DNA of 64,000 bases from Patescibacteria group bacterium (lineage in GTDB: Bacteria > Patescibacteriota > CPR2 > UBA1875 > CAIMLA01), in contig JBGSPL010000004.1 in assembly GCA_041738615.1 (NCBI GenBank), positions 65,203 to 129,202 on the forward strand, given 5' to 3'. The notes below the pieces were generated by a model, which saw only the letters and a list, made by a program, of their open reading frames with translations, was not told the origin of the DNA and ran no database searches. A program made the translations under genes and the position numbers. This document shows positions 1 to 64,000 of the stretch, piece after piece. Each line of letters opens with the position of its first letter. The stretch's first letter is position 1.

Positions 1-379
1 GGCTAGCTGAATCGGCAGCCGCTAGTATCTTAGCTTCTATGGTTTCTGGTTGGACATCCCTACATCGATGCGATCTCACACAATGAGCAACCGCATCTGT
101 TTTAATATCCGAGTATTGGAGATCTTTAAGAAAAGCCCTGGCCTCGGTTTCGGCCTTCTTTGCATGATCCTTATTCCTATCTCCAAATGTTTGCCCAATA
201 TCATGGAGCCAGACCGAAACCAAAACAACTTCTTTGTCAGCCTCGGGATAATCTTTCCGCAATTTATTTGCCCACTTCTCAACTGTTTCAACATGACGAG
301 GCAAATACGGATAAGCGTCTGCTTTGCCCGCCTCGAATTTATCGAGAAAGTGTTGTTTAGTCTTTTCTACGATATCCAC
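1..379 (-). CDS. HD-domain phosphohydrolase (partial, continues beyond window start); GTG start at 379
   Basis: Reverse-strand translation reads VDIVEKTKQHFLDKFEAGKADAYPYLPRHVETVEKWANKLRKDYPEADKEVVLVSVWLHDIGQTFGDRNKDHAKKAETEARAF... with H..HD metal-binding signature; 4-nt overlap with upstream gene stop. Confidence 0.6.
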   Translation of the reverse strand, partial: MDIVEKTKQHFLDKFEAGKADAYPYLPRHVETVEKWANKLRKDYPEADKEVVLVSVWLHDIGQTFGDRNKDHAKKAETEARAFLKDLQYSDIKTDAVAHCVRSHRCRDVQPETIEAKILAAADSAS

Positions 380-769
380 TTATATCACCCCAAGGTACTT
401 TAGAACTATTAAAATAACAATAAGCCCCTCGGCGACTGCGACAACTGGTAAAGCGCCTGGAATAATAGCAATATTTCTGGTTAATTCTTTAACATTGCCT
501 GTCCAGTGAGGGAACTCATCGAGCACTAGCCCTAGGCCGACACCATAAAGAATCGGGATGAGATAGTTGGCCGGGCTAACGCCTAGGCCGATTACTAGAA
601 AACTAGCAAAAACGATAAGTATGTTTCCCCAAACAAAGTGATGGGAGCGTTTGCCATTTGAAAGGACATCGAGTGGTAATATGTGCCATTTTAGTACCGC
701 AAAGCTAAGCAATCTGGCAATTACGACGGTTAGCAATATAGCAAAGAAAATTATTATTAGTTGAATCAT
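380..769 (-). CDS. small integral membrane protein (4 predicted TM helices), unknown function
   Basis: ORF 129 aa, hydrophobic helices; overlaps neighbours by 4 nt (operon with YtoQ-like/DUF/HD genes). Confidence 0.5.
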   Translation of the reverse strand: MIQLIIIFFAILLTVVIARLLSFAVLKWHILPLDVLSNGKRSHHFVWGNILIVFASFLVIGLGVSPANYLIPILYGVGLGLVLDEFPHWTGNVKELTRNIAIIPGALPVVAVAEGLIVILIVLKYLGVI

Positions 770-1224
770 ACCAAAACACTCCCAGCATAATAAAACACAT
801 AAACATGCTTATCATCTTTAGTAATTTGTTCCGTACCGCCAATCTCGTTTATACCATCGGTTGAAGCTGGATCGCAGGTGTATATAAAGCCATCTTTTTC
901 CCACTCAACCTTTTTGTACAATCTAGTTTCTTTATTATTGATTAGTGCCCCACGGAGAATATTATCGATTTCCTCCTCAGTCATATCGCCCCAGTTTCCG
1001 TAATAACTCACACCAAAGATGGGTTTATTAAGGTAGAAAACGGTTTCCATGCCGTAAAAGGTGTTTTTACCAGTGTAGTAAACGTCACGGTAGAGCCAAT
1101 CACTCTCCTTATATTCCAGTTGGGTCGAATTATTCAGTGCGGCTTTGACCCTTCCCTCATCGGAAGCATAGGTATTCGCTCTCGCCTTAATCAAGAAGGG
1201 CTCTAGTTGTTCTAACTTGTTCAT
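766..1224 (-). CDS. hypothetical protein, possibly DUF5680-like (G.E.VF....P.W.M.Y.G pattern)
   Basis: 152-aa ORF; motif FYGMETVFYLNKPIFGVSYYGNWGD; family assignment from memory only. Confidence 0.45.
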   Translation of the reverse strand: MNKLEQLEPFLIKARANTYASDEGRVKAALNNSTQLEYKESDWLYRDVYYTGKNTFYGMETVFYLNKPIFGVSYYGNWGDMTEEEIDNILRGALINNKETRLYKKVEWEKDGFIYTCDPASTDGINEIGGTEQITKDDKHVYVFYYAGSVLV

Positions 1225-1607
1225 TTCATCTCCTCAAGTATAGCAATAGCTTCTTCAATATTCTCGACGATTCGACCTGTTTTCCGCACGAATTCTATCG
1301 ACCAATCAATGCGTTCTTTTGGCCAAATAATTATTAGGTTTTCGCAAAAATCACCAGGACTTTTTGTATGGGTTGCGATAAAGTAGCCGACTTCTATCCA
1401 AGTCCCTTCACAAGGTGTTGTCCCTGTGCTGGCAATTAATATGTCAGCTTGTTTTACGGCCGAGAGATCATCGGGGTAAAAGGTTTCGGAAGATGATTGG
1501 TTGGAATGGAGTTCGGGATCAAAAAAGTCAAAATCTTTAACTTTGGAGATTTCATTCTTCCACTTATCATATTCTTTAAATTGTCCCGCTAAATATACCT
1601 GCTTCAT
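1221..1607 (-). CDS. YtoQ-like / nucleoside 2-deoxyribosyltransferase-like family protein
   Basis: N-terminus MKQVYLAGQF.. and Rossmann-like pattern typical of YtoQ/NDT-like proteins. Confidence 0.55.
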   Translation of the reverse strand: MKQVYLAGQFKEYDKWKNEISKVKDFDFFDPELHSNQSSSETFYPDDLSAVKQADILIASTGTTPCEGTWIEVGYFIATHTKSPGDFCENLIIIWPKERIDWSIEFVRKTGRIVENIEEAIAILEEMK

Positions 1608-1662
1608 GTCAGCATTATAACTTAATTTGGCCTAAATCTTAAGTTAAATGGGGTAAAACGAG

Positions 1663-1696
1663 AAGAGCCCCTCCGCCGAATGGCGAAGGGGCTCCT
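1663..1696 (-). terminator. GC-rich hairpin (gagcccctccgcc/ggcgaaggggctc) at left boundary of high-GC segment; probable terminator of minus-strand island operon
   Basis: 13-bp stem with one mismatch, followed on minus strand by U-containing tract. Confidence 0.45.
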
Positions 1697-1739
1697 TGGT
1701 AGTTCCTCGTGGAACTGTGGTACAAGCAGCTGCGTGCTA

Positions 1740-2006
1740 CTAGACGGTCGCGTCCTGCGACTTGTGTTGGTTGCCTCTGCTCTGCCACCACTCCTTCAGA
1801 TGATCCTCTACCCAACCAGCGCCCATAAGAAGCGCGCCGCAGGCGAAGATGAGGACCGTACCGAGTGCCGGGACCAGAAAGAAGGTCGTGACGTCGGGGG
1901 CGGTCTGGAGCTGGAGCCGAACCATCAGGAACTCGAGGAAGAAGAGTCCGGCGTAGACTTCGCCCACGACCCTAGCGTTCCCCCAGGTGCTGCGGATGAA
2001 TTTCAT
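1740..2006 (-). CDS. small 2-TM membrane protein (island gene C), unknown function
   Basis: 88-aa ORF with strongly GC3-rich codons and SD aaggaggcgg upstream; inside high-GC segment. Confidence 0.45.
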   Translation of the reverse strand: MKFIRSTWGNARVVGEVYAGLFFLEFLMVRLQLQTAPDVTTFFLVPALGTVLIFACGALLMGAGWVEDHLKEWWQSRGNQHKSQDATV

Positions 2007-2043
2007 GATCTTCCGCCTCCTTGGCGAGAGTGGCGTGCCTGCT

Positions 2044-2430
2044 CTAGTTGTCCTCCTGATGAATGACGCGCAGGGCGACTTCGCAGACGGGTTTCAAGTC
2101 GCTGTCCAACTCGATGTTGGCCTCGATGAAGCCACCGAGACCAGTAGTGGTCTCTGAGCTGGCGAAGGTGTGGGCCTTCTCGTCGTAGGTGAACACCCGG
2201 ACGAAGAAGTGCGGCAAGACGATGTGATCGGCCCCTTCGGCCATGCCGATATAGGTGACCTTGGTCTCCGCGACGAGCACAACGCCTTCGCCGTAGCAGA
2301 CCTGACCGTCAACCGCTAGCGTGCCTCCTACCACTTTATTGATGGCGAACGTGATGGCGGCCTTGATCTCCTTCTCCTTCTCAGAGTAGTCGTCGCCCTC
2401 GTGGACGACCATTTCCTGGAGCCGCTTCAT
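2044..2430 (-). CDS. hypothetical cytoplasmic protein (island gene B)
   Basis: 128-aa GC3-rich ORF, tightly spaced between genes A and C. Confidence 0.45.
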   Translation of the reverse strand: MKRLQEMVVHEGDDYSEKEKEIKAAITFAINKVVGGTLAVDGQVCYGEGVVLVAETKVTYIGMAEGADHIVLPHFFVRVFTYDEKAHTFASSETTTGLGGFIEANIELDSDLKPVCEVALRVIHQEDN

Positions 2431-2456
2431 GGTGTTGCCTCCTTGGCGAATCGTAA

Positions 2457-3026
2457 TCAGCAGGCGAATTCGGATACCGTGACCTTGATGTTGAAAAGAA
2501 CCTCGCAGTCCATGCCTTCGTCGATCTTCTTGATGTCGGTGATGATTGCCGTGTAGGCCTGAAACCCGCAGAAGTTGACCATGAACCCGATGAATACCGG
2601 CTCAGCCGTACCGCGCTTGGCGCGGACTTCAGGGGTCCAAATCTCAGTGCACACGATCTCGAGATGGCCCTCATGAGCGTACAGCTCACGCAGGCTCTCG
2701 GTGTCGAGCAGGTAATCCAATACCTTCTCTTTCATGTAGCGACTGATGTGACAGGTCTTCAATGGCTCCAGCTGGAACTCGAAGTCGAGGCTTCCACGCT
2801 CCTGCTGATACTGATCCTGGATCAGCTCAACCTCCGGTCGGGGCTTGCGGAGTCGTTCGATCAGCGCCCCAAGGACTCGCTTGATCTCGTCGCCTTGTTC
2901 GTTGACGTTCTGGGCTTCTCCTTCTTCGAGTCTTGCGCCATCGTAGACCGCGTCCACAACCTTGCCGAACTGGAGACCTTTCGGGTCTCGAGACGTGATC
3001 AATGCCGCATCGGGCATCGTCATCAT
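2457..3026 (-). CDS. hypothetical cytoplasmic protein (island gene A)
   Basis: 189-aa GC3-rich ORF; no recognisable domain by eye. Confidence 0.45.
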   Translation of the reverse strand: MMTMPDAALITSRDPKGLQFGKVVDAVYDGARLEEGEAQNVNEQGDEIKRVLGALIERLRKPRPEVELIQDQYQQERGSLDFEFQLEPLKTCHISRYMKEKVLDYLLDTESLRELYAHEGHLEIVCTEIWTPEVRAKRGTAEPVFIGFMVNFCGFQAYTAIITDIKKIDEGMDCEVLFNIKVTVSEFAC

Positions 3027-3261
3027 CTCCTTTCAGCTCTAATCCTGCTTTTTGAATGCAGAATTCGTGCTCCCCAATGGAGCACTATGTCCCTACGGGA
3101 CAGTAACCAAGTTACATGTATGCAAACTGATTACTGCCTCGAAGGATTTTGAAGGTACAATAACAAGCTACTATACCACGAAGAATGCCTATTTGTCAAC
3201 CGTTTCGTGGCTACTCTGGGCGGTTCGAGTCCCACGCGGTTGCAACAAAAAAACACGGATT

Positions 3262-3298
3262 CTTGCGAAAACGTGTTATTTTTTGTGCGTGACTTCAG
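3262..3298. terminator. intrinsic terminator hairpin (aacacg...cgtgtt flanked by A/T runs) downstream of tRNA-Asp
   Basis: aaaaaaacacggattcttgcgaaaacgtgttatttttt. Confidence 0.6.
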
Positions 3299-3327
3299 GC
3301 ATTCCGGTCACACAGAACGAACAAATT

Positions 3328-3405
3328 TGGCGATCCAGATGGGACTCGAACCCACGACCTCCGCCGTGACAGGGCGGCGCTCTAACCAGCTGAGCTACTG
3401 GACCG
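3328..3405 (-). tRNA. tRNA-Asp (anticodon GTC)
   Basis: Reverse complement folds as cloverleaf: acceptor CGGTCCA/TGGATCG, anticodon loop cCTGTCAc, T-loop GGGTTCGAGTCCC, 3' CCA encoded. Confidence 0.9.
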
Positions 3406-3624
3406 TGTGAGCAAAGCGGCTGCTTTGCGAACATTCTTTGGTATATTTCGATGAAGGCAGATGCGCTGTCACCGCTATATATCGGAGTAATTATAGCGTA
3501 TTTTGCCGACTATTTCAAGAGTAATGAAAAACTATTTCCAACCATATATTAAGAATAAAACATTGTAAAAAGCGAGAAAAGGTGGTATCATACTGTTTCG
3601 TGTCCATCCAGGGGAAGGAATCAT

Positions 3625-3996
3625 ATGTGTCGAGGTCTGCGGATTCACAGCCACACGGCTGAAGGCATCACGGTCCTTGAGGTTCGCCTCGAAGGTCTCT
3701 GCGACGGAAACATGGTCTACGACCTTGTCATGTTGCGCGATCGTCTGCTCAACCAAGAGGATGCCGATGTCATCATTGACGCCAGCAATGCGTTGGTGAT
3801 GCCGGGTGCGCCCGAAGGCGTGCTTATCTCTCTCGGGAGAGAGCTCGCGCAGCGAGGCAAGATGCTTCACTACGTAGTGGGGAACGACAACCGGCCCAGC
3901 ATGGCTGATCTGACTACGAAGTATCGGGGCATTTCGTTCCACAAGACCCTGACTTCGGCGTTGGAATCGGCCGGAGCGGTCACGGTCGCGGCATAG
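3625..3996 (+). CDS. STAS-domain protein (anti-sigma-factor antagonist-like)
   Basis: 123 aa; VLEVRLEGLCDG...VIIDASNALVM...FHKTLTSALES pattern typical of SpoIIAA-like STAS; GC-rich; SD ggggaagg upstream. Confidence 0.55.
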   Translation: MCRGLRIHSHTAEGITVLEVRLEGLCDGNMVYDLVMLRDRLLNQEDADVIIDASNALVMPGAPEGVLISLGRELAQRGKMLHYVVGNDNRPSMADLTTKYRGISFHKTLTSALESAGAVTVAA

Positions 3997-4136
3997 CTGC
4001 GAAGACGGGGCACCTGCGCATAGCAGGTGCCCTGCGTCCATTTATGATACAAACGTTAATTATATAGCTGACAATATCGTTTTTTCGTGGTAGAATGGCT
4101 TCGACATGCACTTTCCGACGCCTATAGGAGGCAACC

Positions 4137-4847
4137 ATGGAAGGGCCATTTGCACCTGAAATCATGCCTCCGTTTATGCGAGGCGAAGATGTGCGGAAGA
4201 GCACGCAGTTCTACTGGCGACTTGGCAGGATCGTCGACATCATCTCGTCGGCAGCCTTCAAGTTTGCCATCGATGGGCTCGAGAATCTGCCCGACGACAC
4301 TGGAAGTGTGTTGGCGCCGAATCACGACAACGCGTTCGACCCAATCCTAGCTTCGCTATTGCACTGTTCCTGGTGCCTGCCGATCCACTGGCTGGCGAAG
4401 ATCGAGCTCTTCGGTGAGCTGCGTTTTGAGGTTGGTAATCGTCTCATCGTGATTCCCCCCGGGAAGATGACCAAGTTCATGTACGCTGTGCGCTGTATTC
4501 CGATCACTCGCGAGAAGCCAGAGCTCCAGTCCTTCAAATCCGTGAAGGCCATACTGGGGAATGGTGGAGTCGTTGGTATCTTTCCCGAGGGGACGCGGAA
4601 CAAGGACGGCAAGAAGGAGACTACGAGCGATCTGAAGGGCGGCGCGATCAAGTTCGCCCAGATGGCGGGCGTACCCGTGGTACCGCTCTTGATGAAATCG
4701 ACGATGCCGTCACTCTGGCCGCTGCGCCGAGGGACATTCGTCATCAAGTACGGCATACCGTTCCTCCCGACTCGTGATCAAACGATCGAGGAGCAGCTCG
4801 AGATGCTACGCCAGTCCATGGCCTCACTCGGCTGCTTCGACTACTAG
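4137..4847 (+). CDS. 1-acyl-sn-glycerol-3-phosphate acyltransferase family (PlsC/LPLAT)
   Basis: H(X4)D motif APNHDNAFDP and FPEGTR motif; GC-rich codons. Confidence 0.8.
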   Translation: MEGPFAPEIMPPFMRGEDVRKSTQFYWRLGRIVDIISSAAFKFAIDGLENLPDDTGSVLAPNHDNAFDPILASLLHCSWCLPIHWLAKIELFGELRFEVGNRLIVIPPGKMTKFMYAVRCIPITREKPELQSFKSVKAILGNGGVVGIFPEGTRNKDGKKETTSDLKGGAIKFAQMAGVPVVPLLMKSTMPSLWPLRRGTFVIKYGIPFLPTRDQTIEEQLEMLRQSMASLGCFDY

Positions 4848-4983
4848 GCCACCAAGGAAAGGATGCTCGATGAAAGAGCCACCCGATCCGCGGTGGCTCT
4901 TTCTGTACCCAACTTTATCTATAAATGAAGCAGCCCCCATCGCAATATTGCGATGGGGGCTGCGCGTTTCGTGTGGTCCCTTA

Positions 4984-5799
4984 CTAAGGGACTGTCGTGG
5001 AAGTCGACGCAGACCAGTGTGCTTGGTACTTTACCGGAATCTGGTAGTCCGCGTCCTCGTAGTCGACTTGGATATGGAAGTCCGCCTCGCTAGCTTTCGC
5101 GGCCTCGTTGTTGTAGATCTCAGCGTTCAGGTCCCGATCTACCGCGAGGGCGTGAATCTTGTCCCAGGTGAGCTTTCGTTGCTCGGCGACTAGGGTAGCC
5201 GACAGGGCGCCGTCGTACGATGTGGCCACGTCTAGGACGGCGATTTCTTCATCGATGTCTCGTACTTTGCGGTGCATTTCGTGGAACCAGAGTGCTTCCT
5301 TCTCGAGAGCGGGGACGTAGATGTCGGTGAACGTCGTCGTCTCTAGCTCATCCATTCCAAAGAACTTGTCTATAGTCCTGAAGCGCTCTTTCGAGACCTC
5401 GATACGGGGGTTGCGTTCATTCTTGACGTAATACACAGTAGGGGAGCCAGTGACTTCGGTCGACTCCCCTCGCACGTAGATCGTGGCCGTCCTCGGCTGG
5501 CCCTCAGTACTGCGAGACACTACGTAGTAGGGCTTCCCTGGGATACGGTCGAGAGAAGCTGTTTCTTTGACCTGTGGGACTGTGAAGAGCACGCTAAGAC
5601 CCGCTACGCCAAAGACGATGATCAGTAGGACGGCGATGCCCAGGGAGAACGCAAAGGCACTGCTAGCCCTGACCTTCTTCGGCCAGTCCCGGTCGTTGCG
5701 AAGTCTTCGGTAGATCAAGGGGGCTCCTACGGCTGTGATGAGGAGCCAAACCAAGAACGTCAGTGACAGAGCAGTGATATGGATGCCGAGAATGTACAC
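4984..5799 (-). CDS. membrane-anchored hypothetical protein (2 N-terminal TM helices plus extracytoplasmic domain)
   Basis: 271-aa GC-rich ORF; right end of high-GC segment. Confidence 0.45.
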   Translation of the reverse strand: MYILGIHITALSLTFLVWLLITAVGAPLIYRRLRNDRDWPKKVRASSAFAFSLGIAVLLIIVFGVAGLSVLFTVPQVKETASLDRIPGKPYYVVSRSTEGQPRTATIYVRGESTEVTGSPTVYYVKNERNPRIEVSKERFRTIDKFFGMDELETTTFTDIYVPALEKEALWFHEMHRKVRDIDEEIAVLDVATSYDGALSATLVAEQRKLTWDKIHALAVDRDLNAEIYNNEAAKASEADFHIQVDYEDADYQIPVKYQAHWSASTSTTVP

Positions 5800-5914
5800 G
5801 GTGTGTCCTTCCGTCGATGGATTTTGGAAACGCGCACCAGCATTTTACTATGAGAGAGCGTTTCTGTCCATATATTCAATCTATAATTAAATTCAAATCC
5901 ACTAAAGATTAAAG

Positions 5915-7882
5915 TTAGTTCAGATAGTCCTTGAATAGGTTTCTCTTAATAAGTGTACTTACCGCCTTGTCGATTTCGGCCCTCTTGGTCAGTAGTGTGT
6001 TGCATTCTGCGATTTCGAGTTCCGTTCGCTTCTTGTCGACGTATTTGCTGCAAGAAAGAGAGGTGTTGTTGTTTAGATAGCGAAGGTTTTCCGAGTAGAT
6101 TTGCTCGTAGTTATCATCAAAAGTATTGGTGTAGAAGAAGGGGGGTTCGCTGCCAAAGAGATCCCGGCCAAACATCGGGGAGGTCGGCTTGGCTCCAACC
6201 AGGTTGAGGATAGTGGGCATAATGTCGAGGTGCGAACTAGGGCTATTAATCCTCTTACCAGTCGTCTGGGCAGGAAGCTTAATGACTAGCGGTACTCGTT
6301 TTCCGGCGAGAGAATCTGGCTCTATCCTCGTTGTATCTGTATCGAAGCCGTCAAAATGGGCAGTATGATCGCCGTATAGCACGATTAGTGAATCGTTGTA
6401 GAGGCCGTCTGCCTTTAGCTTCTCAAAAAACTTTCCGAGGCTGGCATCGGTATAGTGGACTGCCTGTAGATAGTCATGGGTAAGGCTCGTGTATTTGTCG
6501 CGATTTAAAGTGAGAGTTTGATACTCCTTTGCCATCTCGAAGGAGAAATGGCTAGACAACGTAATTAGGTAACTCAGAGTGGTAGTAGGAGTAGCTTTTA
6601 TGTAATCGGCTGACTGGAAGAGGAAGTCTTCGTCCGAGAGTCCCATATTGACCGTTTTACCTGGCTTGTAATTGTCGGAGGCCATGAATCTATCGAACCC
6701 AAGCGACTTGTACATCGTGTTTCGGTTCCAGTACCCACGGCTGTTTGCGTGATATGCTTCGGTGTTGTATCCGCTCTTCTTGAGCTCCTTTTCTAAACTG
6801 GTAAAGCTATCCTTGGCGTACTTTACAAAGACAGAAGAGTCGGCGAGTGGGTAGAGAGAGGTATTTACCGAGAAATCAGCATCGGAGGTGCCGCCGGCGC
6901 CGAGTGTAAAGTAGTTGTTGGTAAAATAGTTTGAACCGGAAATTAGTTTGTTGATGTTCGGTGTGATTTCTTGTTTTTCGACCGACGCACCAATATTGAA
7001 ATCATTCAGAGACTCTACTTGGACCATAATGACACGCTTACCAGCAGCTATTCCGGTGGTTTTATTGGGTGCCAGCTTGGTTGTATTGGCTTTTAGCGTC
7101 GCGATGGTTTCTTCTTTGTCTAGAGGGCTGAGGTTGGTAAATGCCACTACAAAATTACGTGAGAAATCGAGAAGATGAGTGCTGATAACGCCGATATTCT
7201 TGGCCACCACCTTGTTCTCCGAGGTCTGGTTATAGAAAAAGGGCAGCTTGGTCGCAAGGTCGCTATAGAAGATGGCAAGGATCGTTGCGATAGGGAGCAC
7301 AGCTACAGCGAACCTTGCCTTTTTGCTGAGGCGACTCACTGGTATCACAGGGAAATCGATGCGTTTACGACGACGCCTGTGGATCCATATAAAGATGATA
7401 TCTAGTATCAGGATAATGTCGGAGTAGGACACTAGCTTGCTTATCCATGACGGCAAATCGGCAATTAGCTGCCCTCCCGTCCCGAGCATGCTCATCACAG
7501 GCAGGGTACCAAAGAAGCGGATGTAGTAGCTATCTCCGAGAAGAACTAGTGTGAGTACGATATCCATAACGAAAAGGTAAGTGGCTCGGCGCCCTCGGAT
7601 AAAGAGCTCAGGAATGGCTATGACCCAAGCAACCACCAGACTATATGCGAGGAATGGAACGAGGTTTTCCGCGTTGGGCCACAGATCGTTCGTGGCGCTA
7701 AAAATCACCAGTTTCACAAAGAAAATGAGGGCAAAAGTAATGACGATACGCTCTCTCACGTACCTGGATTCGTCCACGACTGTTGTTTTGTGGGGAGACC
7801 AGAATTTATGGAGCTCCCTGGGAATCGATTTTATATATTTACTTAATTTCATCCCAACTATAGTAACAAATTTTACGGACAA
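5915..7882 (-). CDS. LTA synthase family protein (LtaS-like sulfatase/phosphoglycerol transferase); start uncertain (TTG at 7882 or ATG at 7852)
   Basis: N-terminal multi-TM region followed by sulfatase-like domain with YGDHTAHF and GGTSDADF motifs. Confidence 0.75.
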   Translation of the reverse strand: MSVKFVTIVGMKLSKYIKSIPRELHKFWSPHKTTVVDESRYVRERIVITFALIFFVKLVIFSATNDLWPNAENLVPFLAYSLVVAWVIAIPELFIRGRRATYLFVMDIVLTLVLLGDSYYIRFFGTLPVMSMLGTGGQLIADLPSWISKLVSYSDIILILDIIFIWIHRRRRKRIDFPVIPVSRLSKKARFAVAVLPIATILAIFYSDLATKLPFFYNQTSENKVVAKNIGVISTHLLDFSRNFVVAFTNLSPLDKEETIATLKANTTKLAPNKTTGIAAGKRVIMVQVESLNDFNIGASVEKQEITPNINKLISGSNYFTNNYFTLGAGGTSDADFSVNTSLYPLADSSVFVKYAKDSFTSLEKELKKSGYNTEAYHANSRGYWNRNTMYKSLGFDRFMASDNYKPGKTVNMGLSDEDFLFQSADYIKATPTTTLSYLITLSSHFSFEMAKEYQTLTLNRDKYTSLTHDYLQAVHYTDASLGKFFEKLKADGLYNDSLIVLYGDHTAHFDGFDTDTTRIEPDSLAGKRVPLVIKLPAQTTGKRINSPSSHLDIMPTILNLVGAKPTSPMFGRDLFGSEPPFFYTNTFDDNYEQIYSENLRYLNNNTSLSCSKYVDKKRTELEIAECNTLLTKRAEIDKAVSTLIKRNLFKDYLN

Positions 7883-7927
7883 TGGTTAGGTTGCCGTGAT
7901 GCGCAAATATTCTGGTATAATCGTTCT

Positions 7928-9091
7928 ATGAAAAGACTACGAGTCGTAACACCACTGATATTTCTCTTCGCAGTCGCTACTGGCTACTTTTTGTATCTTA
8001 CTTTCAGCGGGCACATCACACCGAACCCAGTATCGGACGCGGTAGTTGCTAGCGTACGTCCCTACCCAACACTGACAAGTCCAAAGAATGTAACCTTGAA
8101 TTGCGATTATCATGGCGAAAATGTTGCAGTGACCGAAACTCTCTACGGCAGTCTCGCGGACTACTATCGCAATAATCCAGCCAAATACAGTGCCTTCTAT
8201 CACAACCAGAACGAGAAATACGTTTTTAGCTACAAACAAGACCCCACTATCTCTGACCTCACCAGCAAGATTAAGAAAATAGGGGTAGATAAAGGGCTGG
8301 ACAGGGATCGAACGCTCGATTTGGCAACGTGTTTACTGCAGAGTATCCCATATGATAATGAAAAGGCAGCACGAATTCTGAGCCCTGACTATTACAAACT
8401 AGCGGCCAATCAGTTAGTGCCACGCTACCCGTACGAGACTCTCTATGAAGGTAAGGGGATCTGTACCGATAAGTCGTTTCTAGGAGCGGCAGTATTTCTG
8501 GAGCTTGGATACGGGACATCGCTGCTCACTTTTGACAGCCAGCGCCATATGTCTATCGGGGTCTCGGTTCCCGACGGGATGGGTGACTTTGGGACGGATT
8601 ATGGCATAGTGGAGCTTACCGGTAGTAATTTCCTAGTAGGAGATATCCCTGAGATTAGTGGCAATGCTGGCCTTGCAGTGGGCGGAGTCCAGACTATACC
8701 GAACGTGACAACGGATAGTACTGTCGCTGCGGAAAATAGAACGGTCCTCTCGGCGCTTAGTGCTACAATTCCAATTTCCTCTGGCGCTATCTATAGCCGT
8801 ATAAGTGCAAGGATGGCTCTAAAAAACGAGATATCTACGCTTCAACCCCAGCTCGCGAGCAGCAGGAGTAGCTATTTAAATCTAAAAGCCGCCCTCACGG
8901 CCTCAGAGGAGGAGCTTCAAAAAACTGAGTCTAGCTACAAGCAGAGTCCGACAAGCGCGAGCTATTCTCGCTATACGACATCGTATAATTCGTACCTTAG
9001 CGCCTATAATGCCGCAACCACTGCCGTTGATGAATACAACTCACTCGTAAACAAATACAACGAGCTAGTGGCTAAGTACAAGGAATTTTAG
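7928..9091 (+). CDS. membrane-anchored protein with transglutaminase-like (Cys-His-Asp) core and low-complexity S/T/Y-rich coiled C-terminus
   Basis: GKGICTDKSFLGAAVFLELGYGTSLL...QRHMSIG resembles transglutaminase-like cysteine protease fold; assignment tentative. Confidence 0.4.
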   Translation: MKRLRVVTPLIFLFAVATGYFLYLTFSGHITPNPVSDAVVASVRPYPTLTSPKNVTLNCDYHGENVAVTETLYGSLADYYRNNPAKYSAFYHNQNEKYVFSYKQDPTISDLTSKIKKIGVDKGLDRDRTLDLATCLLQSIPYDNEKAARILSPDYYKLAANQLVPRYPYETLYEGKGICTDKSFLGAAVFLELGYGTSLLTFDSQRHMSIGVSVPDGMGDFGTDYGIVELTGSNFLVGDIPEISGNAGLAVGGVQTIPNVTTDSTVAAENRTVLSALSATIPISSGAIYSRISARMALKNEISTLQPQLASSRSSYLNLKAALTASEEELQKTESSYKQSPTSASYSRYTTSYNSYLSAYNAATTAVDEYNSLVNKYNELVAKYKEF

Positions 9092-9151
9092 TTGAGAGAA
9101 TGGCTGATTTCTGTTAAAATAGGCGTTGTTTCCAGCTAATTTCTGGGAATT

Positions 9152-9204
9152 GGGGTCCCCTAAAATTCGAAGCATTTTAGGGGAGGAGGAAGTGCAGTGA
9201 CAGG
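9152..9204 (+). repeat. tRNA-upstream conserved hairpin element, copy 1 (GGGGTCC - 10-bp hairpin - AGGAGGAAG.GCAG), 53 nt upstream of tRNA-Gly
   Basis: cccctaaaat/attttagggg perfect stem; homologous copies at 9430..9480 and 24070..24122 with covarying stems. Confidence 0.5.
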
Positions 9205-9256
9205 GCGTAGTAAATATCAATTAGTATTTACGGAGCGCGATAGCTCGTACTGAAGC

Positions 9257-9330
9257 GCGGGTATAGTTTACCGGTAGAACGTGACCTTCCCAAGGTCGAG
9301 AAACGGGTTCGATTCCCGTTACCCGCTCCA
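9257..9330 (+). tRNA. tRNA-Gly (anticodon CCC)
   Basis: Acceptor GCGGGTA/TACCCGC, anticodon stem TGACC/GGTCG, loop ttCCCaa, T-loop GGGTTCGATTCCC, CCA encoded. Confidence 0.9.
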
Positions 9331-9429
9331 GCGTCAGCGTAAGCTGACGCACTACACGAGTTAGCCAAAGGCTAATCATTTCGTGCTATCGCACGCCTCC
9401 TTTTCCGAGAAAACCTTGCGGTTTATCTC

Positions 9430-9480
9430 GGGGACCGACAAAAATGAAGTTTTTGTCGGAAGAGGAGGAATCGCGGCAGG
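9430..9480 (+). repeat. tRNA-upstream conserved hairpin element, copy 2 (GGGGACC - hairpin ccgacaaaaa/tttttgtcgg - AAGAGGAGGAA.GCGGCAGG), 53 nt upstream of tRNA-Thr
   Basis: Same architecture and flanks as copies 1 and 3. Confidence 0.5.
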
Positions 9481-9532
9481 ATGAAGACGTTGAATTTCTT
9501 CAATCGTCGGAATCCGAAAGCGGATTCCGACG

Positions 9533-9607
9533 TGCCGATGTAGCTCAGGGGTAGAGCAGCACTTTCGTAAAGTGTTGGTCGGTGGTTCGATTCCACTCAT
9601 CGGCTCC
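9533..9607 (+). tRNA. tRNA-Thr (anticodon CGT)
   Basis: Acceptor GCCGATG/CATCGGC, D-arm AGCTCAGGGGTAGAGC, anticodon loop ttCGTaa, T-loop GGTTCGATTCC, discriminator U, CCA encoded. Confidence 0.9.
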
Positions 9608-9646
9608 AGTAATATCATTTGAAGTTGGATTGGAATATAATACAGA

Positions 9647-10043
9647 TATGTCGAAGCTTACGAAATTATTTGAAAAGTATCGGACAAAAGCAATCCATGA
9701 TTTTGGGACTTCTTTTTATCATGATCCTGTGATGTTAGGGATGGCCTCTCTATTTGTGGTGCAATTAGTTTCATTACTGCTACTCCTAATATTCCGTGTG
9801 CAACCCGGGTCCGTTGTGCCACTTACCTACAATGTAGTTTACGGGGTTACCTATTCGTCTACATGGTTTGGGCCGTATTATTATCTTCTAGCTCTTGCTG
9901 GTTTTGGAGTGATCAACTATCTGATTGCATGGGCTTACTTTGACAAGGAGCGCCTGCTTTCTTACCTGATTGCGTGCGTGAACATCTTACTAGCGGCACT
10001 GATGATCTTATACATCTTTAACCTTACCGCCCTGGTCTCGTAA
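9647..10043 (+). CDS. small polytopic membrane protein co-transcribed with GT2 glycosyltransferase (stop overlaps next start, taATGa)
   Basis: Start taken at ATG 9647 (MSKLTKLF...) because the ORF-track start at 9582 lies inside tRNA-Thr. Confidence 0.5.
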
Positions 10044-11671
10044 TGAAGAAAGACCTTGTAGATAACCGAGTATTTACCCGATTTTTGGAGATTGCGCCCG
10101 GCTTTGTGGCGCTTTCTTACCTTATTCTACCTTTTCTATTGGCTCCGACTTTCCCTATAGTAGTCGCGTATTTCATCTTGGCTTTTAACTTTTACTGGTT
10201 TATAAAGGCCATAAATATCATGAGGCATATGATAAACGGTTTTAGGCACATGTGGCACGATATGAAGGTGGATTTTCTGTCTCGCGCCAAGTTGGCCACG
10301 AGTAATCCCGCCAAGCTAGAAAAGGAGCTGCGGGATAAGTACGAGAAGAGCAACAATCGTCTGGATTATTTGGACTGGTTGGAGTTTTCGCATCTCGAGG
10401 GTAGATACGACAACATCAAAAACTGGGAAGACGTCTATCAAGTTGTCTTTGTTACTAACTATCAGGAAGAGTATTACATCACGGAATCTACTTTTCAGGC
10501 ACTGAAGGACTCTAATTTTCCGAACGATAGAATCATCGTGGTATCCTGCGGCGAAAAGCGTGATGAAGAAAACTACCTTCAGGTCCAGGCCGAGATCGAA
10601 AAGAATTTTGGCGGGGTATTCCGCGACATGCATTTCTACATGCACGATGTAATGCCGGATGAGGTCATCGGCAAAGGTGGAAATCTCTACTCAGCCATGA
10701 CTAAATTCTACAAGGTATTTAAGGAAAAATATTCTGACGTTCGTCCTGAGAACGTGATTTGCACGACCCTCGACGGAGACCATATCCCGCACAAGGAGTA
10801 CTTTGCAGAGATCACCTATAAGCACATCATCGATCCCGACCGCGATCGAAAGACCTACCAGCCAAATATACTAATGTTCAACAATATTTGGGACGCTCCG
10901 TCTCCAAGCCGAGTGTTAGCGGTAGCTTCTAGTTTTTGGCAGATGGTGGAGTCGATGCGACCTTACCGTTTGCGTACATTTGCTTCCCACTCGCAGAGCC
11001 TAGCTACGCTAATCACTACAGATTTTGTATCGCGATATACAATCGTTGAGGATGGCCACCAGTATTGGCGCACCTACTTTGCATTTAACGGAAATCACGA
11101 GATGATGCCGATATATGTTCCGATTTATCACGACACAGTACTGGGGAACAACTTCTGGGAGACGCTCAAGAATCAATACAAACAGCGCCGCCGCTGGGCT
11201 TGGGGCATCTCGGACTTTCCATTTATCATCAAAAACTATATGCGCCACCCAGAAATCCCTTTTTGGGAGAAGTTTATACAGACCTACCGCCATGTCGCAG
11301 GGCACATCTCTTGGTCCACCTCGTCTTTCCTACTGGCCTTTGCCTGGATACCCCTCCTTTTTAACAGTTCTTTTCAAGACACAGTGCTTGCACATAATGT
11401 ATCTATCTATAGCTCGATGATGCTCAAACTGGCCTGGATTGCGGTCTTTGCCAACGCCTGGCTCTACTTCCTGCTTCTGCCACCGCTACCAAAGCGCTTC
11501 GAGAAAACGCGAGTTCTGCGCTATGCCGGAATGGTCTTCCAGTGGGCGATTGCTCCCTTTGTACCGATATTACTTTCATCATTACCTGCCCTAGAGTCGC
11601 AGATTCGGTTAATGTTTGGGCAAAGCCTAAATGTTTTTTGGACGACACCGAAGGTCCGCGGCAGGGACTAG
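10043..11671 (+). CDS. family 2 processive glycosyltransferase (cellulose-synthase-like)
   Basis: N- and C-terminal TM helices, TLDGDH (DxD-like) and QRRRW (Q.xRW) motifs. Confidence 0.8.
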   Translation: MKKDLVDNRVFTRFLEIAPGFVALSYLILPFLLAPTFPIVVAYFILAFNFYWFIKAINIMRHMINGFRHMWHDMKVDFLSRAKLATSNPAKLEKELRDKYEKSNNRLDYLDWLEFSHLEGRYDNIKNWEDVYQVVFVTNYQEEYYITESTFQALKDSNFPNDRIIVVSCGEKRDEENYLQVQAEIEKNFGGVFRDMHFYMHDVMPDEVIGKGGNLYSAMTKFYKVFKEKYSDVRPENVICTTLDGDHIPHKEYFAEITYKHIIDPDRDRKTYQPNILMFNNIWDAPSPSRVLAVASSFWQMVESMRPYRLRTFASHSQSLATLITTDFVSRYTIVEDGHQYWRTYFAFNGNHEMMPIYVPIYHDTVLGNNFWETLKNQYKQRRRWAWGISDFPFIIKNYMRHPEIPFWEKFIQTYRHVAGHISWSTSSFLLAFAWIPLLFNSSFQDTVLAHNVSIYSSMMLKLAWIAVFANAWLYFLLLPPLPKRFEKTRVLRYAGMVFQWAIAPFVPILLSSLPALESQIRLMFGQSLNVFWTTPKVRGRD

Positions 11672-11724
11672 CTGGAACTAAAAATAGCTACTGATTCCTT
11701 TGCAATCAGTGGTACAATATAGTC

Positions 11725-12057
11725 ATGGATGAGAGAAACTTTTCTAATATTTTTCGCAAAGCTACCGGGCACTTTTTTTGCCCGGCTTGTGGTAGTAAAT
11801 ACAGCGGGACCGAGATTGAATCTATCGAAAGACATGAACAGGGATATTTAGTATCCGTAGCTTGTGCCAGCTGTAAGCTAAAGCTCTCGATGCAGGTGGT
11901 GACAAAAGGCTTTGGACCAGCCGCAGAAAGCACAGACTTCGACGATGCTGACATTTCGGTGGACGAGATTATCGATTTTCATGAAAGACTAAAAACCTTT
12001 GATGGTAATTTTAGGCGAGTTTTTACCTCTAGGATTGACCAAAACCGCTTATTTTGA
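11725..12057 (+). CDS. hypothetical zinc-ribbon protein (CPAC...CASC)
   Basis: 110-aa ORF with two Cys pairs. Confidence 0.4.
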   Translation: MDERNFSNIFRKATGHFFCPACGSKYSGTEIESIERHEQGYLVSVACASCKLKLSMQVVTKGFGPAAESTDFDDADISVDEIIDFHERLKTFDGNFRRVFTSRIDQNRLF

Positions 12058-12158
12058 TAGAATGAGTCAGCTGAAGTGTAACTTCGGCTTATTTCTTAGC
12101 TTAGAATTTACTTTATAAACATCACACTTTATAGCTGAAGTGACCGGAAGGAACGATA

Positions 12159-12848
12159 ATGGGCGAAAAAGAGAAACTAGTTGCAAAAGAGAGAACTGTT
12201 AAGGGTAAGCAAGTACGAGCACTCAGAAATGCCGGGCTTACACCTGTTGTAATCTATGGTAACGATCGTAAACCAGTAGCGCTAGAGGTGAATTCACACG
12301 ACTTCGCATTGCTTTATCGTAAGGCTGGAGGTAACACCATCGTGGCTATGGATATCGAAAAAGAAGACGGCACTAAAGAGCGCAAGAACGTACTGATTCA
12401 CGAAGTTGCGATTGATGGTGTCAAGGGACACATCCTTCATGCTGATCTTTTGCAGATCAACATGAAAGAGAAGCTTACAACAAATATTCCGCTGAAGTTC
12501 GTAGGTGATTCCCTGGCAGTTATCGACTTGCAGGGTTCACTCCTCGAGGCTCTAGACGAGATTGAAGTAGAGTGTCTGCCATCTGACCTTCCTCACGAAA
12601 TCGAGGTTGACCTTGCATCTCTTGTAGACTTCGACGCCGTGATTCACGTTTCTGACATTGTGGTACCCGAGGGTGTCACCGTTCTTACCGACCCAGAGGC
12701 TACCGTAGCTCACGTAGAGGCTCCACGTAGTGACGAAGAGCTCGAAGAGCTAGAGGAAACCCCGGAGGCCCCAGAAGCACCAGAGAGCGAGCATGGTGAA
12801 GCCGAGGAGGCCACAGAGACAACTGAAGGCGAAGCAAAAGCCGAATAG
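12159..12848 (+). CDS. rplY: 50S ribosomal protein L25/general stress protein Ctc, with acidic C-terminal tail
   Basis: TVKGKQVRALRNAGLTPVVIYG... L25 signature; SD ggaagg 8 nt upstream. Confidence 0.85.
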   Translation: MGEKEKLVAKERTVKGKQVRALRNAGLTPVVIYGNDRKPVALEVNSHDFALLYRKAGGNTIVAMDIEKEDGTKERKNVLIHEVAIDGVKGHILHADLLQINMKEKLTTNIPLKFVGDSLAVIDLQGSLLEALDEIEVECLPSDLPHEIEVDLASLVDFDAVIHVSDIVVPEGVTVLTDPEATVAHVEAPRSDEELEELEETPEAPEAPESEHGEAEEATETTEGEAKAE

Positions 12849-12862
12849 CAGAGATTTGATAC

Positions 12863-12893
12863 AAAACCGCCCCTATACACTGGGGCGGTTTTT
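12863..12893 (+). terminator. intrinsic terminator after rplY
   Basis: ccgcccc-tatacact-ggggcgg followed by ttttt. Confidence 0.8.
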
Positions 12894-12910
12894 GATTATA
12901 ATTATTCGTA

Positions 12911-13984
12911 ATGAAACTATCTCTACCAAATCTCCGCCAAATCAAGGGATTTCTATACAAATACCGCATAAGTGTGGCGATTATCTTCGTGGCCCTTGTT
13001 GTAGCCGGAGGGGCTACAGGATATGGGTTAACCAGAAATATCTCAGTTGATTTCGGACCGCTGAAACTCAAAGAGAAGGTGGAGACTAGGGTCCCAGCAC
13101 CGCTCACCGGTGAGCTCGTGGATCCAGCAGTAATCACAAAACGCCCAATCGCTGTGGTTATCGAGAACCATCCAGACGCAAGGCCACAGAGCGGTTACAA
13201 CGACGCTGACATTGTCTATGAGACCCTAGCCGAAGGTGGGATTACTCGCACTTTGGCAATTTTCCAGTCCAAGAGCAGTACCGAGATTGGGCCGGTTCGT
13301 TCGGCTAGGTCGTATTTTGTAGACTGGCTGACCGCCTACGGGGCACTTTTTGGTCATGTCGGTGGTAATGCTGACGCACTTGATTTGGTTTCGCAGATAG
13401 GGGTCGCTGATCTTAACCAATTCTACAACGGAGGAAACTATTGGCGCTCCGCTGATCGATACGCCCCTCACAATGTCTATACAACCACAGACAAACTCTA
13501 TGCAGCCGCCAAGGCAAACAATCTCTCAACTTCGGCGATAGTTGCGGGGCTCAAGTTCAAGAAAGATGTTGCCGAGAAGGATCGTCCGGCAAGCCAGGAT
13601 GTCAACATTGAGTTTTCATATGACGATTTCACTGCGGGCTACAGCTATGTGCCCAAAACCAATACGTATTTGCGCTCAAACGGAGGTGTGGCTGCCAAGG
13701 ACAAGAACACGGGCGCGCAGATTGCACCCAAGAACGTCATCGTAGAATTCACCTCCATCGTGCCTTATATAAACTACGCTGCAGAGCAGGGAGTGCGAAT
13801 TACGGATATTGGAAGCGGTTCGGGATACCTTTTTCAGGACGGCAAGACGACGAAGATTACTTGGACGAAGAGCTCAAGAGAAGCGCGGACAAAGTATGTT
13901 GACGAAACTGGCAAGGAAATTGAGCTTAATCCTGGGCAAACCTGGATTGAGGTAGTCCCTACCGGAAATAGTGTGACTTTCTAA
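12911..13984 (+). CDS. DUF3048 domain-containing lipoprotein-like protein (YerB-like)
   Basis: N-terminal TM/signal anchor; AVVIENHPDARPQSG...ADIVYE..EGGITR motifs typical of DUF3048. Confidence 0.65.
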   Translation: MKLSLPNLRQIKGFLYKYRISVAIIFVALVVAGGATGYGLTRNISVDFGPLKLKEKVETRVPAPLTGELVDPAVITKRPIAVVIENHPDARPQSGYNDADIVYETLAEGGITRTLAIFQSKSSTEIGPVRSARSYFVDWLTAYGALFGHVGGNADALDLVSQIGVADLNQFYNGGNYWRSADRYAPHNVYTTTDKLYAAAKANNLSTSAIVAGLKFKKDVAEKDRPASQDVNIEFSYDDFTAGYSYVPKTNTYLRSNGGVAAKDKNTGAQIAPKNVIVEFTSIVPYINYAAEQGVRITDIGSGSGYLFQDGKTTKITWTKSSREARTKYVDETGKEIELNPGQTWIEVVPTGNSVTF

Positions 13985-13985
13985 C

Positions 13986-15413
13986 ATGAATAAATATTCA
14001 CTCAAACAGATAGAACGTAAATTCAGCATCCCAGTGCGCAAACTGACCTACTTAATACGCAAGGACCTTCTGGAGCCAGTGGTAGATGAGGGGCACCTGC
14101 TTATATCAGAAGGTGAAATCAAGCGATACTTGTCACTCTCCAATGACGTTAAGCGCAAGCATCAGGATTCCTTTCTAAAAACTTTGGGCCCAGGCATAAT
14201 CACTGGAGCCTCGGACGATGACCCGTCTGGTATCGGTACTTACTCTTCTGTGGGTGCGCAGTATGGGTTGGGGCTTACCTGGCTTTCACTTTACCTGCTA
14301 CCAATGAATACAGCAGTGCAAGAAACCGTAGCCCGTATTGGCATTGTTACCGGCAAGGGTCTCGCAGGCGTTATTGGGAAGCATTATAGCAAAAAGATTC
14401 TTTATGTTTTGATTTCACTGCTCGTGATTGCGAATACTATCAATATTGGTGCCGACATTGGGGCTATGGTGGCCTCATTCCAGTTGCTCGTTCCGATAAA
14501 CTTTGTGCTGGGTGCCGTGGCGCTAACAGTGAGCATGTTGCTTCTAGAAGTGCTGTTTTCCTATCATCGCTATGCCAAGATACTCAAATGGCTCACCGTT
14601 TCACTATTTGCCTACATTATCACTGGTATCATCATTCACCCAGATTGGATTGCAGTGGGCACCAGCATGGTACTGCCAAAGATAATTCTAGATACTTCAT
14701 TCTTGGCCGCCCTTGTGGCTGTGATGGGGACCACCATCTCTCCATATCTCTTTTTTTGGCAAGCCTCAGAGGAAGTAGAGGAAGAGCGGGATAAGGGAGT
14801 GCTGGCCGATCATCATGTGCTTGCATATCGTAGGGAAATTAAGGCGATGCGCAAGGATACATTTACCGGTATGGCTTATGCGAATGTAGTATTTCTTTTT
14901 ATCGTGATTACAACAGCTTTTGTCCTGAACGCTAATGGGATTACCCATATAGATTCAGCCGCAGAAGCAGCCATGGCCCTAAAGCCGCTCGCGGGCGATT
15001 TTGCATATCTTCTCTTCACTATCGGCATCTTTGGTGTTGGTTTGCTTGCCGTTCCGGTACTTGCCGGTTCTTCGGCCTACGCAATTTCTGAAGTTTTGGG
15101 TTGGAAAGAAGGTCTAAATAAAAAGTACAGCAAAGCCAAGGGTTTTTATGGGGTAATTATCGCTTCTATGCTTGTAGGCCTTGCGATCAACTTTATCGGC
15201 ATTAATCCGATAAAAGCGCTTTACTATGCAGCGATTGTAAACGGGCTGGCTTCGCCGATGCTCATGTATTTCATCTTCAAGATTGGCCGTAACCAGAAAG
15301 TTATGGGAGAGTTCACTAGTCCTAGGTGGGTAAACTTCTGGGGAAATATCGCTACCGTTCTGATGGGAGTTTCTGCCGTTACCCTGATTATATTTTCTTT
15401 GCTAGGGATATAA
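13986..15413 (+). CDS. NRAMP-family divalent metal cation transporter with about 50-aa N-terminal HTH-like extension
   Basis: GPGIITGASDDDPSGIGTYS signature, about 11 TM helices. Confidence 0.8.
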   Translation: MNKYSLKQIERKFSIPVRKLTYLIRKDLLEPVVDEGHLLISEGEIKRYLSLSNDVKRKHQDSFLKTLGPGIITGASDDDPSGIGTYSSVGAQYGLGLTWLSLYLLPMNTAVQETVARIGIVTGKGLAGVIGKHYSKKILYVLISLLVIANTINIGADIGAMVASFQLLVPINFVLGAVALTVSMLLLEVLFSYHRYAKILKWLTVSLFAYIITGIIIHPDWIAVGTSMVLPKIILDTSFLAALVAVMGTTISPYLFFWQASEEVEEERDKGVLADHHVLAYRREIKAMRKDTFTGMAYANVVFLFIVITTAFVLNANGITHIDSAAEAAMALKPLAGDFAYLLFTIGIFGVGLLAVPVLAGSSAYAISEVLGWKEGLNKKYSKAKGFYGVIIASMLVGLAINFIGINPIKALYYAAIVNGLASPMLMYFIFKIGRNQKVMGEFTSPRWVNFWGNIATVLMGVSAVTLIIFSLLGI

Positions 15414-15414
15414 G

Positions 15415-16152
15415 ATGATTGGTATCTTTGACTCTGGTGTTGGTGGTCTATCCATATATTGTGAGCTCAAGAAGCTAGCTCCACAGCTTTCAATCGTTTA
15501 CTTTGCCGACAGCGCCAATTTTCCCTATGGGGAGAAGACCCAGGCGGAATTGCTTGCAGTGTCCTCGTCTGCTACAGAGCGATTGATCTCGATGGGAGTG
15601 GGTACGATCGTAGTAGCTTGCAATAGTGCCACGGTTTCGACTATCGCGGAACTCAGGGAGCGATATCCTAAGGTTGCCTTTATCGGAGTGGAGCCTGCAA
15701 TCAAAGTAGCAACAGAACAGCTCAAGTCTAAGAGCATTGGCCTTTTAGCCACGAAGAAAACCGTAGTTACGCATGATTCAGACAAGCTGGCTGCTGGGGG
15801 GCAAGTATATAGGCATTGGGATTCGGCCCTGATTGATAGAATTGAAAATCATTTTCACGAGATTACAAGGCAGGATTTACAGATTGCAACGTTGCCCCTC
15901 ATACAGAAACGGGTAGATACTATTGTGCTCGGGTGTACCCATTTTTACTTTGTGAAAGAACGTTTTATACATGAGTTTCCTGAGCTCTCATTTGTGGAAG
16001 CAGCGGAGGCTGTAGCGAAGAGGGCACTGAATATTGGGGGAGTAGATAGCGAAGACCAAGTAATATTCCTCGTGTCTGGAGACCAAGCGAGGTTTACTGA
16101 TTTTGTAGAAAATGTAGTAGGATATAAGCATGCAGATATCAGAAAAGTATAA
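15415..16152 (+). CDS. murI: glutamate racemase
   Basis: IGIFDSGVGGLS, ACNSA, GCTHF motifs. Confidence 0.9.
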   Translation: MIGIFDSGVGGLSIYCELKKLAPQLSIVYFADSANFPYGEKTQAELLAVSSSATERLISMGVGTIVVACNSATVSTIAELRERYPKVAFIGVEPAIKVATEQLKSKSIGLLATKKTVVTHDSDKLAAGGQVYRHWDSALIDRIENHFHEITRQDLQIATLPLIQKRVDTIVLGCTHFYFVKERFIHEFPELSFVEAAEAVAKRALNIGGVDSEDQVIFLVSGDQARFTDFVENVVGYKHADIRKV

Positions 16153-17491
16153 AGACAAGCGGGTTTGTGTCCTCGGTTTTGGCGCCGAAGGGCAGGCGAC
16201 CTTTGAGTACCTGAAGCAGCATGAGATAGCTGCAGCGATTTGTGACGCATTGCCGGAAGAGGAATTTGCTACAAAACATCCAGAGTATGTAAATGAGAAA
16301 CTCCACCTGGGTGGTGGTTATATCCAGCAGTCAGTGAAGTACGATGTTGTCTTCAAGACCCCCGGGATATCTCCTTTGCGGGCGGAGCTGGTTGCGGCTA
16401 CTGAACGCGGAGTGGTGGTTACTAGTCAACTCCAGGAATTCCTTGAGCTCTGTCCTTGCCCAGTAATCGGCGTGACGGGGACCAAAGGTAAGGGAACTAC
16501 CTCGACAATCATTCACGATTGTCTACTTGCCGCCGGTCAGGATGTTTACTTCGGCGGGAATATTGGGAACCCAGCGATTTCTTTTCTGGATGATCTCAAT
16601 GATATCTCGACGGTAGTACTGGAACTTTCCTCTTTCCAGTTGCAAGTACTTACCAAGAGTCCGCAGATTGCAGTGCTACTCAATGTGACTAGTGAGCACC
16701 TCGACTACCACGAGGATACCTCGGAGTATAGGGACGCAAAGATTAATATACTTAGATTTCAAGATCCTGCAGATACGGCTATCATCAACGCAGATTATGA
16801 AGTACCACAAGAGATGGCTAGCCAGGGATCGGCAGGCAAGCTATATTTCAGTAAAGAGAAGGCTGTTAGGGGTTGTTACGTCGATAGCAGTGACGACATT
16901 GTCTTGGACTACGAAGGGACACATGCGGTGTTGGCAAATGCTTCGGAGATGCGACTGAGAGGTAGACATAACTTGGAAAACATAACTGCAGCGAGCCTCG
17001 CGGCCTCGGTTGCCGGAGTTCCTACCGAGACGATATCTAGGGTGATAAAGAATTTTGTCGGCCTGGAACATCGTTTGGAGCTAGTGCGTGAGGTTCAAGG
17101 CGTACGGTACTACAATGATTCATTCTCTACAGTACCGGAAACCGCGATAGCAGCGCTCGACAGCTTCCCTGAACCTATAGTACTTATCGCTGGGGGGAGC
17201 AGCAAAAATTCTGATTACACTGAGCTTGGAAAAAAGATTTCGGAGGCAAACATTCGGGGGCTTATCCTGATCGGCGCCACTGCAAAAGAAATAGAGCAGT
17301 CACTAGTCCCTGGTCTCAGCTTTCCTATCGTCCGGAATTTAGAAAACATGACTGACATTGTGATGGCAGCACGAGATGCGGCGAAGCTAGGCGATATCGT
17401 CTTACTTTCTCCTGCCTGTGCGTCCAAGGGGCTCTTCCTAAACTACAAGGATAGGGGCAACCAGTACAAGGAAGCTGTAAGAAAACTCTAA
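16130..17491 (+). CDS. murD: UDP-N-acetylmuramoyl-L-alanine--D-glutamate ligase
   Basis: GVTGTKGKGTT P-loop, GLEHRLE motif, Mur ligase domain order. Confidence 0.9.
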   Translation: MQISEKYKDKRVCVLGFGAEGQATFEYLKQHEIAAAICDALPEEEFATKHPEYVNEKLHLGGGYIQQSVKYDVVFKTPGISPLRAELVAATERGVVVTSQLQEFLELCPCPVIGVTGTKGKGTTSTIIHDCLLAAGQDVYFGGNIGNPAISFLDDLNDISTVVLELSSFQLQVLTKSPQIAVLLNVTSEHLDYHEDTSEYRDAKINILRFQDPADTAIINADYEVPQEMASQGSAGKLYFSKEKAVRGCYVDSSDDIVLDYEGTHAVLANASEMRLRGRHNLENITAASLAASVAGVPTETISRVIKNFVGLEHRLELVREVQGVRYYNDSFSTVPETAIAALDSFPEPIVLIAGGSSKNSDYTELGKKISEANIRGLILIGATAKEIEQSLVPGLSFPIVRNLENMTDIVMAARDAAKLGDIVLLSPACASKGLFLNYKDRGNQYKEAVRKL

Positions 17492-17559
17492 AGTTCAAAA
17501 TATTTATACAATATAAGCACAAAGTACTAGACAAAACCGAACAATATTATTATAATGCG

Positions 17560-17575
17560 AATAATAATAGTTACC
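17560..17575. promoter_or_regulatory. perfect 6-bp-arm palindrome GTTACCttgtGGTAAC between -10 (tataat 17541..17546) and SD of the wHTH regulator gene; candidate autoregulatory operator
   Basis: seen directly in sequence. Confidence 0.4.
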
Positions 17576-17599
17576 TTGTGGTAACAAAGTGAGGTAAAG

Positions 17600-18181
17600 A
17601 TGTACGATACATTATTTGGTTCAAAAACTCGGGTAAAGCTACTGGCACTACTACTTACTAGCTCTGGGCGTTCTTTCTACGTTCGCGAGCTCACTAGAGC
17701 AATCGAGGAGCAGATTAATTCAGTACGTAGGGAACTTTTGAATCTCAAGTCTCTGGGAATTGTAAAATCTCATGAGAAACGCGGCAAGGTCTATTATGAA
17801 GCAAATACCAAGTATGCGGCTTACCCAGAACTGAAGAAGATGTTTGAAAAGGCCGAGAAGGGTCTGGGTGCTGATGACAAGCTGGCTAGCGCACTGCGTC
17901 GAGCTGGGGATGTTCAGTATGTGGCCCTGATGGGTGCTTTCGTTGGTGATAACAGTTCTCAGGTTGATATCTTTATCGTCGGTGAGATTGACAAACGCAA
18001 GCTCAAGCCGGCACTGAACGATTTGGAGAAAGAGATCGGCCGAGAAGCAAACTATTGCATTATGGGTGAAGCAGAGTTCGAGGATCGCTCAATGCTCTTT
18101 GATCGCTTTATCACTGAGACCATGGCGAAGCCAAAGAAGGTTATCATTGATTACCTAAAGACCGCTGAAGAGGGGGAGTAA
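17600..18181 (+). CDS. winged-helix transcriptional regulator-like protein
   Basis: N-terminal wHTH-like segment (FYVRELTRAI...SVRRELLNLKSLGIV). Confidence 0.45.
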   Translation: MYDTLFGSKTRVKLLALLLTSSGRSFYVRELTRAIEEQINSVRRELLNLKSLGIVKSHEKRGKVYYEANTKYAAYPELKKMFEKAEKGLGADDKLASALRRAGDVQYVALMGAFVGDNSSQVDIFIVGEIDKRKLKPALNDLEKEIGREANYCIMGEAEFEDRSMLFDRFITETMAKPKKVIIDYLKTAEEGE

Positions 18182-19224
18182 TGGAAGAAGAGAGGGATCA
18201 TAAAGTAACGGTAGAGTTCTCCTTCGTTTCAATCTTTTGGGTTCTCGGTATCATCCTGAGTCTGTGGCTTTTCGTAAACTTACAAGACATATTGATGTCT
18301 TTGGTTTTGGCCTTCATTCTCGCTACTGCTATAGCTCCTGTCATTGACTTACTTCAAAAGAAGAAGGTTCCACGAGCAATCTCTATCACTGTTATTTACT
18401 TGCTGATACTGGGTCTTATAGTGCTGATAGCGAGACTAATATTGCCTCCACTCGCGCAGCAAATAACTGGTCTTTTCCAGAACAGAATGAGCTATATTGA
18501 TACGATTTCTGGGTATTTCGGTAGTTTTAGTGAACCGATACGCATGAACATGACTAGTGCCGTGAATAAGTTCTCTGGAACATTTACGAACCTGAACTAC
18601 TCGGGTCTCGTGACTGGTGCAAAAGATATTTTCTCTGGCCTTATCGACATAATCTTAGTTTTTGTCTTAAGCTTCTATTTTCTTCTTTCCAAAAATGGTA
18701 TCGAGAACACAATCACCCAGTACGTGCCGAAACAGCATCAGAAGAGGGTTACCTTTCTTTTTAGAAAAATCTCCAAGAAGATGAGTGCCTGGTTACAAGG
18801 TCAGGTATTTCTAGGGCTCATCATCTTTGCCGTGAATTTCGTTGGGCTTAGCATCCTGCGGGTTGATTATGCTCTTACTTTGGCAATAATCTCCGGGCTT
18901 CTCGAAGTATTACCGATTATTGGACCTTGGGTTTCTGGTGGTCTGGCCACTATCGTGGCCCTCACCATGTCGCCTATCCTAGGTCTAATCGTGGCTTCTT
19001 GGTACGTTTTGGTGCAGCAGCTAGAGAACCACATTATCGTACCTATGGTGATGAAGAAGTCACTCGGGCTCAATCCTATTGCTGTGATTCTCGCCCTACT
19101 TATTGGTGGTAAACTACTCGGGATTCTTGGTATAATTATCTCTGTGCCAGTCGCTGCCGCTATAGGTGTATTGCTGGAAGAATTTGTGAAGATTAAGGAA
19201 ACGGAGGCAACGGGTGGAAATTAG
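18181..19224 (+). CDS. AI-2E family transporter (PerM/UPF0118)
   Basis: 8 TM helices, QQLENHIIVPMVM motif. Confidence 0.8.
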   Translation: MEEERDHKVTVEFSFVSIFWVLGIILSLWLFVNLQDILMSLVLAFILATAIAPVIDLLQKKKVPRAISITVIYLLILGLIVLIARLILPPLAQQITGLFQNRMSYIDTISGYFGSFSEPIRMNMTSAVNKFSGTFTNLNYSGLVTGAKDIFSGLIDIILVFVLSFYFLLSKNGIENTITQYVPKQHQKRVTFLFRKISKKMSAWLQGQVFLGLIIFAVNFVGLSILRVDYALTLAIISGLLEVLPIIGPWVSGGLATIVALTMSPILGLIVASWYVLVQQLENHIIVPMVMKKSLGLNPIAVILALLIGGKLLGILGIIISVPVAAAIGVLLEEFVKIKETEATGGN

Positions 19225-19846
19225 TTATCTCGGACAGTCGTGTTTTAAGGTTACAGGCAAGAAAATTACGGTCCTCACCGACCCATTTGATCCAGCCGTC
19301 GTCGGCATCAAGCTCGGGAAACAGGATGCAGACGTGGTAACTGTCAGTCATAACCACAAAGACCACAACAACCTCTCGGTAGTAAAGAGCGAAGAGTATT
19401 TGGTCCTAGATTCACCTGGCGAATACGAAGTAAAAGAATCTGAGTTTGTCGGTGTAGAAGCCTATCATGACGAGAACCAGGGCGCAGATCGTGGCAAGGT
19501 CACGATGTTTGCTTTTGAAGTCGACGGAATAAAGATTGCTCATCTAGGAGATGTGGGAACAGAGCTCACTAGTGCCCAGCTCGATTGTTTAGACGGCGTA
19601 GATATACTTATGCTTCCAGTAGGCGGTCACAAGCATATAGACGCCAAGATGGCGGTAAAGGTAGCAACTCAGATAGAGCCAAAGATTATCCTGCCGATGC
19701 ACTACAAGATGGTGGAAGGTTCTGAGTTTGACCCAGTTGATAACTTCTATCACGAGATGGCAGTGAAGCCTGAGCTTCAGGATAAGCTGAAAATCCAGAA
19801 GAAGGATTTACCACTAGAGCTCACAGTTGTAGCACTTAAATACTAA
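19214..19846 (+). CDS. MBL-fold metallo-hydrolase
   Basis: VSHNHKDH (H.H.DH) motif. Confidence 0.8.
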   Translation: MEISYLGQSCFKVTGKKITVLTDPFDPAVVGIKLGKQDADVVTVSHNHKDHNNLSVVKSEEYLVLDSPGEYEVKESEFVGVEAYHDENQGADRGKVTMFAFEVDGIKIAHLGDVGTELTSAQLDCLDGVDILMLPVGGHKHIDAKMAVKVATQIEPKIILPMHYKMVEGSEFDPVDNFYHEMAVKPELQDKLKIQKKDLPLELTVVALKY

Positions 19847-19854
19847 ACACTTTA

Positions 19855-19884
19855 AAAACCGCCCAGAAGCCTGGGCGGTTTTTG
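19855..19884. terminator. bidirectional intrinsic terminator between convergent genes
   Basis: aaaaaccgcccag-aagc-ctgggcggttttt. Confidence 0.8.
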
Positions 19885-20724
19885 TTATGCTAGAGAGACG
19901 ATATTCATGAAGAGGAGTAGGAATGCGAAGCAGTTTATGAGTAGGGCAGAGCGGAACTCAAACATATGTTTCTTGCTGGTATGCAGTCCACAACGACGAA
20001 GCTCAATGCCGTCAAAGACGATTAGCATAAAGAGCATTCCCCAGAGGATAAAGTAAGCAAGCTTGCTGTCGCTGACAGGACTTAGTAGATTCAGCGCAGG
20101 TTCGCTCTTGGCCCCCATAACGAGGGTCGTAAAGTTGCTGGTCTGGGTAGGCGCGGTCTTCGGCCGGCCAAACATTTGAACCATCACATTATTATCTTTT
20201 CCATCCAGCGTAATCGAACCAACGGCGACCCCAATCTCGGTAAAATTGCTGTTTAGAAGATTCTCTCGGTGTTTTGGTGACTCGGTCCAGGCCTTTACCA
20301 CTCCCTCGGCCGTACTGAAGCCCTTCCCGAGGTTTTCCCCGGCATATGCGTAATTGTAGCCGACACCCTCAATAAATGACCAGGGCTGGGCTCCAGAGGG
20401 GGAAGTATGATCCCAATAGCTATTCTTTTGCATGTCTGCGATTTTGTCGTTGGCGGCCTGGTCGAGCTGTGAGCTCTCCGCTAGTACTCCGAGTGAGTTA
20501 CTAGCTCGAAAAGTATTGGTTCTCTCGATGACTTCCTTGCTATCCGGCATCTGGGCCGCAAGGCTATGAGAAGGGTTAATGTAAAAGCCGCCAGTAAAGA
20601 GCTGGGCCGCTGCTAGTAATGCCGAAAGGAAGGCCGCCAGCTTGTGGTTGGTCTTCTTTGTTTTGGTCTTACAAGCCCTTTTGGGTTGTAAAGATCTAGT
20701 TGTAGTCTTTTTCCCTGCCATCTT
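19885..20724 (-). CDS. CAP (SCP/PR-1-like) domain secreted/membrane protein; start at ATG 20724 (MAGKK), not 20766
   Basis: YWDHTSP...GENL...WTESPKHRENLL...FTEIGVAV CAP motifs; extended -10 ttgttataat upstream; ATG at 20766 lies inside a terminator hairpin. Confidence 0.7.
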   Translation of the reverse strand, partial: KMAGKKTTTRSLQPKRACKTKTKKTNHKLAAFLSALLAAAQLFTGGFYINPSHSLAAQMPDSKEVIERTNTFRASNSLGVLAESSQLDQAANDKIADMQKNSYWDHTSPSGAQPWSFIEGVGYNYAYAGENLGKGFSTAEGVVKAWTESPKHRENLLNSNFTEIGVAVGSITLDGKDNNVMVQMFGRPKTAPTQTSNFTTLVMGAKSEPALNLLSPVSDSKLAYFILWGMLFMLIVFDGIELRRCGLHTSKKHMFEFRSALLINCFAFLLLFMNIVSLA

Positions 20725-20748
20725 GAGCTTATTATAACAAAGTCGGAT

Positions 20749-20777
20749 AAAAAAAGAGAGACCCACATGGGTCTCTC
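20749..20777 (-). terminator. intrinsic terminator (minus strand) after surface-protein gene
   Basis: gagagaccc-acat-gggtctctc followed (minus) by ttttttt. Confidence 0.7.
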
Positions 20778-20792
20778 AAGAGAGAAGGCAAA

Positions 20793-22889
20793 TTACTTCC
20801 TAACGGTTCTCTTCCCTAGTACGAGCCACCAGTAGCCGAAGGCTGCGACTGCAGCTATAGCTAGTAATGCCCATAACCATCTTGCAATTCCCATGACGGT
20901 TGTGTTCCACCAGGTTGGAGAGTCGGTATCACCTTTTACTTCGGTAACGTCTTCGCTGTTACCAGCGACAGTGGTACCGCTAGGAGTTGAAGCTGTGGTG
21001 TTGTCTGTGCTCACTCCTGCCACTTCTCCGGTACTAACTGACGAACTAGTGGTGTCCGTTATTTGTGCCACTGTTGTGTTTCCCGAGCTCGCAGCTGGGG
21101 TAATAGGCGTTGGTATTGGAGCGGTGTTTGCAACCCATTGAGCTACGAATGTAGCATTATTAGAGGCCATTGTGGAAGGTATCGCAGGACTCCAGCCATC
21201 GAATGTGTAACCAGTCTTGGTTGGATCTGCAGGTACTGCAATGGCTGCGCCAAAGTCAGTTGGTACTACTGTGAGTACACCATCTACATTGAAGGTTGCG
21301 TCATATGAGTTTACCGTCCACTGTGCCACAAAAGTGACATCATTTGCAGGCATTGTCTCTGGTACTAGTGGCAACCAGCCATCGAATGTGTAACCAGTCT
21401 TAGTTGGATCTGCAGGTACTGCAATGGCTGCGCCAAAGTCAGTTGGTACTACTGTGAGTACACCATCTACATTGAAGGTTGCGTCATACATCACCACAGG
21501 ATTGTTAACAGTAAAAGAGGCAGAGGTATCTGAGAACTGTGTCATAGCACCATTTACTGCTCCTAGAAATATGCCGTGAGTTTCAGCTACTGTAGGGCTG
21601 GCGTTGTCAAAAGCTATTTGGAAATGGAAACTGACGGTTTGGCCGACAGCAAGCGTAGGTGTATTTACCGGCAAGCTAAATATCTCAAGTCTGCAATTAC
21701 CCATCCAGTCACACGTTTCATTTGGAACGGTGATGGGTGTAACAGTTGGACCATCAACGTAGTTGAAGGTTTTGATGCCGGATTTTCGGATGTTTGATAT
21801 TGACATCCACCAGTAGCCAATACTGTAAGGAGAGGCGGTGTCGTTGGTGATAGTATAGGTGAAGTCAGCTGGGACAGTAGCGCCACTAAGCACAGTAGCA
21901 GGGGAGCCAGAAACAGTGATAGTGGGTGTGGTGGTAGGTGTGTTTGAAGCAAAATATGCAGTCACAGAAATGTCGGCAGAAACAAAGAGGTCTGTCCTCG
22001 CAGCGGTAAGAACTCCGTCGCTCCAACTAGTAAAGTGGTAGCCTGTATTCGGCACTGCCGTCACGGTGGTACCATCGGCGAGAGCACTAACCGATTGAGC
22101 CGTATTACCCGAAATCAAACCGTTAGCTCCTGCAGTGTAGGTAAGTGTGTAGGACGCGGCAAGAACAGGGTTGACCGTGTAGGTGCCTGTAGTGTAACCC
22201 TGATTAATCATGTTGTCGGCAATAATATCCATCGTGTACATGCCGGCAGATAGATAATCGATTGCAGATCCATTCCAGGTACCATCGCCATTATTTGTAG
22301 GATAGATTACGGAATAGACGGAATAATCATCATTATGAATTATTACCGTGACGTAAGCCGACGGATCATCTATGGATCCTGAAACTATGGGGAGTGAAAG
22401 AGTATCTGTGGTTACTGGGTTCACAGTAACTATTGGTGTAGAAGTGCTAAGGTCTCTAATTATGGACGATGTTGTATACGTAGTAATTCCGCTGCTATTC
22501 GCTACACCCATTTCTACCTCGATATTAGGAGCGGCCAGGGTTGATGTATCGGGGTATGCGAAACAAGAGCCGCTACCAAAAATCGGATTGCCCGGATTGT
22601 CGGTATCAGCGGAATACGTACCCGAAAGCCACCCTGTCCAAGCATCTGCACTTGATTTGTATCGATATGTGCAAGAGACCAGCTCATAAAATGAATCCGT
22701 CGCGTGTATGCGGAATTCAGGAGTGAAATTTGTTGCTGTACCACTATCAGGGTTAACTGATAATTGCTCATCAATGATTGGCCCTACCGCTGCAAAAACT
22801 GGTGTTGCCCCCATGAAAAGCATCGGCACTGTGAGTGCGACGATAGCCATCCCCGAGATTACTTTTCTGAATTTTTCTAGAATCTTCAT
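20793..22889 (-). CDS. secreted surface protein with two tandem Listeria-Bacteroides (Flg_new-type) repeats and C-terminal TM anchor; start at second ATG (MKILEKF)
   Basis: Signal peptide ...ATPVFAAVG; repeats YDATFNVDGVLTVVPTDFGAAIAVPADPTKTGYTFDGW..ATFVAQW x2; C-terminal WWLVLGKRTVRK anchor; SD ggagaa before second ATG. Confidence 0.7.
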   Translation of the reverse strand: MKILEKFRKVISGMAIVALTVPMLFMGATPVFAAVGPIIDEQLSVNPDSGTATNFTPEFRIHATDSFYELVSCTYRYKSSADAWTGWLSGTYSADTDNPGNPIFGSGSCFAYPDTSTLAAPNIEVEMGVANSSGITTYTTSSIIRDLSTSTPIVTVNPVTTDTLSLPIVSGSIDDPSAYVTVIIHNDDYSVYSVIYPTNNGDGTWNGSAIDYLSAGMYTMDIIADNMINQGYTTGTYTVNPVLAASYTLTYTAGANGLISGNTAQSVSALADGTTVTAVPNTGYHFTSWSDGVLTAARTDLFVSADISVTAYFASNTPTTTPTITVSGSPATVLSGATVPADFTYTITNDTASPYSIGYWWMSISNIRKSGIKTFNYVDGPTVTPITVPNETCDWMGNCRLEIFSLPVNTPTLAVGQTVSFHFQIAFDNASPTVAETHGIFLGAVNGAMTQFSDTSASFTVNNPVVMYDATFNVDGVLTVVPTDFGAAIAVPADPTKTGYTFDGWLPLVPETMPANDVTFVAQWTVNSYDATFNVDGVLTVVPTDFGAAIAVPADPTKTGYTFDGWSPAIPSTMASNNATFVAQWVANTAPIPTPITPAASSGNTTVAQITDTTSSSVSTGEVAGVSTDNTTASTPSGTTVAGNSEDVTEVKGDTDSPTWWNTTVMGIARWLWALLAIAAVAAFGYWWLVLGKRTVRK
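21192..21305. repeat. 114-bp direct repeat copy 1 (1 mismatch to copy 2) inside surface-protein gene
   Basis: ccagccatcgaatgtgtaaccagtcttggttggatctgcaggtactgcaatggctgcgccaaagtcagttggtactactgtgagtacaccatctacattgaaggttgcgtcata. Confidence 0.85.
21376..21489. repeat. 114-bp direct repeat copy 2
   Basis: identical to 21192..21305 except g/a at one position; 184-bp period equals one protein repeat unit. Confidence 0.85.
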
Positions 22890-23125
22890 ATCGATTCTCC
22901 TTTCCACCCCTCAACTCTTAGAATTTAGTATCTTTAAACAAATTAGGCACAAACCAATAGAAAGAAGTGTAAACTTCCTCCCATAAGCTCATGCCCATAG
23001 AAGTACCTAATTGTATTTTTTGTTTTTTAGGGCTAGTTTGGCCCCTAAGATGATGAGTGCCCTTAGTCGCTACCAAAGACATTCTTATTATACACCTAGA
23101 GGTCAATGGGGTAATAGTCATGGAA

Positions 23126-23152
23126 TAAAAAAACCGGCCCTAGGGCCGGTTT
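23126..23152 (-). terminator. intrinsic terminator after rpmB (minus strand)
   Basis: ccggccc-tag-ggccgg with A-run on plus (T-run on minus). Confidence 0.75.
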
Positions 23153-23163
23153 ATATGTCTATA

Positions 23164-23346
23164 TTATTTAGCGACTTTGCTTGCTGTCTTGATGCATTTG
23201 GTACAAGCTTTTACGCGTTTAGTTTCGCCTGCTGGAGTAAACCATTGCAAATTTGGTAGCCATCGACGCTTGGTCTTGGCATGTGAGTGACTGACATTAT
23301 TACCTGCCATTGGCTTTTTTCCGCAAACTCTACATTCTACGCTCAT
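23164..23346 (-). CDS. rpmB: 50S ribosomal protein L28
   Basis: [35 protein letters not shown] matches L28 N-terminal signature. Confidence 0.9.
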
Positions 23347-23422
23347 TACTGGGCTCCTCGTTTGAATTACAACGTGGTAAATGTTATCATAATCTCACTT
23401 TAAGGTCAAGGATAAATACGCT

Positions 23423-24055
23423 ATGTTACTACTCAAATTCATCCAATTTCCAGAGCTTATTCTATATATTCCGGTTTCACTGATTATCGGTATTACAGTT
23501 CATGAATTTATGCATGCTTGGACTGCGAATTTTCTTGGCGATCCAACTCCCAAGAAGTTCGGCCGTCTGTCCTTAAATCCTTTGGCTCACCTAGAGCCCA
23601 TCGGTACCCTGGCACTTCTGTTTCTCGGATTTGGATGGGGCAAGCCCGTACCTGTAAACCCAAACAACTTCAAGAATCCACGTCTTGGCTCGGCACTTAC
23701 TTCGATAGCAGGGCCGCTGACTAATCTGCTCGTTGCCGATGTACTGGCAATTGCATACCGTTTTAGCGGGCTTACTACCTCTACTTTGGGTGGCAGGGTA
23801 ATCTTGGCAATCATCTTTTACAATCTACTACTAATGGTGTTCAATCTGATCCCGATACCTCCGCTAGATGGTGCAGGGTTTGTGGCACTTTTCTTCCCCA
23901 GTTTCGATAGCGACAAGTTCCACCAGATTGGGCCTATAATTCTGATAATCATCCTGCTTTTTACGGGATTTACCTTCATATTGCCGATACTTTTCTATAT
24001 TCTCAAACTTATCGGTATAAACCCCACGAGTATCTACTTCCTATTCTCCGGTTAG
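23423..24055 (+). CDS. site-2 protease family (peptidase M50) membrane metalloprotease
   Basis: HEFMHA (HExxH) and LIPIPPLDG motifs. Confidence 0.8.
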   Translation: MLLLKFIQFPELILYIPVSLIIGITVHEFMHAWTANFLGDPTPKKFGRLSLNPLAHLEPIGTLALLFLGFGWGKPVPVNPNNFKNPRLGSALTSIAGPLTNLLVADVLAIAYRFSGLTTSTLGGRVILAIIFYNLLLMVFNLIPIPPLDGAGFVALFFPSFDSDKFHQIGPIILIIILLFTGFTFILPILFYILKLIGINPTSIYFLFSG

Positions 24056-24069
24056 CGATTATTCGTTGT

Positions 24070-24122
24070 GGGGGTCCCGAAATCCGTAGGATTTAAGGGG
24101 AAGAGGAGCAGCCACGAAGTGG
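24070..24122 (+). repeat. tRNA-upstream conserved hairpin element, copy 3 (GGGGTCC - hairpin cccgaaatcc/ggatttaaggg - AAGAGGAGCAGCC), 51 nt upstream of tRNA-Pro
   Basis: Same flanks as copies at 9152 and 9430; stem sequence differs but pairing is preserved. Confidence 0.5.
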
Positions 24123-24172
24123 TGAAGTAATCGGCATTGGCGAATTATTGAACATGTAGTGTACTGCGACGA

Positions 24173-24248
24173 CGGGGTGTAGCGCAGCTGGTAGCGCGTA
24201 CGGCTGGGGGCCGTGAGGTCGCAGGTTCAAGTCCTGTCACCCCGACCA
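24173..24248 (+). tRNA. tRNA-Pro (anticodon GGG)
   Basis: Acceptor CGGGGTG/CACCCCG, anticodon loop cTGGGGg, T-loop GGTTCAAGTCC, CCA encoded. Confidence 0.9.
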
Positions 24249-24396
24249 CGTCATAACAATATTCCAATAATCGCAGACCATCAAGGTGGCTGCTTTTATT
24301 TACATATTATTATTCCTTTCCGATCAAAACAGTCGTTTCGATCGGGTACCGAGGAGACGGTGCAGGCGAGGGGGTTTTTCTGCTATACTATTTACT

Positions 24397-25284
24397 ATGA
24401 GATGCGACGAAGAAGTAATCAGAAGACTCCTTGTCAGGAAAAAGAGCCGCAAGGATGACTATAAGATAGGACTAATAGTACAGGGAGGAGGGATGCGAGG
24501 CGCCTTTTCTAGCGGTGCTATGATGGGTCTCGACGATCTTGGGCTTACAAACGCTTTCGATTACGTTTATGGAGCGTCGTCAGGTAGTTGCGCCGGAGCT
24601 TATCTTTTGTCCGGGCAGATTCAGAAATCCGGGCCTATATATTGGGAATATCTCCATAGCTTTCGCTTTATTAAGCCTTGGCAGTGGGGGAGAATTTTGG
24701 ACCTCGATTACCTTTGTGACGATTTGTTCCGTAACGAACACAAGCTAGACGTCAAAAAACTACGAAAAAACCCGGCTGTTCTAAAGGTATTCCTTACAGA
24801 TAGTAAGACCGGACGTAGCGAATTTGTTACCAATCGTGACGACGACGATATGGTCACGGCGATCAAGGCTTCTTGCTCGTTACCTGCCTACTATAAGGAG
24901 CCGATAGAGCTACGGGGAAGATCTTACTATGATGGTAATGTCGGTAAGGCACTCGCCTTTGAGGAGGCACTTCGCGATGGGTGTACCGATTTGCTGGTAA
25001 TAACTACAGTAGCTGAGCACGCAAAAGACTCACTATTTTTGAGCCGTTTTCTGACATTCGGTTTCAGTAGTAAAGTTCGCGAGATGGTAAAGCCAAAGTT
25101 ACTAAATTACCAGGCGAATCTCGACATGGTATTTGGACGCAAGAAGTTCAAGGGGGTAAATATATATACAATTGCCCCATCCTCTACACTATTTAGGGCC
25201 GAAATCCGCCAGAAGGTTCTGGAAAAAACAGGGAAGCAAGGGCATGACGCAGTAATTAAGGCATTCGAGAAAGGAAGTAAATGA
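24397..25284 (+). CDS. patatin-like phospholipase family protein (start at ATG 24397 preferred over GTG 24286)
   Basis: GGGMRGAFSSG oxyanion motif, GASSG (GxSxG) nucleophile elbow, YYDGNV catalytic Asp. Confidence 0.75.
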   Translation: MRCDEEVIRRLLVRKKSRKDDYKIGLIVQGGGMRGAFSSGAMMGLDDLGLTNAFDYVYGASSGSCAGAYLLSGQIQKSGPIYWEYLHSFRFIKPWQWGRILDLDYLCDDLFRNEHKLDVKKLRKNPAVLKVFLTDSKTGRSEFVTNRDDDDMVTAIKASCSLPAYYKEPIELRGRSYYDGNVGKALAFEEALRDGCTDLLVITTVAEHAKDSLFLSRFLTFGFSSKVREMVKPKLLNYQANLDMVFGRKKFKGVNIYTIAPSSTLFRAEIRQKVLEKTGKQGHDAVIKAFEKGSK

Positions 25285-25685
25285 ACAAACTAATAATCAA
25301 TACAGACGGAGGGTCTCGCGGCAATCCCGGGCCAGCTGGTATCGGGGTGGTGTTTAGCGACGAAGAGGGGGAAGTAATTGCTTCTTTCAAGGAGTGTATC
25401 GGGGAGGAAACAAATAACACCGCAGAGTATCGTGCGCTTATCTTGGCACTTACGAAAGCGAAGGACTTTGAATTCACCGAGGCAGAGTGTCGGCTCGATA
25501 GTGAGCTGGTCGTCAAGCAACTGCTCGGACAATACAAAGTAAAAGATGCCAAGATGAAGGTGCTGTATGCACAAGTTCAAGAACTGATGTTCTTCCGCCC
25601 AGTGAAGTTTGTCCATGTGCGCCGTGAGTTCAATAAATTAGCGGATACCCTGGTAAATGAGGCGCTAGACGAAGCCGGATTTTAG
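25281..25685 (+). CDS. rnhA: ribonuclease HI
   Basis: TDGGSRGNPGPAG...NNTAEYRAL...DSELVVKQ motifs. Confidence 0.85.
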   Translation: MNKLIINTDGGSRGNPGPAGIGVVFSDEEGEVIASFKECIGEETNNTAEYRALILALTKAKDFEFTEAECRLDSELVVKQLLGQYKVKDAKMKVLYAQVQELMFFRPVKFVHVRREFNKLADTLVNEALDEAGF

Positions 25686-25697
25686 TCTTGTCATATA

Positions 25698-25716
25698 TTG
25701 ACAAGTGTGTTATAAT
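25698..25716 (+). promoter_or_regulatory. rnpB promoter: extended -10 tgtTATAAT (25708..25716); upstream TTGACA lies too close (7 nt) to be a canonical -35
   Basis: TSS expected about 7 nt downstream at the first base of the P1 stem (about 25723). Confidence 0.5.
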
Positions 25717-25722
25717 ATATAA

Positions 25723-26115
25723 GTTCAGCTAGCTAGACAATCGCCCCTTCGGGGGAGGAAAGTCCGGGCACTACATGATTGGAATAGTTGCTAACGGCAA
25801 CCGGTCGTGAGGCTAGGGAAAGTGCCACAGAGACAAAACTGCCGATGACCCGTAAGGGCACAGGTGATGGTGAAAAGAGTGAGGTAAGAGCTCACAGTGA
25901 GTAGTGGTGACACTATTCAGAGGTAAACCCTATTTGGTGCAAGACAGGTGGGCTAGGGTAAGGTCGATATGATCGCCTTGGGTAAAATCCAAGGCAGTCT
26001 CTAATTCGAAAAAGTTGTAATCAGAACCCCTTACCTGCGGTCCTGTCGCGTAGATAGATGATTGTCAGATCCTAGTAATAGGACGAACAAAACCCGGCTT
26101 ACCGGCTAACTGAAC
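25723..26115 (+). ncRNA. rnpB: RNase P RNA, bacterial type A
   Basis: P4 signature AGGAAAGTCCGGGC near 5' end and ACAAAACCCGGCTTA near 3' end; P1 pairing GTTCAGCTAGC/GCTAACTGAAC; about 393 nt. Confidence 0.85.
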
Positions 26116-26120
26116 ATTAA

Positions 26121-26147
26121 AAAATCCGACTTCTTGTCGGATTTTTT
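26121..26147. terminator. bidirectional intrinsic terminator after rnpB
   Basis: aaaaatccgac-ttctt-gtcggatttttt. Confidence 0.8.
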
Positions 26148-26430
26148 AGTACTTGATATTCCAGTGAGAGAGGAGCGAGTCAAAGAGGTTCGTCTTATAG
26201 AATACGAGTCCCAACGCGCAAACTACCAGCACGAAGACACCAATGATAACCAGGGTGCTACGGAGGTCCTTGCCGATAAACTTGTCTTGTGGGCTGAGAG
26301 AAGTCTTTTTGCTGTGATTCTCGGCAACTGCCTCCACGCTTTTGCGAATAGCGGGATTCTTTGTGAGATGCTCCAGATGGTGTCTGGTAACCTCTTTCTC
26401 AATCCTAGTTTTTATCTTTTTCTTGCTCAT
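26146..26430 (-). CDS. small C-terminally TM-anchored basic protein, unknown function
   Basis: 94-aa ORF; stop lies within terminator U-tract. Confidence 0.4.
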   Translation of the reverse strand: MSKKKIKTRIEKEVTRHHLEHLTKNPAIRKSVEAVAENHSKKTSLSPQDKFIGKDLRSTLVIIGVFVLVVCALGLVFYKTNLFDSLLSHWNIKY

Positions 26431-26517
26431 AATACCTTATGATTATAGAGCAGATAGGGCGTGTTGTCATCAAAAACTTGAAAATTCGCCCAGAATAGTC
26501 GATAATTGGGGCACGAA

Positions 26518-26983
26518 GATGGTGGATATGACTACGATAGCTTTAATACTCATCGCAGTTCTGCTTTTGTGGAACGGCATTTTGACGTACATTTTTATCC
26601 GCACACGGAAACAGAATGAGCTGTTCTTTGACGATGGCAGCAAGAATCTACGAGATCTAGTGACGAGAGCAATCACCGAAAATAAGGCGATACATCAGCG
26701 TGCTGCGAAGATAGAGGGTAGTATCGATCAGATCTCGGCTATCATCAAGAATAGCTATCAAAAGTTTGCGATGGTAAGATATAATCCTTTCTCTGACACT
26801 GGTGGAGACCAGAGCTTTAGCCTGGCACTTCTAGACCTGAACAACAACGGATTTGTGATTACTAGCATTCACGGGCGTGAAGTGAATAGGATATATGCCA
26901 AACAGGTTGTGGGTGGCAAATCGAGTCATAATTTAAGCGCCGAAGAGGAAGAGGCGATAAGGAGAGCGGTAAATGAAAAATAA
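26518..26983 (+). CDS. DUF4446-family protein (start at ATG 26518)
   Basis: N-terminal TM helix; VRYNPFSDTGGDQSFSLALLDLNNNGFVITSIHGRE pattern. Confidence 0.55.
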
Positions 26984-27416
26984 AGGAGATGGCATGTTCG
27001 AGAAACGCGAAGAAACCCACGTAAGTGGCGCTGCCGAAACGATTGTCGGGACATCGGTAAAACTAAAGGGAAATCTACGTAGCGAAGGCGACATTACCGT
27101 CGATGGTAGTGTAAATGGCGAGATCAAGACCAAGGGAACTGTAAACATTGGACCCAATGCTCACATTATTGCAAACGTGCAGGCAAAGAACGTTGTTATC
27201 GCAGGGACTGTCCAGGGCAATGTAGTCGCGAACGAGCGGCTAAATATCACTGAGTCGGGGAGAGTTTATGGTGACATTTCGGCCAATATTCTAGCAATTT
27301 CAGCCGGAGCTATCTTTACGGGCAAATCTACAATGGCAGAAGCTATTATGCAGCCAGAGATTGAGCTCACCTTAGAGACCGAAGAAGTCGTTCTCGAAGA
27401 AAAAGCAGCAAAATAG
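26973..27416 (+). CDS. bactofilin family cytoskeletal protein
   Basis: Repetitive beta-helical pattern IGPNAHIIANVQAKNVVIAGTVQGNVVANERLNITESGRVYGDI. Confidence 0.75.
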   Translation: MKNKGDGMFEKREETHVSGAAETIVGTSVKLKGNLRSEGDITVDGSVNGEIKTKGTVNIGPNAHIIANVQAKNVVIAGTVQGNVVANERLNITESGRVYGDISANILAISAGAIFTGKSTMAEAIMQPEIELTLETEEVVLEEKAAK

Positions 27417-27490
27417 TATTCGGATCTCAAATAGGGCGGTTATTGCTGCTATTTTGTACTGAAAAATAATCAAAGAATCGAAGATTTAAT

Positions 27491-28363
27491 ATGTACTATT
27501 ACATCATCAACCCGGCTTCGGGTGGTGGAAAAATTAATAAGGTTCAGGACAAGCTGAAAGATCGGCTCAAGGAGCTCGGGATTGCTGGCGAGTTTGTCAA
27601 AAGTACTGGCCCTGGGGACATCCCTAGGCTGACTCGCATGGCGATCGAGAAAGGCTACAAGACAATCGTGGCTGTTGGTGGTGATGGGACGATAAACGAG
27701 ATTATTAACTCCATCGGGACCACTGGCGTTGCTCTCGGAATCATTCCGCTTGGAGCGACCAATGAGCTCGCTGGCATGCTCGGGATTCCAGATTGGCAGA
27801 CGGCGTGCAACATTCTGGCGGCACGTAAAATCGAGGAAGTTGACCTCGGGATTATAAACGATAATGTTTTTGTTACCTCTGCGGCTATCGGCTTTGACAA
27901 CATCGTCTTCGACCTCAAGCGGAATATGACTACGGGTGCACTTGGTAGATTCAGCTTTCTTACGAAGCTTTCGGCTGCGATCAAGGGGTTCAAACCAGTA
28001 CGTTTAACGCTAGATTTTGATAAGAAATACACCGTCGACACCGATTGTTTCAACTTTTCGCTTTCGAACAGCGCTTTCTATCACTTTTTACCACAGGTTG
28101 TAAGGCCTCAGGATAACATGCTAGATGCCATTCTCGTGGGTCAGCTTGGCTTCTCGGATGCACTCAAGTATGGCCAGGATAACCTAGATCTTTCCAAACG
28201 TCCCGGGCAAGTCTCGATTTTTCATACTCGTAAAATCACTATTACCTCACCAAAGCCAGTACCGGTGAGTGCGGACGGTAAGATCGTGGCTCATACGCCG
28301 GTAACAATCCGGGTCTCCGACAAAAAACTGAAGGTAATTGTCTCTAGGAAGCGCCAGTTCTAG
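27491..28363 (+). CDS. diacylglycerol kinase catalytic-domain lipid kinase (YegS/DagK-like)
   Basis: IINPASGGG..., VAVGGDGTINE (GGDGT) motifs. Confidence 0.8.
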   Translation: MYYYIINPASGGGKINKVQDKLKDRLKELGIAGEFVKSTGPGDIPRLTRMAIEKGYKTIVAVGGDGTINEIINSIGTTGVALGIIPLGATNELAGMLGIPDWQTACNILAARKIEEVDLGIINDNVFVTSAAIGFDNIVFDLKRNMTTGALGRFSFLTKLSAAIKGFKPVRLTLDFDKKYTVDTDCFNFSLSNSAFYHFLPQVVRPQDNMLDAILVGQLGFSDALKYGQDNLDLSKRPGQVSIFHTRKITITSPKPVPVSADGKIVAHTPVTIRVSDKKLKVIVSRKRQF

Positions 28364-28370
28364 CCTATCG

Positions 28371-28399
28371 TTGACATTTGCACTTATTTTTGATAGAAT
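28371..28399 (+). promoter_or_regulatory. consensus sigma70-type promoter TTGACA-17-TAGAAT upstream of infC
   Basis: ttgaca 28371..28376, 17-nt spacer, tagaat 28394..28399. Confidence 0.6.
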
Positions 28400-28425
28400 T
28401 AACCACAGTTTTTTGGGAGAAAAAG

Positions 28426-28953
28426 ATAGAAAAAAAGACCCGCATTAACCAACAGATTCGCGTATCAGAAGTACGACTTATTTCTCATGATGGCGAGCAG
28501 GTTGGTGTTGTGCCTACCTCCACTGCACTAGCAATGGCAGAAGAGGTCGGTCTTGACCTTGTCGAAGTTTCGCCAAATGCAGCTCCACCGGTTGCCAAAA
28601 TCCTAGATTGGGGCAAATACAAGTACGAGCAGCAGAAACAACAGGCAAAAGCTAAAGCCAAACAAAAGACTACTGAACTCAAGGGAATTCGCCTCGGTGT
28701 AAAAATCGGAGCACATGACCTCGATACCAAGCTCAAAAATGCGGAGAAATTTCTCGGCAAAGATGACAAGGTGAAGTTCGCCCTACGCTTTCGTGGACGA
28801 GAAATTGTACACAAAGAGCTTGGAGAAAAGATTCTTCTGAATGTAGCAGAGAGACTCTCGGAGATTTCCGAAGTCGAGCAGAAGCCTACATTTGCCGGAC
28901 GTGAGATGACACTCATCGTTGCGCCCAAAAAGACCAAAGGTTCAAAAGAGTAA
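28426..28953 (+). CDS. infC: translation initiation factor IF-3; probable non-ATG start (AUA 28426 or AUU 28444)
   Basis: INQQIRVSEVRLISHDGEQVGVVPTSTALAMAEEVGLDLVEVSP..., IF-3 N- and C-domain signatures; SD gggag at 28415..28419; the ORF-track ATG at 28378 lies inside the promoter. Confidence 0.8.
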   Translation: MEKKTRINQQIRVSEVRLISHDGEQVGVVPTSTALAMAEEVGLDLVEVSPNAAPPVAKILDWGKYKYEQQKQQAKAKAKQKTTELKGIRLGVKIGAHDLDTKLKNAEKFLGKDDKVKFALRFRGREIVHKELGEKILLNVAERLSEISEVEQKPTFAGREMTLIVAPKKTKGSKE

Positions 28954-29022
28954 TATATAAAGTTTGTAAGTCCGAAGTTCGTTCAGTTTCTGAGGTCCCG
29001 AGGATAAGTACAGGAGGCATTT

Positions 29023-29220
29023 ATGCCAAAGATGAAAACACATAGTGGTGCTGCAAAGAGATTTACCATCACAAAGACCGGTAAGATGAAGCGTGAAAAC
29101 GCGTTTGCTAACCATCTTTTGGAGCACAAAACTCAGGATCAGAAACGTGGTTATCGCGGCACTTCGAATGTCTCTGCTGCTGATCGCAAGAATGTTAAGA
29201 AAATGTTGGGAGTCGGTTAA
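29023..29220 (+). CDS. rpmI: 50S ribosomal protein L35
   Basis: MPKMKTHSGAAKRF..KTGK L35 signature. Confidence 0.9.
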   Translation: MPKMKTHSGAAKRFTITKTGKMKRENAFANHLLEHKTQDQKRGYRGTSNVSAADRKNVKKMLGVG

Positions 29221-29561
29221 TGAGAGTTAAGAGAGGCGTTACAAGCCACGCAAAACACAAAAAGGTTATGGCCCAGACAAAGGGCATGAGCAAGATTCGC
29301 CGAAGTAGTATCAAGAAGGCAAAAGAAGCTCTAATGAAGGCATGGGCCTACCAGTACCGCGATCGACGTAATATGAAGCGTGATTTTCGTGCTCTTTGGA
29401 TTACCCGTGTCGGAAACGCGGCCAAAGCTTCTGGAATGTCATATTCTCGATTTATAGCTGCCCTCAAGGCAAACAAGATTGATCTAGACCGCAAGGTTCT
29501 TGCTGAGGTTGCTGTGAATCATCCTACAGTTTTCGAAAAGATTGTAGAGAAGGTAAAGTAG
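29220..29561 (+). CDS. rplT: 50S ribosomal protein L20
   Basis: MRVKRGVTSHAKHKKV... L20 signature; stop/start overlap with rpmI. Confidence 0.9.
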   Translation: MRVKRGVTSHAKHKKVMAQTKGMSKIRRSSIKKAKEALMKAWAYQYRDRRNMKRDFRALWITRVGNAAKASGMSYSRFIAALKANKIDLDRKVLAEVAVNHPTVFEKIVEKVK

Positions 29562-29755
29562 TGAAAATCTGGGACTGCAAATGCACAGAGTGTAAAGCAG
29601 AGTTTCAAGCAGTACTTGAAGGCGCTGACGATGTCGTAGAATGTCCTTCTTGTAACTCGAAGAAAGTGGACCTCACAGAGACCGAGATGGAGTTTGGCTG
29701 CGGTGGCGGTTGCGGCAGTTGCGGCGGCGGTTGCGGTTCTGCTGACGCAGAGTAA
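29561..29755 (+). CDS. FmdB-family zinc-ribbon putative regulatory protein with Gly/Cys-rich C-terminus
   Basis: CKCTEC...CPSCNS then GCGGGCGSCGGGCGS tail. Confidence 0.65.
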   Translation: MKIWDCKCTECKAEFQAVLEGADDVVECPSCNSKKVDLTETEMEFGCGGGCGSCGGGCGSADAE

Positions 29756-29781
29756 CTAGGCGCTAGGAATTAGTGAAAAGT

Positions 29782-29807
29782 AAAAAGGACTCGGAGAGTC
29801 CTTTTTT
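29782..29807. terminator. bidirectional intrinsic terminator
   Basis: ggactc-gga-gagtcc followed by tttttt. Confidence 0.75.
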
Positions 29808-29866
29808 GATATTTGTTATGTTTTGTTATTACTAGTTCCTATTACCTAGCTACTATTTACTGCCCG

Positions 29867-31054
29867 TTATTCGTAACGTAGGGCTTCGAGCGGGTCTAGC
29901 TTAGCAGCGCGTCGCGCTGGTAGGATACCAGCTACTGTACTGATAAAGAAAGCGAAACCGACCACAAACCCAGCAAACCATAGTGGGGTAGCGAAGAGGC
30001 TGACCGCAGGACCGTCCAGGCTGACCGCAACGAAGTTGATCATTAGGTTTATACCTTTACCTAGGAGCCACCCTGTGGATACGCCTATCAGTCCGCCAAA
30101 GAGTCCAATCATAGAAGCTTCTGCTGTAAAGACGAACGCGACATCGCTGTTTCTACCACCGATAGCCTTCATGACACCAATCTCATGTGTACGTTCCAGG
30201 AGCGCAATGGTAAGGGTATTGAAGATGCCGATGGCCGCAACCATCAGGGCGATAAAGCCGAAACCTCCCAGTACGAATTTCACGATCGTAAAGACCTGAT
30301 TGATCTGATCAACCGTATCAGTCACTGAGTTTGTCGGATAACCCATACTTTCGACCGCCTTGCGAATTTCCATCATTGACTCTCGCTTTTCAATCTTGAT
30401 CTTCACTTTGCTATAGGTACTCCCTTGGAATTTGTCGAGTACCTTGATCGGTGTGTAGGCAAACTTGGTAGCGTCATCCTTTGAGATACCGATGATCTTT
30501 AGCTTGAGGGTGCTCTCCTCTTTCTTGTCGTTGGAAATAATCTTAACAACCTTTACGCTCAGCTCCTGGCCTAGTGCTTTTGCCGGGTCTGTAAGCTTCA
30601 GAGCCTTTAGACTTGCAATCGAGATGATTGTCTCGTTGGCGGTGTCGCTAGAGAAGGTTTTACTGCCGTAGTCGGCCGTGATGTCTTCGAGGTTTAGGTA
30701 TTTGGGGTTCACGCCGTAGGCGATAGTATCACCACTGTCTGTTGCGGTACTAATGCTTGCTGGGTAGCTAAGAATAGGGCTAATGTCGGTGACGCCCTCG
30801 ATCCCTTTGAACTTCGTTACGGCGTCACTGTTTAGGAGCGTGTTTTCCTTTTGACTTGTATTTACGGTAAGTAGGGTAAGGGCGTCGAGGTTTGCTACCT
30901 TGCTGACGGCTAGTTCTTGCATCCCGAAACCTAGTGAAACAAGGAAGACGATAGCTCCAATACCAACAACCACGCCGGAAATAGTAAGTACTGTTCGTAG
31001 CATATTGCGGCGTAGATTGCCGAAAGAAAGGCGAAGGATGTCAATTATTTTCAC
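29867..31054 (-). CDS. ABC transporter permease, FtsX/MacB family
   Basis: N-terminal TM, large extracytoplasmic domain, C-terminal 3-TM FtsX domain, terminal DPLEALRYE. Confidence 0.85.
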   Translation of the reverse strand: MKIIDILRLSFGNLRRNMLRTVLTISGVVVGIGAIVFLVSLGFGMQELAVSKVANLDALTLLTVNTSQKENTLLNSDAVTKFKGIEGVTDISPILSYPASISTATDSGDTIAYGVNPKYLNLEDITADYGSKTFSSDTANETIISIASLKALKLTDPAKALGQELSVKVVKIISNDKKEESTLKLKIIGISKDDATKFAYTPIKVLDKFQGSTYSKVKIKIEKRESMMEIRKAVESMGYPTNSVTDTVDQINQVFTIVKFVLGGFGFIALMVAAIGIFNTLTIALLERTHEIGVMKAIGGRNSDVAFVFTAEASMIGLFGGLIGVSTGWLLGKGINLMINFVAVSLDGPAVSLFATPLWFAGFVVGFAFFISTVAGILPARRAAKLDPLEALRYE

Positions 31055-32055
31055 TCTTTTGGCTCCTCTGTTTCAGTAGTGGCTTCAGCGTCATTCGCCG
31101 CTGGTTCCACAGTAGTAGTTTCCGTTTCTGTGATTGTAGTTTCGGTATCGGTAGGCTCGGTGGTGTTCGTCTCGGGAATCATCTCTTCGGTTTCCGGTTC
31201 TTCCTCTTCAGTCTTTTTCTTTGATTTCTTGCCTGTTTTTGTCTTCATACCATCATCTGCATTACTGTTGCCGGCTTTCACAGCACCAATCTCTTTGGCA
31301 ACTTCCTTAAGATCATCACTGATGTGTTCAACGCTGTCGACGTCTTCCTCGGTCTTTACCTTGCTATTGACCTGGGTCTTTACTACTTTCCCGTCCTGCA
31401 TAAAGAAGATACGGTCAGCGTAGTCTAGGTACTCTGGGTTATGGGTAATGAGGATAACGGTACGTTTGGATTTACGGTTAAGGGAGATCAGAAGTCTCAT
31501 GACTTCGTTTGCTGATTTCGAGTCCAGATTACCTGTTGGCTCGTCGGCAAGCATAATCCAAGGCGCCGTGACCAGGCTTCTTGCTATAGCAACTCTTTGT
31601 TGCTGTCCTCCTGAGAGCTGTGAGGATGTGTGGTCGGCATATTTTGCTAGCCCTACCGTTTCGAGTAGGCTCTTTGCCCTGGCAATACGCTGAGATTTGG
31701 AAATCCGAGCAAAAGTGAGCGGAAGCGCAATGTTTTCGATGATATTCATGGAAGGGATGAGGTTGAATGACTGGAAGACGATCCCAATCTTGGACCTACG
31801 GTACTTGGCTAGACCTTCGTTATCTAGAGTGGAGAGCTTATCTCCACGGACATAGACTTCGCCTGTGCTTGGCTTTTGAAGGCCAGCAATGATAGAAAGT
31901 AGAGTAGATTTGCCGCAACCAGACTGTCCAAATATACAAATAAACTCCCCCGAGTAAATCTCAAGATTTACTCCTTGTAGAGCTTTTACTTCGACATCGC
32001 CGAGCTGATATGTTTTTGAGACATTGACAGCCTTGAAGACTGGTACTTTTGCCAT
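31051..32055 (-). CDS. ABC transporter ATP-binding protein (MacB/LolD-type) with about 90-aa Thr/Glu-rich disordered C-terminal tail
   Basis: Walker [10 protein letters not shown], signature [13 protein letters not shown], Walker [13 protein letters not shown]. Confidence 0.9.
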
Positions 32056-32119
32056 AAACCCTCACTACTAGACTAAGTATAAAGGATTTTAGAAAAAGTA
32101 AAAAGTATTTTACGGTTCC

Positions 32120-33643
32120 CTAGAGTGCAAATCTCTGCTTTGGGCGATACTGAAGCGCCTCTGCGATATGAGAGGGTTTGATGTTTTCGCTTCCCTCAAG
32201 GTCTGCTATGGTTCTCCCAAGCTTTAAGATCCGATGATAACCACGCGCCGAAAGCCCAAGCTGTTTGCTAGCAGCAAGGAGTAGATTATTCCCCTCTGTA
32301 TTGAGTCGACAATATTCTTTGATATCAGAGAGTGACATTTCGCTATTGGTGACCGCTTTGCTGCCTCTCAGTCTCGCCCGCTGCACTTCGCGAGCAGCCT
32401 TTACCCGAGAAAGTATTTGCAGGGATGGTTCTGCGCTTCTATTGTCGACCAGCTTTTGGTGGTCCACCCTAGGTACTTCGAGATGAATGTCGATCCGGTC
32501 AAGAAGTGGCCCGGAAACCTTCTTCTGATATTTCACTATCTGCCCCAAGGTACAGGTACACTGTCTCTCTGGGTCTGTAGAGTAACCACAGGGGCACGGA
32601 TTCTGGGCTGCGACCAAGATAAACTTCGCCGGGAAATCTAGGCTGCCATTGGCTCTAGAGATTGTTATAGTCCCTTCCTCTAGGGGTTGTCTCATGACCT
32701 CTAGTACCGCCCGAGGAAACTCCGGTAACTCATCGAGAAAGAGGACACCGCGATGCGAGAGACTTATCTCGCCTGGTTTTGGCCAGCTACCGCCACCAAT
32801 AAGCGCCACACCACTGGTCGTATGATGGGGACTACGATAGGGGCGTGTCCGAATGAGAGAACTTTGTTTGTTGAGAGCCCCAGCAACGGAGTAAATCTTT
32901 GTTACCTCCAAGGCTTCCTCGTAACATAGAGGCGGTAGGATAGAGCAGAGAGCCTTGGCAAGCAGAGTTTTGCCGGAACCAGGAGGTCCGTCCATCAGAA
33001 GGTTGTGTCCGCCAGCGGCGGCAATCTCTAATGCTCGTTTGGCGTGCTCTTGTCCGATTACCTGGGCAAAGTCAATCTCGTATTTTTCCGTATCCTGATC
33101 TTTGAAAGGGGAGAAAGGGGAGATAGCTAGCGGTACTTCTTTTCGAAAATGGTTGATGAGATCAATGAGAGAATTAGCCCCGTATATTTCTATACCATCT
33201 ACGACAGTCGCTTCGGCAATATTGATCGCTGGTACGACGATTGAATCAAATCCGAGGTCGCGTGCTGCAACTACAGTCGTCAGGATGCCGTTTGTATGTC
33301 TCAGTTTGCCATCGAGTGACAGTTCGCCGACAAATATATACTTACTAGGATCGAAATCTATCTGCCCGCTTGCAAGCAATATGCCGATGGCAATAGGGAG
33401 GTCGTAGGCCGGGCCTTCCTTGCGAATGTCGGCCGGAGCTAGGTTTACAGTAATCCTTTTCTGGGGAAAGGTGGTGTCGCAGTTCTTGAGTGCGCTGCGG
33501 ACCCGTTCCTTGGATTCCTCGACCGCCTTATCGGGCAAACCGACTATCATGAATCCTGGCAGACCACCAGAAAGATCGACTTCTACCTCTACCTTTTCTG
33601 CGGCAAGCCCAATGACTGCTACCGAACTTATTTTTGCAAGCAT
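32120..33643 (-). CDS. YifB/ComM family Mg-chelatase-like AAA+ ATPase
   Basis: GPPGSGKT Walker A and ComM-type domain order. Confidence 0.85.
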   Translation of the reverse strand: MLAKISSVAVIGLAAEKVEVEVDLSGGLPGFMIVGLPDKAVEESKERVRSALKNCDTTFPQKRITVNLAPADIRKEGPAYDLPIAIGILLASGQIDFDPSKYIFVGELSLDGKLRHTNGILTTVVAARDLGFDSIVVPAINIAEATVVDGIEIYGANSLIDLINHFRKEVPLAISPFSPFKDQDTEKYEIDFAQVIGQEHAKRALEIAAAGGHNLLMDGPPGSGKTLLAKALCSILPPLCYEEALEVTKIYSVAGALNKQSSLIRTRPYRSPHHTTSGVALIGGGSWPKPGEISLSHRGVLFLDELPEFPRAVLEVMRQPLEEGTITISRANGSLDFPAKFILVAAQNPCPCGYSTDPERQCTCTLGQIVKYQKKVSGPLLDRIDIHLEVPRVDHQKLVDNRSAEPSLQILSRVKAAREVQRARLRGSKAVTNSEMSLSDIKEYCRLNTEGNNLLLAASKQLGLSARGYHRILKLGRTIADLEGSENIKPSHIAEALQYRPKQRFAL

Positions 33644-33765
33644 ATTTCCCTCCCAAATAATACTTATCTGAAAGGATAATAGAGCTTAGTACTATACAAT
33701 ACTAGTATACAGATTTAATTTCGAGTTTTGAATTTCTAATTTCGGGTAAAGTAGGGGCTGATTTA

Positions 33766-34338
33766 TTAATATTTTGAGTAATAATCGCGAGTTTTGAGAA
33801 AATCCTTTGAAAGGGGCTTGCCCAGAGACTCTATGTATTTTGTCATTTCTCCATTTATTAGGTTAATCGTATGGCCCCGAGAAACCAGCATTTGAGCACG
33901 TATTACTCGGAATTCATCCTGTTCGGCCGTAGATTCGACAAAGTCTGCGATAAATACAATTTCTTCTATCGGTGACATCTCGGCCCGACCGGTCGTATGC
34001 GAAGCTATGGCAGATAGAATTTCTAGGTCGTTGATGTCTAGTTCCTGTTTACAAATATGTGCCGCGATTTTGGCATGACTCAGAATATTGTCCTGAGTTT
34101 CATCGTCTGTTGTCGCCAACTTGTGTTTGCTAACATATTCTGTACGCTCGCCATTGCTCCAATCCCTCGCTAGGTCATGGAGAGCGCCAGCTACCCAGGC
34201 TTTTTCTGGATTGATATTGTAAACAAGCGCGAGCTTTACTGCCAGTTCTGCCACCCCGAGTGAGTGGCAGGCTCGATCTTTACTAACATGGTATTTCCTA
34301 TATATGTCGGCAATATTGTCTTTAGTTATCTTTATCAT
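33766..34338 (-). CDS. HD-domain protein, YqeK-like bis(5'-nucleosyl)-tetraphosphatase
   Basis: HSLGVAE...ALHDLAR motifs. Confidence 0.65.
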   Translation of the reverse strand: MIKITKDNIADIYRKYHVSKDRACHSLGVAELAVKLALVYNINPEKAWVAGALHDLARDWSNGERTEYVSKHKLATTDDETQDNILSHAKIAAHICKQELDINDLEILSAIASHTTGRAEMSPIEEIVFIADFVESTAEQDEFRVIRAQMLVSRGHTINLINGEMTKYIESLGKPLSKDFLKTRDYYSKY

Positions 34339-34344
34339 GTGCCC

Positions 34345-35142
34345 CTAGATGCTTACGGTTTTTGCAGTTTCGGCTCGTTTTATCGCCGCGTCGTGGGCTG
34401 CGATCTCGATGGAGTCATCGAGAACAGTCAACGGCTCTACATTGCCATAGCGGCGATAAAGGGCGCACTGGATCAGGTGGTCTGTAAACCAAGGGTTCTT
34501 GGGCAGCAAGCTGCCATGGAGGTAGGTGCCGTAGGCGTTCTTGTAGATGGCTCCTTCGTAGCTACCATCTCCTTTATTGCCGAAGCCACGAGTCACATAG
34601 CCGAGAGGCTTGGTGTCCCCTGCGATTACGGTTTGACCGCTGTGGTTTTCGAAACCGACGAGGGTATTGTGCCCGCTAGCAGTAGGGGGCGTTTTGAACT
34701 GATTTTCCCATTCGGTAAGGGTATGCGAGATATCAATAACAACATTACCAATTAAGCGCTTGTTTCCTGCGACTGTTGTGGCGTCAAAGACGCCGACGCC
34801 CGGTATTTTGTCTCCGGTATTGGTCTGAAAGTAGTGACCAAAGAGCTGAAAACCGCCACAAATCAGTAGAGCTGCGGCGCCTTCGTCGATAGCTTCCTTG
34901 ATAGCTGGTCCCTTGGCTACTAGATCGCTAGTGACAATCTTTTGACCGCTGTCTTGGCCACCACCCATATAAATCAGGTCGGCTTTTTGGAAGTCTACGC
35001 TGTCGCCGACGTGAACGTTTACGACTTCTGTCTCGATACCACGCCACTCGCAGCGCCTAGTGATGGCAATAATGTTACCTAGGTCTCCATAGAGATTCAT
35101 GGCATCTGGGTAGAGGTGGAATATTGTAATCTTCTTGGCCAT
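34345..35142 (-). CDS. gatD: lipid II isoglutaminyl synthase glutaminase subunit GatD-like (type 1 glutamine amidotransferase)
   Basis: CobQ/CobB-type GATase with LLICGGFQLFG and H..G motifs; immediately downstream of MurT-like gene (1-nt overlap). Confidence 0.7.
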   Translation of the reverse strand: MAKKITIFHLYPDAMNLYGDLGNIIAITRRCEWRGIETEVVNVHVGDSVDFQKADLIYMGGGQDSGQKIVTSDLVAKGPAIKEAIDEGAAALLICGGFQLFGHYFQTNTGDKIPGVGVFDATTVAGNKRLIGNVVIDISHTLTEWENQFKTPPTASGHNTLVGFENHSGQTVIAGDTKPLGYVTRGFGNKGDGSYEGAIYKNAYGTYLHGSLLPKNPWFTDHLIQCALYRRYGNVEPLTVLDDSIEIAAHDAAIKRAETAKTVSI

Positions 35143-36509
35143 TATTCTAAGTACCCTTTCACGAGATGTCTATTTGCCAGGATTCTGCGTATCTCGAGCA
35201 TAGCAGTATATGTTGGTAGGATATATAGAGTCTCTCCGTCCTTGGTCATGGAGAGAGCAGAGTCGAGCGCCGCAGCCGTATTTTTCTCGAGAGTAATGCC
35301 TTTGGTACTAAAGCCCGCATATTTGAATCGGAGAAGCATGTCCTCGGCGCGGATCCCGGCGATGGTGACTGGTCCTAGGTGGTCCTTTAGGATTTCCATT
35401 TCGGAATCCCAAATCCAGGAAATGTCTGTCCCATCTGCAAAGTTGTCGTTTAGGGCAATGAGGAGATTCTTTTTATTATCATCAAAGGTGAGGGTTTCGA
35501 TGGTTTGTGTGAACCCAGTAGGGTTCTTCACGAGCATCAGGAAGATGTTTTTGTTGCCTACGGCGATTTTTTCCATCCTTCCAAATGCGGCTGAGACATT
35601 GGTGAGAGCGTAGGCGATAGATTGCCCGGGGATGCCGTAAAAGTCAGCAACCGCAGCGGCAGTGAGGGCATTGTAGAGGTTGTATAGACCAGGTAGGGTG
35701 ACTTGGATTCTCGTCTTGTGACGAGCTTCTGCAAACGTAGCTCCAGACATTTCGGTTTGCAGATTCAGCTCAGTAAGGGCGTAGTGTAGCTTAGGTCTAG
35801 CGAGGCCACAATTTGGACATTTGTAGTTTCCGAGATGTCCAAAATATCTTGGTGTGAAGGTAAGCTCATGGCCACAGACTAGGCAAGTGCGACTGTCGAT
35901 AGCACCCGTGGACTTGGTGGTGTATTTGTCATTGATGCCAAAGTAAAGTGCCTTCGGATTGTCGTTGCCAAGACTAGCAACTAGCGGATCGTCTGCGTTT
36001 AGGAGTAGTGTTGCCTCGGGAGCCATCTTGATGGCCTTCTCGATGATTGCCGCTGTTTTGTCGACTTCACCATATCTGTCCAGTTGGTCCCGAAAAAGGT
36101 TGGTTACGACGATCATTTTTGGCTTTACTAGGGCCACAATCTCTGGCATCGTGGCTTCGTCTACCTCGAAGAGGCCGACCTCGCCGTCTATCTTGGTGCC
36201 CCAGAAGTTCGTCTTTTGGATAAGAAAAGAAGCAATTCCCCGGGCGAGATTGCTGCCGCTGAAGTTATAAATTACTTTATGTCCCGCCGCTTCCAGGATG
36301 CCAGCAATCATCTTACTGCTAGTAGTTTTTCCATTTGTACCGGTAACTAGGATGATACCGCCCGGGAGCATCTCGGAGAGTTTTGTAATAATAGCTGGAT
36401 CTACTTTTTGAGCAACGAGACCTGGGAGTGCAGAGCCGCTGCCTTTCCCGGTACTTTGGCTAAGAGCTCTAGCAAACTCGGCTATTAGAATGGCAAAGAA
36501 TTTACGCAT
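35142..36509 (-). CDS. murT: MurT-like Mur-ligase-domain protein (lipid II isoglutaminyl synthase ligase subunit)
   Basis: VTGTNGKTT P-loop, CxxC...CxxC zinc ribbon, C-terminal DUF1727-like region. Confidence 0.75.
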   Translation of the reverse strand: MRKFFAILIAEFARALSQSTGKGSGSALPGLVAQKVDPAIITKLSEMLPGGIILVTGTNGKTTSSKMIAGILEAAGHKVIYNFSGSNLARGIASFLIQKTNFWGTKIDGEVGLFEVDEATMPEIVALVKPKMIVVTNLFRDQLDRYGEVDKTAAIIEKAIKMAPEATLLLNADDPLVASLGNDNPKALYFGINDKYTTKSTGAIDSRTCLVCGHELTFTPRYFGHLGNYKCPNCGLARPKLHYALTELNLQTEMSGATFAEARHKTRIQVTLPGLYNLYNALTAAAVADFYGIPGQSIAYALTNVSAAFGRMEKIAVGNKNIFLMLVKNPTGFTQTIETLTFDDNKKNLLIALNDNFADGTDISWIWDSEMEILKDHLGPVTIAGIRAEDMLLRFKYAGFSTKGITLEKNTAAALDSALSMTKDGETLYILPTYTAMLEIRRILANRHLVKGYLE

Positions 36510-36535
36510 GAGCTAATTATATATCAAAAAGCTGG

Positions 36536-37441
36536 CTAGTGCGAAGCGAGGAAGTTGTTTATAGCTTTTTCTGCTGCCGGCATAGAGTCCACCCATAGAA
36601 TATCAGGATTCCGGCGAAACCAAGTGAGCTGTTTCTTCGCAAGATTGCGGTCACCTTGTTTGAACTTCTCAATGGCTTCATCTCGGGAAATTTCACCTCG
36701 CAGAAAACGAGTGAACTGCTTGTATCCTATACCGCTCATCCCTGGAGCATCACTGCCATACTCTGCGTTTAGGTTTTCTACCTCTTTTTCGAATCCAGCT
36801 GACAGCCAGGTCTCAACACGTTTGTTGAGCTTGTTGTACAGCGTGGCACGGTCTACGCTTATCGCGAGGTATAGTACATTATCTGGTAGCGGATCTCTTG
36901 ATTCTTGTACTACCTTACCTTTTCCGGTTTGTTCTAGCACTTCTAGGGCCCTTATAGTGCGACGTTTGTTGCGAGGATCTATGGTAATTGCTGTTTCGGG
37001 ATCATTCTTTTTAAGTATTTCGTATAATTCTTCGGCCGATTGCCCCTCAAGCATTCCACGATATGCTTCGTCTAATTTCCCGGCAGGAGAGAAGTTGTAA
37101 ATGAGTGAGTCGATATATAAACCAGTACCACCTACCACAAAGGGTATTTTACCTTGTTTCCATATTTCGGTAAGTTTATCTTTTGCCTTAGCTTGAAACT
37201 CTACCAAGCTAAAGCTCTCATCGGGCGCAACCAGATCGAACAAGTGATGAGGTATACCATTCATTTCTTCAATGGTTGGTTTACCGGTGCCCAAATTCAT
37301 CTTTTTGTAAATACTACGTGAGTCAGCATTAATTACTTCGCCACCATATTTGCCTGCCAATGCAACAGCTAGAGCTGTTTTACCGCTGGCTGTGGGCCCT
37401 GTAATTACGATTATCGGTTTATTTAGGGACTTCATTCTCAA
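36536..37441 (-). CDS. miaA: tRNA dimethylallyltransferase
   Basis: ITGPTASGKTALA P-loop, IPT family motifs. Confidence 0.9.
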   Translation of the reverse strand: MRMKSLNKPIIVITGPTASGKTALAVALAGKYGGEVINADSRSIYKKMNLGTGKPTIEEMNGIPHHLFDLVAPDESFSLVEFQAKAKDKLTEIWKQGKIPFVVGGTGLYIDSLIYNFSPAGKLDEAYRGMLEGQSAEELYEILKKNDPETAITIDPRNKRRTIRALEVLEQTGKGKVVQESRDPLPDNVLYLAISVDRATLYNKLNKRVETWLSAGFEKEVENLNAEYGSDAPGMSGIGYKQFTRFLRGEISRDEAIEKFKQGDRNLAKKQLTWFRRNPDILWVDSMPAAEKAINNFLASH

Positions 37442-38261
37442 GTCTTTCTATGTGCCTTACCACGGCATCGATGGAAAAATCTGGGGTTGAGGCACCCGCA
37501 GCAATTCCAACCGTGGATACTCCCTGAAACCAAGACTTTTGAATCTCGGTTTCGTTTAGAATATGGTGCGTGGTGACGTTCTTTTCGGCGACTTCACGAA
37601 GCCGTGTAGTATTCGAGGATTCCTTGCCGCCAACGATTATCATCAAATCTACTTCTTTGGACAAATTTTGGACCTCGTTTTGATTATTCTCAGTAGCGCC
37701 ACAGATTGTATTCACAGTCTCAACGTTTGGATATTTGTTACATAGATAAACAGAAATCTCATGAAATTTAGAAGTGCTCTGTGTGGTTTGCGAGATGAAA
37801 AGAATGTTTTTGTCTTTTTCTATCTCGGGGATGTCGGTAATATCATTTACTACGTGGGCAGTAGGAGCATAGCTCACAACGCTCACAATCTCTGGGTGGT
37901 TGGTCTCTCCCAAGATTAATACCTCATAACCACGTTTTGCGTGATCGGCGGCAAGTTTTTGGACCTTCTTTACGAAAGGACAAGTAGCATCTATGATTTC
38001 CAGTTTTTTGGCGAAAAGCTTAGATTCGAGCTCCTTAGTGATACCGTGTGTTCTGGTAATTATCTTATTGGTCACTATTTCCTCAGGCGTGTTGACGACA
38101 GTAATGCCAGAATCTTGCAAAGTGCGGATGTATTCAGGATTATGGATTAGCGGTCCAAATGTTTGGATATTATCGCCCGATTTTGCCTCGGTCATAGTCA
38201 TTTCGGCGGCGCGGCGGACACCAAAACAAAAACCGGCTCCCTTGGCAACGAGTATATTCAT
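37419..38261 (-). CDS. ispH: 4-hydroxy-3-methylbut-2-enyl diphosphate reductase
   Basis: GFCFGVRRA and conserved Cys positions of LytB family. Confidence 0.9.
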
Positions 38262-39304
38262 AGTTTGGCAATCTCTTCGAGGAGTGCAGGTAGAAGCTCG
38301 TTTTCTGGTAGAGTCTTCAGCACGACACCTTTTTTGAAGATTACTCCGGCTCCCTTGCCTCCCGCGACGCCGATGTCTGCCTCCTTGGCTTCACCAGGTC
38401 CATTTACTACGCATCCCATTACGGCTACTGTTACTGGCTTATCGATTTTTTCTAGTTCTTTCTCGACCGCATTGGCAAGTGCAATCAGGTCAATCTCGGT
38501 GCGGCCACAGGTGGGGCACGAGACGAGATTGGCTCCTTTCTCACGCATTCCTAGCGATTTCAGTATTTCCCAGGCAACACGGACCTCCTCTACTGGATTA
38601 GCGGTTAGGGAGATACGAAGAGTATCGCCGATGCCGTCAGCAAGTAATATTCCGATACCGACGGAGCTCTTTATAACGCCTACTTTTGGTGTTCCTGCCT
38701 CGGTAATGCCAAGGTGTAGTGGGTAATCTACTTCTTTTGAGAGTAACCGATAGGCCTCGACCGTACGATTGACGTCGGAGGCCTTAAGTGAAACTACAAT
38801 ATCATGAAAATCATGCTTTTCGAGGAGACGGATGTGATGTAAGGCACTCTCGGCTATCGCTTTTGCGGTTCGGCCGTACTTTTCCTCCAGATGTCTCTCT
38901 AAAGAGCCAATATTTACTCCAATACGTATGGGAACGCCGTGCTTTTTGCAAGCATCAACAACGGCTTTGACCTTCTCCTCAGAACCAATATTCCCTGGAT
39001 TGATACGAATTTTGTCGATTCCCTGTTCGATACACTCAAGGGCAAGTTTGTAATCAAAATGAATATCGGCGACAAGAGGGATATCGATTCCGGCCTTGAT
39101 CTCGCCAATTTTCTTGGCAGCCGCCATGTCGGGAACTGCAACCCGAACAATCTCACAGCCTGCCATTGTGAGCTCTTTGATCTGTTTTATGGTTGCGAAG
39201 GCATCGCGAGTGTCCGTATTTGTCATAGATTGGACAGCTACGGGGTGGTTGCCTCCGATAGTTACGTTTCCGATACGTACTTCTCTAGTTGTTTTTCGTT
39301 TCAT
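38258..39304 (-). CDS. ispG: 4-hydroxy-3-methylbut-2-en-1-yl diphosphate synthase (flavodoxin)
   Basis: VQSMTNT...[10 protein letters not shown] GcpE signature; C-terminal CPTCGR. Confidence 0.9.
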
Positions 39305-39373
39305 ATATAAGAGTCAGCTTGTTAATTTGACTTTCGTATTATACACTAAAATCACGTAAATTAGGAGAGAAAG

Positions 39374-40027
39374 ATGAGCGCAGAAACCCCAGATAGAGGA
39401 AGTGATTACTATAAAAACGTTATGGCTCAAGGGCTAGGAGAGTTGCCGAGACAAGCTAGAGCCGAAAAACCTGATGATTGGAAAGCTGCTGCACAAGAGA
39501 TTAAGATTCCAGAACGTGCAGCAAGAGAAGATACAGCTGAACTGGAAAGCGCTAGAGTAAATTTAGAAGCAGCAGGAATTAGCGCCGGGGCAGTTTCGGA
39601 TAAAGTGATTGCCTCAAGAAGCGCGGAAGAGCATGAAAGCAGCGTACGGCAGAAACAAAGGGATAGGCATCTGAGAAATGCCACAGTCAAGGCGGCTGAC
39701 CAGAAAAGAACTCTCAAGCAACTTGGGGTTGGAGCTTTGGCAACGCTTTCTATCCTGGCAGGTTATTTGGGGGTAAAGAGTAACCATGAAGTGAAACCTC
39801 TTGGAGATTCTCCGATTGGAAACAGCGGAATGACTCAGCCGGACAGAGAAGTTAGCAACGACGAGCTAGCCCAAACGGTGGAAAACAATATGAATCAAGC
39901 TGATGCTCAGGCAAAAGCTGACAGCGAGGTTGCCGCTCAGGAAGCAGCAGCGGTTGCTAAAGGCTTGGAAACCGACGGAACTCAAGTGGGTGAGAGCTCC
40001 GAGGGGTTGGATCCGCAAAGAGACTAA
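39374..40027 (+). CDS. hypothetical low-complexity protein with single central TM helix
   Basis: 217-aa ORF, A/E/Q-rich. Confidence 0.35.
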   Translation: MSAETPDRGSDYYKNVMAQGLGELPRQARAEKPDDWKAAAQEIKIPERAAREDTAELESARVNLEAAGISAGAVSDKVIASRSAEEHESSVRQKQRDRHLRNATVKAADQKRTLKQLGVGALATLSILAGYLGVKSNHEVKPLGDSPIGNSGMTQPDREVSNDELAQTVENNMNQADAQAKADSEVAAQEAAAVAKGLETDGTQVGESSEGLDPQRD

Positions 40028-41325
40028 TCGAGGGCTTCCCCAGATAACTTCCAGCTACTTGTAGATTCGATTTTTACATCAATAAACTGGCCGATCTCGA
40101 GAGGTTGGTCAGTTTTAATTTCTACTACTTTATAACCTGCGGTTCGGCCAAAGTATTTCTTGCCTTTTTGCTCATCGACTAGCACTCTTTGCACTGTTCC
40201 AACAAGCTTCTCGTTATGCGTAAGGACAGAAGCTTTTACAATCTTTTGGAGGGCAGCTTCACGCCCCTTTTTATCTGTTTTTGAAACATTGTCGGGTTGT
40301 TTAGCGCTGACCGTCCCAGAACGGGGCGAGTATTGGGCAATAAAAGCCATGTCATAATCTGCTAGGCGCATTGTTTCTGCAGTATCTTGGAATTGTTCTT
40401 TCGTTTCACCTGGGTATCCTACGATAACGTCAGTCGTCAGGGTGACGTCGGGTAGTGCTTGACGGATTTTTGCTACAAGGGAAAGGTAGTCTTCTTTGGT
40501 ATTATGGCGGTTCATCTTCTGTAGAATTTCATCATTTCCAGATTGAAGAGGTAGGTGAATGTAATGGGGGAAATGTTTTAAGGTGGCCAATGCCAAGATT
40601 AGCTCGTCTGTCATATCTTTTGGGTGATTGGAGTAGAAATAGATGCGGTGTTCACCCGGGATATTATCAAGTCGCTCGAGCAATTCGATAAACTTGTTAT
40701 TTGTTGCTTGTTTTTTGTCGTTTGCTCCATAGGAGTTCACATTTTGACCGACTAAGGTAATCTCCTTATATCCCTTGGTAATCAGTGCCTTTACTTCGTC
40801 ATAAATATCCGTCAGAGGGCGCGATGTCTCTCGGCCTTTAGTATAGGGGACGGCACAGTAGCTACAAAAGTTGTCGCAACCCACGCTGATGGGCACGTAG
40901 GCACGGAAAGTGGATTCATAATGTGGCGCAACTTTAAAGTAATCGACGGAACCTTTCTCTAATTTGTTACCTTCGGAGGTAAAGGTAGAAACGGCGGATA
41001 TTTGTGCAGGGAGATTCTCGATTTCCTTTGTCTCAAGCATAACGTCAAAGACTTTTCCTAGTTTTTTGGCATCTTTCTCGAGGACACAGCCAGTAAGGAC
41101 AGTAATTAGCTGCTCTCCAGTATCTTTTCTGTTTTTGAGGTCTTTTACCTTGCCATAGATACGAAGAATCGCCGATTCGCGGACGGAACAGGAGATAACA
41201 ATAAAGATGTTGGCTTCTGATTCGTCGTAGGTCCTGGTGTGCCCGGTAGCATCAAGAATGGCGGCGATCCTTTCGGAGTCCGAATAATTCATTGCGCAAC
41301 CGAGAATCCAGAAATAGTATTTCAT
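40024..41325 (-). CDS. miaB: radical-SAM methylthiotransferase, MiaB-like (tRNA-i6A37 methylthiotransferase); start at MKYYFW
   Basis: MTTase N-domain, CDNFCSYC radical-SAM motif, TRAM C-domain; next to miaA. Confidence 0.8.
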   Translation of the reverse strand: MKYYFWILGCAMNYSDSERIAAILDATGHTRTYDESEANIFIVISCSVRESAILRIYGKVKDLKNRKDTGEQLITVLTGCVLEKDAKKLGKVFDVMLETKEIENLPAQISAVSTFTSEGNKLEKGSVDYFKVAPHYESTFRAYVPISVGCDNFCSYCAVPYTKGRETSRPLTDIYDEVKALITKGYKEITLVGQNVNSYGANDKKQATNNKFIELLERLDNIPGEHRIYFYSNHPKDMTDELILALATLKHFPHYIHLPLQSGNDEILQKMNRHNTKEDYLSLVAKIRQALPDVTLTTDVIVGYPGETKEQFQDTAETMRLADYDMAFIAQYSPRSGTVSAKQPDNVSKTDKKGREAALQKIVKASVLTHNEKLVGTVQRVLVDEQKGKKYFGRTAGYKVVEIKTDQPLEIGQFIDVKIESTSSWKLSGEALD

Positions 41326-41354
41326 AGAGCGTAATTTTAGCACAAAAGGAGTTT

Positions 41355-42242
41355 TTATCCTAGCTTATCCATGGCAAAGGCCGCTGCACCAAGTAGGCAT
41401 ACTTCATCGTCGTGATTGGTAAAGAGAAGTTTCGTTTGATTCGAGATTCTGGCATCTAAGCCTGCCGTAAATAGTTCTCGGTTAGCAAGGATTACAGGTC
41501 CTCCCAGAACTATGATCTCTGGTTTGTAACGCTCGATGATTGTAAGGAGTGCAAAGCTGTTTGTGGGACCGATCACATTAACTATAAATTCGTGAGCTTC
41601 TGACTCGGTTTGCTCCGCGGCCATAAATATTTCCTGAACGTCCATATGCACAGGGCTTAATTCCTTGGATTCTCTCCATGCGGCATAGAAAGTCGGGATG
41701 TTCAGCCCAGCAGAGAATGATTCCCAGTGATTTTTGCCACCGCAGCCGCAGGCTTGATTAAAATCCGAAGGTATTTCCAAATGTCCAAGTTCGTCTTTTA
41801 CGGTGTAGAAACGGACAATTTCCCCGCCTTTTACTGCACCCACGCCGATACCAGATGAGATAGTGACATAGACTAAGTCCTCTGAATTATTCCCCCTAGC
41901 TTCATAGTAAGCTGCCGCGGTGGCATCATTGATAATGAAGACGTGTTTGGATAGTTCCATGAAATCATTCTCGTGTAAAGAGAGTCGCCTTGAGACATTA
42001 GTCAAAACCACAGAACCATCCTTGTCCACCGGGCCTGCAACGCTAATTGCTACGCTGTCGATTGTGTCTTGTTGGCATAGGTTTTCGGCCATTATTTTGA
42101 TACTCGATATCAGTCCCGAGCGGGGGGTTTCTGATTTAGTAGACCTAATAATGTGCAGCTTACTATCAAATATAGCGAGTCTCGTATTGGTAGCGCCAAT
42201 ATCGATTGCTAGTATTCTACTATTTAAATTTCTTGAGCTCAT
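41355..42242 (-). CDS. ROK-family sugar kinase (glucokinase-like); internal ATG start used
   Basis: LAIDIGATNTRLA, GHLEI...CGCGG..HWE zinc motif. Confidence 0.8.
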   Translation of the reverse strand: MSSRNLNSRILAIDIGATNTRLAIFDSKLHIIRSTKSETPRSGLISSIKIMAENLCQQDTIDSVAISVAGPVDKDGSVVLTNVSRRLSLHENDFMELSKHVFIINDATAAAYYEARGNNSEDLVYVTISSGIGVGAVKGGEIVRFYTVKDELGHLEIPSDFNQACGCGGKNHWESFSAGLNIPTFYAAWRESKELSPVHMDVQEIFMAAEQTESEAHEFIVNVIGPTNSFALLTIIERYKPEIIVLGGPVILANRELFTAGLDARISNQTKLLFTNHDDEVCLLGAAAFAMDKLG

Positions 42243-43353
42243 TTGCGATAGTCTCCACAACTCTTGGGTCAAAAATAGAAGGGATGATGTTGTCTTTTGT
42301 TGGTTCTGCAATTAGTAAAGCGATGGCTTCTGCTACTGTGACCTTGATATCGTTTGTAACGTGTTTGATTTTATTGTCCAGTAGTCCGCGAAAGAGACCG
42401 GGGAAAACCAGCGCATTGTTTAGTTGGTTTGGAAAATCAGAACGCCCGGTGGCGATTACTGCGGCTCCACCCTTGGCAGCTTCTTCTGGTAGGATTTCAG
42501 GGACGGGATTTGCGAGAGCAAAAACGACGGCATTATCATTCATGGTTTTTATGTCTTTTGAGTCAAACTGATTTGGTTGAGAAACGCCAATCAATACATC
42601 GGCACCGACGAGTGAAAGTGCACAGCTCCCTGTCTCACAGCTGTGGTTACTGCGAGCCATGGCCTCCTTTTTGTAGCCGTTGATATCGGTTCTATCGGCG
42701 GAAATAGTGCCTCTGGAGTCGCACATGCAATAGTTTGTAAACCCATAGCTTGCGAGTAGCTCTGCAATGGCGATACCCGCCGCCCCTGCCCCAGAGATTA
42801 CGATTTTTACAGATTTATCTTTGCCTACGACCTTGATAGCATTGATGAGTCCAGCGAGAACAACGATGGCCGTTCCATGTTGGTCGTCATGAAAAACTGG
42901 GATGTCGAGTTCTACTTCTAGTCGGCGTTCGATCTCAAAACACCGCGGAGCGGAGATGTCTTCTAGGTTGATGCCGCCAAATGAGGGCTCCAAGTATTTG
43001 ATAGTTTTGATGATCTCCTCCGTATCCTGAGTGTTCAAGCAGATAGCGGAAGCATCAATTTTTGCAAATTGAGAGAATATGGCTGCTTTCCCCTCCATGA
43101 CGGGCATGGCTGCCTCTGGGCCGATGTTTCCGAGGCCGAGTACGGCAGAGCCATCGGTCACAATCGCCACTCTGTTGCCTCGCCCTGTGAGCTCCCAGCT
43201 CAGGGTCTTGTCTTTGGCAATTGCATCGGAAACTGCGCCTACCCCGGGGGTATAAGCTATCGGTAGTGTGGTTTCGTCTAGTTTGATCTTCGAAGAAACG
43301 TGTGTTTTCCCAATTAGTTCCTTATGAAATTGTATTGGATCTAGTCTATTCAT
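42220..43353 (-). CDS. NAD(P)-dependent malic enzyme
   Basis: Malic enzyme N-terminal and NAD-binding (GAGAAG) motifs. Confidence 0.85.
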
Positions 43354-43415
43354 TCGTGTATTTTACCACCCTTCCTTCCTCTGATACAATTGGTTGGTAA
43401 TAGAAGGAGTCAGAA

Positions 43416-44663
43416 ATGTCAGAGATGAATCCGTACGACCAAGCTCTAGCTCAGCTAGCGGCAGCGGCAGAAATAATGACCATTGACGATAGCGTACTAA
43501 ATATTCTCCGTACTCCCAAGAAGGTGATGCTTGCATCTATACCTGTAAAAATGGACGACCAGACAATCCAGGTTTTCGAAGGTTACCGCGTGCAGCACAA
43601 CGACGCTCGAGGTCCGCACAAGGGCGGGATTCGTTTTCATCCTCATGTAGATTTATCCGAGGTAAAGGCACTGGCTTTTTGGATGAGCATCAAGACCGCA
43701 GTACTTGACGTGCCGTTCGGCGGCGCCAAGGGTGGCGTAACGGTAGATCCAAAAAAACTTTCTAAAGGCGAGATAGAGCGACTTTCTCGTGGCTACGTGA
43801 AGGCATTTTACCCAATTATCGGTCCAAGACAGGATATACCAGCGCCGGATGTTTATACAAATCCACAGATTATGGCCTGGATGATGGACGAATATTCTAC
43901 GATATCAGGGGCACATGAGCCCGGATCGTTCACAGGCAAACCACTTGAGGTGGGAGGATCGATTGATCGTGACACGGCGACTGCTCAGGGGGGAGTTTAT
44001 GTCCTCGAGGAAGCGATAAAACATTATTTACCAAAGAAAAAGCAGTACACGGTAGCAATCCAGGGTTTCGGGAATGCGGGCGCGGTAGCCGCGGAGATAC
44101 TGTTTTACCTAGATGATAAGTACAAGATAGTGGCAGTTTCTGACTCTAAGGGTGGGGTCTACGACGAAAAAGGATTGGATATTCCGTTTGCAATCGCCTA
44201 CAAGAAAGAGAACGGTAGCCTCGCTGAGTATGACAATGCAAAGACAATAACCAATGATGATCTGCTGGCTCTCGATGTCGATATATTGGTTCCAGCCGCC
44301 TTTGAGGATACTATTACTTCGAAGAATGCAGAAAGTGTGAATGCGAAGGTAATTCTAGAGCTCGCCAACGGCCCAGTCACGGCTGCCGCAGAGAAGGTAT
44401 TGCTAGGTAGGGGGTTTACAATTCTTCCAGATATTCTAGCGAATGCCGGAGGAGTTACGGTCAGTTATTTCGAATGGGTACAGAATAACAGCGGGCTATA
44501 TTGGGATTCTGCTGAAGTACAACAACGGCTCTCTGCCAAGATGGCCTCTGCCCTAAACTCAGTAATGGATCTATCAAAAGAGTACGAAACAGATCTCAGG
44601 ACGGCAGCCTACATGCTCGCAGTATCGAGGATCGCAAAAGCCCAGGATTTACGCGGGCTATAG
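43416..44663 (+). CDS. gdhA: Glu/Leu/Phe/Val dehydrogenase family: glutamate dehydrogenase
   Basis: KGGIRFHP...PFGGAKGG signature. Confidence 0.9.
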
Positions 44664-44680
44664 TTTCCGTTAGACGATAA

Positions 44681-44714
44681 ATAAAAAAGCTGACTAGATT
44701 TCGTCAGCTTTTTT
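44681..44714. terminator. bidirectional intrinsic terminator between gdhA and convergent gene
   Basis: aaaaaagctgac-tagatttc-gtcagctttttt. Confidence 0.75.
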
Positions 44715-45059
44715 GATCGCGGTTATTAGTAGTGCTAGCGAAGGCTCTTGATCATATGGTTCTAGGCAGTAGATTCTCTTTTCGAGGGCAGCAGCATACC
44801 CGATCTCTTGCATCATCGATTTGCCGAATTCACCATCGTAGTTGAGTACATAGAGTGCATCAGAATCACTAAGTTCGCGGTAATATTCACGAACGGCCTC
44901 CAAGTATTGGGACTCGTCGATTTCTAGGCCGCTTTTGCCAAACAGACGCATGTCAATGTCGAGTGGAGTGGTACAGTCGTGACCGTTGTTCTCGAGGGTA
45001 GCCTTGGTCTCCGGCCACCGCTCCCAGTGCTTATACTTAGAGCAGATTAGGATTTTCAT
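44694..45059 (-). CDS. small Rossmann-like protein, possibly nucleoside 2-deoxyribosyltransferase-like
   Basis: MKILICS...ALYVLNYDGEFGKSMMQEIGYAAALEKRIY pattern; tentative. Confidence 0.4.
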   Translation of the reverse strand: MKILICSKYKHWERWPETKATLENNGHDCTTPLDIDMRLFGKSGLEIDESQYLEAVREYYRELSDSDALYVLNYDGEFGKSMMQEIGYAAALEKRIYCLEPYDQEPSLALLITAIKKADEI

Positions 45060-46768
45060 GAAGCTAGTTTTTTGACCTCGGCGATGGTCATGAGTCCGAG
45101 GTCACCATCGGCATAGGAGCGCACCGAAAATTTGCCAGATTCTAGCTCTTTGTCTCCGACTACTAGCATAAACGGATGTTTCTGCATTTCTGCATTCCGA
45201 ATTTTCTTCCCTACAGACTCTTTACTCTCGTCGATAGTTACGCGAGCCCCTGCTTCCCTAAGTTCCTTAGCTACCTTGGCGCAGTATTCGACATGTCGGT
45301 CCGCAACAGGCAGCAAGGCTACCTGGAAAGGGGAGAGCCAGGCTGGTAATGCGCCAGCGTAGTTCTCGAGCAGAATCCCCATAAATCTCTCTAGGGAACC
45401 AAATACGGTGCGGTGAATCATTACTGGTCGCTTGCGGTCTCCGTTTTCGTCTACGTATTCAAGATCAAAGCGTTCTGGCATCGAGAAGTCGAGTTGTATA
45501 GTGGCACATTGCCAAGTGCGGCCGATAGCGTCGGTGATATGAAAGTCAAACTTGGGACCATAGAAGGCGCCATCACCAGGGTTTACGACGAAGTCTAGTT
45601 TTAGATCTTTTGCGACCTCTTCCATCACTGACTCGGCGTGCGTCCAGATCTCATCTGAGCCGATGGATTTCTCGGGGCGGGTAGAAAGCTCAACATGGTA
45701 TTTGTCAAATCCCAGCTCTTTGTACATCTTCTCAATTAGTCGGATAACCCCCTCTAATTCATCTTTGGCCTGTGCTTCGGTACAGTAGATGTGGGCATCA
45801 TCCTGAGTAAATGAGCGAACACGGAAGAGGCCATGTAGCGCTCCTGAGAGCTCATGTCTGTGCACGAGTCCTAGTTCGGCATAACGAAGGGGTAGCTCGC
45901 GGTACGAGTGAAGACCAGATTTATAGATTTGGATTCCGCCTGGGCAGTTCATCGGCTTGATAGCATATCCTTGCTCATCAATAGTAGTGAAATACATGTT
46001 GTTTTTGTAGTTGTCCCAGTGACCAGACTGGTGCCAGAGTTCCTCACGAAGGATAATTGGGGTATTAATCTCCTCATATCCAGCATTCTTGTGTTCACTT
46101 TTCCAGTATTCTGTGAGGAGGTTGCGTACCACCATTCCCTTTGGATGCCAAAAGGGGAATCCTGGTCCTTCTTCGTGGAAAGAGAAGAGGTCCAGCTCTG
46201 TACCGAGCCGACGGTGGTCGCGCTTCTTGGCTTCTTCCTGGAGTCTCTCGTAATCTGCAAGCTCTTCAGCGGTATCAAAAGCCAGGCCATAGATGCGTTG
46301 CAGCATCTTGTTCTTCTCGCTGCCTTTCCAGTAAGCACCAGCAATGGAGGTAAGCTTGAATGCCTTACTGTCTAGTTCCTTGGTATTCTCGACGTGAGGA
46401 CCAGCGCAAAGATCTACAAAGCCGTCTACGCGATAGAAAGAAACAGTTTTTTCGCCTTTTGCAGTCAGGTCCTCGATAAGCTCCGCTTTGTATATTTGCT
46501 TTTTCTTTTTGGCTTCTGCCAAAGCATCGGCGACAGGCACCTCTGAGCGCTCAAAACTGTCACCAGACTTGATGAGCTGTTTCATAGCCTTCTGTAGCAG
46601 AGGTAAGTCCTCTGGGATTAGTGTTCTAGGCAATTCGAAATCGTAATAGAAACCATTATCAATCGCTGGGCCTATTGCCAGCTTTGCCTCAGGGAACATC
46701 TCCAGTACGGCAGCTGCTAATATGTGGCCGTAGCTGTGTCTTTTAGTCTCTATACTAGCTTTACTCAT
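45056..46768 (-). CDS. thrS: threonine--tRNA ligase lacking N-terminal TGS domain; start at MSKAS (ATG 46768) overlapping the upstream ORF stop (ATGAGTAA)
   Basis: RHSYGHILAAAV editing-domain start, class II aaRS catalytic motifs, C-terminal anticodon-binding domain. Confidence 0.9.
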   Translation of the reverse strand: MSKASIETKRHSYGHILAAAVLEMFPEAKLAIGPAIDNGFYYDFELPRTLIPEDLPLLQKAMKQLIKSGDSFERSEVPVADALAEAKKKKQIYKAELIEDLTAKGEKTVSFYRVDGFVDLCAGPHVENTKELDSKAFKLTSIAGAYWKGSEKNKMLQRIYGLAFDTAEELADYERLQEEAKKRDHRRLGTELDLFSFHEEGPGFPFWHPKGMVVRNLLTEYWKSEHKNAGYEEINTPIILREELWHQSGHWDNYKNNMYFTTIDEQGYAIKPMNCPGGIQIYKSGLHSYRELPLRYAELGLVHRHELSGALHGLFRVRSFTQDDAHIYCTEAQAKDELEGVIRLIEKMYKELGFDKYHVELSTRPEKSIGSDEIWTHAESVMEEVAKDLKLDFVVNPGDGAFYGPKFDFHITDAIGRTWQCATIQLDFSMPERFDLEYVDENGDRKRPVMIHRTVFGSLERFMGILLENYAGALPAWLSPFQVALLPVADRHVEYCAKVAKELREAGARVTIDESKESVGKKIRNAEMQKHPFMLVVGDKELESGKFSVRSYADGDLGLMTIAEVKKLAS

Positions 46769-47030
46769 TTTTGTCTCCATGATCTGCTCTAATTTCTTTT
46801 ACTTGTTTTTCGGTATACTCTTTATATTTTACCAAACTCGAATCGTCTGTAATGCCTTCTCCCCAGGCCGCGTCACGAACTCTACGCCAGACCTGATCAC
46901 CCACATCTATCTGATGCTCTCCGAGAAGCCTGTCCATGTCGGTAATCTCAGCCTCAAGTTGTTCGAAAAAAGCTCGATTTGCCTTTGTGCGCTCAATCAT
47001 TTCACCTTGGTTTTCGGTTATTTCTCTCAT
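46761..47030 (-). CDS. 89-aa upstream ORF translationally coupled to thrS, unknown function
   Basis: SD aggaga 6 nt upstream; stop TAA overlaps thrS codons 2-3; acidic hydrophilic protein. Confidence 0.45.
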   Translation of the reverse strand: MREITENQGEMIERTKANRAFFEQLEAEITDMDRLLGEHQIDVGDQVWRRVRDAAWGEGITDDSSLVKYKEYTEKQVKEIRADHGDKNE

Positions 47031-47040
47031 CTTCTCTCCT

Positions 47041-47240
47041 TAAATAAAAATACGGCCAAATCTGGCCGTCAAGTCCCGTAATCCAACGGGAGGTTCCACT
47101 CGACTTTCCCCGACGCTTTGGACGGGAACTCTCTTTGGCCCATATCCACCTGGGCTCCTGGGTGAGACTCGGAGGTTGGTGAGGCCTCGTCGCGGTCTAA
47201 ATCTATGAATTGAGTATACTACCCAACGTTGTGGTTTACA
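47041..47240 (-). promoter_or_regulatory. T-box riboswitch leader (Thr; candidate specifier ACC) with antiterminator/terminator switch
   Basis: On minus strand: A1 helix GUCGAG...CUUGAC, 7-nt bulge UGGAACC (T-box core AGUGGAACC; UGGA complements UCCA end of tRNA-Thr in this window), A2 hairpin UCCCG-uuggauua-CGGGA, competing terminator ACGGCCA-gauu-UGGCCGU plus U-tract immediately before SD of downstream ORF; ACC and AGAGAG motifs in stem I region. Confidence 0.7.
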
Positions 47241-47242
47241 AA

Positions 47243-47319
47243 TGGTGGGTGATACAGGGCTCGAACCTGTGACCTCTGCAATGTCAATGCAACGCTCTAG
47301 CCAGCTGAGCTAATCACCC
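47243..47319 (-). tRNA. tRNA-Val (anticodon GAC)
   Basis: Reverse complement: acceptor GGGTGAT/ATCACCC, anticodon loop ttGACat, T-loop GGTTCGAGCCC, CCA encoded. Confidence 0.9.
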
Positions 47320-47330
47320 GCAACCCGAGT

Positions 47331-47359
47331 ATTTTAGCATTTTTTGCTTCAATTTTCAA
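47331..47359 (-). promoter_or_regulatory. promoter for tRNA-Val/T-box/thrS transcript (minus strand TTGAAA-17-TAAAAT)
   Basis: -10 atttta (plus strand) 47331..47336, -35 tttcaa 47354..47359. Confidence 0.5.
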
Positions 47360-47391
47360 CGATTTTACGCTAGAATAGGCTAGTTATTCGC

Positions 47392-47478
47392 GGGGATGTG
47401 GTGAAATTGGTATACACGCTACGTTCAGGTCGTAGTGGGGTCAAACCCGTGGGAGTTCGAGTCTCCCCATCCCCACCA
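47392..47478 (+). tRNA. tRNA-Leu (anticodon CAG), long variable arm
   Basis: Acceptor GGGGATG/CATCCCC, anticodon stem CTACG/CGTAG with loop ttCAGgt, variable arm TGGGGTCAAACCCGT, T-loop GAGTTCGAGTCTC, CCA encoded. Confidence 0.9.
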
Positions 47479-47482
47479 TAAT

Positions 47483-47508
47483 AAAAACCCAACATTTGTT
47501 GGGTTTTT
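47483..47508. terminator. bidirectional intrinsic terminator after tRNA-Leu
   Basis: aaaaacccaaca-tttg-ttgggttttt. Confidence 0.8.
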
Positions 47509-47616
47509 ATTATGGCATTAAATACCGTTGACAAAATCTTTCCACTTTCTCTTTAATTGCTTTATACTACGGTTATAGGGTGTTTAAGGAATCTCAAAAG
47601 GAAGGAGGTGAAAAAA

Positions 47617-48291
47617 ATGCAAGATATCGCACAAGTTACTTCGACTGCTGTCGTTGACTCACTATCCAAAATCGTTAGCTATCTTCCAAACGTCTTAGGC
47701 GCTTTGGTAATACTGCTGATTGGTGTCGTAGTCGGCTGGGCAGTCAAGTTTGTTATTGTAAAGGGTCTTGGGTTCATCAAACTCAAGAAATATACCGACG
47801 CAGTTGGCCTGGGCAACATCTTCACACAGAAGGTAGAATTCGTTACTCTTCTCGGAGATCTCGCTAAATGGACAGTTGTAATCGCTTTCCTTCTGCCAGC
47901 TTTCCAGGTTCTGAACCTAGAGGCTGCAAACGAAATCGTACTTGGTATCCTGTCTTATATCCCCGATGTTATCAAAGCCGTTGTTGCTATCGTAATTGGT
48001 GCTGTAGTTGCTGATCTCGCTTCACGCGTGATTCGTGCTACTGCTGCTACTATCGGTACACATACAGCTGACATCGCTGCCGATGTTGCTCGCTGGGCTA
48101 TCATGGCCTTCGTGCTTCTTGGCGCACTACAACAGCTCAATATCTTACCAGAGCTCGTTAGCACACTTACTATCGGTGTCGTCGCTTTCTTCGTCATCGC
48201 TGGTGGTCTCGCTTTCGGTCTAGGTTCTAAGGATGCTGCAGCTGACGTTGTTGCAAATTTCCGCAAGCGTCTACCAAAAGACAAAAAATAG
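47617..48291 (+). CDS. small-conductance mechanosensitive-channel-like / conserved TM-helix repeat membrane protein
   Basis: Start at ATG 47617 with SD ggaaggaggtg; repeated amphipathic TM helices. Confidence 0.5.
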   Translation: MQDIAQVTSTAVVDSLSKIVSYLPNVLGALVILLIGVVVGWAVKFVIVKGLGFIKLKKYTDAVGLGNIFTQKVEFVTLLGDLAKWTVVIAFLLPAFQVLNLEAANEIVLGILSYIPDVIKAVVAIVIGAVVADLASRVIRATAATIGTHTADIAADVARWAIMAFVLLGALQQLNILPELVSTLTIGVVAFFVIAGGLAFGLGSKDAAADVVANFRKRLPKDKK

Positions 48292-48494
48292 GGGACAATT
48301 GCCCAAAAATATAAGAGGTTTTGCCGCATTAGTGGGGAAGCCTCTTTTATATTGTGGAACTGGTCATAAAAAGTAGTATTACAAAGCTAGTTTGTGTATA
48401 ATATTTATAGCGAATAGGAGGGCTAACTATAGCCAAAAAGAAGTCGAAAATCAGGCACGCTCTCGGGCTTCTGCGTTTTCATACTACACTTCGG

Positions 48495-51400
48495 TTGCAC
48501 CAACACGCATCGAAGATTTCTTGGTATAGAAAGTGGCATGATTTTCGCTATGCACACCATGTGCATGTTGCGGCTCTGATTGGGTATGTGATTGCCCTCG
48601 GCGTATTTCTCGGGGCAAATTATTATATCGCTCCGGGCAAGGCATTCGCTGCCAACGGTAACTTTAGCCAAACGACTTTCAGTGGATCTGATGGAACTTA
48701 TACCAACACAACACCTATCAACTCCGGTGCGGATGTGGCCCTGAACCCGGTGCTTTCTAACGCCGGAGGCTCGGGCTGGCTTTATAAAAGACCAATCACT
48801 GTGACTAACGGATCTGGTGGTCCCCTGACAGATTATCCGGTAGCGGTTACTCCGTTTAGCGACTCGACCTTTGTAAACAACACCAGCCTTAACGGATCGT
48901 GGCATTTTTCGGAAGGAGCGGGCACCACTACCGTAGATAAATCCGGGAACGTCAATTCCGGCACTATGAATGGCACTAGCTACTGGACAGCCGGGGCCAC
49001 CGATGGGAAATCGGGCTATGGTTTTAACGCCGTGGCTGCTAACAGCAACTTTGTGAATGTCCCTGATAGCACGAACTTGAAATTCGGAACTGGTAATTTT
49101 TCAGTTTCGGCCTGGGTTAAGCAAACCAATACCACGGGGACACAGAATATAGTAACGAAAGGCGTTTCAGGATCGGGCATCTCCTACCTTCCAATCTATC
49201 AACTTGCCATTGTTGGTGGTAAAGTGTCGGCCTATGTTGACGGTAATAATGCTAGCGGACAGCATTACGCTTCATGCACTGGTGCAACAACCTTATCAAC
49301 GGGGACTTGGAACTTGGTCACCCTAGTTAGGACTGGCGCAACAATCTCTACTTATTTGAACGGAAATGCAACCGCAGAATGTTCTTATACCGCTGTTGCT
49401 TCAACCGGCAGTTCAGATACTACTGAGCCACTAATGATAGGCAGGGAACGACATACCAGCGCGGGTTATCGGAACTATTTCAATGGAGTAATAGACGATG
49501 TAAAGGTTTATGGACGGGCTTTGGCCGGAGCTGAAGCCGCGGTTAATTATGGAGCCACTGGAACAACTAAGATTCGCACCGATTTCCAGGACATTAGGTT
49601 CGCTAACTCGGTGACGGGGGTGGAATATCCTTATTGGCAAGAAAATGACGGAAAATTTTGGGTTAAGGTCAACAGCTTACCGAATGGCACGAACACTAAT
49701 TTTTTGAATATGTATTATGGAAACGCTAGCGCTACCCCGACGAGTAATGGTTCCAATATTTTTGCACTCTATGATGATTTCGAAAGTTACGGAATCGGTG
49801 CATTGGGCACCCAGGGGGGCTGGGTTAGTTCAGCTGGGACCAACGGCTTTGCCAATGTAGTAGCCGGAAAATATTTTGACTCGGGAATCACTAGTGGTAC
49901 TGACGGTCAGGATGGAACGGCAAGCCATGCTATTACGGCTATGAATGCGGGGGAAGTATCCTATCGTTTTAAAAGGGATAGTACGAGTAACAATTATAGC
50001 TATTTCGTGTTATCAGAAGGTGCCACCGCGCGGTTTCAAATAGTAGGAAGCAACAGTGGGGAGATTAAATATATTGGTGGTGCTTACCCTTGGACATCAC
50101 TGTCACCAGTTACGAACTGGGTTAATGGAACGTGGTATACAATTACCGTTAAATGGTATAGCAATAGTACGGCAGATATATATGTGAATGGTGTCCTGAA
50201 GAAAACTGCAGCGGCATTTGGCACATCTATGGTTACGGCTATTGATAAAGTTACGTTTACGACTAGCAGCAGCGGTGATCCGCACTCCATTCATTTGGGA
50301 ACGGATGATGTAAGAGTTCGAAAGGCCACGACAACGGAGCCGACCCATACAGCCCCGGGCACAGAGGTTGCAGCCTATAATACTACCGGCTCATATACGA
50401 CCGCCGTCCAGGCTCCTGCCGGAGTCTATAACTGGGGCGCACTTACTTATACAAAAACTACTCCTGGTTCTTCGACGGCAACAATCGACGTTTTGAACGG
50501 CACAAACGATGCTGTTATTTCATCTAATGTGGCCAGTGGGACTAATCTCAACCTATCTGGGCTGACATACCCCTCATTGAAAATAAAGGTGAATTACACG
50601 ACCTCTGCAGTCGGTAACATCCCGACCCTTAGTCAGTGGGACCTGGTTTATAGCGCAGACACTACCCCGCCAAGTGTCCCAACCGGGTTAACGATAGGGA
50701 CAGCAACTTCTAGCGCAATACCCCTTACATGGTCTGGCGCAACAGATGGCGAATCTGGGGTCCTCGGATATGAGATTTCAAGAGCGCCAGACTCGGCTGG
50801 TAATCCTGGCACCTGGGCGGCGGTGGCTACTGATTCTCCTTGCTATGGAGCAGCAGGAGTTTTGAATGCTATAAGCTGCACGGATAGCTCAGTTTCCACC
50901 CCCTTATTATCGAATTCTAAATATTTCTACCGAGTGAGGGCAAAGGATAATGCTGGTAATTTTTCTGGTTATTCTGGGGAGCAAAATGTTGATGCGAGTA
51001 CAGTGGGGCTTTGGCATCTGAATGAAGGTACGGGAGCAACAACGGCAGATTCGAGTGGTATTAATCAAACAGGGACAATGAACGGCACTAGTTATTGGAC
51101 TACTGGAAAGGTGGGTGGTGGACTCGCGGCTAACACAAATAATAACACTTCAGTTACTAGCACCGCAGCTTTAAAGCCCTCAAATTTTACAGTCGAAGCT
51201 TGGTTTTATGCTACCAGTGACCAAAATAGTAAAATTTTAGTTTCAAAATATGCTGCTCTCCCAGCTGACTATGAAATATCAATAGATGTAAACGATTACC
51301 TGAACGTAAGGTCTGATACCGCAGGATCAGTCGCTTACTATGCAACAGACAATGTCGTCTTTACAAATTATTTGAATGGCTGGCACCATGTTGCCGGGAC

Positions 51401-54400
51401 TTATGATACTGATAACAAGCTTAGGTTATACGTTGATGGTCAGTTAAAAGGCACAAGCGCGGCCTTTACCAGGGCGAATTCAAGAACTGATTTACTTACG
51501 TTTGGAAGAAGGGCTTACGCAGGTGCCGAATCACCTTTTACGGGTAAAATCGACGAGGTTCGGATCTCGAACACAGCTCGTTCGGCAGCCGATATCCTAG
51601 CCTATTACACTGAATCAAACCCACAGCCAAAATCTACCACTACTCTTCCTGGTGTTCCGACGGCTTTTACGGGTAGTGCAGTTTCGACATCGGCAATCAA
51701 TATGACTTGGTCAGCTCCAGCTGGAGGTGCGGATCACTATCATGTGAAGTACTCTGGCGATGGTTACGCTTCAAATATTTATAACAATGCTACGGCTGCC
51801 TTTGATGATACTGGCAGGGGTGCCAATACATCATATACATACCGTCTCTACTCGGTAAATGCTAGCGGGGCGGAGTCAGATACCTACTCTGAAATAACCA
51901 AATCTACCTGGGTAAATGCTCCCGTCAATCAAACGGCCACTACTGTCTCTAATACTCAAATTAATCTAGCTTGGGAAGCAGGCGCTAACGGTGCGAACCA
52001 TTACCACGTTCGTTCGTCGTCAGATGCTTATGCTACGCTCAAATATGACAATACTACAGCGAGCTGGAATGAAAGCGGTCTCACGGGCAATACGGCCTAC
52101 ACTTATCGTATCTACGCCGTCAGTGTCGATAATGTCGAAAATACTAGCTATGTGACAGCTACCAACACCACACTTACGAACACACCAGTGTTAGCTGCTC
52201 AAACTACTCCGACCAATGATAATACCCCACAGATTCATTCTACGACCATAGATAGTTCCGCCGCGAACCGCACAGTTAAGCTATACCAAGGGGCATCTCT
52301 GGTGGCTACCACTACAGCTGCCGCCAACGGTACCTTTACCTTTGCCAACGGAGACTGGGGCGCCAACACACTGGCCGATGGAGTGTATACCGATCTTGTT
52401 GCGAAATCAGTTAATAGTGCCGGGCAGGAAAGCGTGGCTTCTGTTGCTCTAAACTTGCCGACTGGGTTATTGATAGATACTCATGCACCGTCTTCTAGCG
52501 TAACCAATAATCCTACGCTTCCCGGAGACCACAACGGCTATTTTGTTACAAACCCTGTGATTACCCTCACTGCCATAGACGATGCCCCTTCAAGCGGAAC
52601 AACAGTTCACTACCGTTGGGGAGCCGACGCTTTTGCTACTTATTCTGGAACGATCAGTATCCCGGCACAAGGCGAGAACACACTCAACTGGTATGCGACC
52701 GACGGTGCCGGCAACATCGAGAGCACGCACACGGAAACATACATGTTGGATAGCGTGAAGCCTGCTGGTAACATTTCTTTCCAATACGAGTATGCTCATT
52801 TCGATCCAGAGCTACTAATTCTCGACGCGAGTGATGATACGAGCGGTGTAGATAGTGTACGGTTGTCCAACGACGGAGTAACATTTTGTACGATTCCCTA
52901 CACTCAATACATTCAGTGGAATTTCTCCGGGCTGATTACCGATGATCCGTATATATATGGCGCTGATTGCGGTATGAACTATGGAGGTGAGGGGGCCAAT
53001 ACTATTTACTTTAGTTTTGTAGACGGGGCCCTGAACGTAAGTGACACACAGACCGTTTCGATCATCCTAGATAGCATTGAGCCAGTGAACCCTACAGCTA
53101 CAGTTACGGCAACGCCAGCAGGAGGTGCAAACGGCTGGTACAAGAGTGCTGCGCCAACCTTTACTTTAACCGGTGCTTCTGACGCGACAAGCGGCCTAGA
53201 TGGCTACTTTGTCCTATTTACTACAGACCCATTGGCGGAACCGGTAGTAGACGGTATATATCAGGCAGTGAATCCTGGAGGTGACACTTTTACGCCTACC
53301 ATAGACCCTGCAGATTCGGGCAAGACATTTTACCTGCGTGTTCAGGCAAGAGATGGTGCTCTCAACTTGCATTGGGGTCCGGACGAAGCAAATCTGACCA
53401 TATTTACGTATAAGTATGACGGCACCAATCCCGCAGCAATCAGCTTTATTACGCCATCCCCAGCGGGCTGGAGCGCTACAAACAACTTCGATTTCGCGTG
53501 GCCAAAGACGAGCGATATAGACAGCAATGGCGCCTCCTCGGGTATGGATGGTTATCTCTACCGTCGTAAGCTAGCTGCAGACAGCGATACCTATGAGAGT
53601 TGGGATAAGGGGAGTCGTTTTGTTGCGCAACCAGCGGGTAGCACTGTGAATCTAAACGATATCGAGGCCCTGTATACTGGCCTAAACGTGATAGAGATTA
53701 AGGCGCTGGACAAGGTCGGTAATGAATCGGCCGCAAAACCTGTAAATTACTACTATTCTGGCGATATTCCGCAGCCCACGAATCTAAGTGTCGATCTTTC
53801 CCAGTCAAATAACATGACAGTAAACAGATATAACTTCAGTTGGAACGCTCCTACCGGTGTGACTCCTCAGGGCTACTATTACTCGGTGAATGCAGAGCCT
53901 GATACTCAAAACAGTACTTTTATTCCTTATAATGAGGGTGGTAGTACGAGTACCGGATTTGCGGCTTTTGCCACGAAGACAGGGCTTAACAAGTTTTATG
54001 TAGTGACTAAAGCGAATGACATGGTTGGTTGGACCAACTTTGAGATGGCCGAGTTTACCTGTAACACCTCGGCGCCAGGGATTCCGACTGGTGTGATGAT
54101 AACGGATTCCTCGAGTCGCGATAGCGAACGATGGCAACTTACCGTAAATTGGGATCAGCCAGCTCAGATTTCCACTGATTTCAATGGTTATGCCATCGAG
54201 CGGAGCACCGATGGGACGAATTTCTCCGAGATCGCGACCACGGGTGAAAATACAACTGGCTATTTGGATACAAATTTGCTAAACGTTTCTACCTATTATT
54301 ATAGAGTGAAGTCGAGAGACAATACGGGTAATAAATCGCCAGCATCCACTGTCGTTTCGCGTCAGCCCACTGGTCGCTATACTGAGCCTCCAAAGATGAT

Positions 54401-55604
54401 AGGGGACCCAAAGATAGAGGTCCAGGCAACCAAAGCAATCATCGACTTTACTACAGAACGCGATGCCGACTCCTTTGTACAGGTCGGGACAACAACAACC
54501 TATGGTATGACTCAGGGGCAGCTCGATAGCACTAGCAGCCATACCGTGAATCTATCCGGACTCACCCCCGGAGTCTTCTACCACTATCGTGCTATGTGGC
54601 GTGATATAGACGGGAACATCGGCTACAGCAAGGACTATACATTCAAGACCCAGGATGCGCCTGGTATTTCGGAGGTAAATGTCAGTAGTATTGGTCTCAC
54701 GAGTGCTATCGTGAGCTGGAAGACGAATACTGTTTCCTCGTCCGTGGTCAAATATGGTAAAACAAATACTTACGGCTCTCAGGTAGAAGACAGGTCTGGC
54801 TCTGGCGTCACAGTTCATGTGGTGAAAATAGACGGTCTCAACGACTCTACTACTTACCATTTTAAAATTTCAGGCACCGATACAGACGGCAATGGACTCA
54901 GTAGCGACGATTATTCGTTTGAGACCCTCACCTTCCCACGAGTTTCAGATGTCAAGATTACCCAAAAGGCCGACGAGGTTACCTCGACGATTGTTGTTAC
55001 TTGGTCTACAAATGTACCGACAGACTCAGTAGTGAACTACTCTGGAGGCGGCACAAACAAGGAATCATCCAAGGCACTGCTAGAGCAAAAACATAGCATT
55101 ACCGTGGGTAATCTACGCGACAACACCGCATACACCATCAGTGTCGGGGGCAGAGACGCATACGGTAATCAGGCCGAGGGCGGCAGTGCCAGCTACAAGA
55201 CAGCGTTTGATACCAGACCACCACAGATCACAGCGATTACGACTGAGACCTCGATAGTGGGCTTTGGTATCGATGCAAAGGGTCAGGTCATAGTTTCATG
55301 GGAAACCGACGAACCTAGTACTTCTCAAGTAGAGTACGGCGTAGGAGTCTCTGGAGACGACTATTCGCAGAAGACACAGGAGGATACGGGTCTTACTACC
55401 ACCCATGTCGTCGTTATGTCTGGTCTCAAGCCATCGACTTCTTACCATTTCCAGGTAGTATCCAAGGATGCTTCGGGCAACACCGCAAGCTCCGAGGATA
55501 CCTCGTTTCTTACCGACCAGGCGAGCTCTTCTGTGCTCGATATCATCGTCAATTCGCTGCAATCAACAATTGGCTGGATTTTCGGCTCATTCGCTAGGAG
55601 GTAA
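48495..55604 (+). CDS. giant (2369 aa) secreted multidomain surface protein: signal/TM anchor, DUF2341 with inserted LamG jelly-roll, second LamG, at least 8 FN3-like modules, Ig-like domain; exact start uncertain (TTG 48495; in-frame SD aggaggg at 48416)
   Basis: GWLYKRPITVTNG...DYPVAVT and TKIRTDFQDIRFANSVTGVEYPYWQENDGKFWVKVNSLPNGTNTNFLNMYYGN = DUF2341 halves; LamG signatures GTMNGTSYWT.G and LYVDGQLKGT...GKIDEVRIS; FN3 motifs with conserved W and YxYR(V/L)xAxD. Confidence 0.8.
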   Translation: MHQHASKISWYRKWHDFRYAHHVHVAALIGYVIALGVFLGANYYIAPGKAFAANGNFSQTTFSGSDGTYTNTTPINSGADVALNPVLSNAGGSGWLYKRPITVTNGSGGPLTDYPVAVTPFSDSTFVNNTSLNGSWHFSEGAGTTTVDKSGNVNSGTMNGTSYWTAGATDGKSGYGFNAVAANSNFVNVPDSTNLKFGTGNFSVSAWVKQTNTTGTQNIVTKGVSGSGISYLPIYQLAIVGGKVSAYVDGNNASGQHYASCTGATTLSTGTWNLVTLVRTGATISTYLNGNATAECSYTAVASTGSSDTTEPLMIGRERHTSAGYRNYFNGVIDDVKVYGRALAGAEAAVNYGATGTTKIRTDFQDIRFANSVTGVEYPYWQENDGKFWVKVNSLPNGTNTNFLNMYYGNASATPTSNGSNIFALYDDFESYGIGALGTQGGWVSSAGTNGFANVVAGKYFDSGITSGTDGQDGTASHAITAMNAGEVSYRFKRDSTSNNYSYFVLSEGATARFQIVGSNSGEIKYIGGAYPWTSLSPVTNWVNGTWYTITVKWYSNSTADIYVNGVLKKTAAAFGTSMVTAIDKVTFTTSSSGDPHSIHLGTDDVRVRKATTTEPTHTAPGTEVAAYNTTGSYTTAVQAPAGVYNWGALTYTKTTPGSSTATIDVLNGTNDAVISSNVASGTNLNLSGLTYPSLKIKVNYTTSAVGNIPTLSQWDLVYSADTTPPSVPTGLTIGTATSSAIPLTWSGATDGESGVLGYEISRAPDSAGNPGTWAAVATDSPCYGAAGVLNAISCTDSSVSTPLLSNSKYFYRVRAKDNAGNFSGYSGEQNVDASTVGLWHLNEGTGATTADSSGINQTGTMNGTSYWTTGKVGGGLAANTNNNTSVTSTAALKPSNFTVEAWFYATSDQNSKILVSKYAALPADYEISIDVNDYLNVRSDTAGSVAYYATDNVVFTNYLNGWHHVAGTYDTDNKLRLYVDGQLKGTSAAFTRANSRTDLLTFGRRAYAGAESPFTGKIDEVRISNTARSAADILAYYTESNPQPKSTTTLPGVPTAFTGSAVSTSAINMTWSAPAGGADHYHVKYSGDGYASNIYNNATAAFDDTGRGANTSYTYRLYSVNASGAESDTYSEITKSTWVNAPVNQTATTVSNTQINLAWEAGANGANHYHVRSSSDAYATLKYDNTTASWNESGLTGNTAYTYRIYAVSVDNVENTSYVTATNTTLTNTPVLAAQTTPTNDNTPQIHSTTIDSSAANRTVKLYQGASLVATTTAAANGTFTFANGDWGANTLADGVYTDLVAKSVNSAGQESVASVALNLPTGLLIDTHAPSSSVTNNPTLPGDHNGYFVTNPVITLTAIDDAPSSGTTVHYRWGADAFATYSGTISIPAQGENTLNWYATDGAGNIESTHTETYMLDSVKPAGNISFQYEYAHFDPELLILDASDDTSGVDSVRLSNDGVTFCTIPYTQYIQWNFSGLITDDPYIYGADCGMNYGGEGANTIYFSFVDGALNVSDTQTVSIILDSIEPVNPTATVTATPAGGANGWYKSAAPTFTLTGASDATSGLDGYFVLFTTDPLAEPVVDGIYQAVNPGGDTFTPTIDPADSGKTFYLRVQARDGALNLHWGPDEANLTIFTYKYDGTNPAAISFITPSPAGWSATNNFDFAWPKTSDIDSNGASSGMDGYLYRRKLAADSDTYESWDKGSRFVAQPAGSTVNLNDIEALYTGLNVIEIKALDKVGNESAAKPVNYYYSGDIPQPTNLSVDLSQSNNMTVNRYNFSWNAPTGVTPQGYYYSVNAEPDTQNSTFIPYNEGGSTSTGFAAFATKTGLNKFYVVTKANDMVGWTNFEMAEFTCNTSAPGIPTGVMITDSSSRDSERWQLTVNWDQPAQISTDFNGYAIERSTDGTNFSEIATTGENTTGYLDTNLLNVSTYYYRVKSRDNTGNKSPASTVVSRQPTGRYTEPPKMIGDPKIEVQATKAIIDFTTERDADSFVQVGTTTTYGMTQGQLDSTSSHTVNLSGLTPGVFYHYRAMWRDIDGNIGYSKDYTFKTQDAPGISEVNVSSIGLTSAIVSWKTNTVSSSVVKYGKTNTYGSQVEDRSGSGVTVHVVKIDGLNDSTTYHFKISGTDTDGNGLSSDDYSFETLTFPRVSDVKITQKADEVTSTIVVTWSTNVPTDSVVNYSGGGTNKESSKALLEQKHSITVGNLRDNTAYTISVGGRDAYGNQAEGGSASYKTAFDTRPPQITAITTETSIVGFGIDAKGQVIVSWETDEPSTSQVEYGVGVSGDDYSQKTQEDTGLTTTHVVVMSGLKPSTSYHFQVVSKDASGNTASSEDTSFLTDQASSSVLDIIVNSLQSTIGWIFGSFARR

Positions 55605-55606
55605 GT

Positions 55607-56365
55607 GTGAAAAAGCATCCTATCATTTCGGTAAATAATCTGCACAAGACCTTCCATGTTGGTAAGACAGACATTGAAGTTCTAAAGAACATTGACCTTG
55701 ATATATATGAGGGAGAGTTCGTGATAATACTGGGCCCCTCTGGGTGTGGGAAGTCGACTCTGCTAAACACGATTATCGGTCTTGAGGCACCTACTTCTGG
55801 CTCAGTTACTATCAGGAAACAAAACGTCTTCGGGAATACTACATCGGATCAACGTTCCATTTTTCGTAGGAAGAATATAGGGATGGTGTATCAGCAATCA
55901 AACTGGATGCAGTCTCTCAACGTTTTCGAGAACGTGGAGTTTCCACTCCGAATGACAAAACTGCGGAACGCTAGCATAAAAAAACGTGCTCATAACATCC
56001 TTGACCTTATGGGGATGAGCGAATACGAAAAGTATAAGCCTACGGAGCTCTCCGGAGGTCAGCAACAGCGCGTAAGTATGGCCAGGGCGCTAGTCACCAA
56101 TCCCCTTATTATCGTAGCTGACGAACCAACGGGAAACTTGGATACCATCACGGCGGCTGATGTAATGAGCATCTTTAAGTATATAAATGACGAATCTCAC
56201 CGCACCGTCATAATGGTCACACACAATCTGGACTACGAAAAGTATGCAAACAAGGTGGTCTATATGAGGGACGGGGCAATAGAGAAGATCAAAGATACCA
56301 GAAAGGCAGTACAGTCGGGGGCAGAAGGCAAGAAGGATCTTTTGGAAATGGCATTGGAGATGTAA
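55607..56365 (+). CDS. ABC transporter ATP-binding protein (MacB/LolD-type), 3 nt downstream of giant protein gene
   Basis: [34 protein letters not shown]. Confidence 0.9.
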   Translation: MKKHPIISVNNLHKTFHVGKTDIEVLKNIDLDIYEGEFVIILGPSGCGKSTLLNTIIGLEAPTSGSVTIRKQNVFGNTTSDQRSIFRRKNIGMVYQQSNWMQSLNVFENVEFPLRMTKLRNASIKKRAHNILDLMGMSEYEKYKPTELSGGQQQRVSMARALVTNPLIIVADEPTGNLDTITAADVMSIFKYINDESHRTVIMVTHNLDYEKYANKVVYMRDGAIEKIKDTRKAVQSGAEGKKDLLEMALEM

Positions 56366-57561
56366 TGAAGAATAGATATATTATACTACTAGCATTCAAA
56401 AATCTGATTAGTCACAAAATGAGGACAATACTCACGGCTGGGGGAGTCGCCATTTCTGTAGGCTTCGTAGTCTTCTTGGTCACTCTGGGTCTCGGGCTGC
56501 AACGAATCTCGACAAATCAGATAGCAAACCTAGACGCACTGCGAAACCTTACGGTTACATCCGGCAAGTCGAAGATAGTAAGCATAAACGACGAGACCCT
56601 TGGGAAGTTCTCTACGCTCAGTAATGTGGTAGATGTACAGTCTTCGTTTAGCAACCCGGCTAGCATCTCCTATAATGGTTCCAATATTGATAGTGTCGTC
56701 TACGGTAAGAGTGCGGAATATATCAAACTCGAAGCCCCAAAGTTTGAAGTTAACGGAAAGTATACAAGCAACAATGCAGATGAGGTGATATTGAGCAGTG
56801 AATTGCTGAATCAGCTTGGAGTAAAGAGTGCCAATTCATTGATTGGGAAGCAGGTGGATCTCGTTACTACGATCAAGAGAGCGGATCTCGGAGCGAATTC
56901 CGAATCAAAGAAACTAAGTTATCAGCTCAAGGTCGTAGGAGTAATAGACGATAAGAATGCTCCATATGCATATATGCCTGCAAATTTGCTTACACGAGAC
57001 GGCCTAAAGAATTATTCGGGAGCCCTGGTCCGAGTGAACGACAAGTCGGATGTAGATAAGGTCAAAACAGAAGTTGAAAACTTGGGTTTTAAAACAGCTT
57101 CCGTAAAGGAAACTGTAGATCAAATCAATCAGTTCTTTAGTGTTTTTCAGATTATCCTTCTGTCCTTCGGGGCAATTTCGATAATCGTCGCCTGTTTGGG
57201 TGTTTTTAATACCCTAACCATCTCCCTGCTCGAGAAAACACGAGAAGTTGGTTTTATGAAAGCGATGGGCGCCACGAAGCCAGATATCTATAAGTTATTT
57301 ATTTCAGAGTCCCTAATTATCGGCGTGCTAGGTAGCGGCGCAGGGCTTATATTCGGTTTCACTGTGGGTAATGTCCTGAACCTCAGTATTTCTGGCCTCG
57401 CCAAAGCTACAGGTAACGTCGCTGTTGAGCTTTTTTATGCCCCTATTTATCTCGCAGCGATAATTGTAGCAATAGCGCTTCTTATAAGCCTCCTTACCGG
57501 TCTATATCCTTCGTTCAGAGCCGCTAAGATAAATCCGCTAGACGCACTTCGTTACGAATAA
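56365..57561 (+). CDS. ABC transporter permease, FtsX/MacB family (paralog of 29867..31054)
   Basis: Same architecture and terminal NPLDALRYE as the other permease; start overlaps ATPase stop. Confidence 0.85.
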   Translation: MKNRYIILLAFKNLISHKMRTILTAGGVAISVGFVVFLVTLGLGLQRISTNQIANLDALRNLTVTSGKSKIVSINDETLGKFSTLSNVVDVQSSFSNPASISYNGSNIDSVVYGKSAEYIKLEAPKFEVNGKYTSNNADEVILSSELLNQLGVKSANSLIGKQVDLVTTIKRADLGANSESKKLSYQLKVVGVIDDKNAPYAYMPANLLTRDGLKNYSGALVRVNDKSDVDKVKTEVENLGFKTASVKETVDQINQFFSVFQIILLSFGAISIIVACLGVFNTLTISLLEKTREVGFMKAMGATKPDIYKLFISESLIIGVLGSGAGLIFGFTVGNVLNLSISGLAKATGNVAVELFYAPIYLAAIIVAIALLISLLTGLYPSFRAAKINPLDALRYE

Positions 57562-57589
57562 GAAAAAGAGGCCCCTTGGCCTCTTTTTC
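57562..57589. terminator. bidirectional intrinsic terminator
   Basis: gaggcc-cctt-ggcctc followed by ttttt. Confidence 0.8.
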
Positions 57590-58510
57590 TTATTCTTTGT
57601 AGATTTTTGCGGCCTGCTCGGGTGGTATTGAATTTATGATAACACCAGTACCGAGCTCTAGGCCTGCCCAGATGTTTGGACGAGGAGAGAGCTTCAGGTG
57701 AGTGTGGTAATCTTCATGATTGACGGCGTTTTCGAAAAAGTAATTATAAGCGATACCTAGCTCATCGAGCTTTGCGAGGACAATCTTCATTGCAGTTGCT
57801 AGCGATTCTTTTTCTGGTTTGGTGAGTTCAGAAAAGGTGGCTATATGCCGTTTGGGGATGAACCAGGCGCCGTAAGGAGAGTCACTGGCATAAGGTGCAA
57901 GGACAAAGAGATTCTCATCCTCCCAGATCACGCGGCTGCTGTCCTTCTCTTTCTCAATAATGTCGCAGTAGGGGCAGTTTACGTGCTCTAGGCGGTACTC
58001 ATTGTACGCCTTGGCCTCTTCCTCCACTTTCGGCGGTACGATGGGCAGAGCGATGATCTGTGTATGTGAGTGGGACACAGAGGCACCAGCTTTACCGCCC
58101 TCGTTCTTAAAGACGATAACATGTTTTACCTTTGGCATATTCCTGAGAGCCTCGAAGCGGTTTATACAGGCATCTAGGATATTTACAACGTGGCTGACTG
58201 CGAGCTCCTGCAACTCCTTGCAGTGGTCTCGAGTCTCTATGAGGACTTCTTGTTGTCCAAAGGCTCGTGAGTTCTCGACAGAGAGTGCGCTAAACTTGTT
58301 TATCACAGAAATAACGTCCCATTTGCCATCGCTATTCTTGTGTTCGTAGGTAACCACTTCGTCCTCGGACAGGTTTTGGGGGCAAAAAAAGCAATCCTTA
58401 CTGCAATTATCGGCCGGCAAAGTGATTTTTTGTGGCCGTTTGTTGCGTTTAGGTGCAATTATTACGTATTTATCTAAAAAGTAATCCTTGCGAATTTCCG
58501 ATTTTTCCAT
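57590..58510 (-). CDS. galactose-1-phosphate uridylyltransferase-like (GalT/HIT superfamily); start at MEKSE
   Basis: CFFCP zinc motif, VSHSHTQIIA (HxHxQ) active site. Confidence 0.75.
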   Translation of the reverse strand: MEKSEIRKDYFLDKYVIIAPKRNKRPQKITLPADNCSKDCFFCPQNLSEDEVVTYEHKNSDGKWDVISVINKFSALSVENSRAFGQQEVLIETRDHCKELQELAVSHVVNILDACINRFEALRNMPKVKHVIVFKNEGGKAGASVSHSHTQIIALPIVPPKVEEEAKAYNEYRLEHVNCPYCDIIEKEKDSSRVIWEDENLFVLAPYASDSPYGAWFIPKRHIATFSELTKPEKESLATAMKIVLAKLDELGIAYNYFFENAVNHEDYHTHLKLSPRPNIWAGLELGTGVIINSIPPEQAAKIYKE

Positions 58511-58606
58511 GGACCCTCCAGGTACAAGTATAATCCAATGCATAAAAAAACACCACATAGGGGTGCCGAATGTAGAAATTGTTTCATTGACATTTGTCAG
58601 TTGTCT

Positions 58607-58918
58607 CTAATTTGTGAAATAAAGCACCCAGAATCCTAGGAAAGTGTAGGCGCCAAGCCAGCAGACACTGTAGATAGCAGCCTTGATACCATCTTCATTC
58701 TTACCTTCCATGAAGAGTAGTAGCGACTTCCCGAATACCAATCCTCCAACAACAGCTGCAGACAGGCAGAATAGCAGCAGGATAACAAATGGAGTCAGCA
58801 TACTGTCGGTTTCACCGAACAGTCTCGAGCCGTTTTGCATGAGTTGCGATACTAATAAAATGTATAATGCGGCACCAGAAGTGTTTCGAAGTGTCAAATA
58901 AAGCAGTTTCTTATCCAT
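58607..58918 (-). CDS. small 3-TM membrane protein, unknown
   Basis: 103-aa hydrophobic ORF. Confidence 0.4.
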   Translation of the reverse strand: MDKKLLYLTLRNTSGAALYILLVSQLMQNGSRLFGETDSMLTPFVILLLFCLSAAVVGGLVFGKSLLLFMEGKNEDGIKAAIYSVCWLGAYTFLGFWVLYFTN

Positions 58919-59511
58919 AGCTACATACTATCAGAAAATCCTCAATAATGGCATAACTCAGACAGTACCCGTAATGCCGAAGGGCCTCTTCCCAGCTCGG
59001 AAAGAAGCCCCCGCGATGTTCGTGAGACGACTATGAAGGGTGGACTGGAGAAGGTGTTTTCTCAGGTTCCGCCCGAGGCCCTCCTAAGTCGTTAGGGAAT
59101 CTAGGCTGTTCGCCGGCAAGTAACTCTGGGTGCATCTCAACCTCTCTAGCGACAGACTCTCGAGAGTCCAGATACTGCGCCAGAGGTATGCGGCAGAGAA
59201 TTTTGGGCGGTATCCCTTGCTGCTGCTCACTCACAGGAACAAAGAAGTTCACCGTCTTTCTATTTGCGTCCAGCTCGGCCAACAAGCCTTCCGGCTCTGT
59301 ACCAGCTCCAAAAGGGAACGCAGCCATTCCAATCCCCGCCCCTCACTATTAGTGACGCATAATCGATCAGTAAACTGATTGATCCTCTGTATATAATTAT
59401 ACCATTTGGGGCAACTGGAGTAGAGCGAGCAGGGTGGTTGTAGGCAGGTTCGGCTGTGCGCGTTATGAGTCGTTTTTGCCTCCCCTGGTATAATTAGATA
59501 GAGACAAGGAG

Positions 59512-60225
59512 ATGAAAATGAAAAATGATTTTTCCGATTTGAAAGCAGTGATTATAAACTGCACACTCAAAAAAACCCCAGAAGTGTCTAATACAGAGGG
59601 TCTTTTCGATATTGCCAAAAGGATTATGGAAAAGCAGGGAATCGAAGTGGAAGTGATCAGAGCTGTTGACTACGAGATTGCCCCAGGGGTCTATCCTGAC
59701 ATGACAGAGCATGGTTGGGAAACAGATGATTGGCCGAAAATACAAAAGCGGGTTATGGGTGCAAATATCCTTATAGTAGCTACCCCAATCTGGCTAGGGG
59801 ACAAGTCTTCTGTCTGCACAAAGGTAATAGAGAGACTCTACGGCTTCTCGGGAAAACTGAATGAAAAAGGACAGTATGCATACTACGGACGCGTCGGCGG
59901 ATGCGTAATTACGGGTAACGAAGATGGGGCAAAGCATTGCGCGATGAACATCCTTTATAGTCTGCAACATCTCGGCTACGTAATACCTCCCCAGGCAGAC
60001 AGCGCCTGGCTAGGACCTATCGGTCCCGGTCCATCCTACATGGACAAGGAGGCGCACGCCTTTGAGAATGACTTCACGAACAGGAATACAACATTTATGA
60101 CCTGGAACCTGATACATATGGCAAGAATGCTCAAAGATAACGGGGGAATGCCGGCTTATGGTAATCAGCGTTCAGAGTGGGACGCGGGGTGTCGCTTTGA
60201 TTTCGAAAACCCAGAATATAGGTAA
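59512..60225 (+). CDS. NAD(P)H-dependent FMN reductase / flavodoxin-like fold oxidoreductase
   Basis: AVIINCTLKKTP...ILIVATPIW pattern; extended -10 tggtataat and SD aaggag upstream. Confidence 0.7.
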   Translation: MKMKNDFSDLKAVIINCTLKKTPEVSNTEGLFDIAKRIMEKQGIEVEVIRAVDYEIAPGVYPDMTEHGWETDDWPKIQKRVMGANILIVATPIWLGDKSSVCTKVIERLYGFSGKLNEKGQYAYYGRVGGCVITGNEDGAKHCAMNILYSLQHLGYVIPPQADSAWLGPIGPGPSYMDKEAHAFENDFTNRNTTFMTWNLIHMARMLKDNGGMPAYGNQRSEWDAGCRFDFENPEYR

Positions 60226-60257
60226 GATGCACTGTTTGGCGGGGTGAACCAGAGGAA

Positions 60258-60755
60258 CTATTTTTTGCTATATGCGTAGTACTCGAACGGTGGAAGTTCG
60301 GGAAATCGTTTATTCTTCTCACTTAGTACAATTAATCGCTTTAGATTAAACGACCAAACTAACTCATAGACGATAGCTGACAGGGGGAGTTTGGTAAGTT
60401 TTATCTTCGAAAACCCTCTAGTTAAGGCCATTTTTACTACAACAGGGTTTCTAGTTGTGAGATATATTATCTTTTTAGTATTCTGGTAGCGCTCCAGTGC
60501 GGCAACAAATAGTTTCTCGCCCACGCCGAGACCGCGCCTAGTTTCCAGCACAATCAAGATCTTCAGGTCAATGAAATCTCCGCCCTCTGTCACGACAAAA
60601 CACCCAGCAAGGCCCTCGGTATCCTCCGCAACAAAGCATTGTTTAAAGCGGGTTAGCTCTCTGGGGCTATAGTAAATAATATTGCCAGTGTTTCGTATCT
60701 CGTGCGAGATCAATCGGGCTTCATTTATATCTAGTTTTCGCCTAGTTATCAGCAT
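60258..60755 (-). CDS. GNAT family N-acetyltransferase
   Basis: RRGLGVGEKLF acetyl-CoA binding motif. Confidence 0.75.
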   Translation of the reverse strand: MLITRRKLDINEARLISHEIRNTGNIIYYSPRELTRFKQCFVAEDTEGLAGCFVVTEGGDFIDLKILIVLETRRGLGVGEKLFVAALERYQNTKKIIYLTTRNPVVVKMALTRGFSKIKLTKLPLSAIVYELVWSFNLKRLIVLSEKNKRFPELPPFEYYAYSKK

Positions 60756-60909
60756 GGTTATATATTAGCAGATAACATTAAGATTTAGCCATACAACGAC
60801 CTATCATCATTGTTTTGGTCTCGCATAGTAAGAATATAGTTTTTTGTTGGGGTTGCATTATGCTTAAGGTAAATGGCATAATAGGGCTATTGATGACGAA
60901 GGAGCCATT

Positions 60910-61374
60910 ATGCCAGAAGGAGTGCAGCCGTTTAATCCGGAATCCGATAGACCAGCTGAATATATGGGTAATTGGGTAGATTCGAATGTTGCCGAAGCAG
61001 AAGAAGCTGCTATTGATGGTGGGGGCAATAACGTAGAACGAACAGTCAAAGTCGACTATGAGGCCGAGAGACTAATCCACCAGTCAGTATTAGAAGCTAT
61101 TAGCGATTCTTTATCCTCCAAATTTGAGAGTTTGAAAATCGTTCAAGAACCAGAAGGACAGTTTAGCTACTCGATGAAATTAAAGGACGGCAGGGAGGTA
61201 CTTGCAACCTTTCTCCGTGGACGCGCTGGTGAGGGGACCCTTGACCTTAACCTTGAGGTCCGTCAGGACTTGGCTGATGAGGTTACTCCTGTGTTTCAAA
61301 CAATTGCTCAAGAGATCGGAGCTAAATACAGTATACTCGTTAACATAAGTATTAAAGAGATACCTAGAGACTAA
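60910..61374 (+). CDS. hypothetical acidic protein
   Basis: 154-aa ORF, no recognisable domain. Confidence 0.4.
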   Translation: MPEGVQPFNPESDRPAEYMGNWVDSNVAEAEEAAIDGGGNNVERTVKVDYEAERLIHQSVLEAISDSLSSKFESLKIVQEPEGQFSYSMKLKDGREVLATFLRGRAGEGTLDLNLEVRQDLADEVTPVFQTIAQEIGAKYSILVNISIKEIPRD

Positions 61375-61407
61375 TAAATGTAAATGGTAGAGTTATTCAA
61401 GCTACAA

Positions 61408-61435
61408 TAAAAGAGACCCGCCTGGGTCTCTTTTA
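61408..61435. terminator. bidirectional intrinsic terminator
   Basis: aagagaccc-gcct-gggtctc followed by tttt. Confidence 0.75.
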
Positions 61436-61443
61436 TAATGAAG

Positions 61444-61926
61444 CTATTTTGTTGCGTTGTCGCAGGTGCCGTCACCGTTCGCATCTACGAAACCAGAACC
61501 ATTTCCAGATCCGTTGTGCATTTTAGATCCCCCGTTACCACCACCATTTCCACCCCAAGCAGGCTTACCAGCTGCGGTTCTGATGGTAACCTGAGAACCA
61601 TCAGCTTTAGTTAAGTTCCAGGCGCTGATTGTGCCTGCAGTTTTCTCTAAGCCTTCGACTTTGACATTATCACCAGCCTGAACTGTTGTGTCAACATAGC
61701 CGCGTTTACCTAGATTTACTGTGTATGATTTTCCATCGGAATCCTTTACTTGGATCTGATTTTTACCAGTCGTAGAGACGCTCTCTACACTCCCAGAAAC
61801 TCCCACTTTAGCTACTTCTGTGCCACTTGGTGTCTTTACTGTTCCCAGTGAAGCCTTGGCAAAGACTACACCCGTAGAAAGTAAGGATATAGCCACTGCT
61901 GTTCCGACGATCAATGTTTTATTCAT
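61444..61926 (-). CDS. secreted protein with signal peptide and Gly/Asn-rich C-terminus (start at MNKTLIV)
   Basis: Signal peptide MNKTLIVGTAVAISLLSTGVVFA; GGNGGGNGGS...DANGDGTCDN tail; last gene of the ECF-sigma cluster. Confidence 0.45.
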   Translation of the reverse strand: MNKTLIVGTAVAISLLSTGVVFAKASLGTVKTPSGTEVAKVGVSGSVESVSTTGKNQIQVKDSDGKSYTVNLGKRGYVDTTVQAGDNVKVEGLEKTAGTISAWNLTKADGSQVTIRTAAGKPAWGGNGGGNGGSKMHNGSGNGSGFVDANGDGTCDNATK

Positions 61927-62004
61927 TATTTTCTCCTTTTCTAGAAGGGTGTTAATCATTCCTTCTGTAAGTAATACGGCGTTAGAGAAAAAATATTTCA
62001 AACC

Positions 62005-62463
62005 TTATCGTATATTACGATGATAGCCGTTACCTTGGCCTCTGCCGTTCATCTGGCCAAAGCCTTTTTCTAGAGTTTCATTGAAGTTAGAAACTGAAAG
62101 TAGAAAACCAGTAATGATGATTACTAAAGAAACTATTCCGATTATCCAGGCCAGTCGTTTTTTATAAGCGCCAGTATAGTGGTAGATTATCCATGTGAGT
62201 AAACCGATACCAGAGACACCGAGTATGACAATCCACCAAGGTATGACAGAAAAAACATGTTCCCAACGATTCGAACCTAGACCTAAGCCGAGACCTCTAC
62301 GTGGTAAATAGAAACTAAGGTTTACTAGAAATATCACGAGCAGTGTTAGTGCAACAATTCCGATCTCTGAAAGAGCTTTCATTATTCTGAAGAAAGACTT
62401 CGGTCGCATCTTCACTTCGTTCTTGTCGATGCTTTGCATTACCTTGTTTTTTAGCTCACTCAT
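62005..62463 (-). CDS. membrane protein, probable anti-sigma factor-like partner of the ECF sigma factor
   Basis: 3 TM helices; start overlaps sigma gene stop (4-nt overlap). Confidence 0.4.
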   Translation of the reverse strand: MSELKNKVMQSIDKNEVKMRPKSFFRIMKALSEIGIVALTLLVIFLVNLSFYLPRRGLGLGLGSNRWEHVFSVIPWWIVILGVSGIGLLTWIIYHYTGAYKKRLAWIIGIVSLVIIITGFLLSVSNFNETLEKGFGQMNGRGQGNGYHRNIR

Positions 62464-63020
62464 AGTATCTCCTCAAGATGGATGTCTTTAAAATGCTTCT
62501 TTATCTCGTTCTTTCCTCTGCTCAGGTAAGTTCCCACGGTATTCACAGGCAGGTGCATGATCTCCGAAATTTCTTCATAGCTTTTATCTTCATAGAAGCG
62601 AAAGACAATCACTTCTCGATATTTGAGCGGGATAGTGAGCAGGGCCCTTTCTAATAACTCTTTCTGAGCACCAGTGTCAATTTTCTTCTGTATAATCTCT
62701 GCGTTATTTTCGCCACTGGCGATCTCTACTACTTCATCTAGTGCAACGTGTTTAGTATTTTTGCGGTAGTGAGTAATCGCTTCGTTGTGAGCTATACGGT
62801 ATATCCAAGAGGAAAACTTCCTTTTGGGGTCATATGAGTTGATGTTCTTATAGGCTTTCAGGAACGTTTCTTGGAGAGCATCGGCACAGTTTTCTCTGTC
62901 ACCAAGCATACGGTAAATAAAGGCGCAAAGTGGTTTTTCGAATCGGTCTATGACCTCTCCGAAAGCCTCTTTGTCACCATCCTGAACCATAACGGCTATT
63001 TCTTCATCTGTCAGTAGCAT
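62460..63020 (-). CDS. RNA polymerase sigma-70 factor, ECF subfamily
   Basis: Region 2 (FIYRMLGDRENCADALQETFLKAY...YRIAHNEAI) and region 4 (EEISEIMHLPVNTVGTYLSRGK) signatures. Confidence 0.85.
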   Translation of the reverse strand: MLLTDEEIAVMVQDGDKEAFGEVIDRFEKPLCAFIYRMLGDRENCADALQETFLKAYKNINSYDPKRKFSSWIYRIAHNEAITHYRKNTKHVALDEVVEIASGENNAEIIQKKIDTGAQKELLERALLTIPLKYREVIVFRFYEDKSYEEISEIMHLPVNTVGTYLSRGKNEIKKHFKDIHLEEIL

Positions 63021-63029
63021 ATGCCCTTA

Positions 63030-63713
63030 TTATATCTTCTTTTTGAATACAGTTACAAAGTATCTCCAGTGCCAGATGATGTGAAAGACGGAAACTGCGG
63101 TCATGGCTACGCCGGCCTCAACGTGCCAATAAAGCATATTGAAGGGTAGGGGAATTACTAAGCCGTTACTAATTCTGAGGACAAGAAAACACCCAAGTAC
63201 AGCCGATACAAGGAAGAAGCCGAGAAGGAACCAATTCCAAATCTTCTTGTGTAAAGCATAGCCCAGGATCTTAAATCTAGACAAAATGAAACTAACTATA
63301 TAAATCAAAAGTAGGCCGATGGAGATAGGAAAGAAGTTGTACTGTTTCTCTGGTGTAGATACCTTGGGAACCTCTACGGTTTCAGTGGTTGTATCTTTTG
63401 CAGTGACAACTTCTCCCTCTTCAGCCTGCAGCTTTGCAGCAAGATCCTTTATAGTACTTGTTTCTGCACCATAGTTGTCTGCTAGTAACTGAAAGGTATC
63501 GCTAGTCTTTACGTTTACTCCTATCGATTTAGTAAGTTCTTTGGCGAAATTGTCGGCGTTGATGTTGTAAATAACTGCTACTTCGGTCACGGTTTTTGCT
63601 TTTAGGTCTTTGCCGGAAAGCTCAACCGTAGCAGCATTGACGGATCTGGCGCCGCCGAATGTTGTTACTAAAACGATTCCCAGTACTAGAATAATCCCTT
63701 GTAGTATTTTCAT
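63030..63713 (-). CDS. membrane protein with signal peptide and C-terminal His-containing TM helices (DUF4405-like); start at MKILQG
   Basis: WHVEAGVAMTAVSVFHIIWHWRYF. Confidence 0.45.
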   Translation of the reverse strand: MKILQGIILVLGIVLVTTFGGARSVNAATVELSGKDLKAKTVTEVAVIYNINADNFAKELTKSIGVNVKTSDTFQLLADNYGAETSTIKDLAAKLQAEEGEVVTAKDTTTETVEVPKVSTPEKQYNFFPISIGLLLIYIVSFILSRFKILGYALHKKIWNWFLLGFFLVSAVLGCFLVLRISNGLVIPLPFNMLYWHVEAGVAMTAVSVFHIIWHWRYFVTVFKKKI

Positions 63714-63940
63714 TATTTCTCCTATTTTACTAGTAGTACGCAAATATATAGAAAATATTTCAAAACAATTGAATAAGTAGTGTATTAAAAAATATAACTG
63801 GCTTCCGCAAACTAATGTTTGTAATGGTGGAGCATAGCCCGTGCAAATGAACGTGTTCATCCGTTTGGGCGGGTAGATGAAGCATGGAACTACTATATTA
63901 ATACTGCCTCAGAGTTTGTATAATTATTCTAAGGAGAGTT

Positions 63941-64000
63941 ATGAAAGAAACAATTTTAGTTACTGGTGCTACGGGGAATGTCGGCAGAGAAATTATTGCG
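63941..64000 (+). CDS. NAD(P)-binding Rossmann-fold oxidoreductase (NmrA/SDR-like), partial at window end
   Basis: MKETILVTGATGNVGREIIA = TGxxGxxG nucleotide-binding motif. Confidence 0.5.
   Translation, partial: MKETILVTGATGNVGREIIA

Follow-up and report, generated by a model that had tools for sequence, protein, structure and literature searches.

Which part of a giant secreted protein, if any, is served by an ABC transporter encoded directly behind it? The question is raised by three consecutive genes in the window, that is, the whole stretch of 64,000 nucleotides of Patescibacteria DNA that was analyzed, encoding a giant secreted protein, an ABC ATPase, and a permease (Table 1). The three ORFs given in a preliminary description of this DNA are real, with exactly matching coordinates. 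The TAA codon of the giant gene (55602-55604) is separated by 2 nt from the GTG codon of the ATPase gene, the AGGAGG Shine-Dalgarno sequence of which (55596-55601) lies inside the giant coding sequence and is made by its last two Arg codons. The TAA codon of the ATPase and the ATG codon of the permease have one base in common (TAATG, a 1-nt overlap), and the near-contiguous and overlapping junctions reported earlier are thus both found. Strong hairpins occur only at the two ends of the unit, with no terminator or promoter between the three genes: the upstream one (RNA fold of -27 kcal/mol, z -4.3) is followed by a U-run, and the downstream one (-27.9 kcal/mol, z -8.7) is common to a convergent GalT-like gene. 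The earlier proposal of an operon with translational coupling is therefore supported by a single bounded transcription unit with coupling-type junctions, in which the giant, ATPase, and permease genes are probably co-transcribed and the latter two probably translationally coupled to the first.

Table 1. Features of the three-gene unit and its boundaries (positions in the window).
Feature	Positions	Strand	Remarks
Terminator hairpin of the upstream MscS-like gene (47557-48291)	48308..48352	+	5' boundary of the three-gene unit
AGGAGG Shine-Dalgarno (48416-48421) and in-frame ATA (48429-48431)	48416..48431	+	Candidate start of the giant
Giant secreted protein gene	48495..55604	+	2369 aa counted from TTG
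Sec-type signal peptide (predicted)	48495..48650	+	Hydropathy and orthologue comparison
N-terminal strand(s) of the split DUF2341 (GWLYKRPITVTN...LTDYPVAVTPFSD)	48777..48863	+	Alignment A4
LamG/ConA-like domain 1, inserted in DUF2341	49041..49535	+	Laminin_G_3, E 7e-23, aa 183-347
DUF2341 core	49581..49787	+	PF10102, aa 363-431
LamG/ConA-like domain 2 (weak)	49956..50249	+	Laminin_G_3, E 2e-5, just under cut-off, aa 488-585
LamG/ConA-like domain 3	51141..51596	+	Laminin_G_3, E 5e-28, aa 883-1034
Variable middle region	51657..52736	+	Two FN3 (aa 1055-1219), Big_13 Ig-like (~1240-1316), OmpL47-type (1351-1414)
Conserved C-terminal stalk	53052..55532	+	About nine FN3/Ig-like beta-sandwich domains
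Conserved C-terminal amphipathic helix (VLDIIVNSLQSTIGWIFGSF)	55533..55595	+	Candidate docking/handling element
ABC ATPase gene	55607..56365	+	252 aa, GTG start
MacB_PCD/FtsX permease gene	56365..57561	+	398 aa, ATG start
Bidirectional terminator hairpin	57556..57595	.	Perfect 18-bp; 3' boundary of the unit

The reading frame of the giant is open from position 48411, with no ATG, GTG, or TTG ahead of 48495, and the segment LLRFHTTLR, encoded upstream of the TTG, matches the N-termini of its orthologues. The true start is probably upstream of the TTG, at the non-canonical ATA. Hydropathy analysis reports a single hydrophobic segment at the N-terminus (aa 20-46), which forms the h-region of a predicted signal peptide comprising a conserved basic/aromatic n-region (WYRKWHDFRYAHHVH) and an AFA|A site after aa 52; the orthologues have the same N-terminal motif and an AXA-type site. 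Of the signal/anchor previously assigned to this N-terminus, the signal is retained, while a permanent anchor gives way to a cleavable signal peptide, cleavage after aa 52 being the more likely outcome as judged by the AXA rule. Loss of the signal peptide would yield a topology opposite to that implied before, with the tail near the cell and the head distal. If the N-terminus stays in place as an anchor, this topology flips.

The head of the giant contains a bona fide DUF2341 domain (PF10102, 53.4-57.1 bits for a gathering score of 23.4) with a LamG insertion. Strand GWLYKRPITVTNGSGGPLTDYPVAV (aa 95-118) is located ahead of LamG domain 1 and the DUF2341 core after it, an order kept in eight other proteins and visible for P0002, P0004, and P0006-P0012 in alignment A4, and the view that DUF2341 is split by an inserted LamG module therefore holds. 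LamG modules are present as proposed, but the count of two has to be raised to three, one of them weak. Matches with Big_13, FN3, and Pur_ac_phosph_N/FN3 in the domain calls agree with the Ig-like and numerous FN3-like modules recognized at first sight. Published work notes such domains in giant proteins of Patescibacteria (PMC11809585), in loci for archaeal type IV pili (PMC4858521), and as fusions with ExbB/MotA-like subunits (PMC12505986).

The C-terminal ~850 residues of the giant comprise the stalk and the tail, and it is this module that co-occurs with the ABC pair. The stalk, which includes four Pur_ac_phosph_N/FN3 stretches within the last 430 residues of the protein, is 30-53% identical across 18 sequences (alignments A1/A2), the window protein aligning over the full module with the 17 others. 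Its AF2 model is all-beta with a beads-on-a-string arrangement (pLDDT 80.6, pTM 0.36). The stalk is closed by a conserved 20-residue amphipathic helix, VLDIIVNSLQSTIGWIF, predicted as helical by AF2 (model residues 828-848) and not packed onto the stalk in the model. Its hydrophobic moment reaches 0.35-0.6 as compared with a protein mean of 0.16, while its KD value of ~1.0 is under the TM threshold; the C-terminus, ...SSVLDIIVNSLQSTIGWIFGSFARR, is likewise under TM grade and devoid of an LPXTG motif. The helix follows the consensus …[VA][LF][DN][LI][IV]…L…FG[WF]…, with an aromatic end of the GW[LI]F or FGF[L] type, and is conserved across all classes, occurring in about 100 members of the family whose 3' end is intact. 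A scan of all six frames of the window returns a single match for this motif. In databases, the last FN3 domain together with the tail has matches at E<=1e-30 in 2,539 cluster representatives; among the best 150 of these, about one third have a tail-containing match ending a few residues from the C-terminus, in proteins of up to 6321 residues.

The ATPase (ABC_tran, E 4.6e-37) exhibits an intact Walker A, signature, Walker B with its catalytic Glu, and H-loop (VTHN), so ATP turnover is expected. The permease comprises a MacB_PCD domain (aa 21-239, 67.9 bits for a cut-off of 27) and an FtsX domain (aa 267-391, 71.6 bits for a cut-off of 25.5). Hydropathy analysis reports TM segments at about aa 19-50, 256-291, 311-335, and 350-385, in agreement with the helices of the AF2 model, and an extracytoplasmic Porter/Sabre domain of ~205 residues is located between TM1 and TM2. 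The model (pLDDT 82.5) matches Spr0695, LolE (TM 0.73), MacB (TM 0.77), YtrF, HrtB, and YbbP, the Foldseek hits including 5xu1_M (E 6e-22), 9rld_E (TM 0.73), 5nik_J (TM 0.77), and 9o9x_C (TM 0.66), while by sequence the closest solved relative is Bacillus subtilis YtrF (phmmer, E 7e-32). The permease and ATPase, with four TM segments and the corresponding fold and ATPase motifs, belong to the type VII ABC/MacB-fold superfamily. As in MacB, Spr0694-0695, YtrEF, YbbAP, and HrtBA, a separate ATPase is associated with a 4-TM FtsX-domain permease bearing a Porter/Sabre domain between TM1 and TM2, with Pfam MacB_PCD and FtsX matches and Foldseek TM-scores of 0.6-0.77 to MacB, LolE, and YtrF. In contrast with these systems, the unit has no membrane-fusion adaptor or outer-membrane partner, has in their place a giant FN3-stalk protein of its own that ends in a conserved helix, and scores far under every curated subfamily threshold. 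It is not a MacB equivalog (PRK10535, 74 bits for a cut-off of 966), nor is it a MacAB-TolC-type tripartite pump, since no adaptor-type Pfam family is encoded in the window unit or in eight annotated homologous loci. The second MacB pair indicated earlier at 29867-32055 on the minus strand is real as well, its ATPase carrying a Thr/Glu-rich acidic tail of ~95 residues; no giant gene accompanies it in the window.

The linkage between the giant and the MacB pair is very strongly conserved across genomes. Among 79 metagenome loci, 76 are informative, and an ABC ATPase gene lies directly downstream of the stalk gene in 74 of them, at a distance of 3-450 nt; in the two exceptions (L030, L061) an unrelated ORF follows the giant and then the contig ends. 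Homologues retrieved with the stalk have ABC_tran and MacB_PCD/FtsX genes immediately downstream in 7/7 cases, with different flanking genes each time, and a distant giant of 3517 residues displays the same arrangement (8/8 individually examined homologues in total). Conversely, when genome loci are retrieved with the permease, a giant is located upstream in eight out of nine, its C-terminal ~820 residues being encoded directly upstream of the ABC pair (L002, L003 twice, L004-L006, L008-L010); the exception, L007, has an orthologous ABC pair and no giant within 10 kb upstream. The linked ATPases are closer to the giant-linked copy of the window than to its second pair in 75/90 cases, and the permeases in 74/83. 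L003 contains the whole cassette twice in tandem, L015 and L018 encode fusions of the ATPase with the permease, and two tandem giants share a single ABC pair in L008, L009, L043, L052, and L064. The relatives hit number at least 554. The cassette is apparently absent from the oral Saccharibacterium for which Tn-seq data exist. We define here the FN3-stalk/C-terminal-helix and MacB pair cassette as a class, characterized by a stalk of ~850 residues, a terminal amphipathic helix, and an ATPase and a MacB-fold permease encoded immediately downstream on the same strand. The window unit has all of these and, on sequence grounds, is one copy of a three-gene cassette widespread in Patescibacteria, with hundreds of these ultrasmall bacteria carrying it, of which no published description was found in the open-access literature.

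The heads of these proteins, however conserved their stalks, differ widely. Among 50 cassette proteins, the head contains DUF2341 in 11 cases, LamG in eight, Kelch in seven, and RCC1 in three, and further types, glycine-rich heads, and head-less members also occur. Head length ranges from ~90 to 1900 residues, the minimal members (918-1055 residues) being almost head-less. Reciprocally, DUF2341/LamG proteins lacking the C-terminal module have an ABC neighbour in 0/3 cases. Since DUF2341 is found in only 11 of the 50 heads, minimal members exist, and stalk-less proteins are unlinked, it is the stalk with its tail that forms the conserved partner of the ABC pair, and DUF2341 is one of several interchangeable heads. 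The dedicated MacB pair of the preliminary description is thereby confirmed as to linkage, and corrected as to its partner, which had been taken to be the DUF2341 protein.

A dedicated functional partnership between the giant and the ABC pair is highly probable. Co-inheritance alone fits equally a handler of the tail and a transporter with a stalk accessory. Given the observed anatomy, operon structure, permease fold class, stalk-and-tail/ABC linkage, and head variability, our best explanation, to which we give an even chance, is that the ABC pair engages the C-terminal helix on the outer side of the membrane, either handling or anchoring it, and thereby erects a variable-headed adhesin. The giant, with its lineage-variable binding-type head, conserved stalk, and terminal amphipathic helix, would cross the membrane via Sec, and its signal peptide would be cut at AFA|A. 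The C-terminal helix, the last part to emerge, may stay at the outer leaflet, where its own MacB-type dimer could capture it via the lateral TM cavity or the extracytoplasmic domain. ATP-driven mechanotransmission would then lift the helix from the lipid and either keep it docked or hand it on, leaving the stalk erected with the variable head pointing outward as an adhesin or receptor-binding device. That the tail helix is the element handled by the pair we hold at slightly under an even chance, and an adhesin role of the head is, in our estimate, equally balanced.

Alternatively, the stalk may serve the transporter as an accessory. In this case the ABC pair would move a small or lipidic cargo (lipid, glycolipid, or peptide), the FN3 stalk would replace the membrane-fusion adaptor as an envelope scaffold or conduit, and the head would position it on the host cell. 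MacB-type pumps normally operate with an extracytoplasmic adaptor and no cassette encodes one, the conserved part of the giant is the stalk and not the head, and in fold the permease is as close to LolE, HrtB, and YbbP, which handle lipids or heme, as to MacB. Patescibacteria, moreover, rely on their hosts for lipids. However, the stalk model has no coiled-coil, barrel, or lipoyl adaptor features and no predicted oligomerisation surface, the free conserved C-terminal helix is left unexplained, and tandem giants with one ABC pair fit two clients better than two adaptors, which makes this explanation rather unlikely.

Mechanotransmission of the kind proposed is exerted by LolCDE on the acyl chains of lipoproteins and by FtsEX on EnvC/PcsB. 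As with LolCDE, the target of the cassette would be an extracytoplasmic protein retained at the outer leaflet through a hydrophobic handle, here putative, and LolE with bound Lpp is among the best structural matches of the permease. The ABC pair might accordingly act only once, extracting the C-terminal helix and freeing the giant into the wall or S-layer or shedding it, without serving as a lasting anchor. Type VII ABC systems typically expel hydrophobic moieties from the outer leaflet, as do LolCDE and HrtBA, both among the structural matches, the ATPase motifs are intact, and the amphipathic tail could keep the giant at the membrane after Sec export. Yet a general release machine needs neither a copy per client nor co-duplication as in L003, and the domain calls report no wall-binding or S-layer-homology module in the conserved stalk. 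We consider such a single release unlikely; it overlaps with the handling or anchoring of the helix favoured above and differs only in the fate of the giant after extraction. The cassette is in any case not LolCDE itself (lolCE 85.4 bits for a cut-off of 362, LolD 204.7 bits for 307.75): its client has an AFA|A site without Cys and hence lacks both lipobox and acyl anchor, the amphipathic helix being the putative handle instead, no LolA/LolB is encoded, and every client gene comes with an ABC pair, whereas one LolCDE machine serves all lipoproteins.

A type VII pair that works with an extracytoplasmic protein of its own, and not on a solute to be transported, is also the paradigm of FtsEX with EnvC, PcsB, CwlO, or RipC, and the FtsX structures 8ymc and 8tzk are among the fold matches of the permease. 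By analogy with EnvC, PcsB, and CwlO, the ABC pair would allosterically switch a binding or enzymatic activity of the giant via the stalk. This is improbable, as the head to be regulated is not conserved and at times absent, no hydrolase domain is detected in the window giant by the domain calls, and a chain of about 20 flexibly linked domains could not plausibly transmit force. In contrast with FtsEX, the partner does not belong to the coiled-coil activators of hydrolases, MacB_PCD is complete in the permease, division genes are not linked, and the scores fall under the cut-offs of the NCBIfam FtsX (40-43 bits for 225-255) and FtsE (191 bits for 265) models. Lastly, an ordinary drug or antimicrobial-peptide efflux pair sharing an operon with a functionally unconnected surface protein, as generic database names ("ABC transporter permease", "putative ABC transport system permease protein") might suggest, is very improbable and effectively refuted by synteny, the adjacency surviving divergence to ~30% identity, varied neighbourhoods, fusions, and tandem duplications in 74/76 informative loci, while the 398-residue permease, with four TM segments instead of ten, no large domain of the kind placed between TM7 and TM8 in BceAB permeases, and YtrF, Spr0695, MacB, and LolE as kin, is not of the BceAB type (BceB structures being distant, TM ~0.4) and not the bacitracin-type exporter that the preliminary description had left as an option.

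Two other arrangements bear a resemblance to the cassette. In type 1 secretion (LapA, SiiE, MpIBP), the adhesin is likewise a giant built of beta-sandwich repeats and encoded beside an ABC transporter, and its extreme C-terminus matters for function. However, these systems are composed of a 6-TM HlyB-type exporter, an adaptor, and TolC, and their substrates lack a Sec signal, whereas the cassette giant has an N-terminal Sec signal peptide and its permease is of the FtsX/MacB_PCD type instead of ABC_membrane, a MacB fold without a transmembrane channel. The sortase/LPXTG, exosortase/PEP-CTERM, and archaeosortase/PGF-CTERM systems share with the cassette a general logic: an N-terminal signal peptide, a variable binding head, a stalk of repeats, and at the C-terminus a short conserved tag that a membrane machine of its own reads or, in the cassette, would read. 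Here, in contrast, the putative tag has no LPXTG or PEP motif, no true TM helix, and no requirement for a basic tail, and the place of the transpeptidase would be taken by an ATPase-driven ABC pair that accompanies each client gene; with neither an LPXTG motif nor TM-grade hydropathy at its C-terminus, the giant differs from sortase substrates, which have an LPXTG-type motif, a TM helix, and a basic tail.

It is possible, although doubtful, that the tail helix is a new sorting or anchoring tag read by each giant's own type VII ABC motor, the two jointly forming an ATP-powered organelle for surface display or attachment, peculiar to ultrasmall episymbiotic bacteria. If so, the tag and motor would play a role comparable to that of sortase/LPXTG or exosortase/PEP-CTERM, with a mechanotransducing ABC transporter as their basis, and the organelle could extend, retract, or release host-binding heads. 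That the motor follows the conserved tail rather than the DUF2341 head suggests an undescribed way to mount surface proteins.

The C-terminal module of the giant protein, comprising a stalk of FN3/Ig-like domains and a terminal amphipathic helix (the tail), is in obligate genomic partnership with a type VII ABC pair that is catalytically competent. A search with the permease, using one genome per species, returned 11 loci, the closest being Saccharibacteria MAGs. In eight of these (L002, L003, L004, L005, L006, L008, L009 and L010), tblastn places the last ~820 residues of the giant directly upstream of the ATPase-permease pair, with permeases 32-60% identical, while the N-terminal 1500 residues give weak matches at most. 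L003 comprises two complete cassettes (giant, ATPase and permease genes) in tandem (1-11188), and L008 and L009 (3-11188) encode two giants and one ABC pair. The pair stands without a giant in L007, and L012, from Dojkabacteria, resembles the second MacB-type pair of the window and is devoid of a giant. A stalk search with the module alignment A1 reports family members of 703-1487 residues, and all seven homologues looked up are followed directly by ABC_tran and then MacB_PCD/FtsX genes in otherwise unrelated neighbourhoods, the two genes being fused in two of the seven loci. The fused proteins span 942-982 residues (L015 10836-13784; L018 10407-13235), and in L015 a 169-residue membrane ORF (10330-10836) separates the giant from the ABC gene.

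A metagenome scan with a second module alignment, A2, yielded at least 554 relatives, and the 79 best loci were retained. In 74 of these, the start of the ATPase lies 3-450 nt past the stalk gene, with the permease next where the contig suffices; among the remaining five, two end too early, one runs into a second giant and two carry an unrelated ORF before the contig end. The latter are the only informative loci in which the giant is not immediately followed by an ABC gene, the ORF being integrase/transposase-like in L061 (1907-2995) and a 219-residue protein in L030 (3793-4449), and the cassette has possibly been disrupted there by insertion. A distant 3517-residue protein with the same tail also has an ABC ATPase next to it. 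As controls, none of three DUF2341/LamG proteins devoid of the module has an ABC or FtsX neighbour, and the second pair of the window (29867-32055, minus strand), located after ComM, lacks a giant. The ATPase of this second pair (31051-32055, minus strand) bears a ~95-residue acidic, low-complexity tail rich in Thr, Glu and Lys, the ComM-like gene covering 32120-33643.

Cassette copy number is dynamic. At least eight loci harbour two giant paralogues in tandem, with a tail on each (L043, L052, L064 and L034 among them); a single ABC pair follows in most, and the contigs of L023 and L067 end before any ABC gene is visible. A fourth component hidden in the ~440-nt gaps of some cassettes was considered and rejected, these gaps holding a four-helix-bundle ORF of the 23S-rRNA-IVS type that is probably an unrelated insertion. 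ORFs of 106-126 residues (PF05635, bAvd-like) occur between giant and ATPase in several unrelated cassettes, and this gap is a recurrent insertion site for them, or they are possibly an accessory gene.

In the window, the TAA of the giant is followed by two bases and the GTG of the ATPase, the Shine-Dalgarno sequence of which (AGGAGG, 55596-601) is formed by the last two Arg codons of the giant. The stop and start codons of the ATPase and permease overlap as TAATG, with GGAG six bases upstream. Two hairpins bracket the three genes, and no comparable hairpin is found between them. These junctions and boundaries indicate one bounded unit with coupling-type junctions, amid unrelated housekeeping genes (glutamate dehydrogenase, ThrRS, tRNA-Val, tRNA-Leu and a GalT-like gene). 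A consensus promoter/terminator scan reported no enrichment (22 versus 17.5 promoters, 11 versus 9.4 terminators) and missed both bracketing hairpins, which were identified by inspection and folding of the sequence. Elsewhere, the window encodes a 704-residue probable surface protein with Listeria-Bacteroides repeat (Flg_new) domains (20793-22907, minus strand) and a 655-residue sulfatase/LTA-synthase-like membrane protein (5915-7882, minus strand).

Features of the cassette in the window, domains of the giant protein, and cassette features at homologous loci (L numbers)
Feature	Position	Strand	Remarks
Hairpin and U-run after MscS-like gene	48308-48352		-27 kcal/mol, z -4.3; upstream boundary, RNA folding
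Giant gene	48495-55604	+	2369 aa from TTG; ORF listing and translation
ABC ATPase gene	55607-56365	+	252 aa; ORF listing and translation
Permease gene	56365-57561	+	398 aa; ORF listing and translation
Perfect 18-bp bidirectional hairpin after permease	57556-57595		-27.9 kcal/mol, z -8.7; downstream boundary, RNA folding
LamG-type domains of giant	aa 183-347, 883-1034; weak 488-585		Pfam/NCBIfam
DUF2341 core of giant	aa 363-431		Pfam/NCBIfam
FN3 of giant	aa 1055-1219		Pfam/NCBIfam
Big_13 of giant	aa ~1240-1316		Pfam/NCBIfam
OmpL47-type domain of giant	aa 1351-1414		Pfam/NCBIfam
Four Pur_ac_phosph_N/FN3 stretches of giant	last 430 aa		Pfam/NCBIfam
PF05635 ORFs	L034 10275-10625; L074 4056-4427; L083 2570-2947; L093 4747-5124; L104 12674-12994
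Decayed PF05635 remnants	L085 8816-9043; L092 9635-9862
Long permeases	L019 9559-11679; L020 4726-6864; L021 10917-12638; L022 4560-6173

The head, which is everything N-terminal of the module, is variable throughout the family and ranges from ~90 to 1900 residues. Among 50 heads, DUF2341 is found in 11, LamG in eight, Kelch in seven and RCC1 in three, others carrying DUF6923, glycine-rich, FGE-sulfatase or BclA_C segments, and many having no recognisable domain. The DUF2341 domain of the window protein is indeed split, as had been described, with the strand WLYKRPITVTN..LTDYPVAV preceding the first LamG and the DUF2341 core following it, an order kept in bacterial and archaeal relatives (head alignment A4). 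A word-indexed search with the N-terminal 702 residues returned distant DUF2341/LamG proteins alone, with neither orthologues for synteny nor the query protein among them; its matches supplied A4 and the module-free controls. The preliminary description had linked a giant DUF2341/LamG/FN3 protein to a MacB/FtsX-type pair in one operon. Its observation, the three-gene operon and the dedicated pair stand, upheld by the junctions, the bracketing hairpins and the conserved linkage; what changes is the part of the protein that matters, since the controls and the head variability identify the stalk and tail, rather than DUF2341, as the partner.

The only segment of the giant with transmembrane-grade hydropathy covers residues 20-46 and is followed by AFA|A, and an AXA-type site is present at the equivalent place in all orthologues and distant relatives compared, which points to a cleavable Sec signal peptide. 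Its n-region, long for its kind, is conserved and basic/aromatic (WY[KR][KR]WH[DE][FY]..HHVH). Upstream of the listed TTG, the orthologue-shared peptide LRF[HK]TT..H..A continues in frame (48411-48497), in a stretch devoid of ATG, GTG and TTG, and an in-frame ATA at 48429 lies 7 nt behind a perfect AGGAGG. Translation probably starts at a non-canonical codon, and the public gene call, which begins at a GTG (48561) and gives 2347 aa, probably truncates the protein. P0214, although it matches the called protein in length (2347 aa), is a different protein.

The module (residues ~1520-2369) can be aligned end to end at 30-53% identity. AlphaFold2, run on a 19-sequence alignment, predicts an all-beta stalk with some nine sandwich domains at a mean pLDDT of 80.6, the pTM of 0.36 being normal for a beads-on-a-string array, and a terminal helix at model residues 828-848 that does not pack onto the array. 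Foldseek with this model reports generic FN3/Ig arrays alone (titin/MyBP-C, contactin, gp130 and the GhpA grappling-hook base) and no functional lead. Conservation of the tail helix extends to about a hundred sequences, in three flavours, SSVLDIIVNSLQSSLGWLFG, DSVLTIILNSLQKVFGL and DNALNLVITNLQEAFGFLGGLKK. The helix is amphipathic (hydrophobic moment 0.35-0.6; mean of the whole protein 0.16), lacks the hydrophobicity of a transmembrane segment (KD ~1.0), and occurs once in the six frames of the window. A profile of the last FN3 and tail matches 2,539 cluster representatives (E<=1e-30). Among the best 150 proteins listed, about a third have a best-matching stretch that includes the tail and ends no more than a few residues from the C-terminus, and these proteins measure up to 6321 residues. 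An identical terminal tail type is carried by the giants P0289 (5134 aa), P0193 (6321 aa) and P0252 (6179 aa). Because the N-terminus of P0289 is Ala/Arg-rich, suggestive of a high-GC organism, the tail family may extend beyond Patescibacteria/CPR.

The ATPase possesses all catalytic motifs, and the permease comprises four transmembrane helices and a ~205-residue extracytoplasmic domain. Pfam places it in the type VII/MacB-fold superfamily, and the closest solved structure by sequence is YtrF (7e-32), with Spr0695, MacB and LolF/C/E also hit and fold matches at TM 0.6-0.77. It falls far below every curated threshold for the Lol, MacB and FtsX subfamilies, and membership in the Lol and FtsEX systems was rejected. 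A MacAB-TolC system was rejected as no adaptor gene accompanies the cassette, BceAB as the permease is not Bce-type, and T1SS as the permease is MacB_PCD/FtsX and not HlyB-type ABC_membrane and the giant has an N-terminal signal peptide; a sortase system does not fit a C-terminus devoid of LPXTG and below transmembrane-grade hydropathy. Cassette permeases from outside Saccharibacteria are much longer (537-712 versus 398 residues), pointing to enlarged extracytoplasmic domains, which accompany the FGFL-type tail class.

Rather than passing substrates across the membrane, type VII ABC systems perform mechanical work on its outer face: acyl-anchored proteins are extracted by LolCDE and heme by HrtBA, FtsEX acts as an actuator of bound proteins, and MacB expels periplasmic substrates. 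In the cassette, Sec export and signal-peptide cleavage would leave the C-terminal helix as the sole membrane-seeking element of the giant. The dedicated ABC dimer would capture this helix and, using ATP, lift it out and keep it docked or pass it on, thus rooting the stalk at the cell and presenting the head outwards, the same topology as in classical C-terminally anchored adhesins. That the pair handles or anchors the helix and erects a variable-headed surface protein is, in our judgement, an even call. The stalk could instead serve the pair as an adaptor in the transport of lipids or small molecules, which we consider unlikely; a one-shot release of the giant is rather improbable, and an FtsEX-like regulation of it very doubtful. 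The one-to-one encoding, the duplication of entire cassettes in tandem and the fusion of ATPase with permease speak for a partnership that is specific and co-evolving, not for a general machine, and an unrelated efflux pair is effectively excluded.

Giant surface proteins containing DUF2341 or FN3 have been reported in Patescibacteria (PMC11809585, PMC13059738), and DUF2341 in archaeal pilus loci (PMC4858521) and on ExbB/MotA-like proteins (PMC12505986). The Tn-seq tables of Southlakia epibionticum (PMC10633639) list no PF16656 or PF10102 protein, and its essential FN3 protein SEML1_0890 (195 aa) was discarded as unrelated. Searches of the open-access literature, including that on YtrEF, gave no description of a dedicated MacB-type pair with such a giant, nor of the C-terminal helix. 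The cassette represents a type VII ABC system whose client and partner belong to a new class.

Patescibacteria account for a substantial part of bacterial diversity, and they live attached to other microbes. To our knowledge, few of the molecules by which they attach have been described besides type IV pili. The cassette is a concrete, testable candidate for an attachment device, because it is frequent, with hundreds of loci from a single metagenome scan, and combines a modular host-binding head with a conserved chassis. The tail motif with a downstream ABC pair provides an annotation rule for thousands of giants labelled 'hypothetical' or 'fibronectin type III domain'. If the pair does anchor and erect the giant, the type VII ABC family would gain a client class, a giant Sec-exported surface protein recognised via its C-terminal helix, and the cassette would be the first such type VII system encoded one-to-one with its client.
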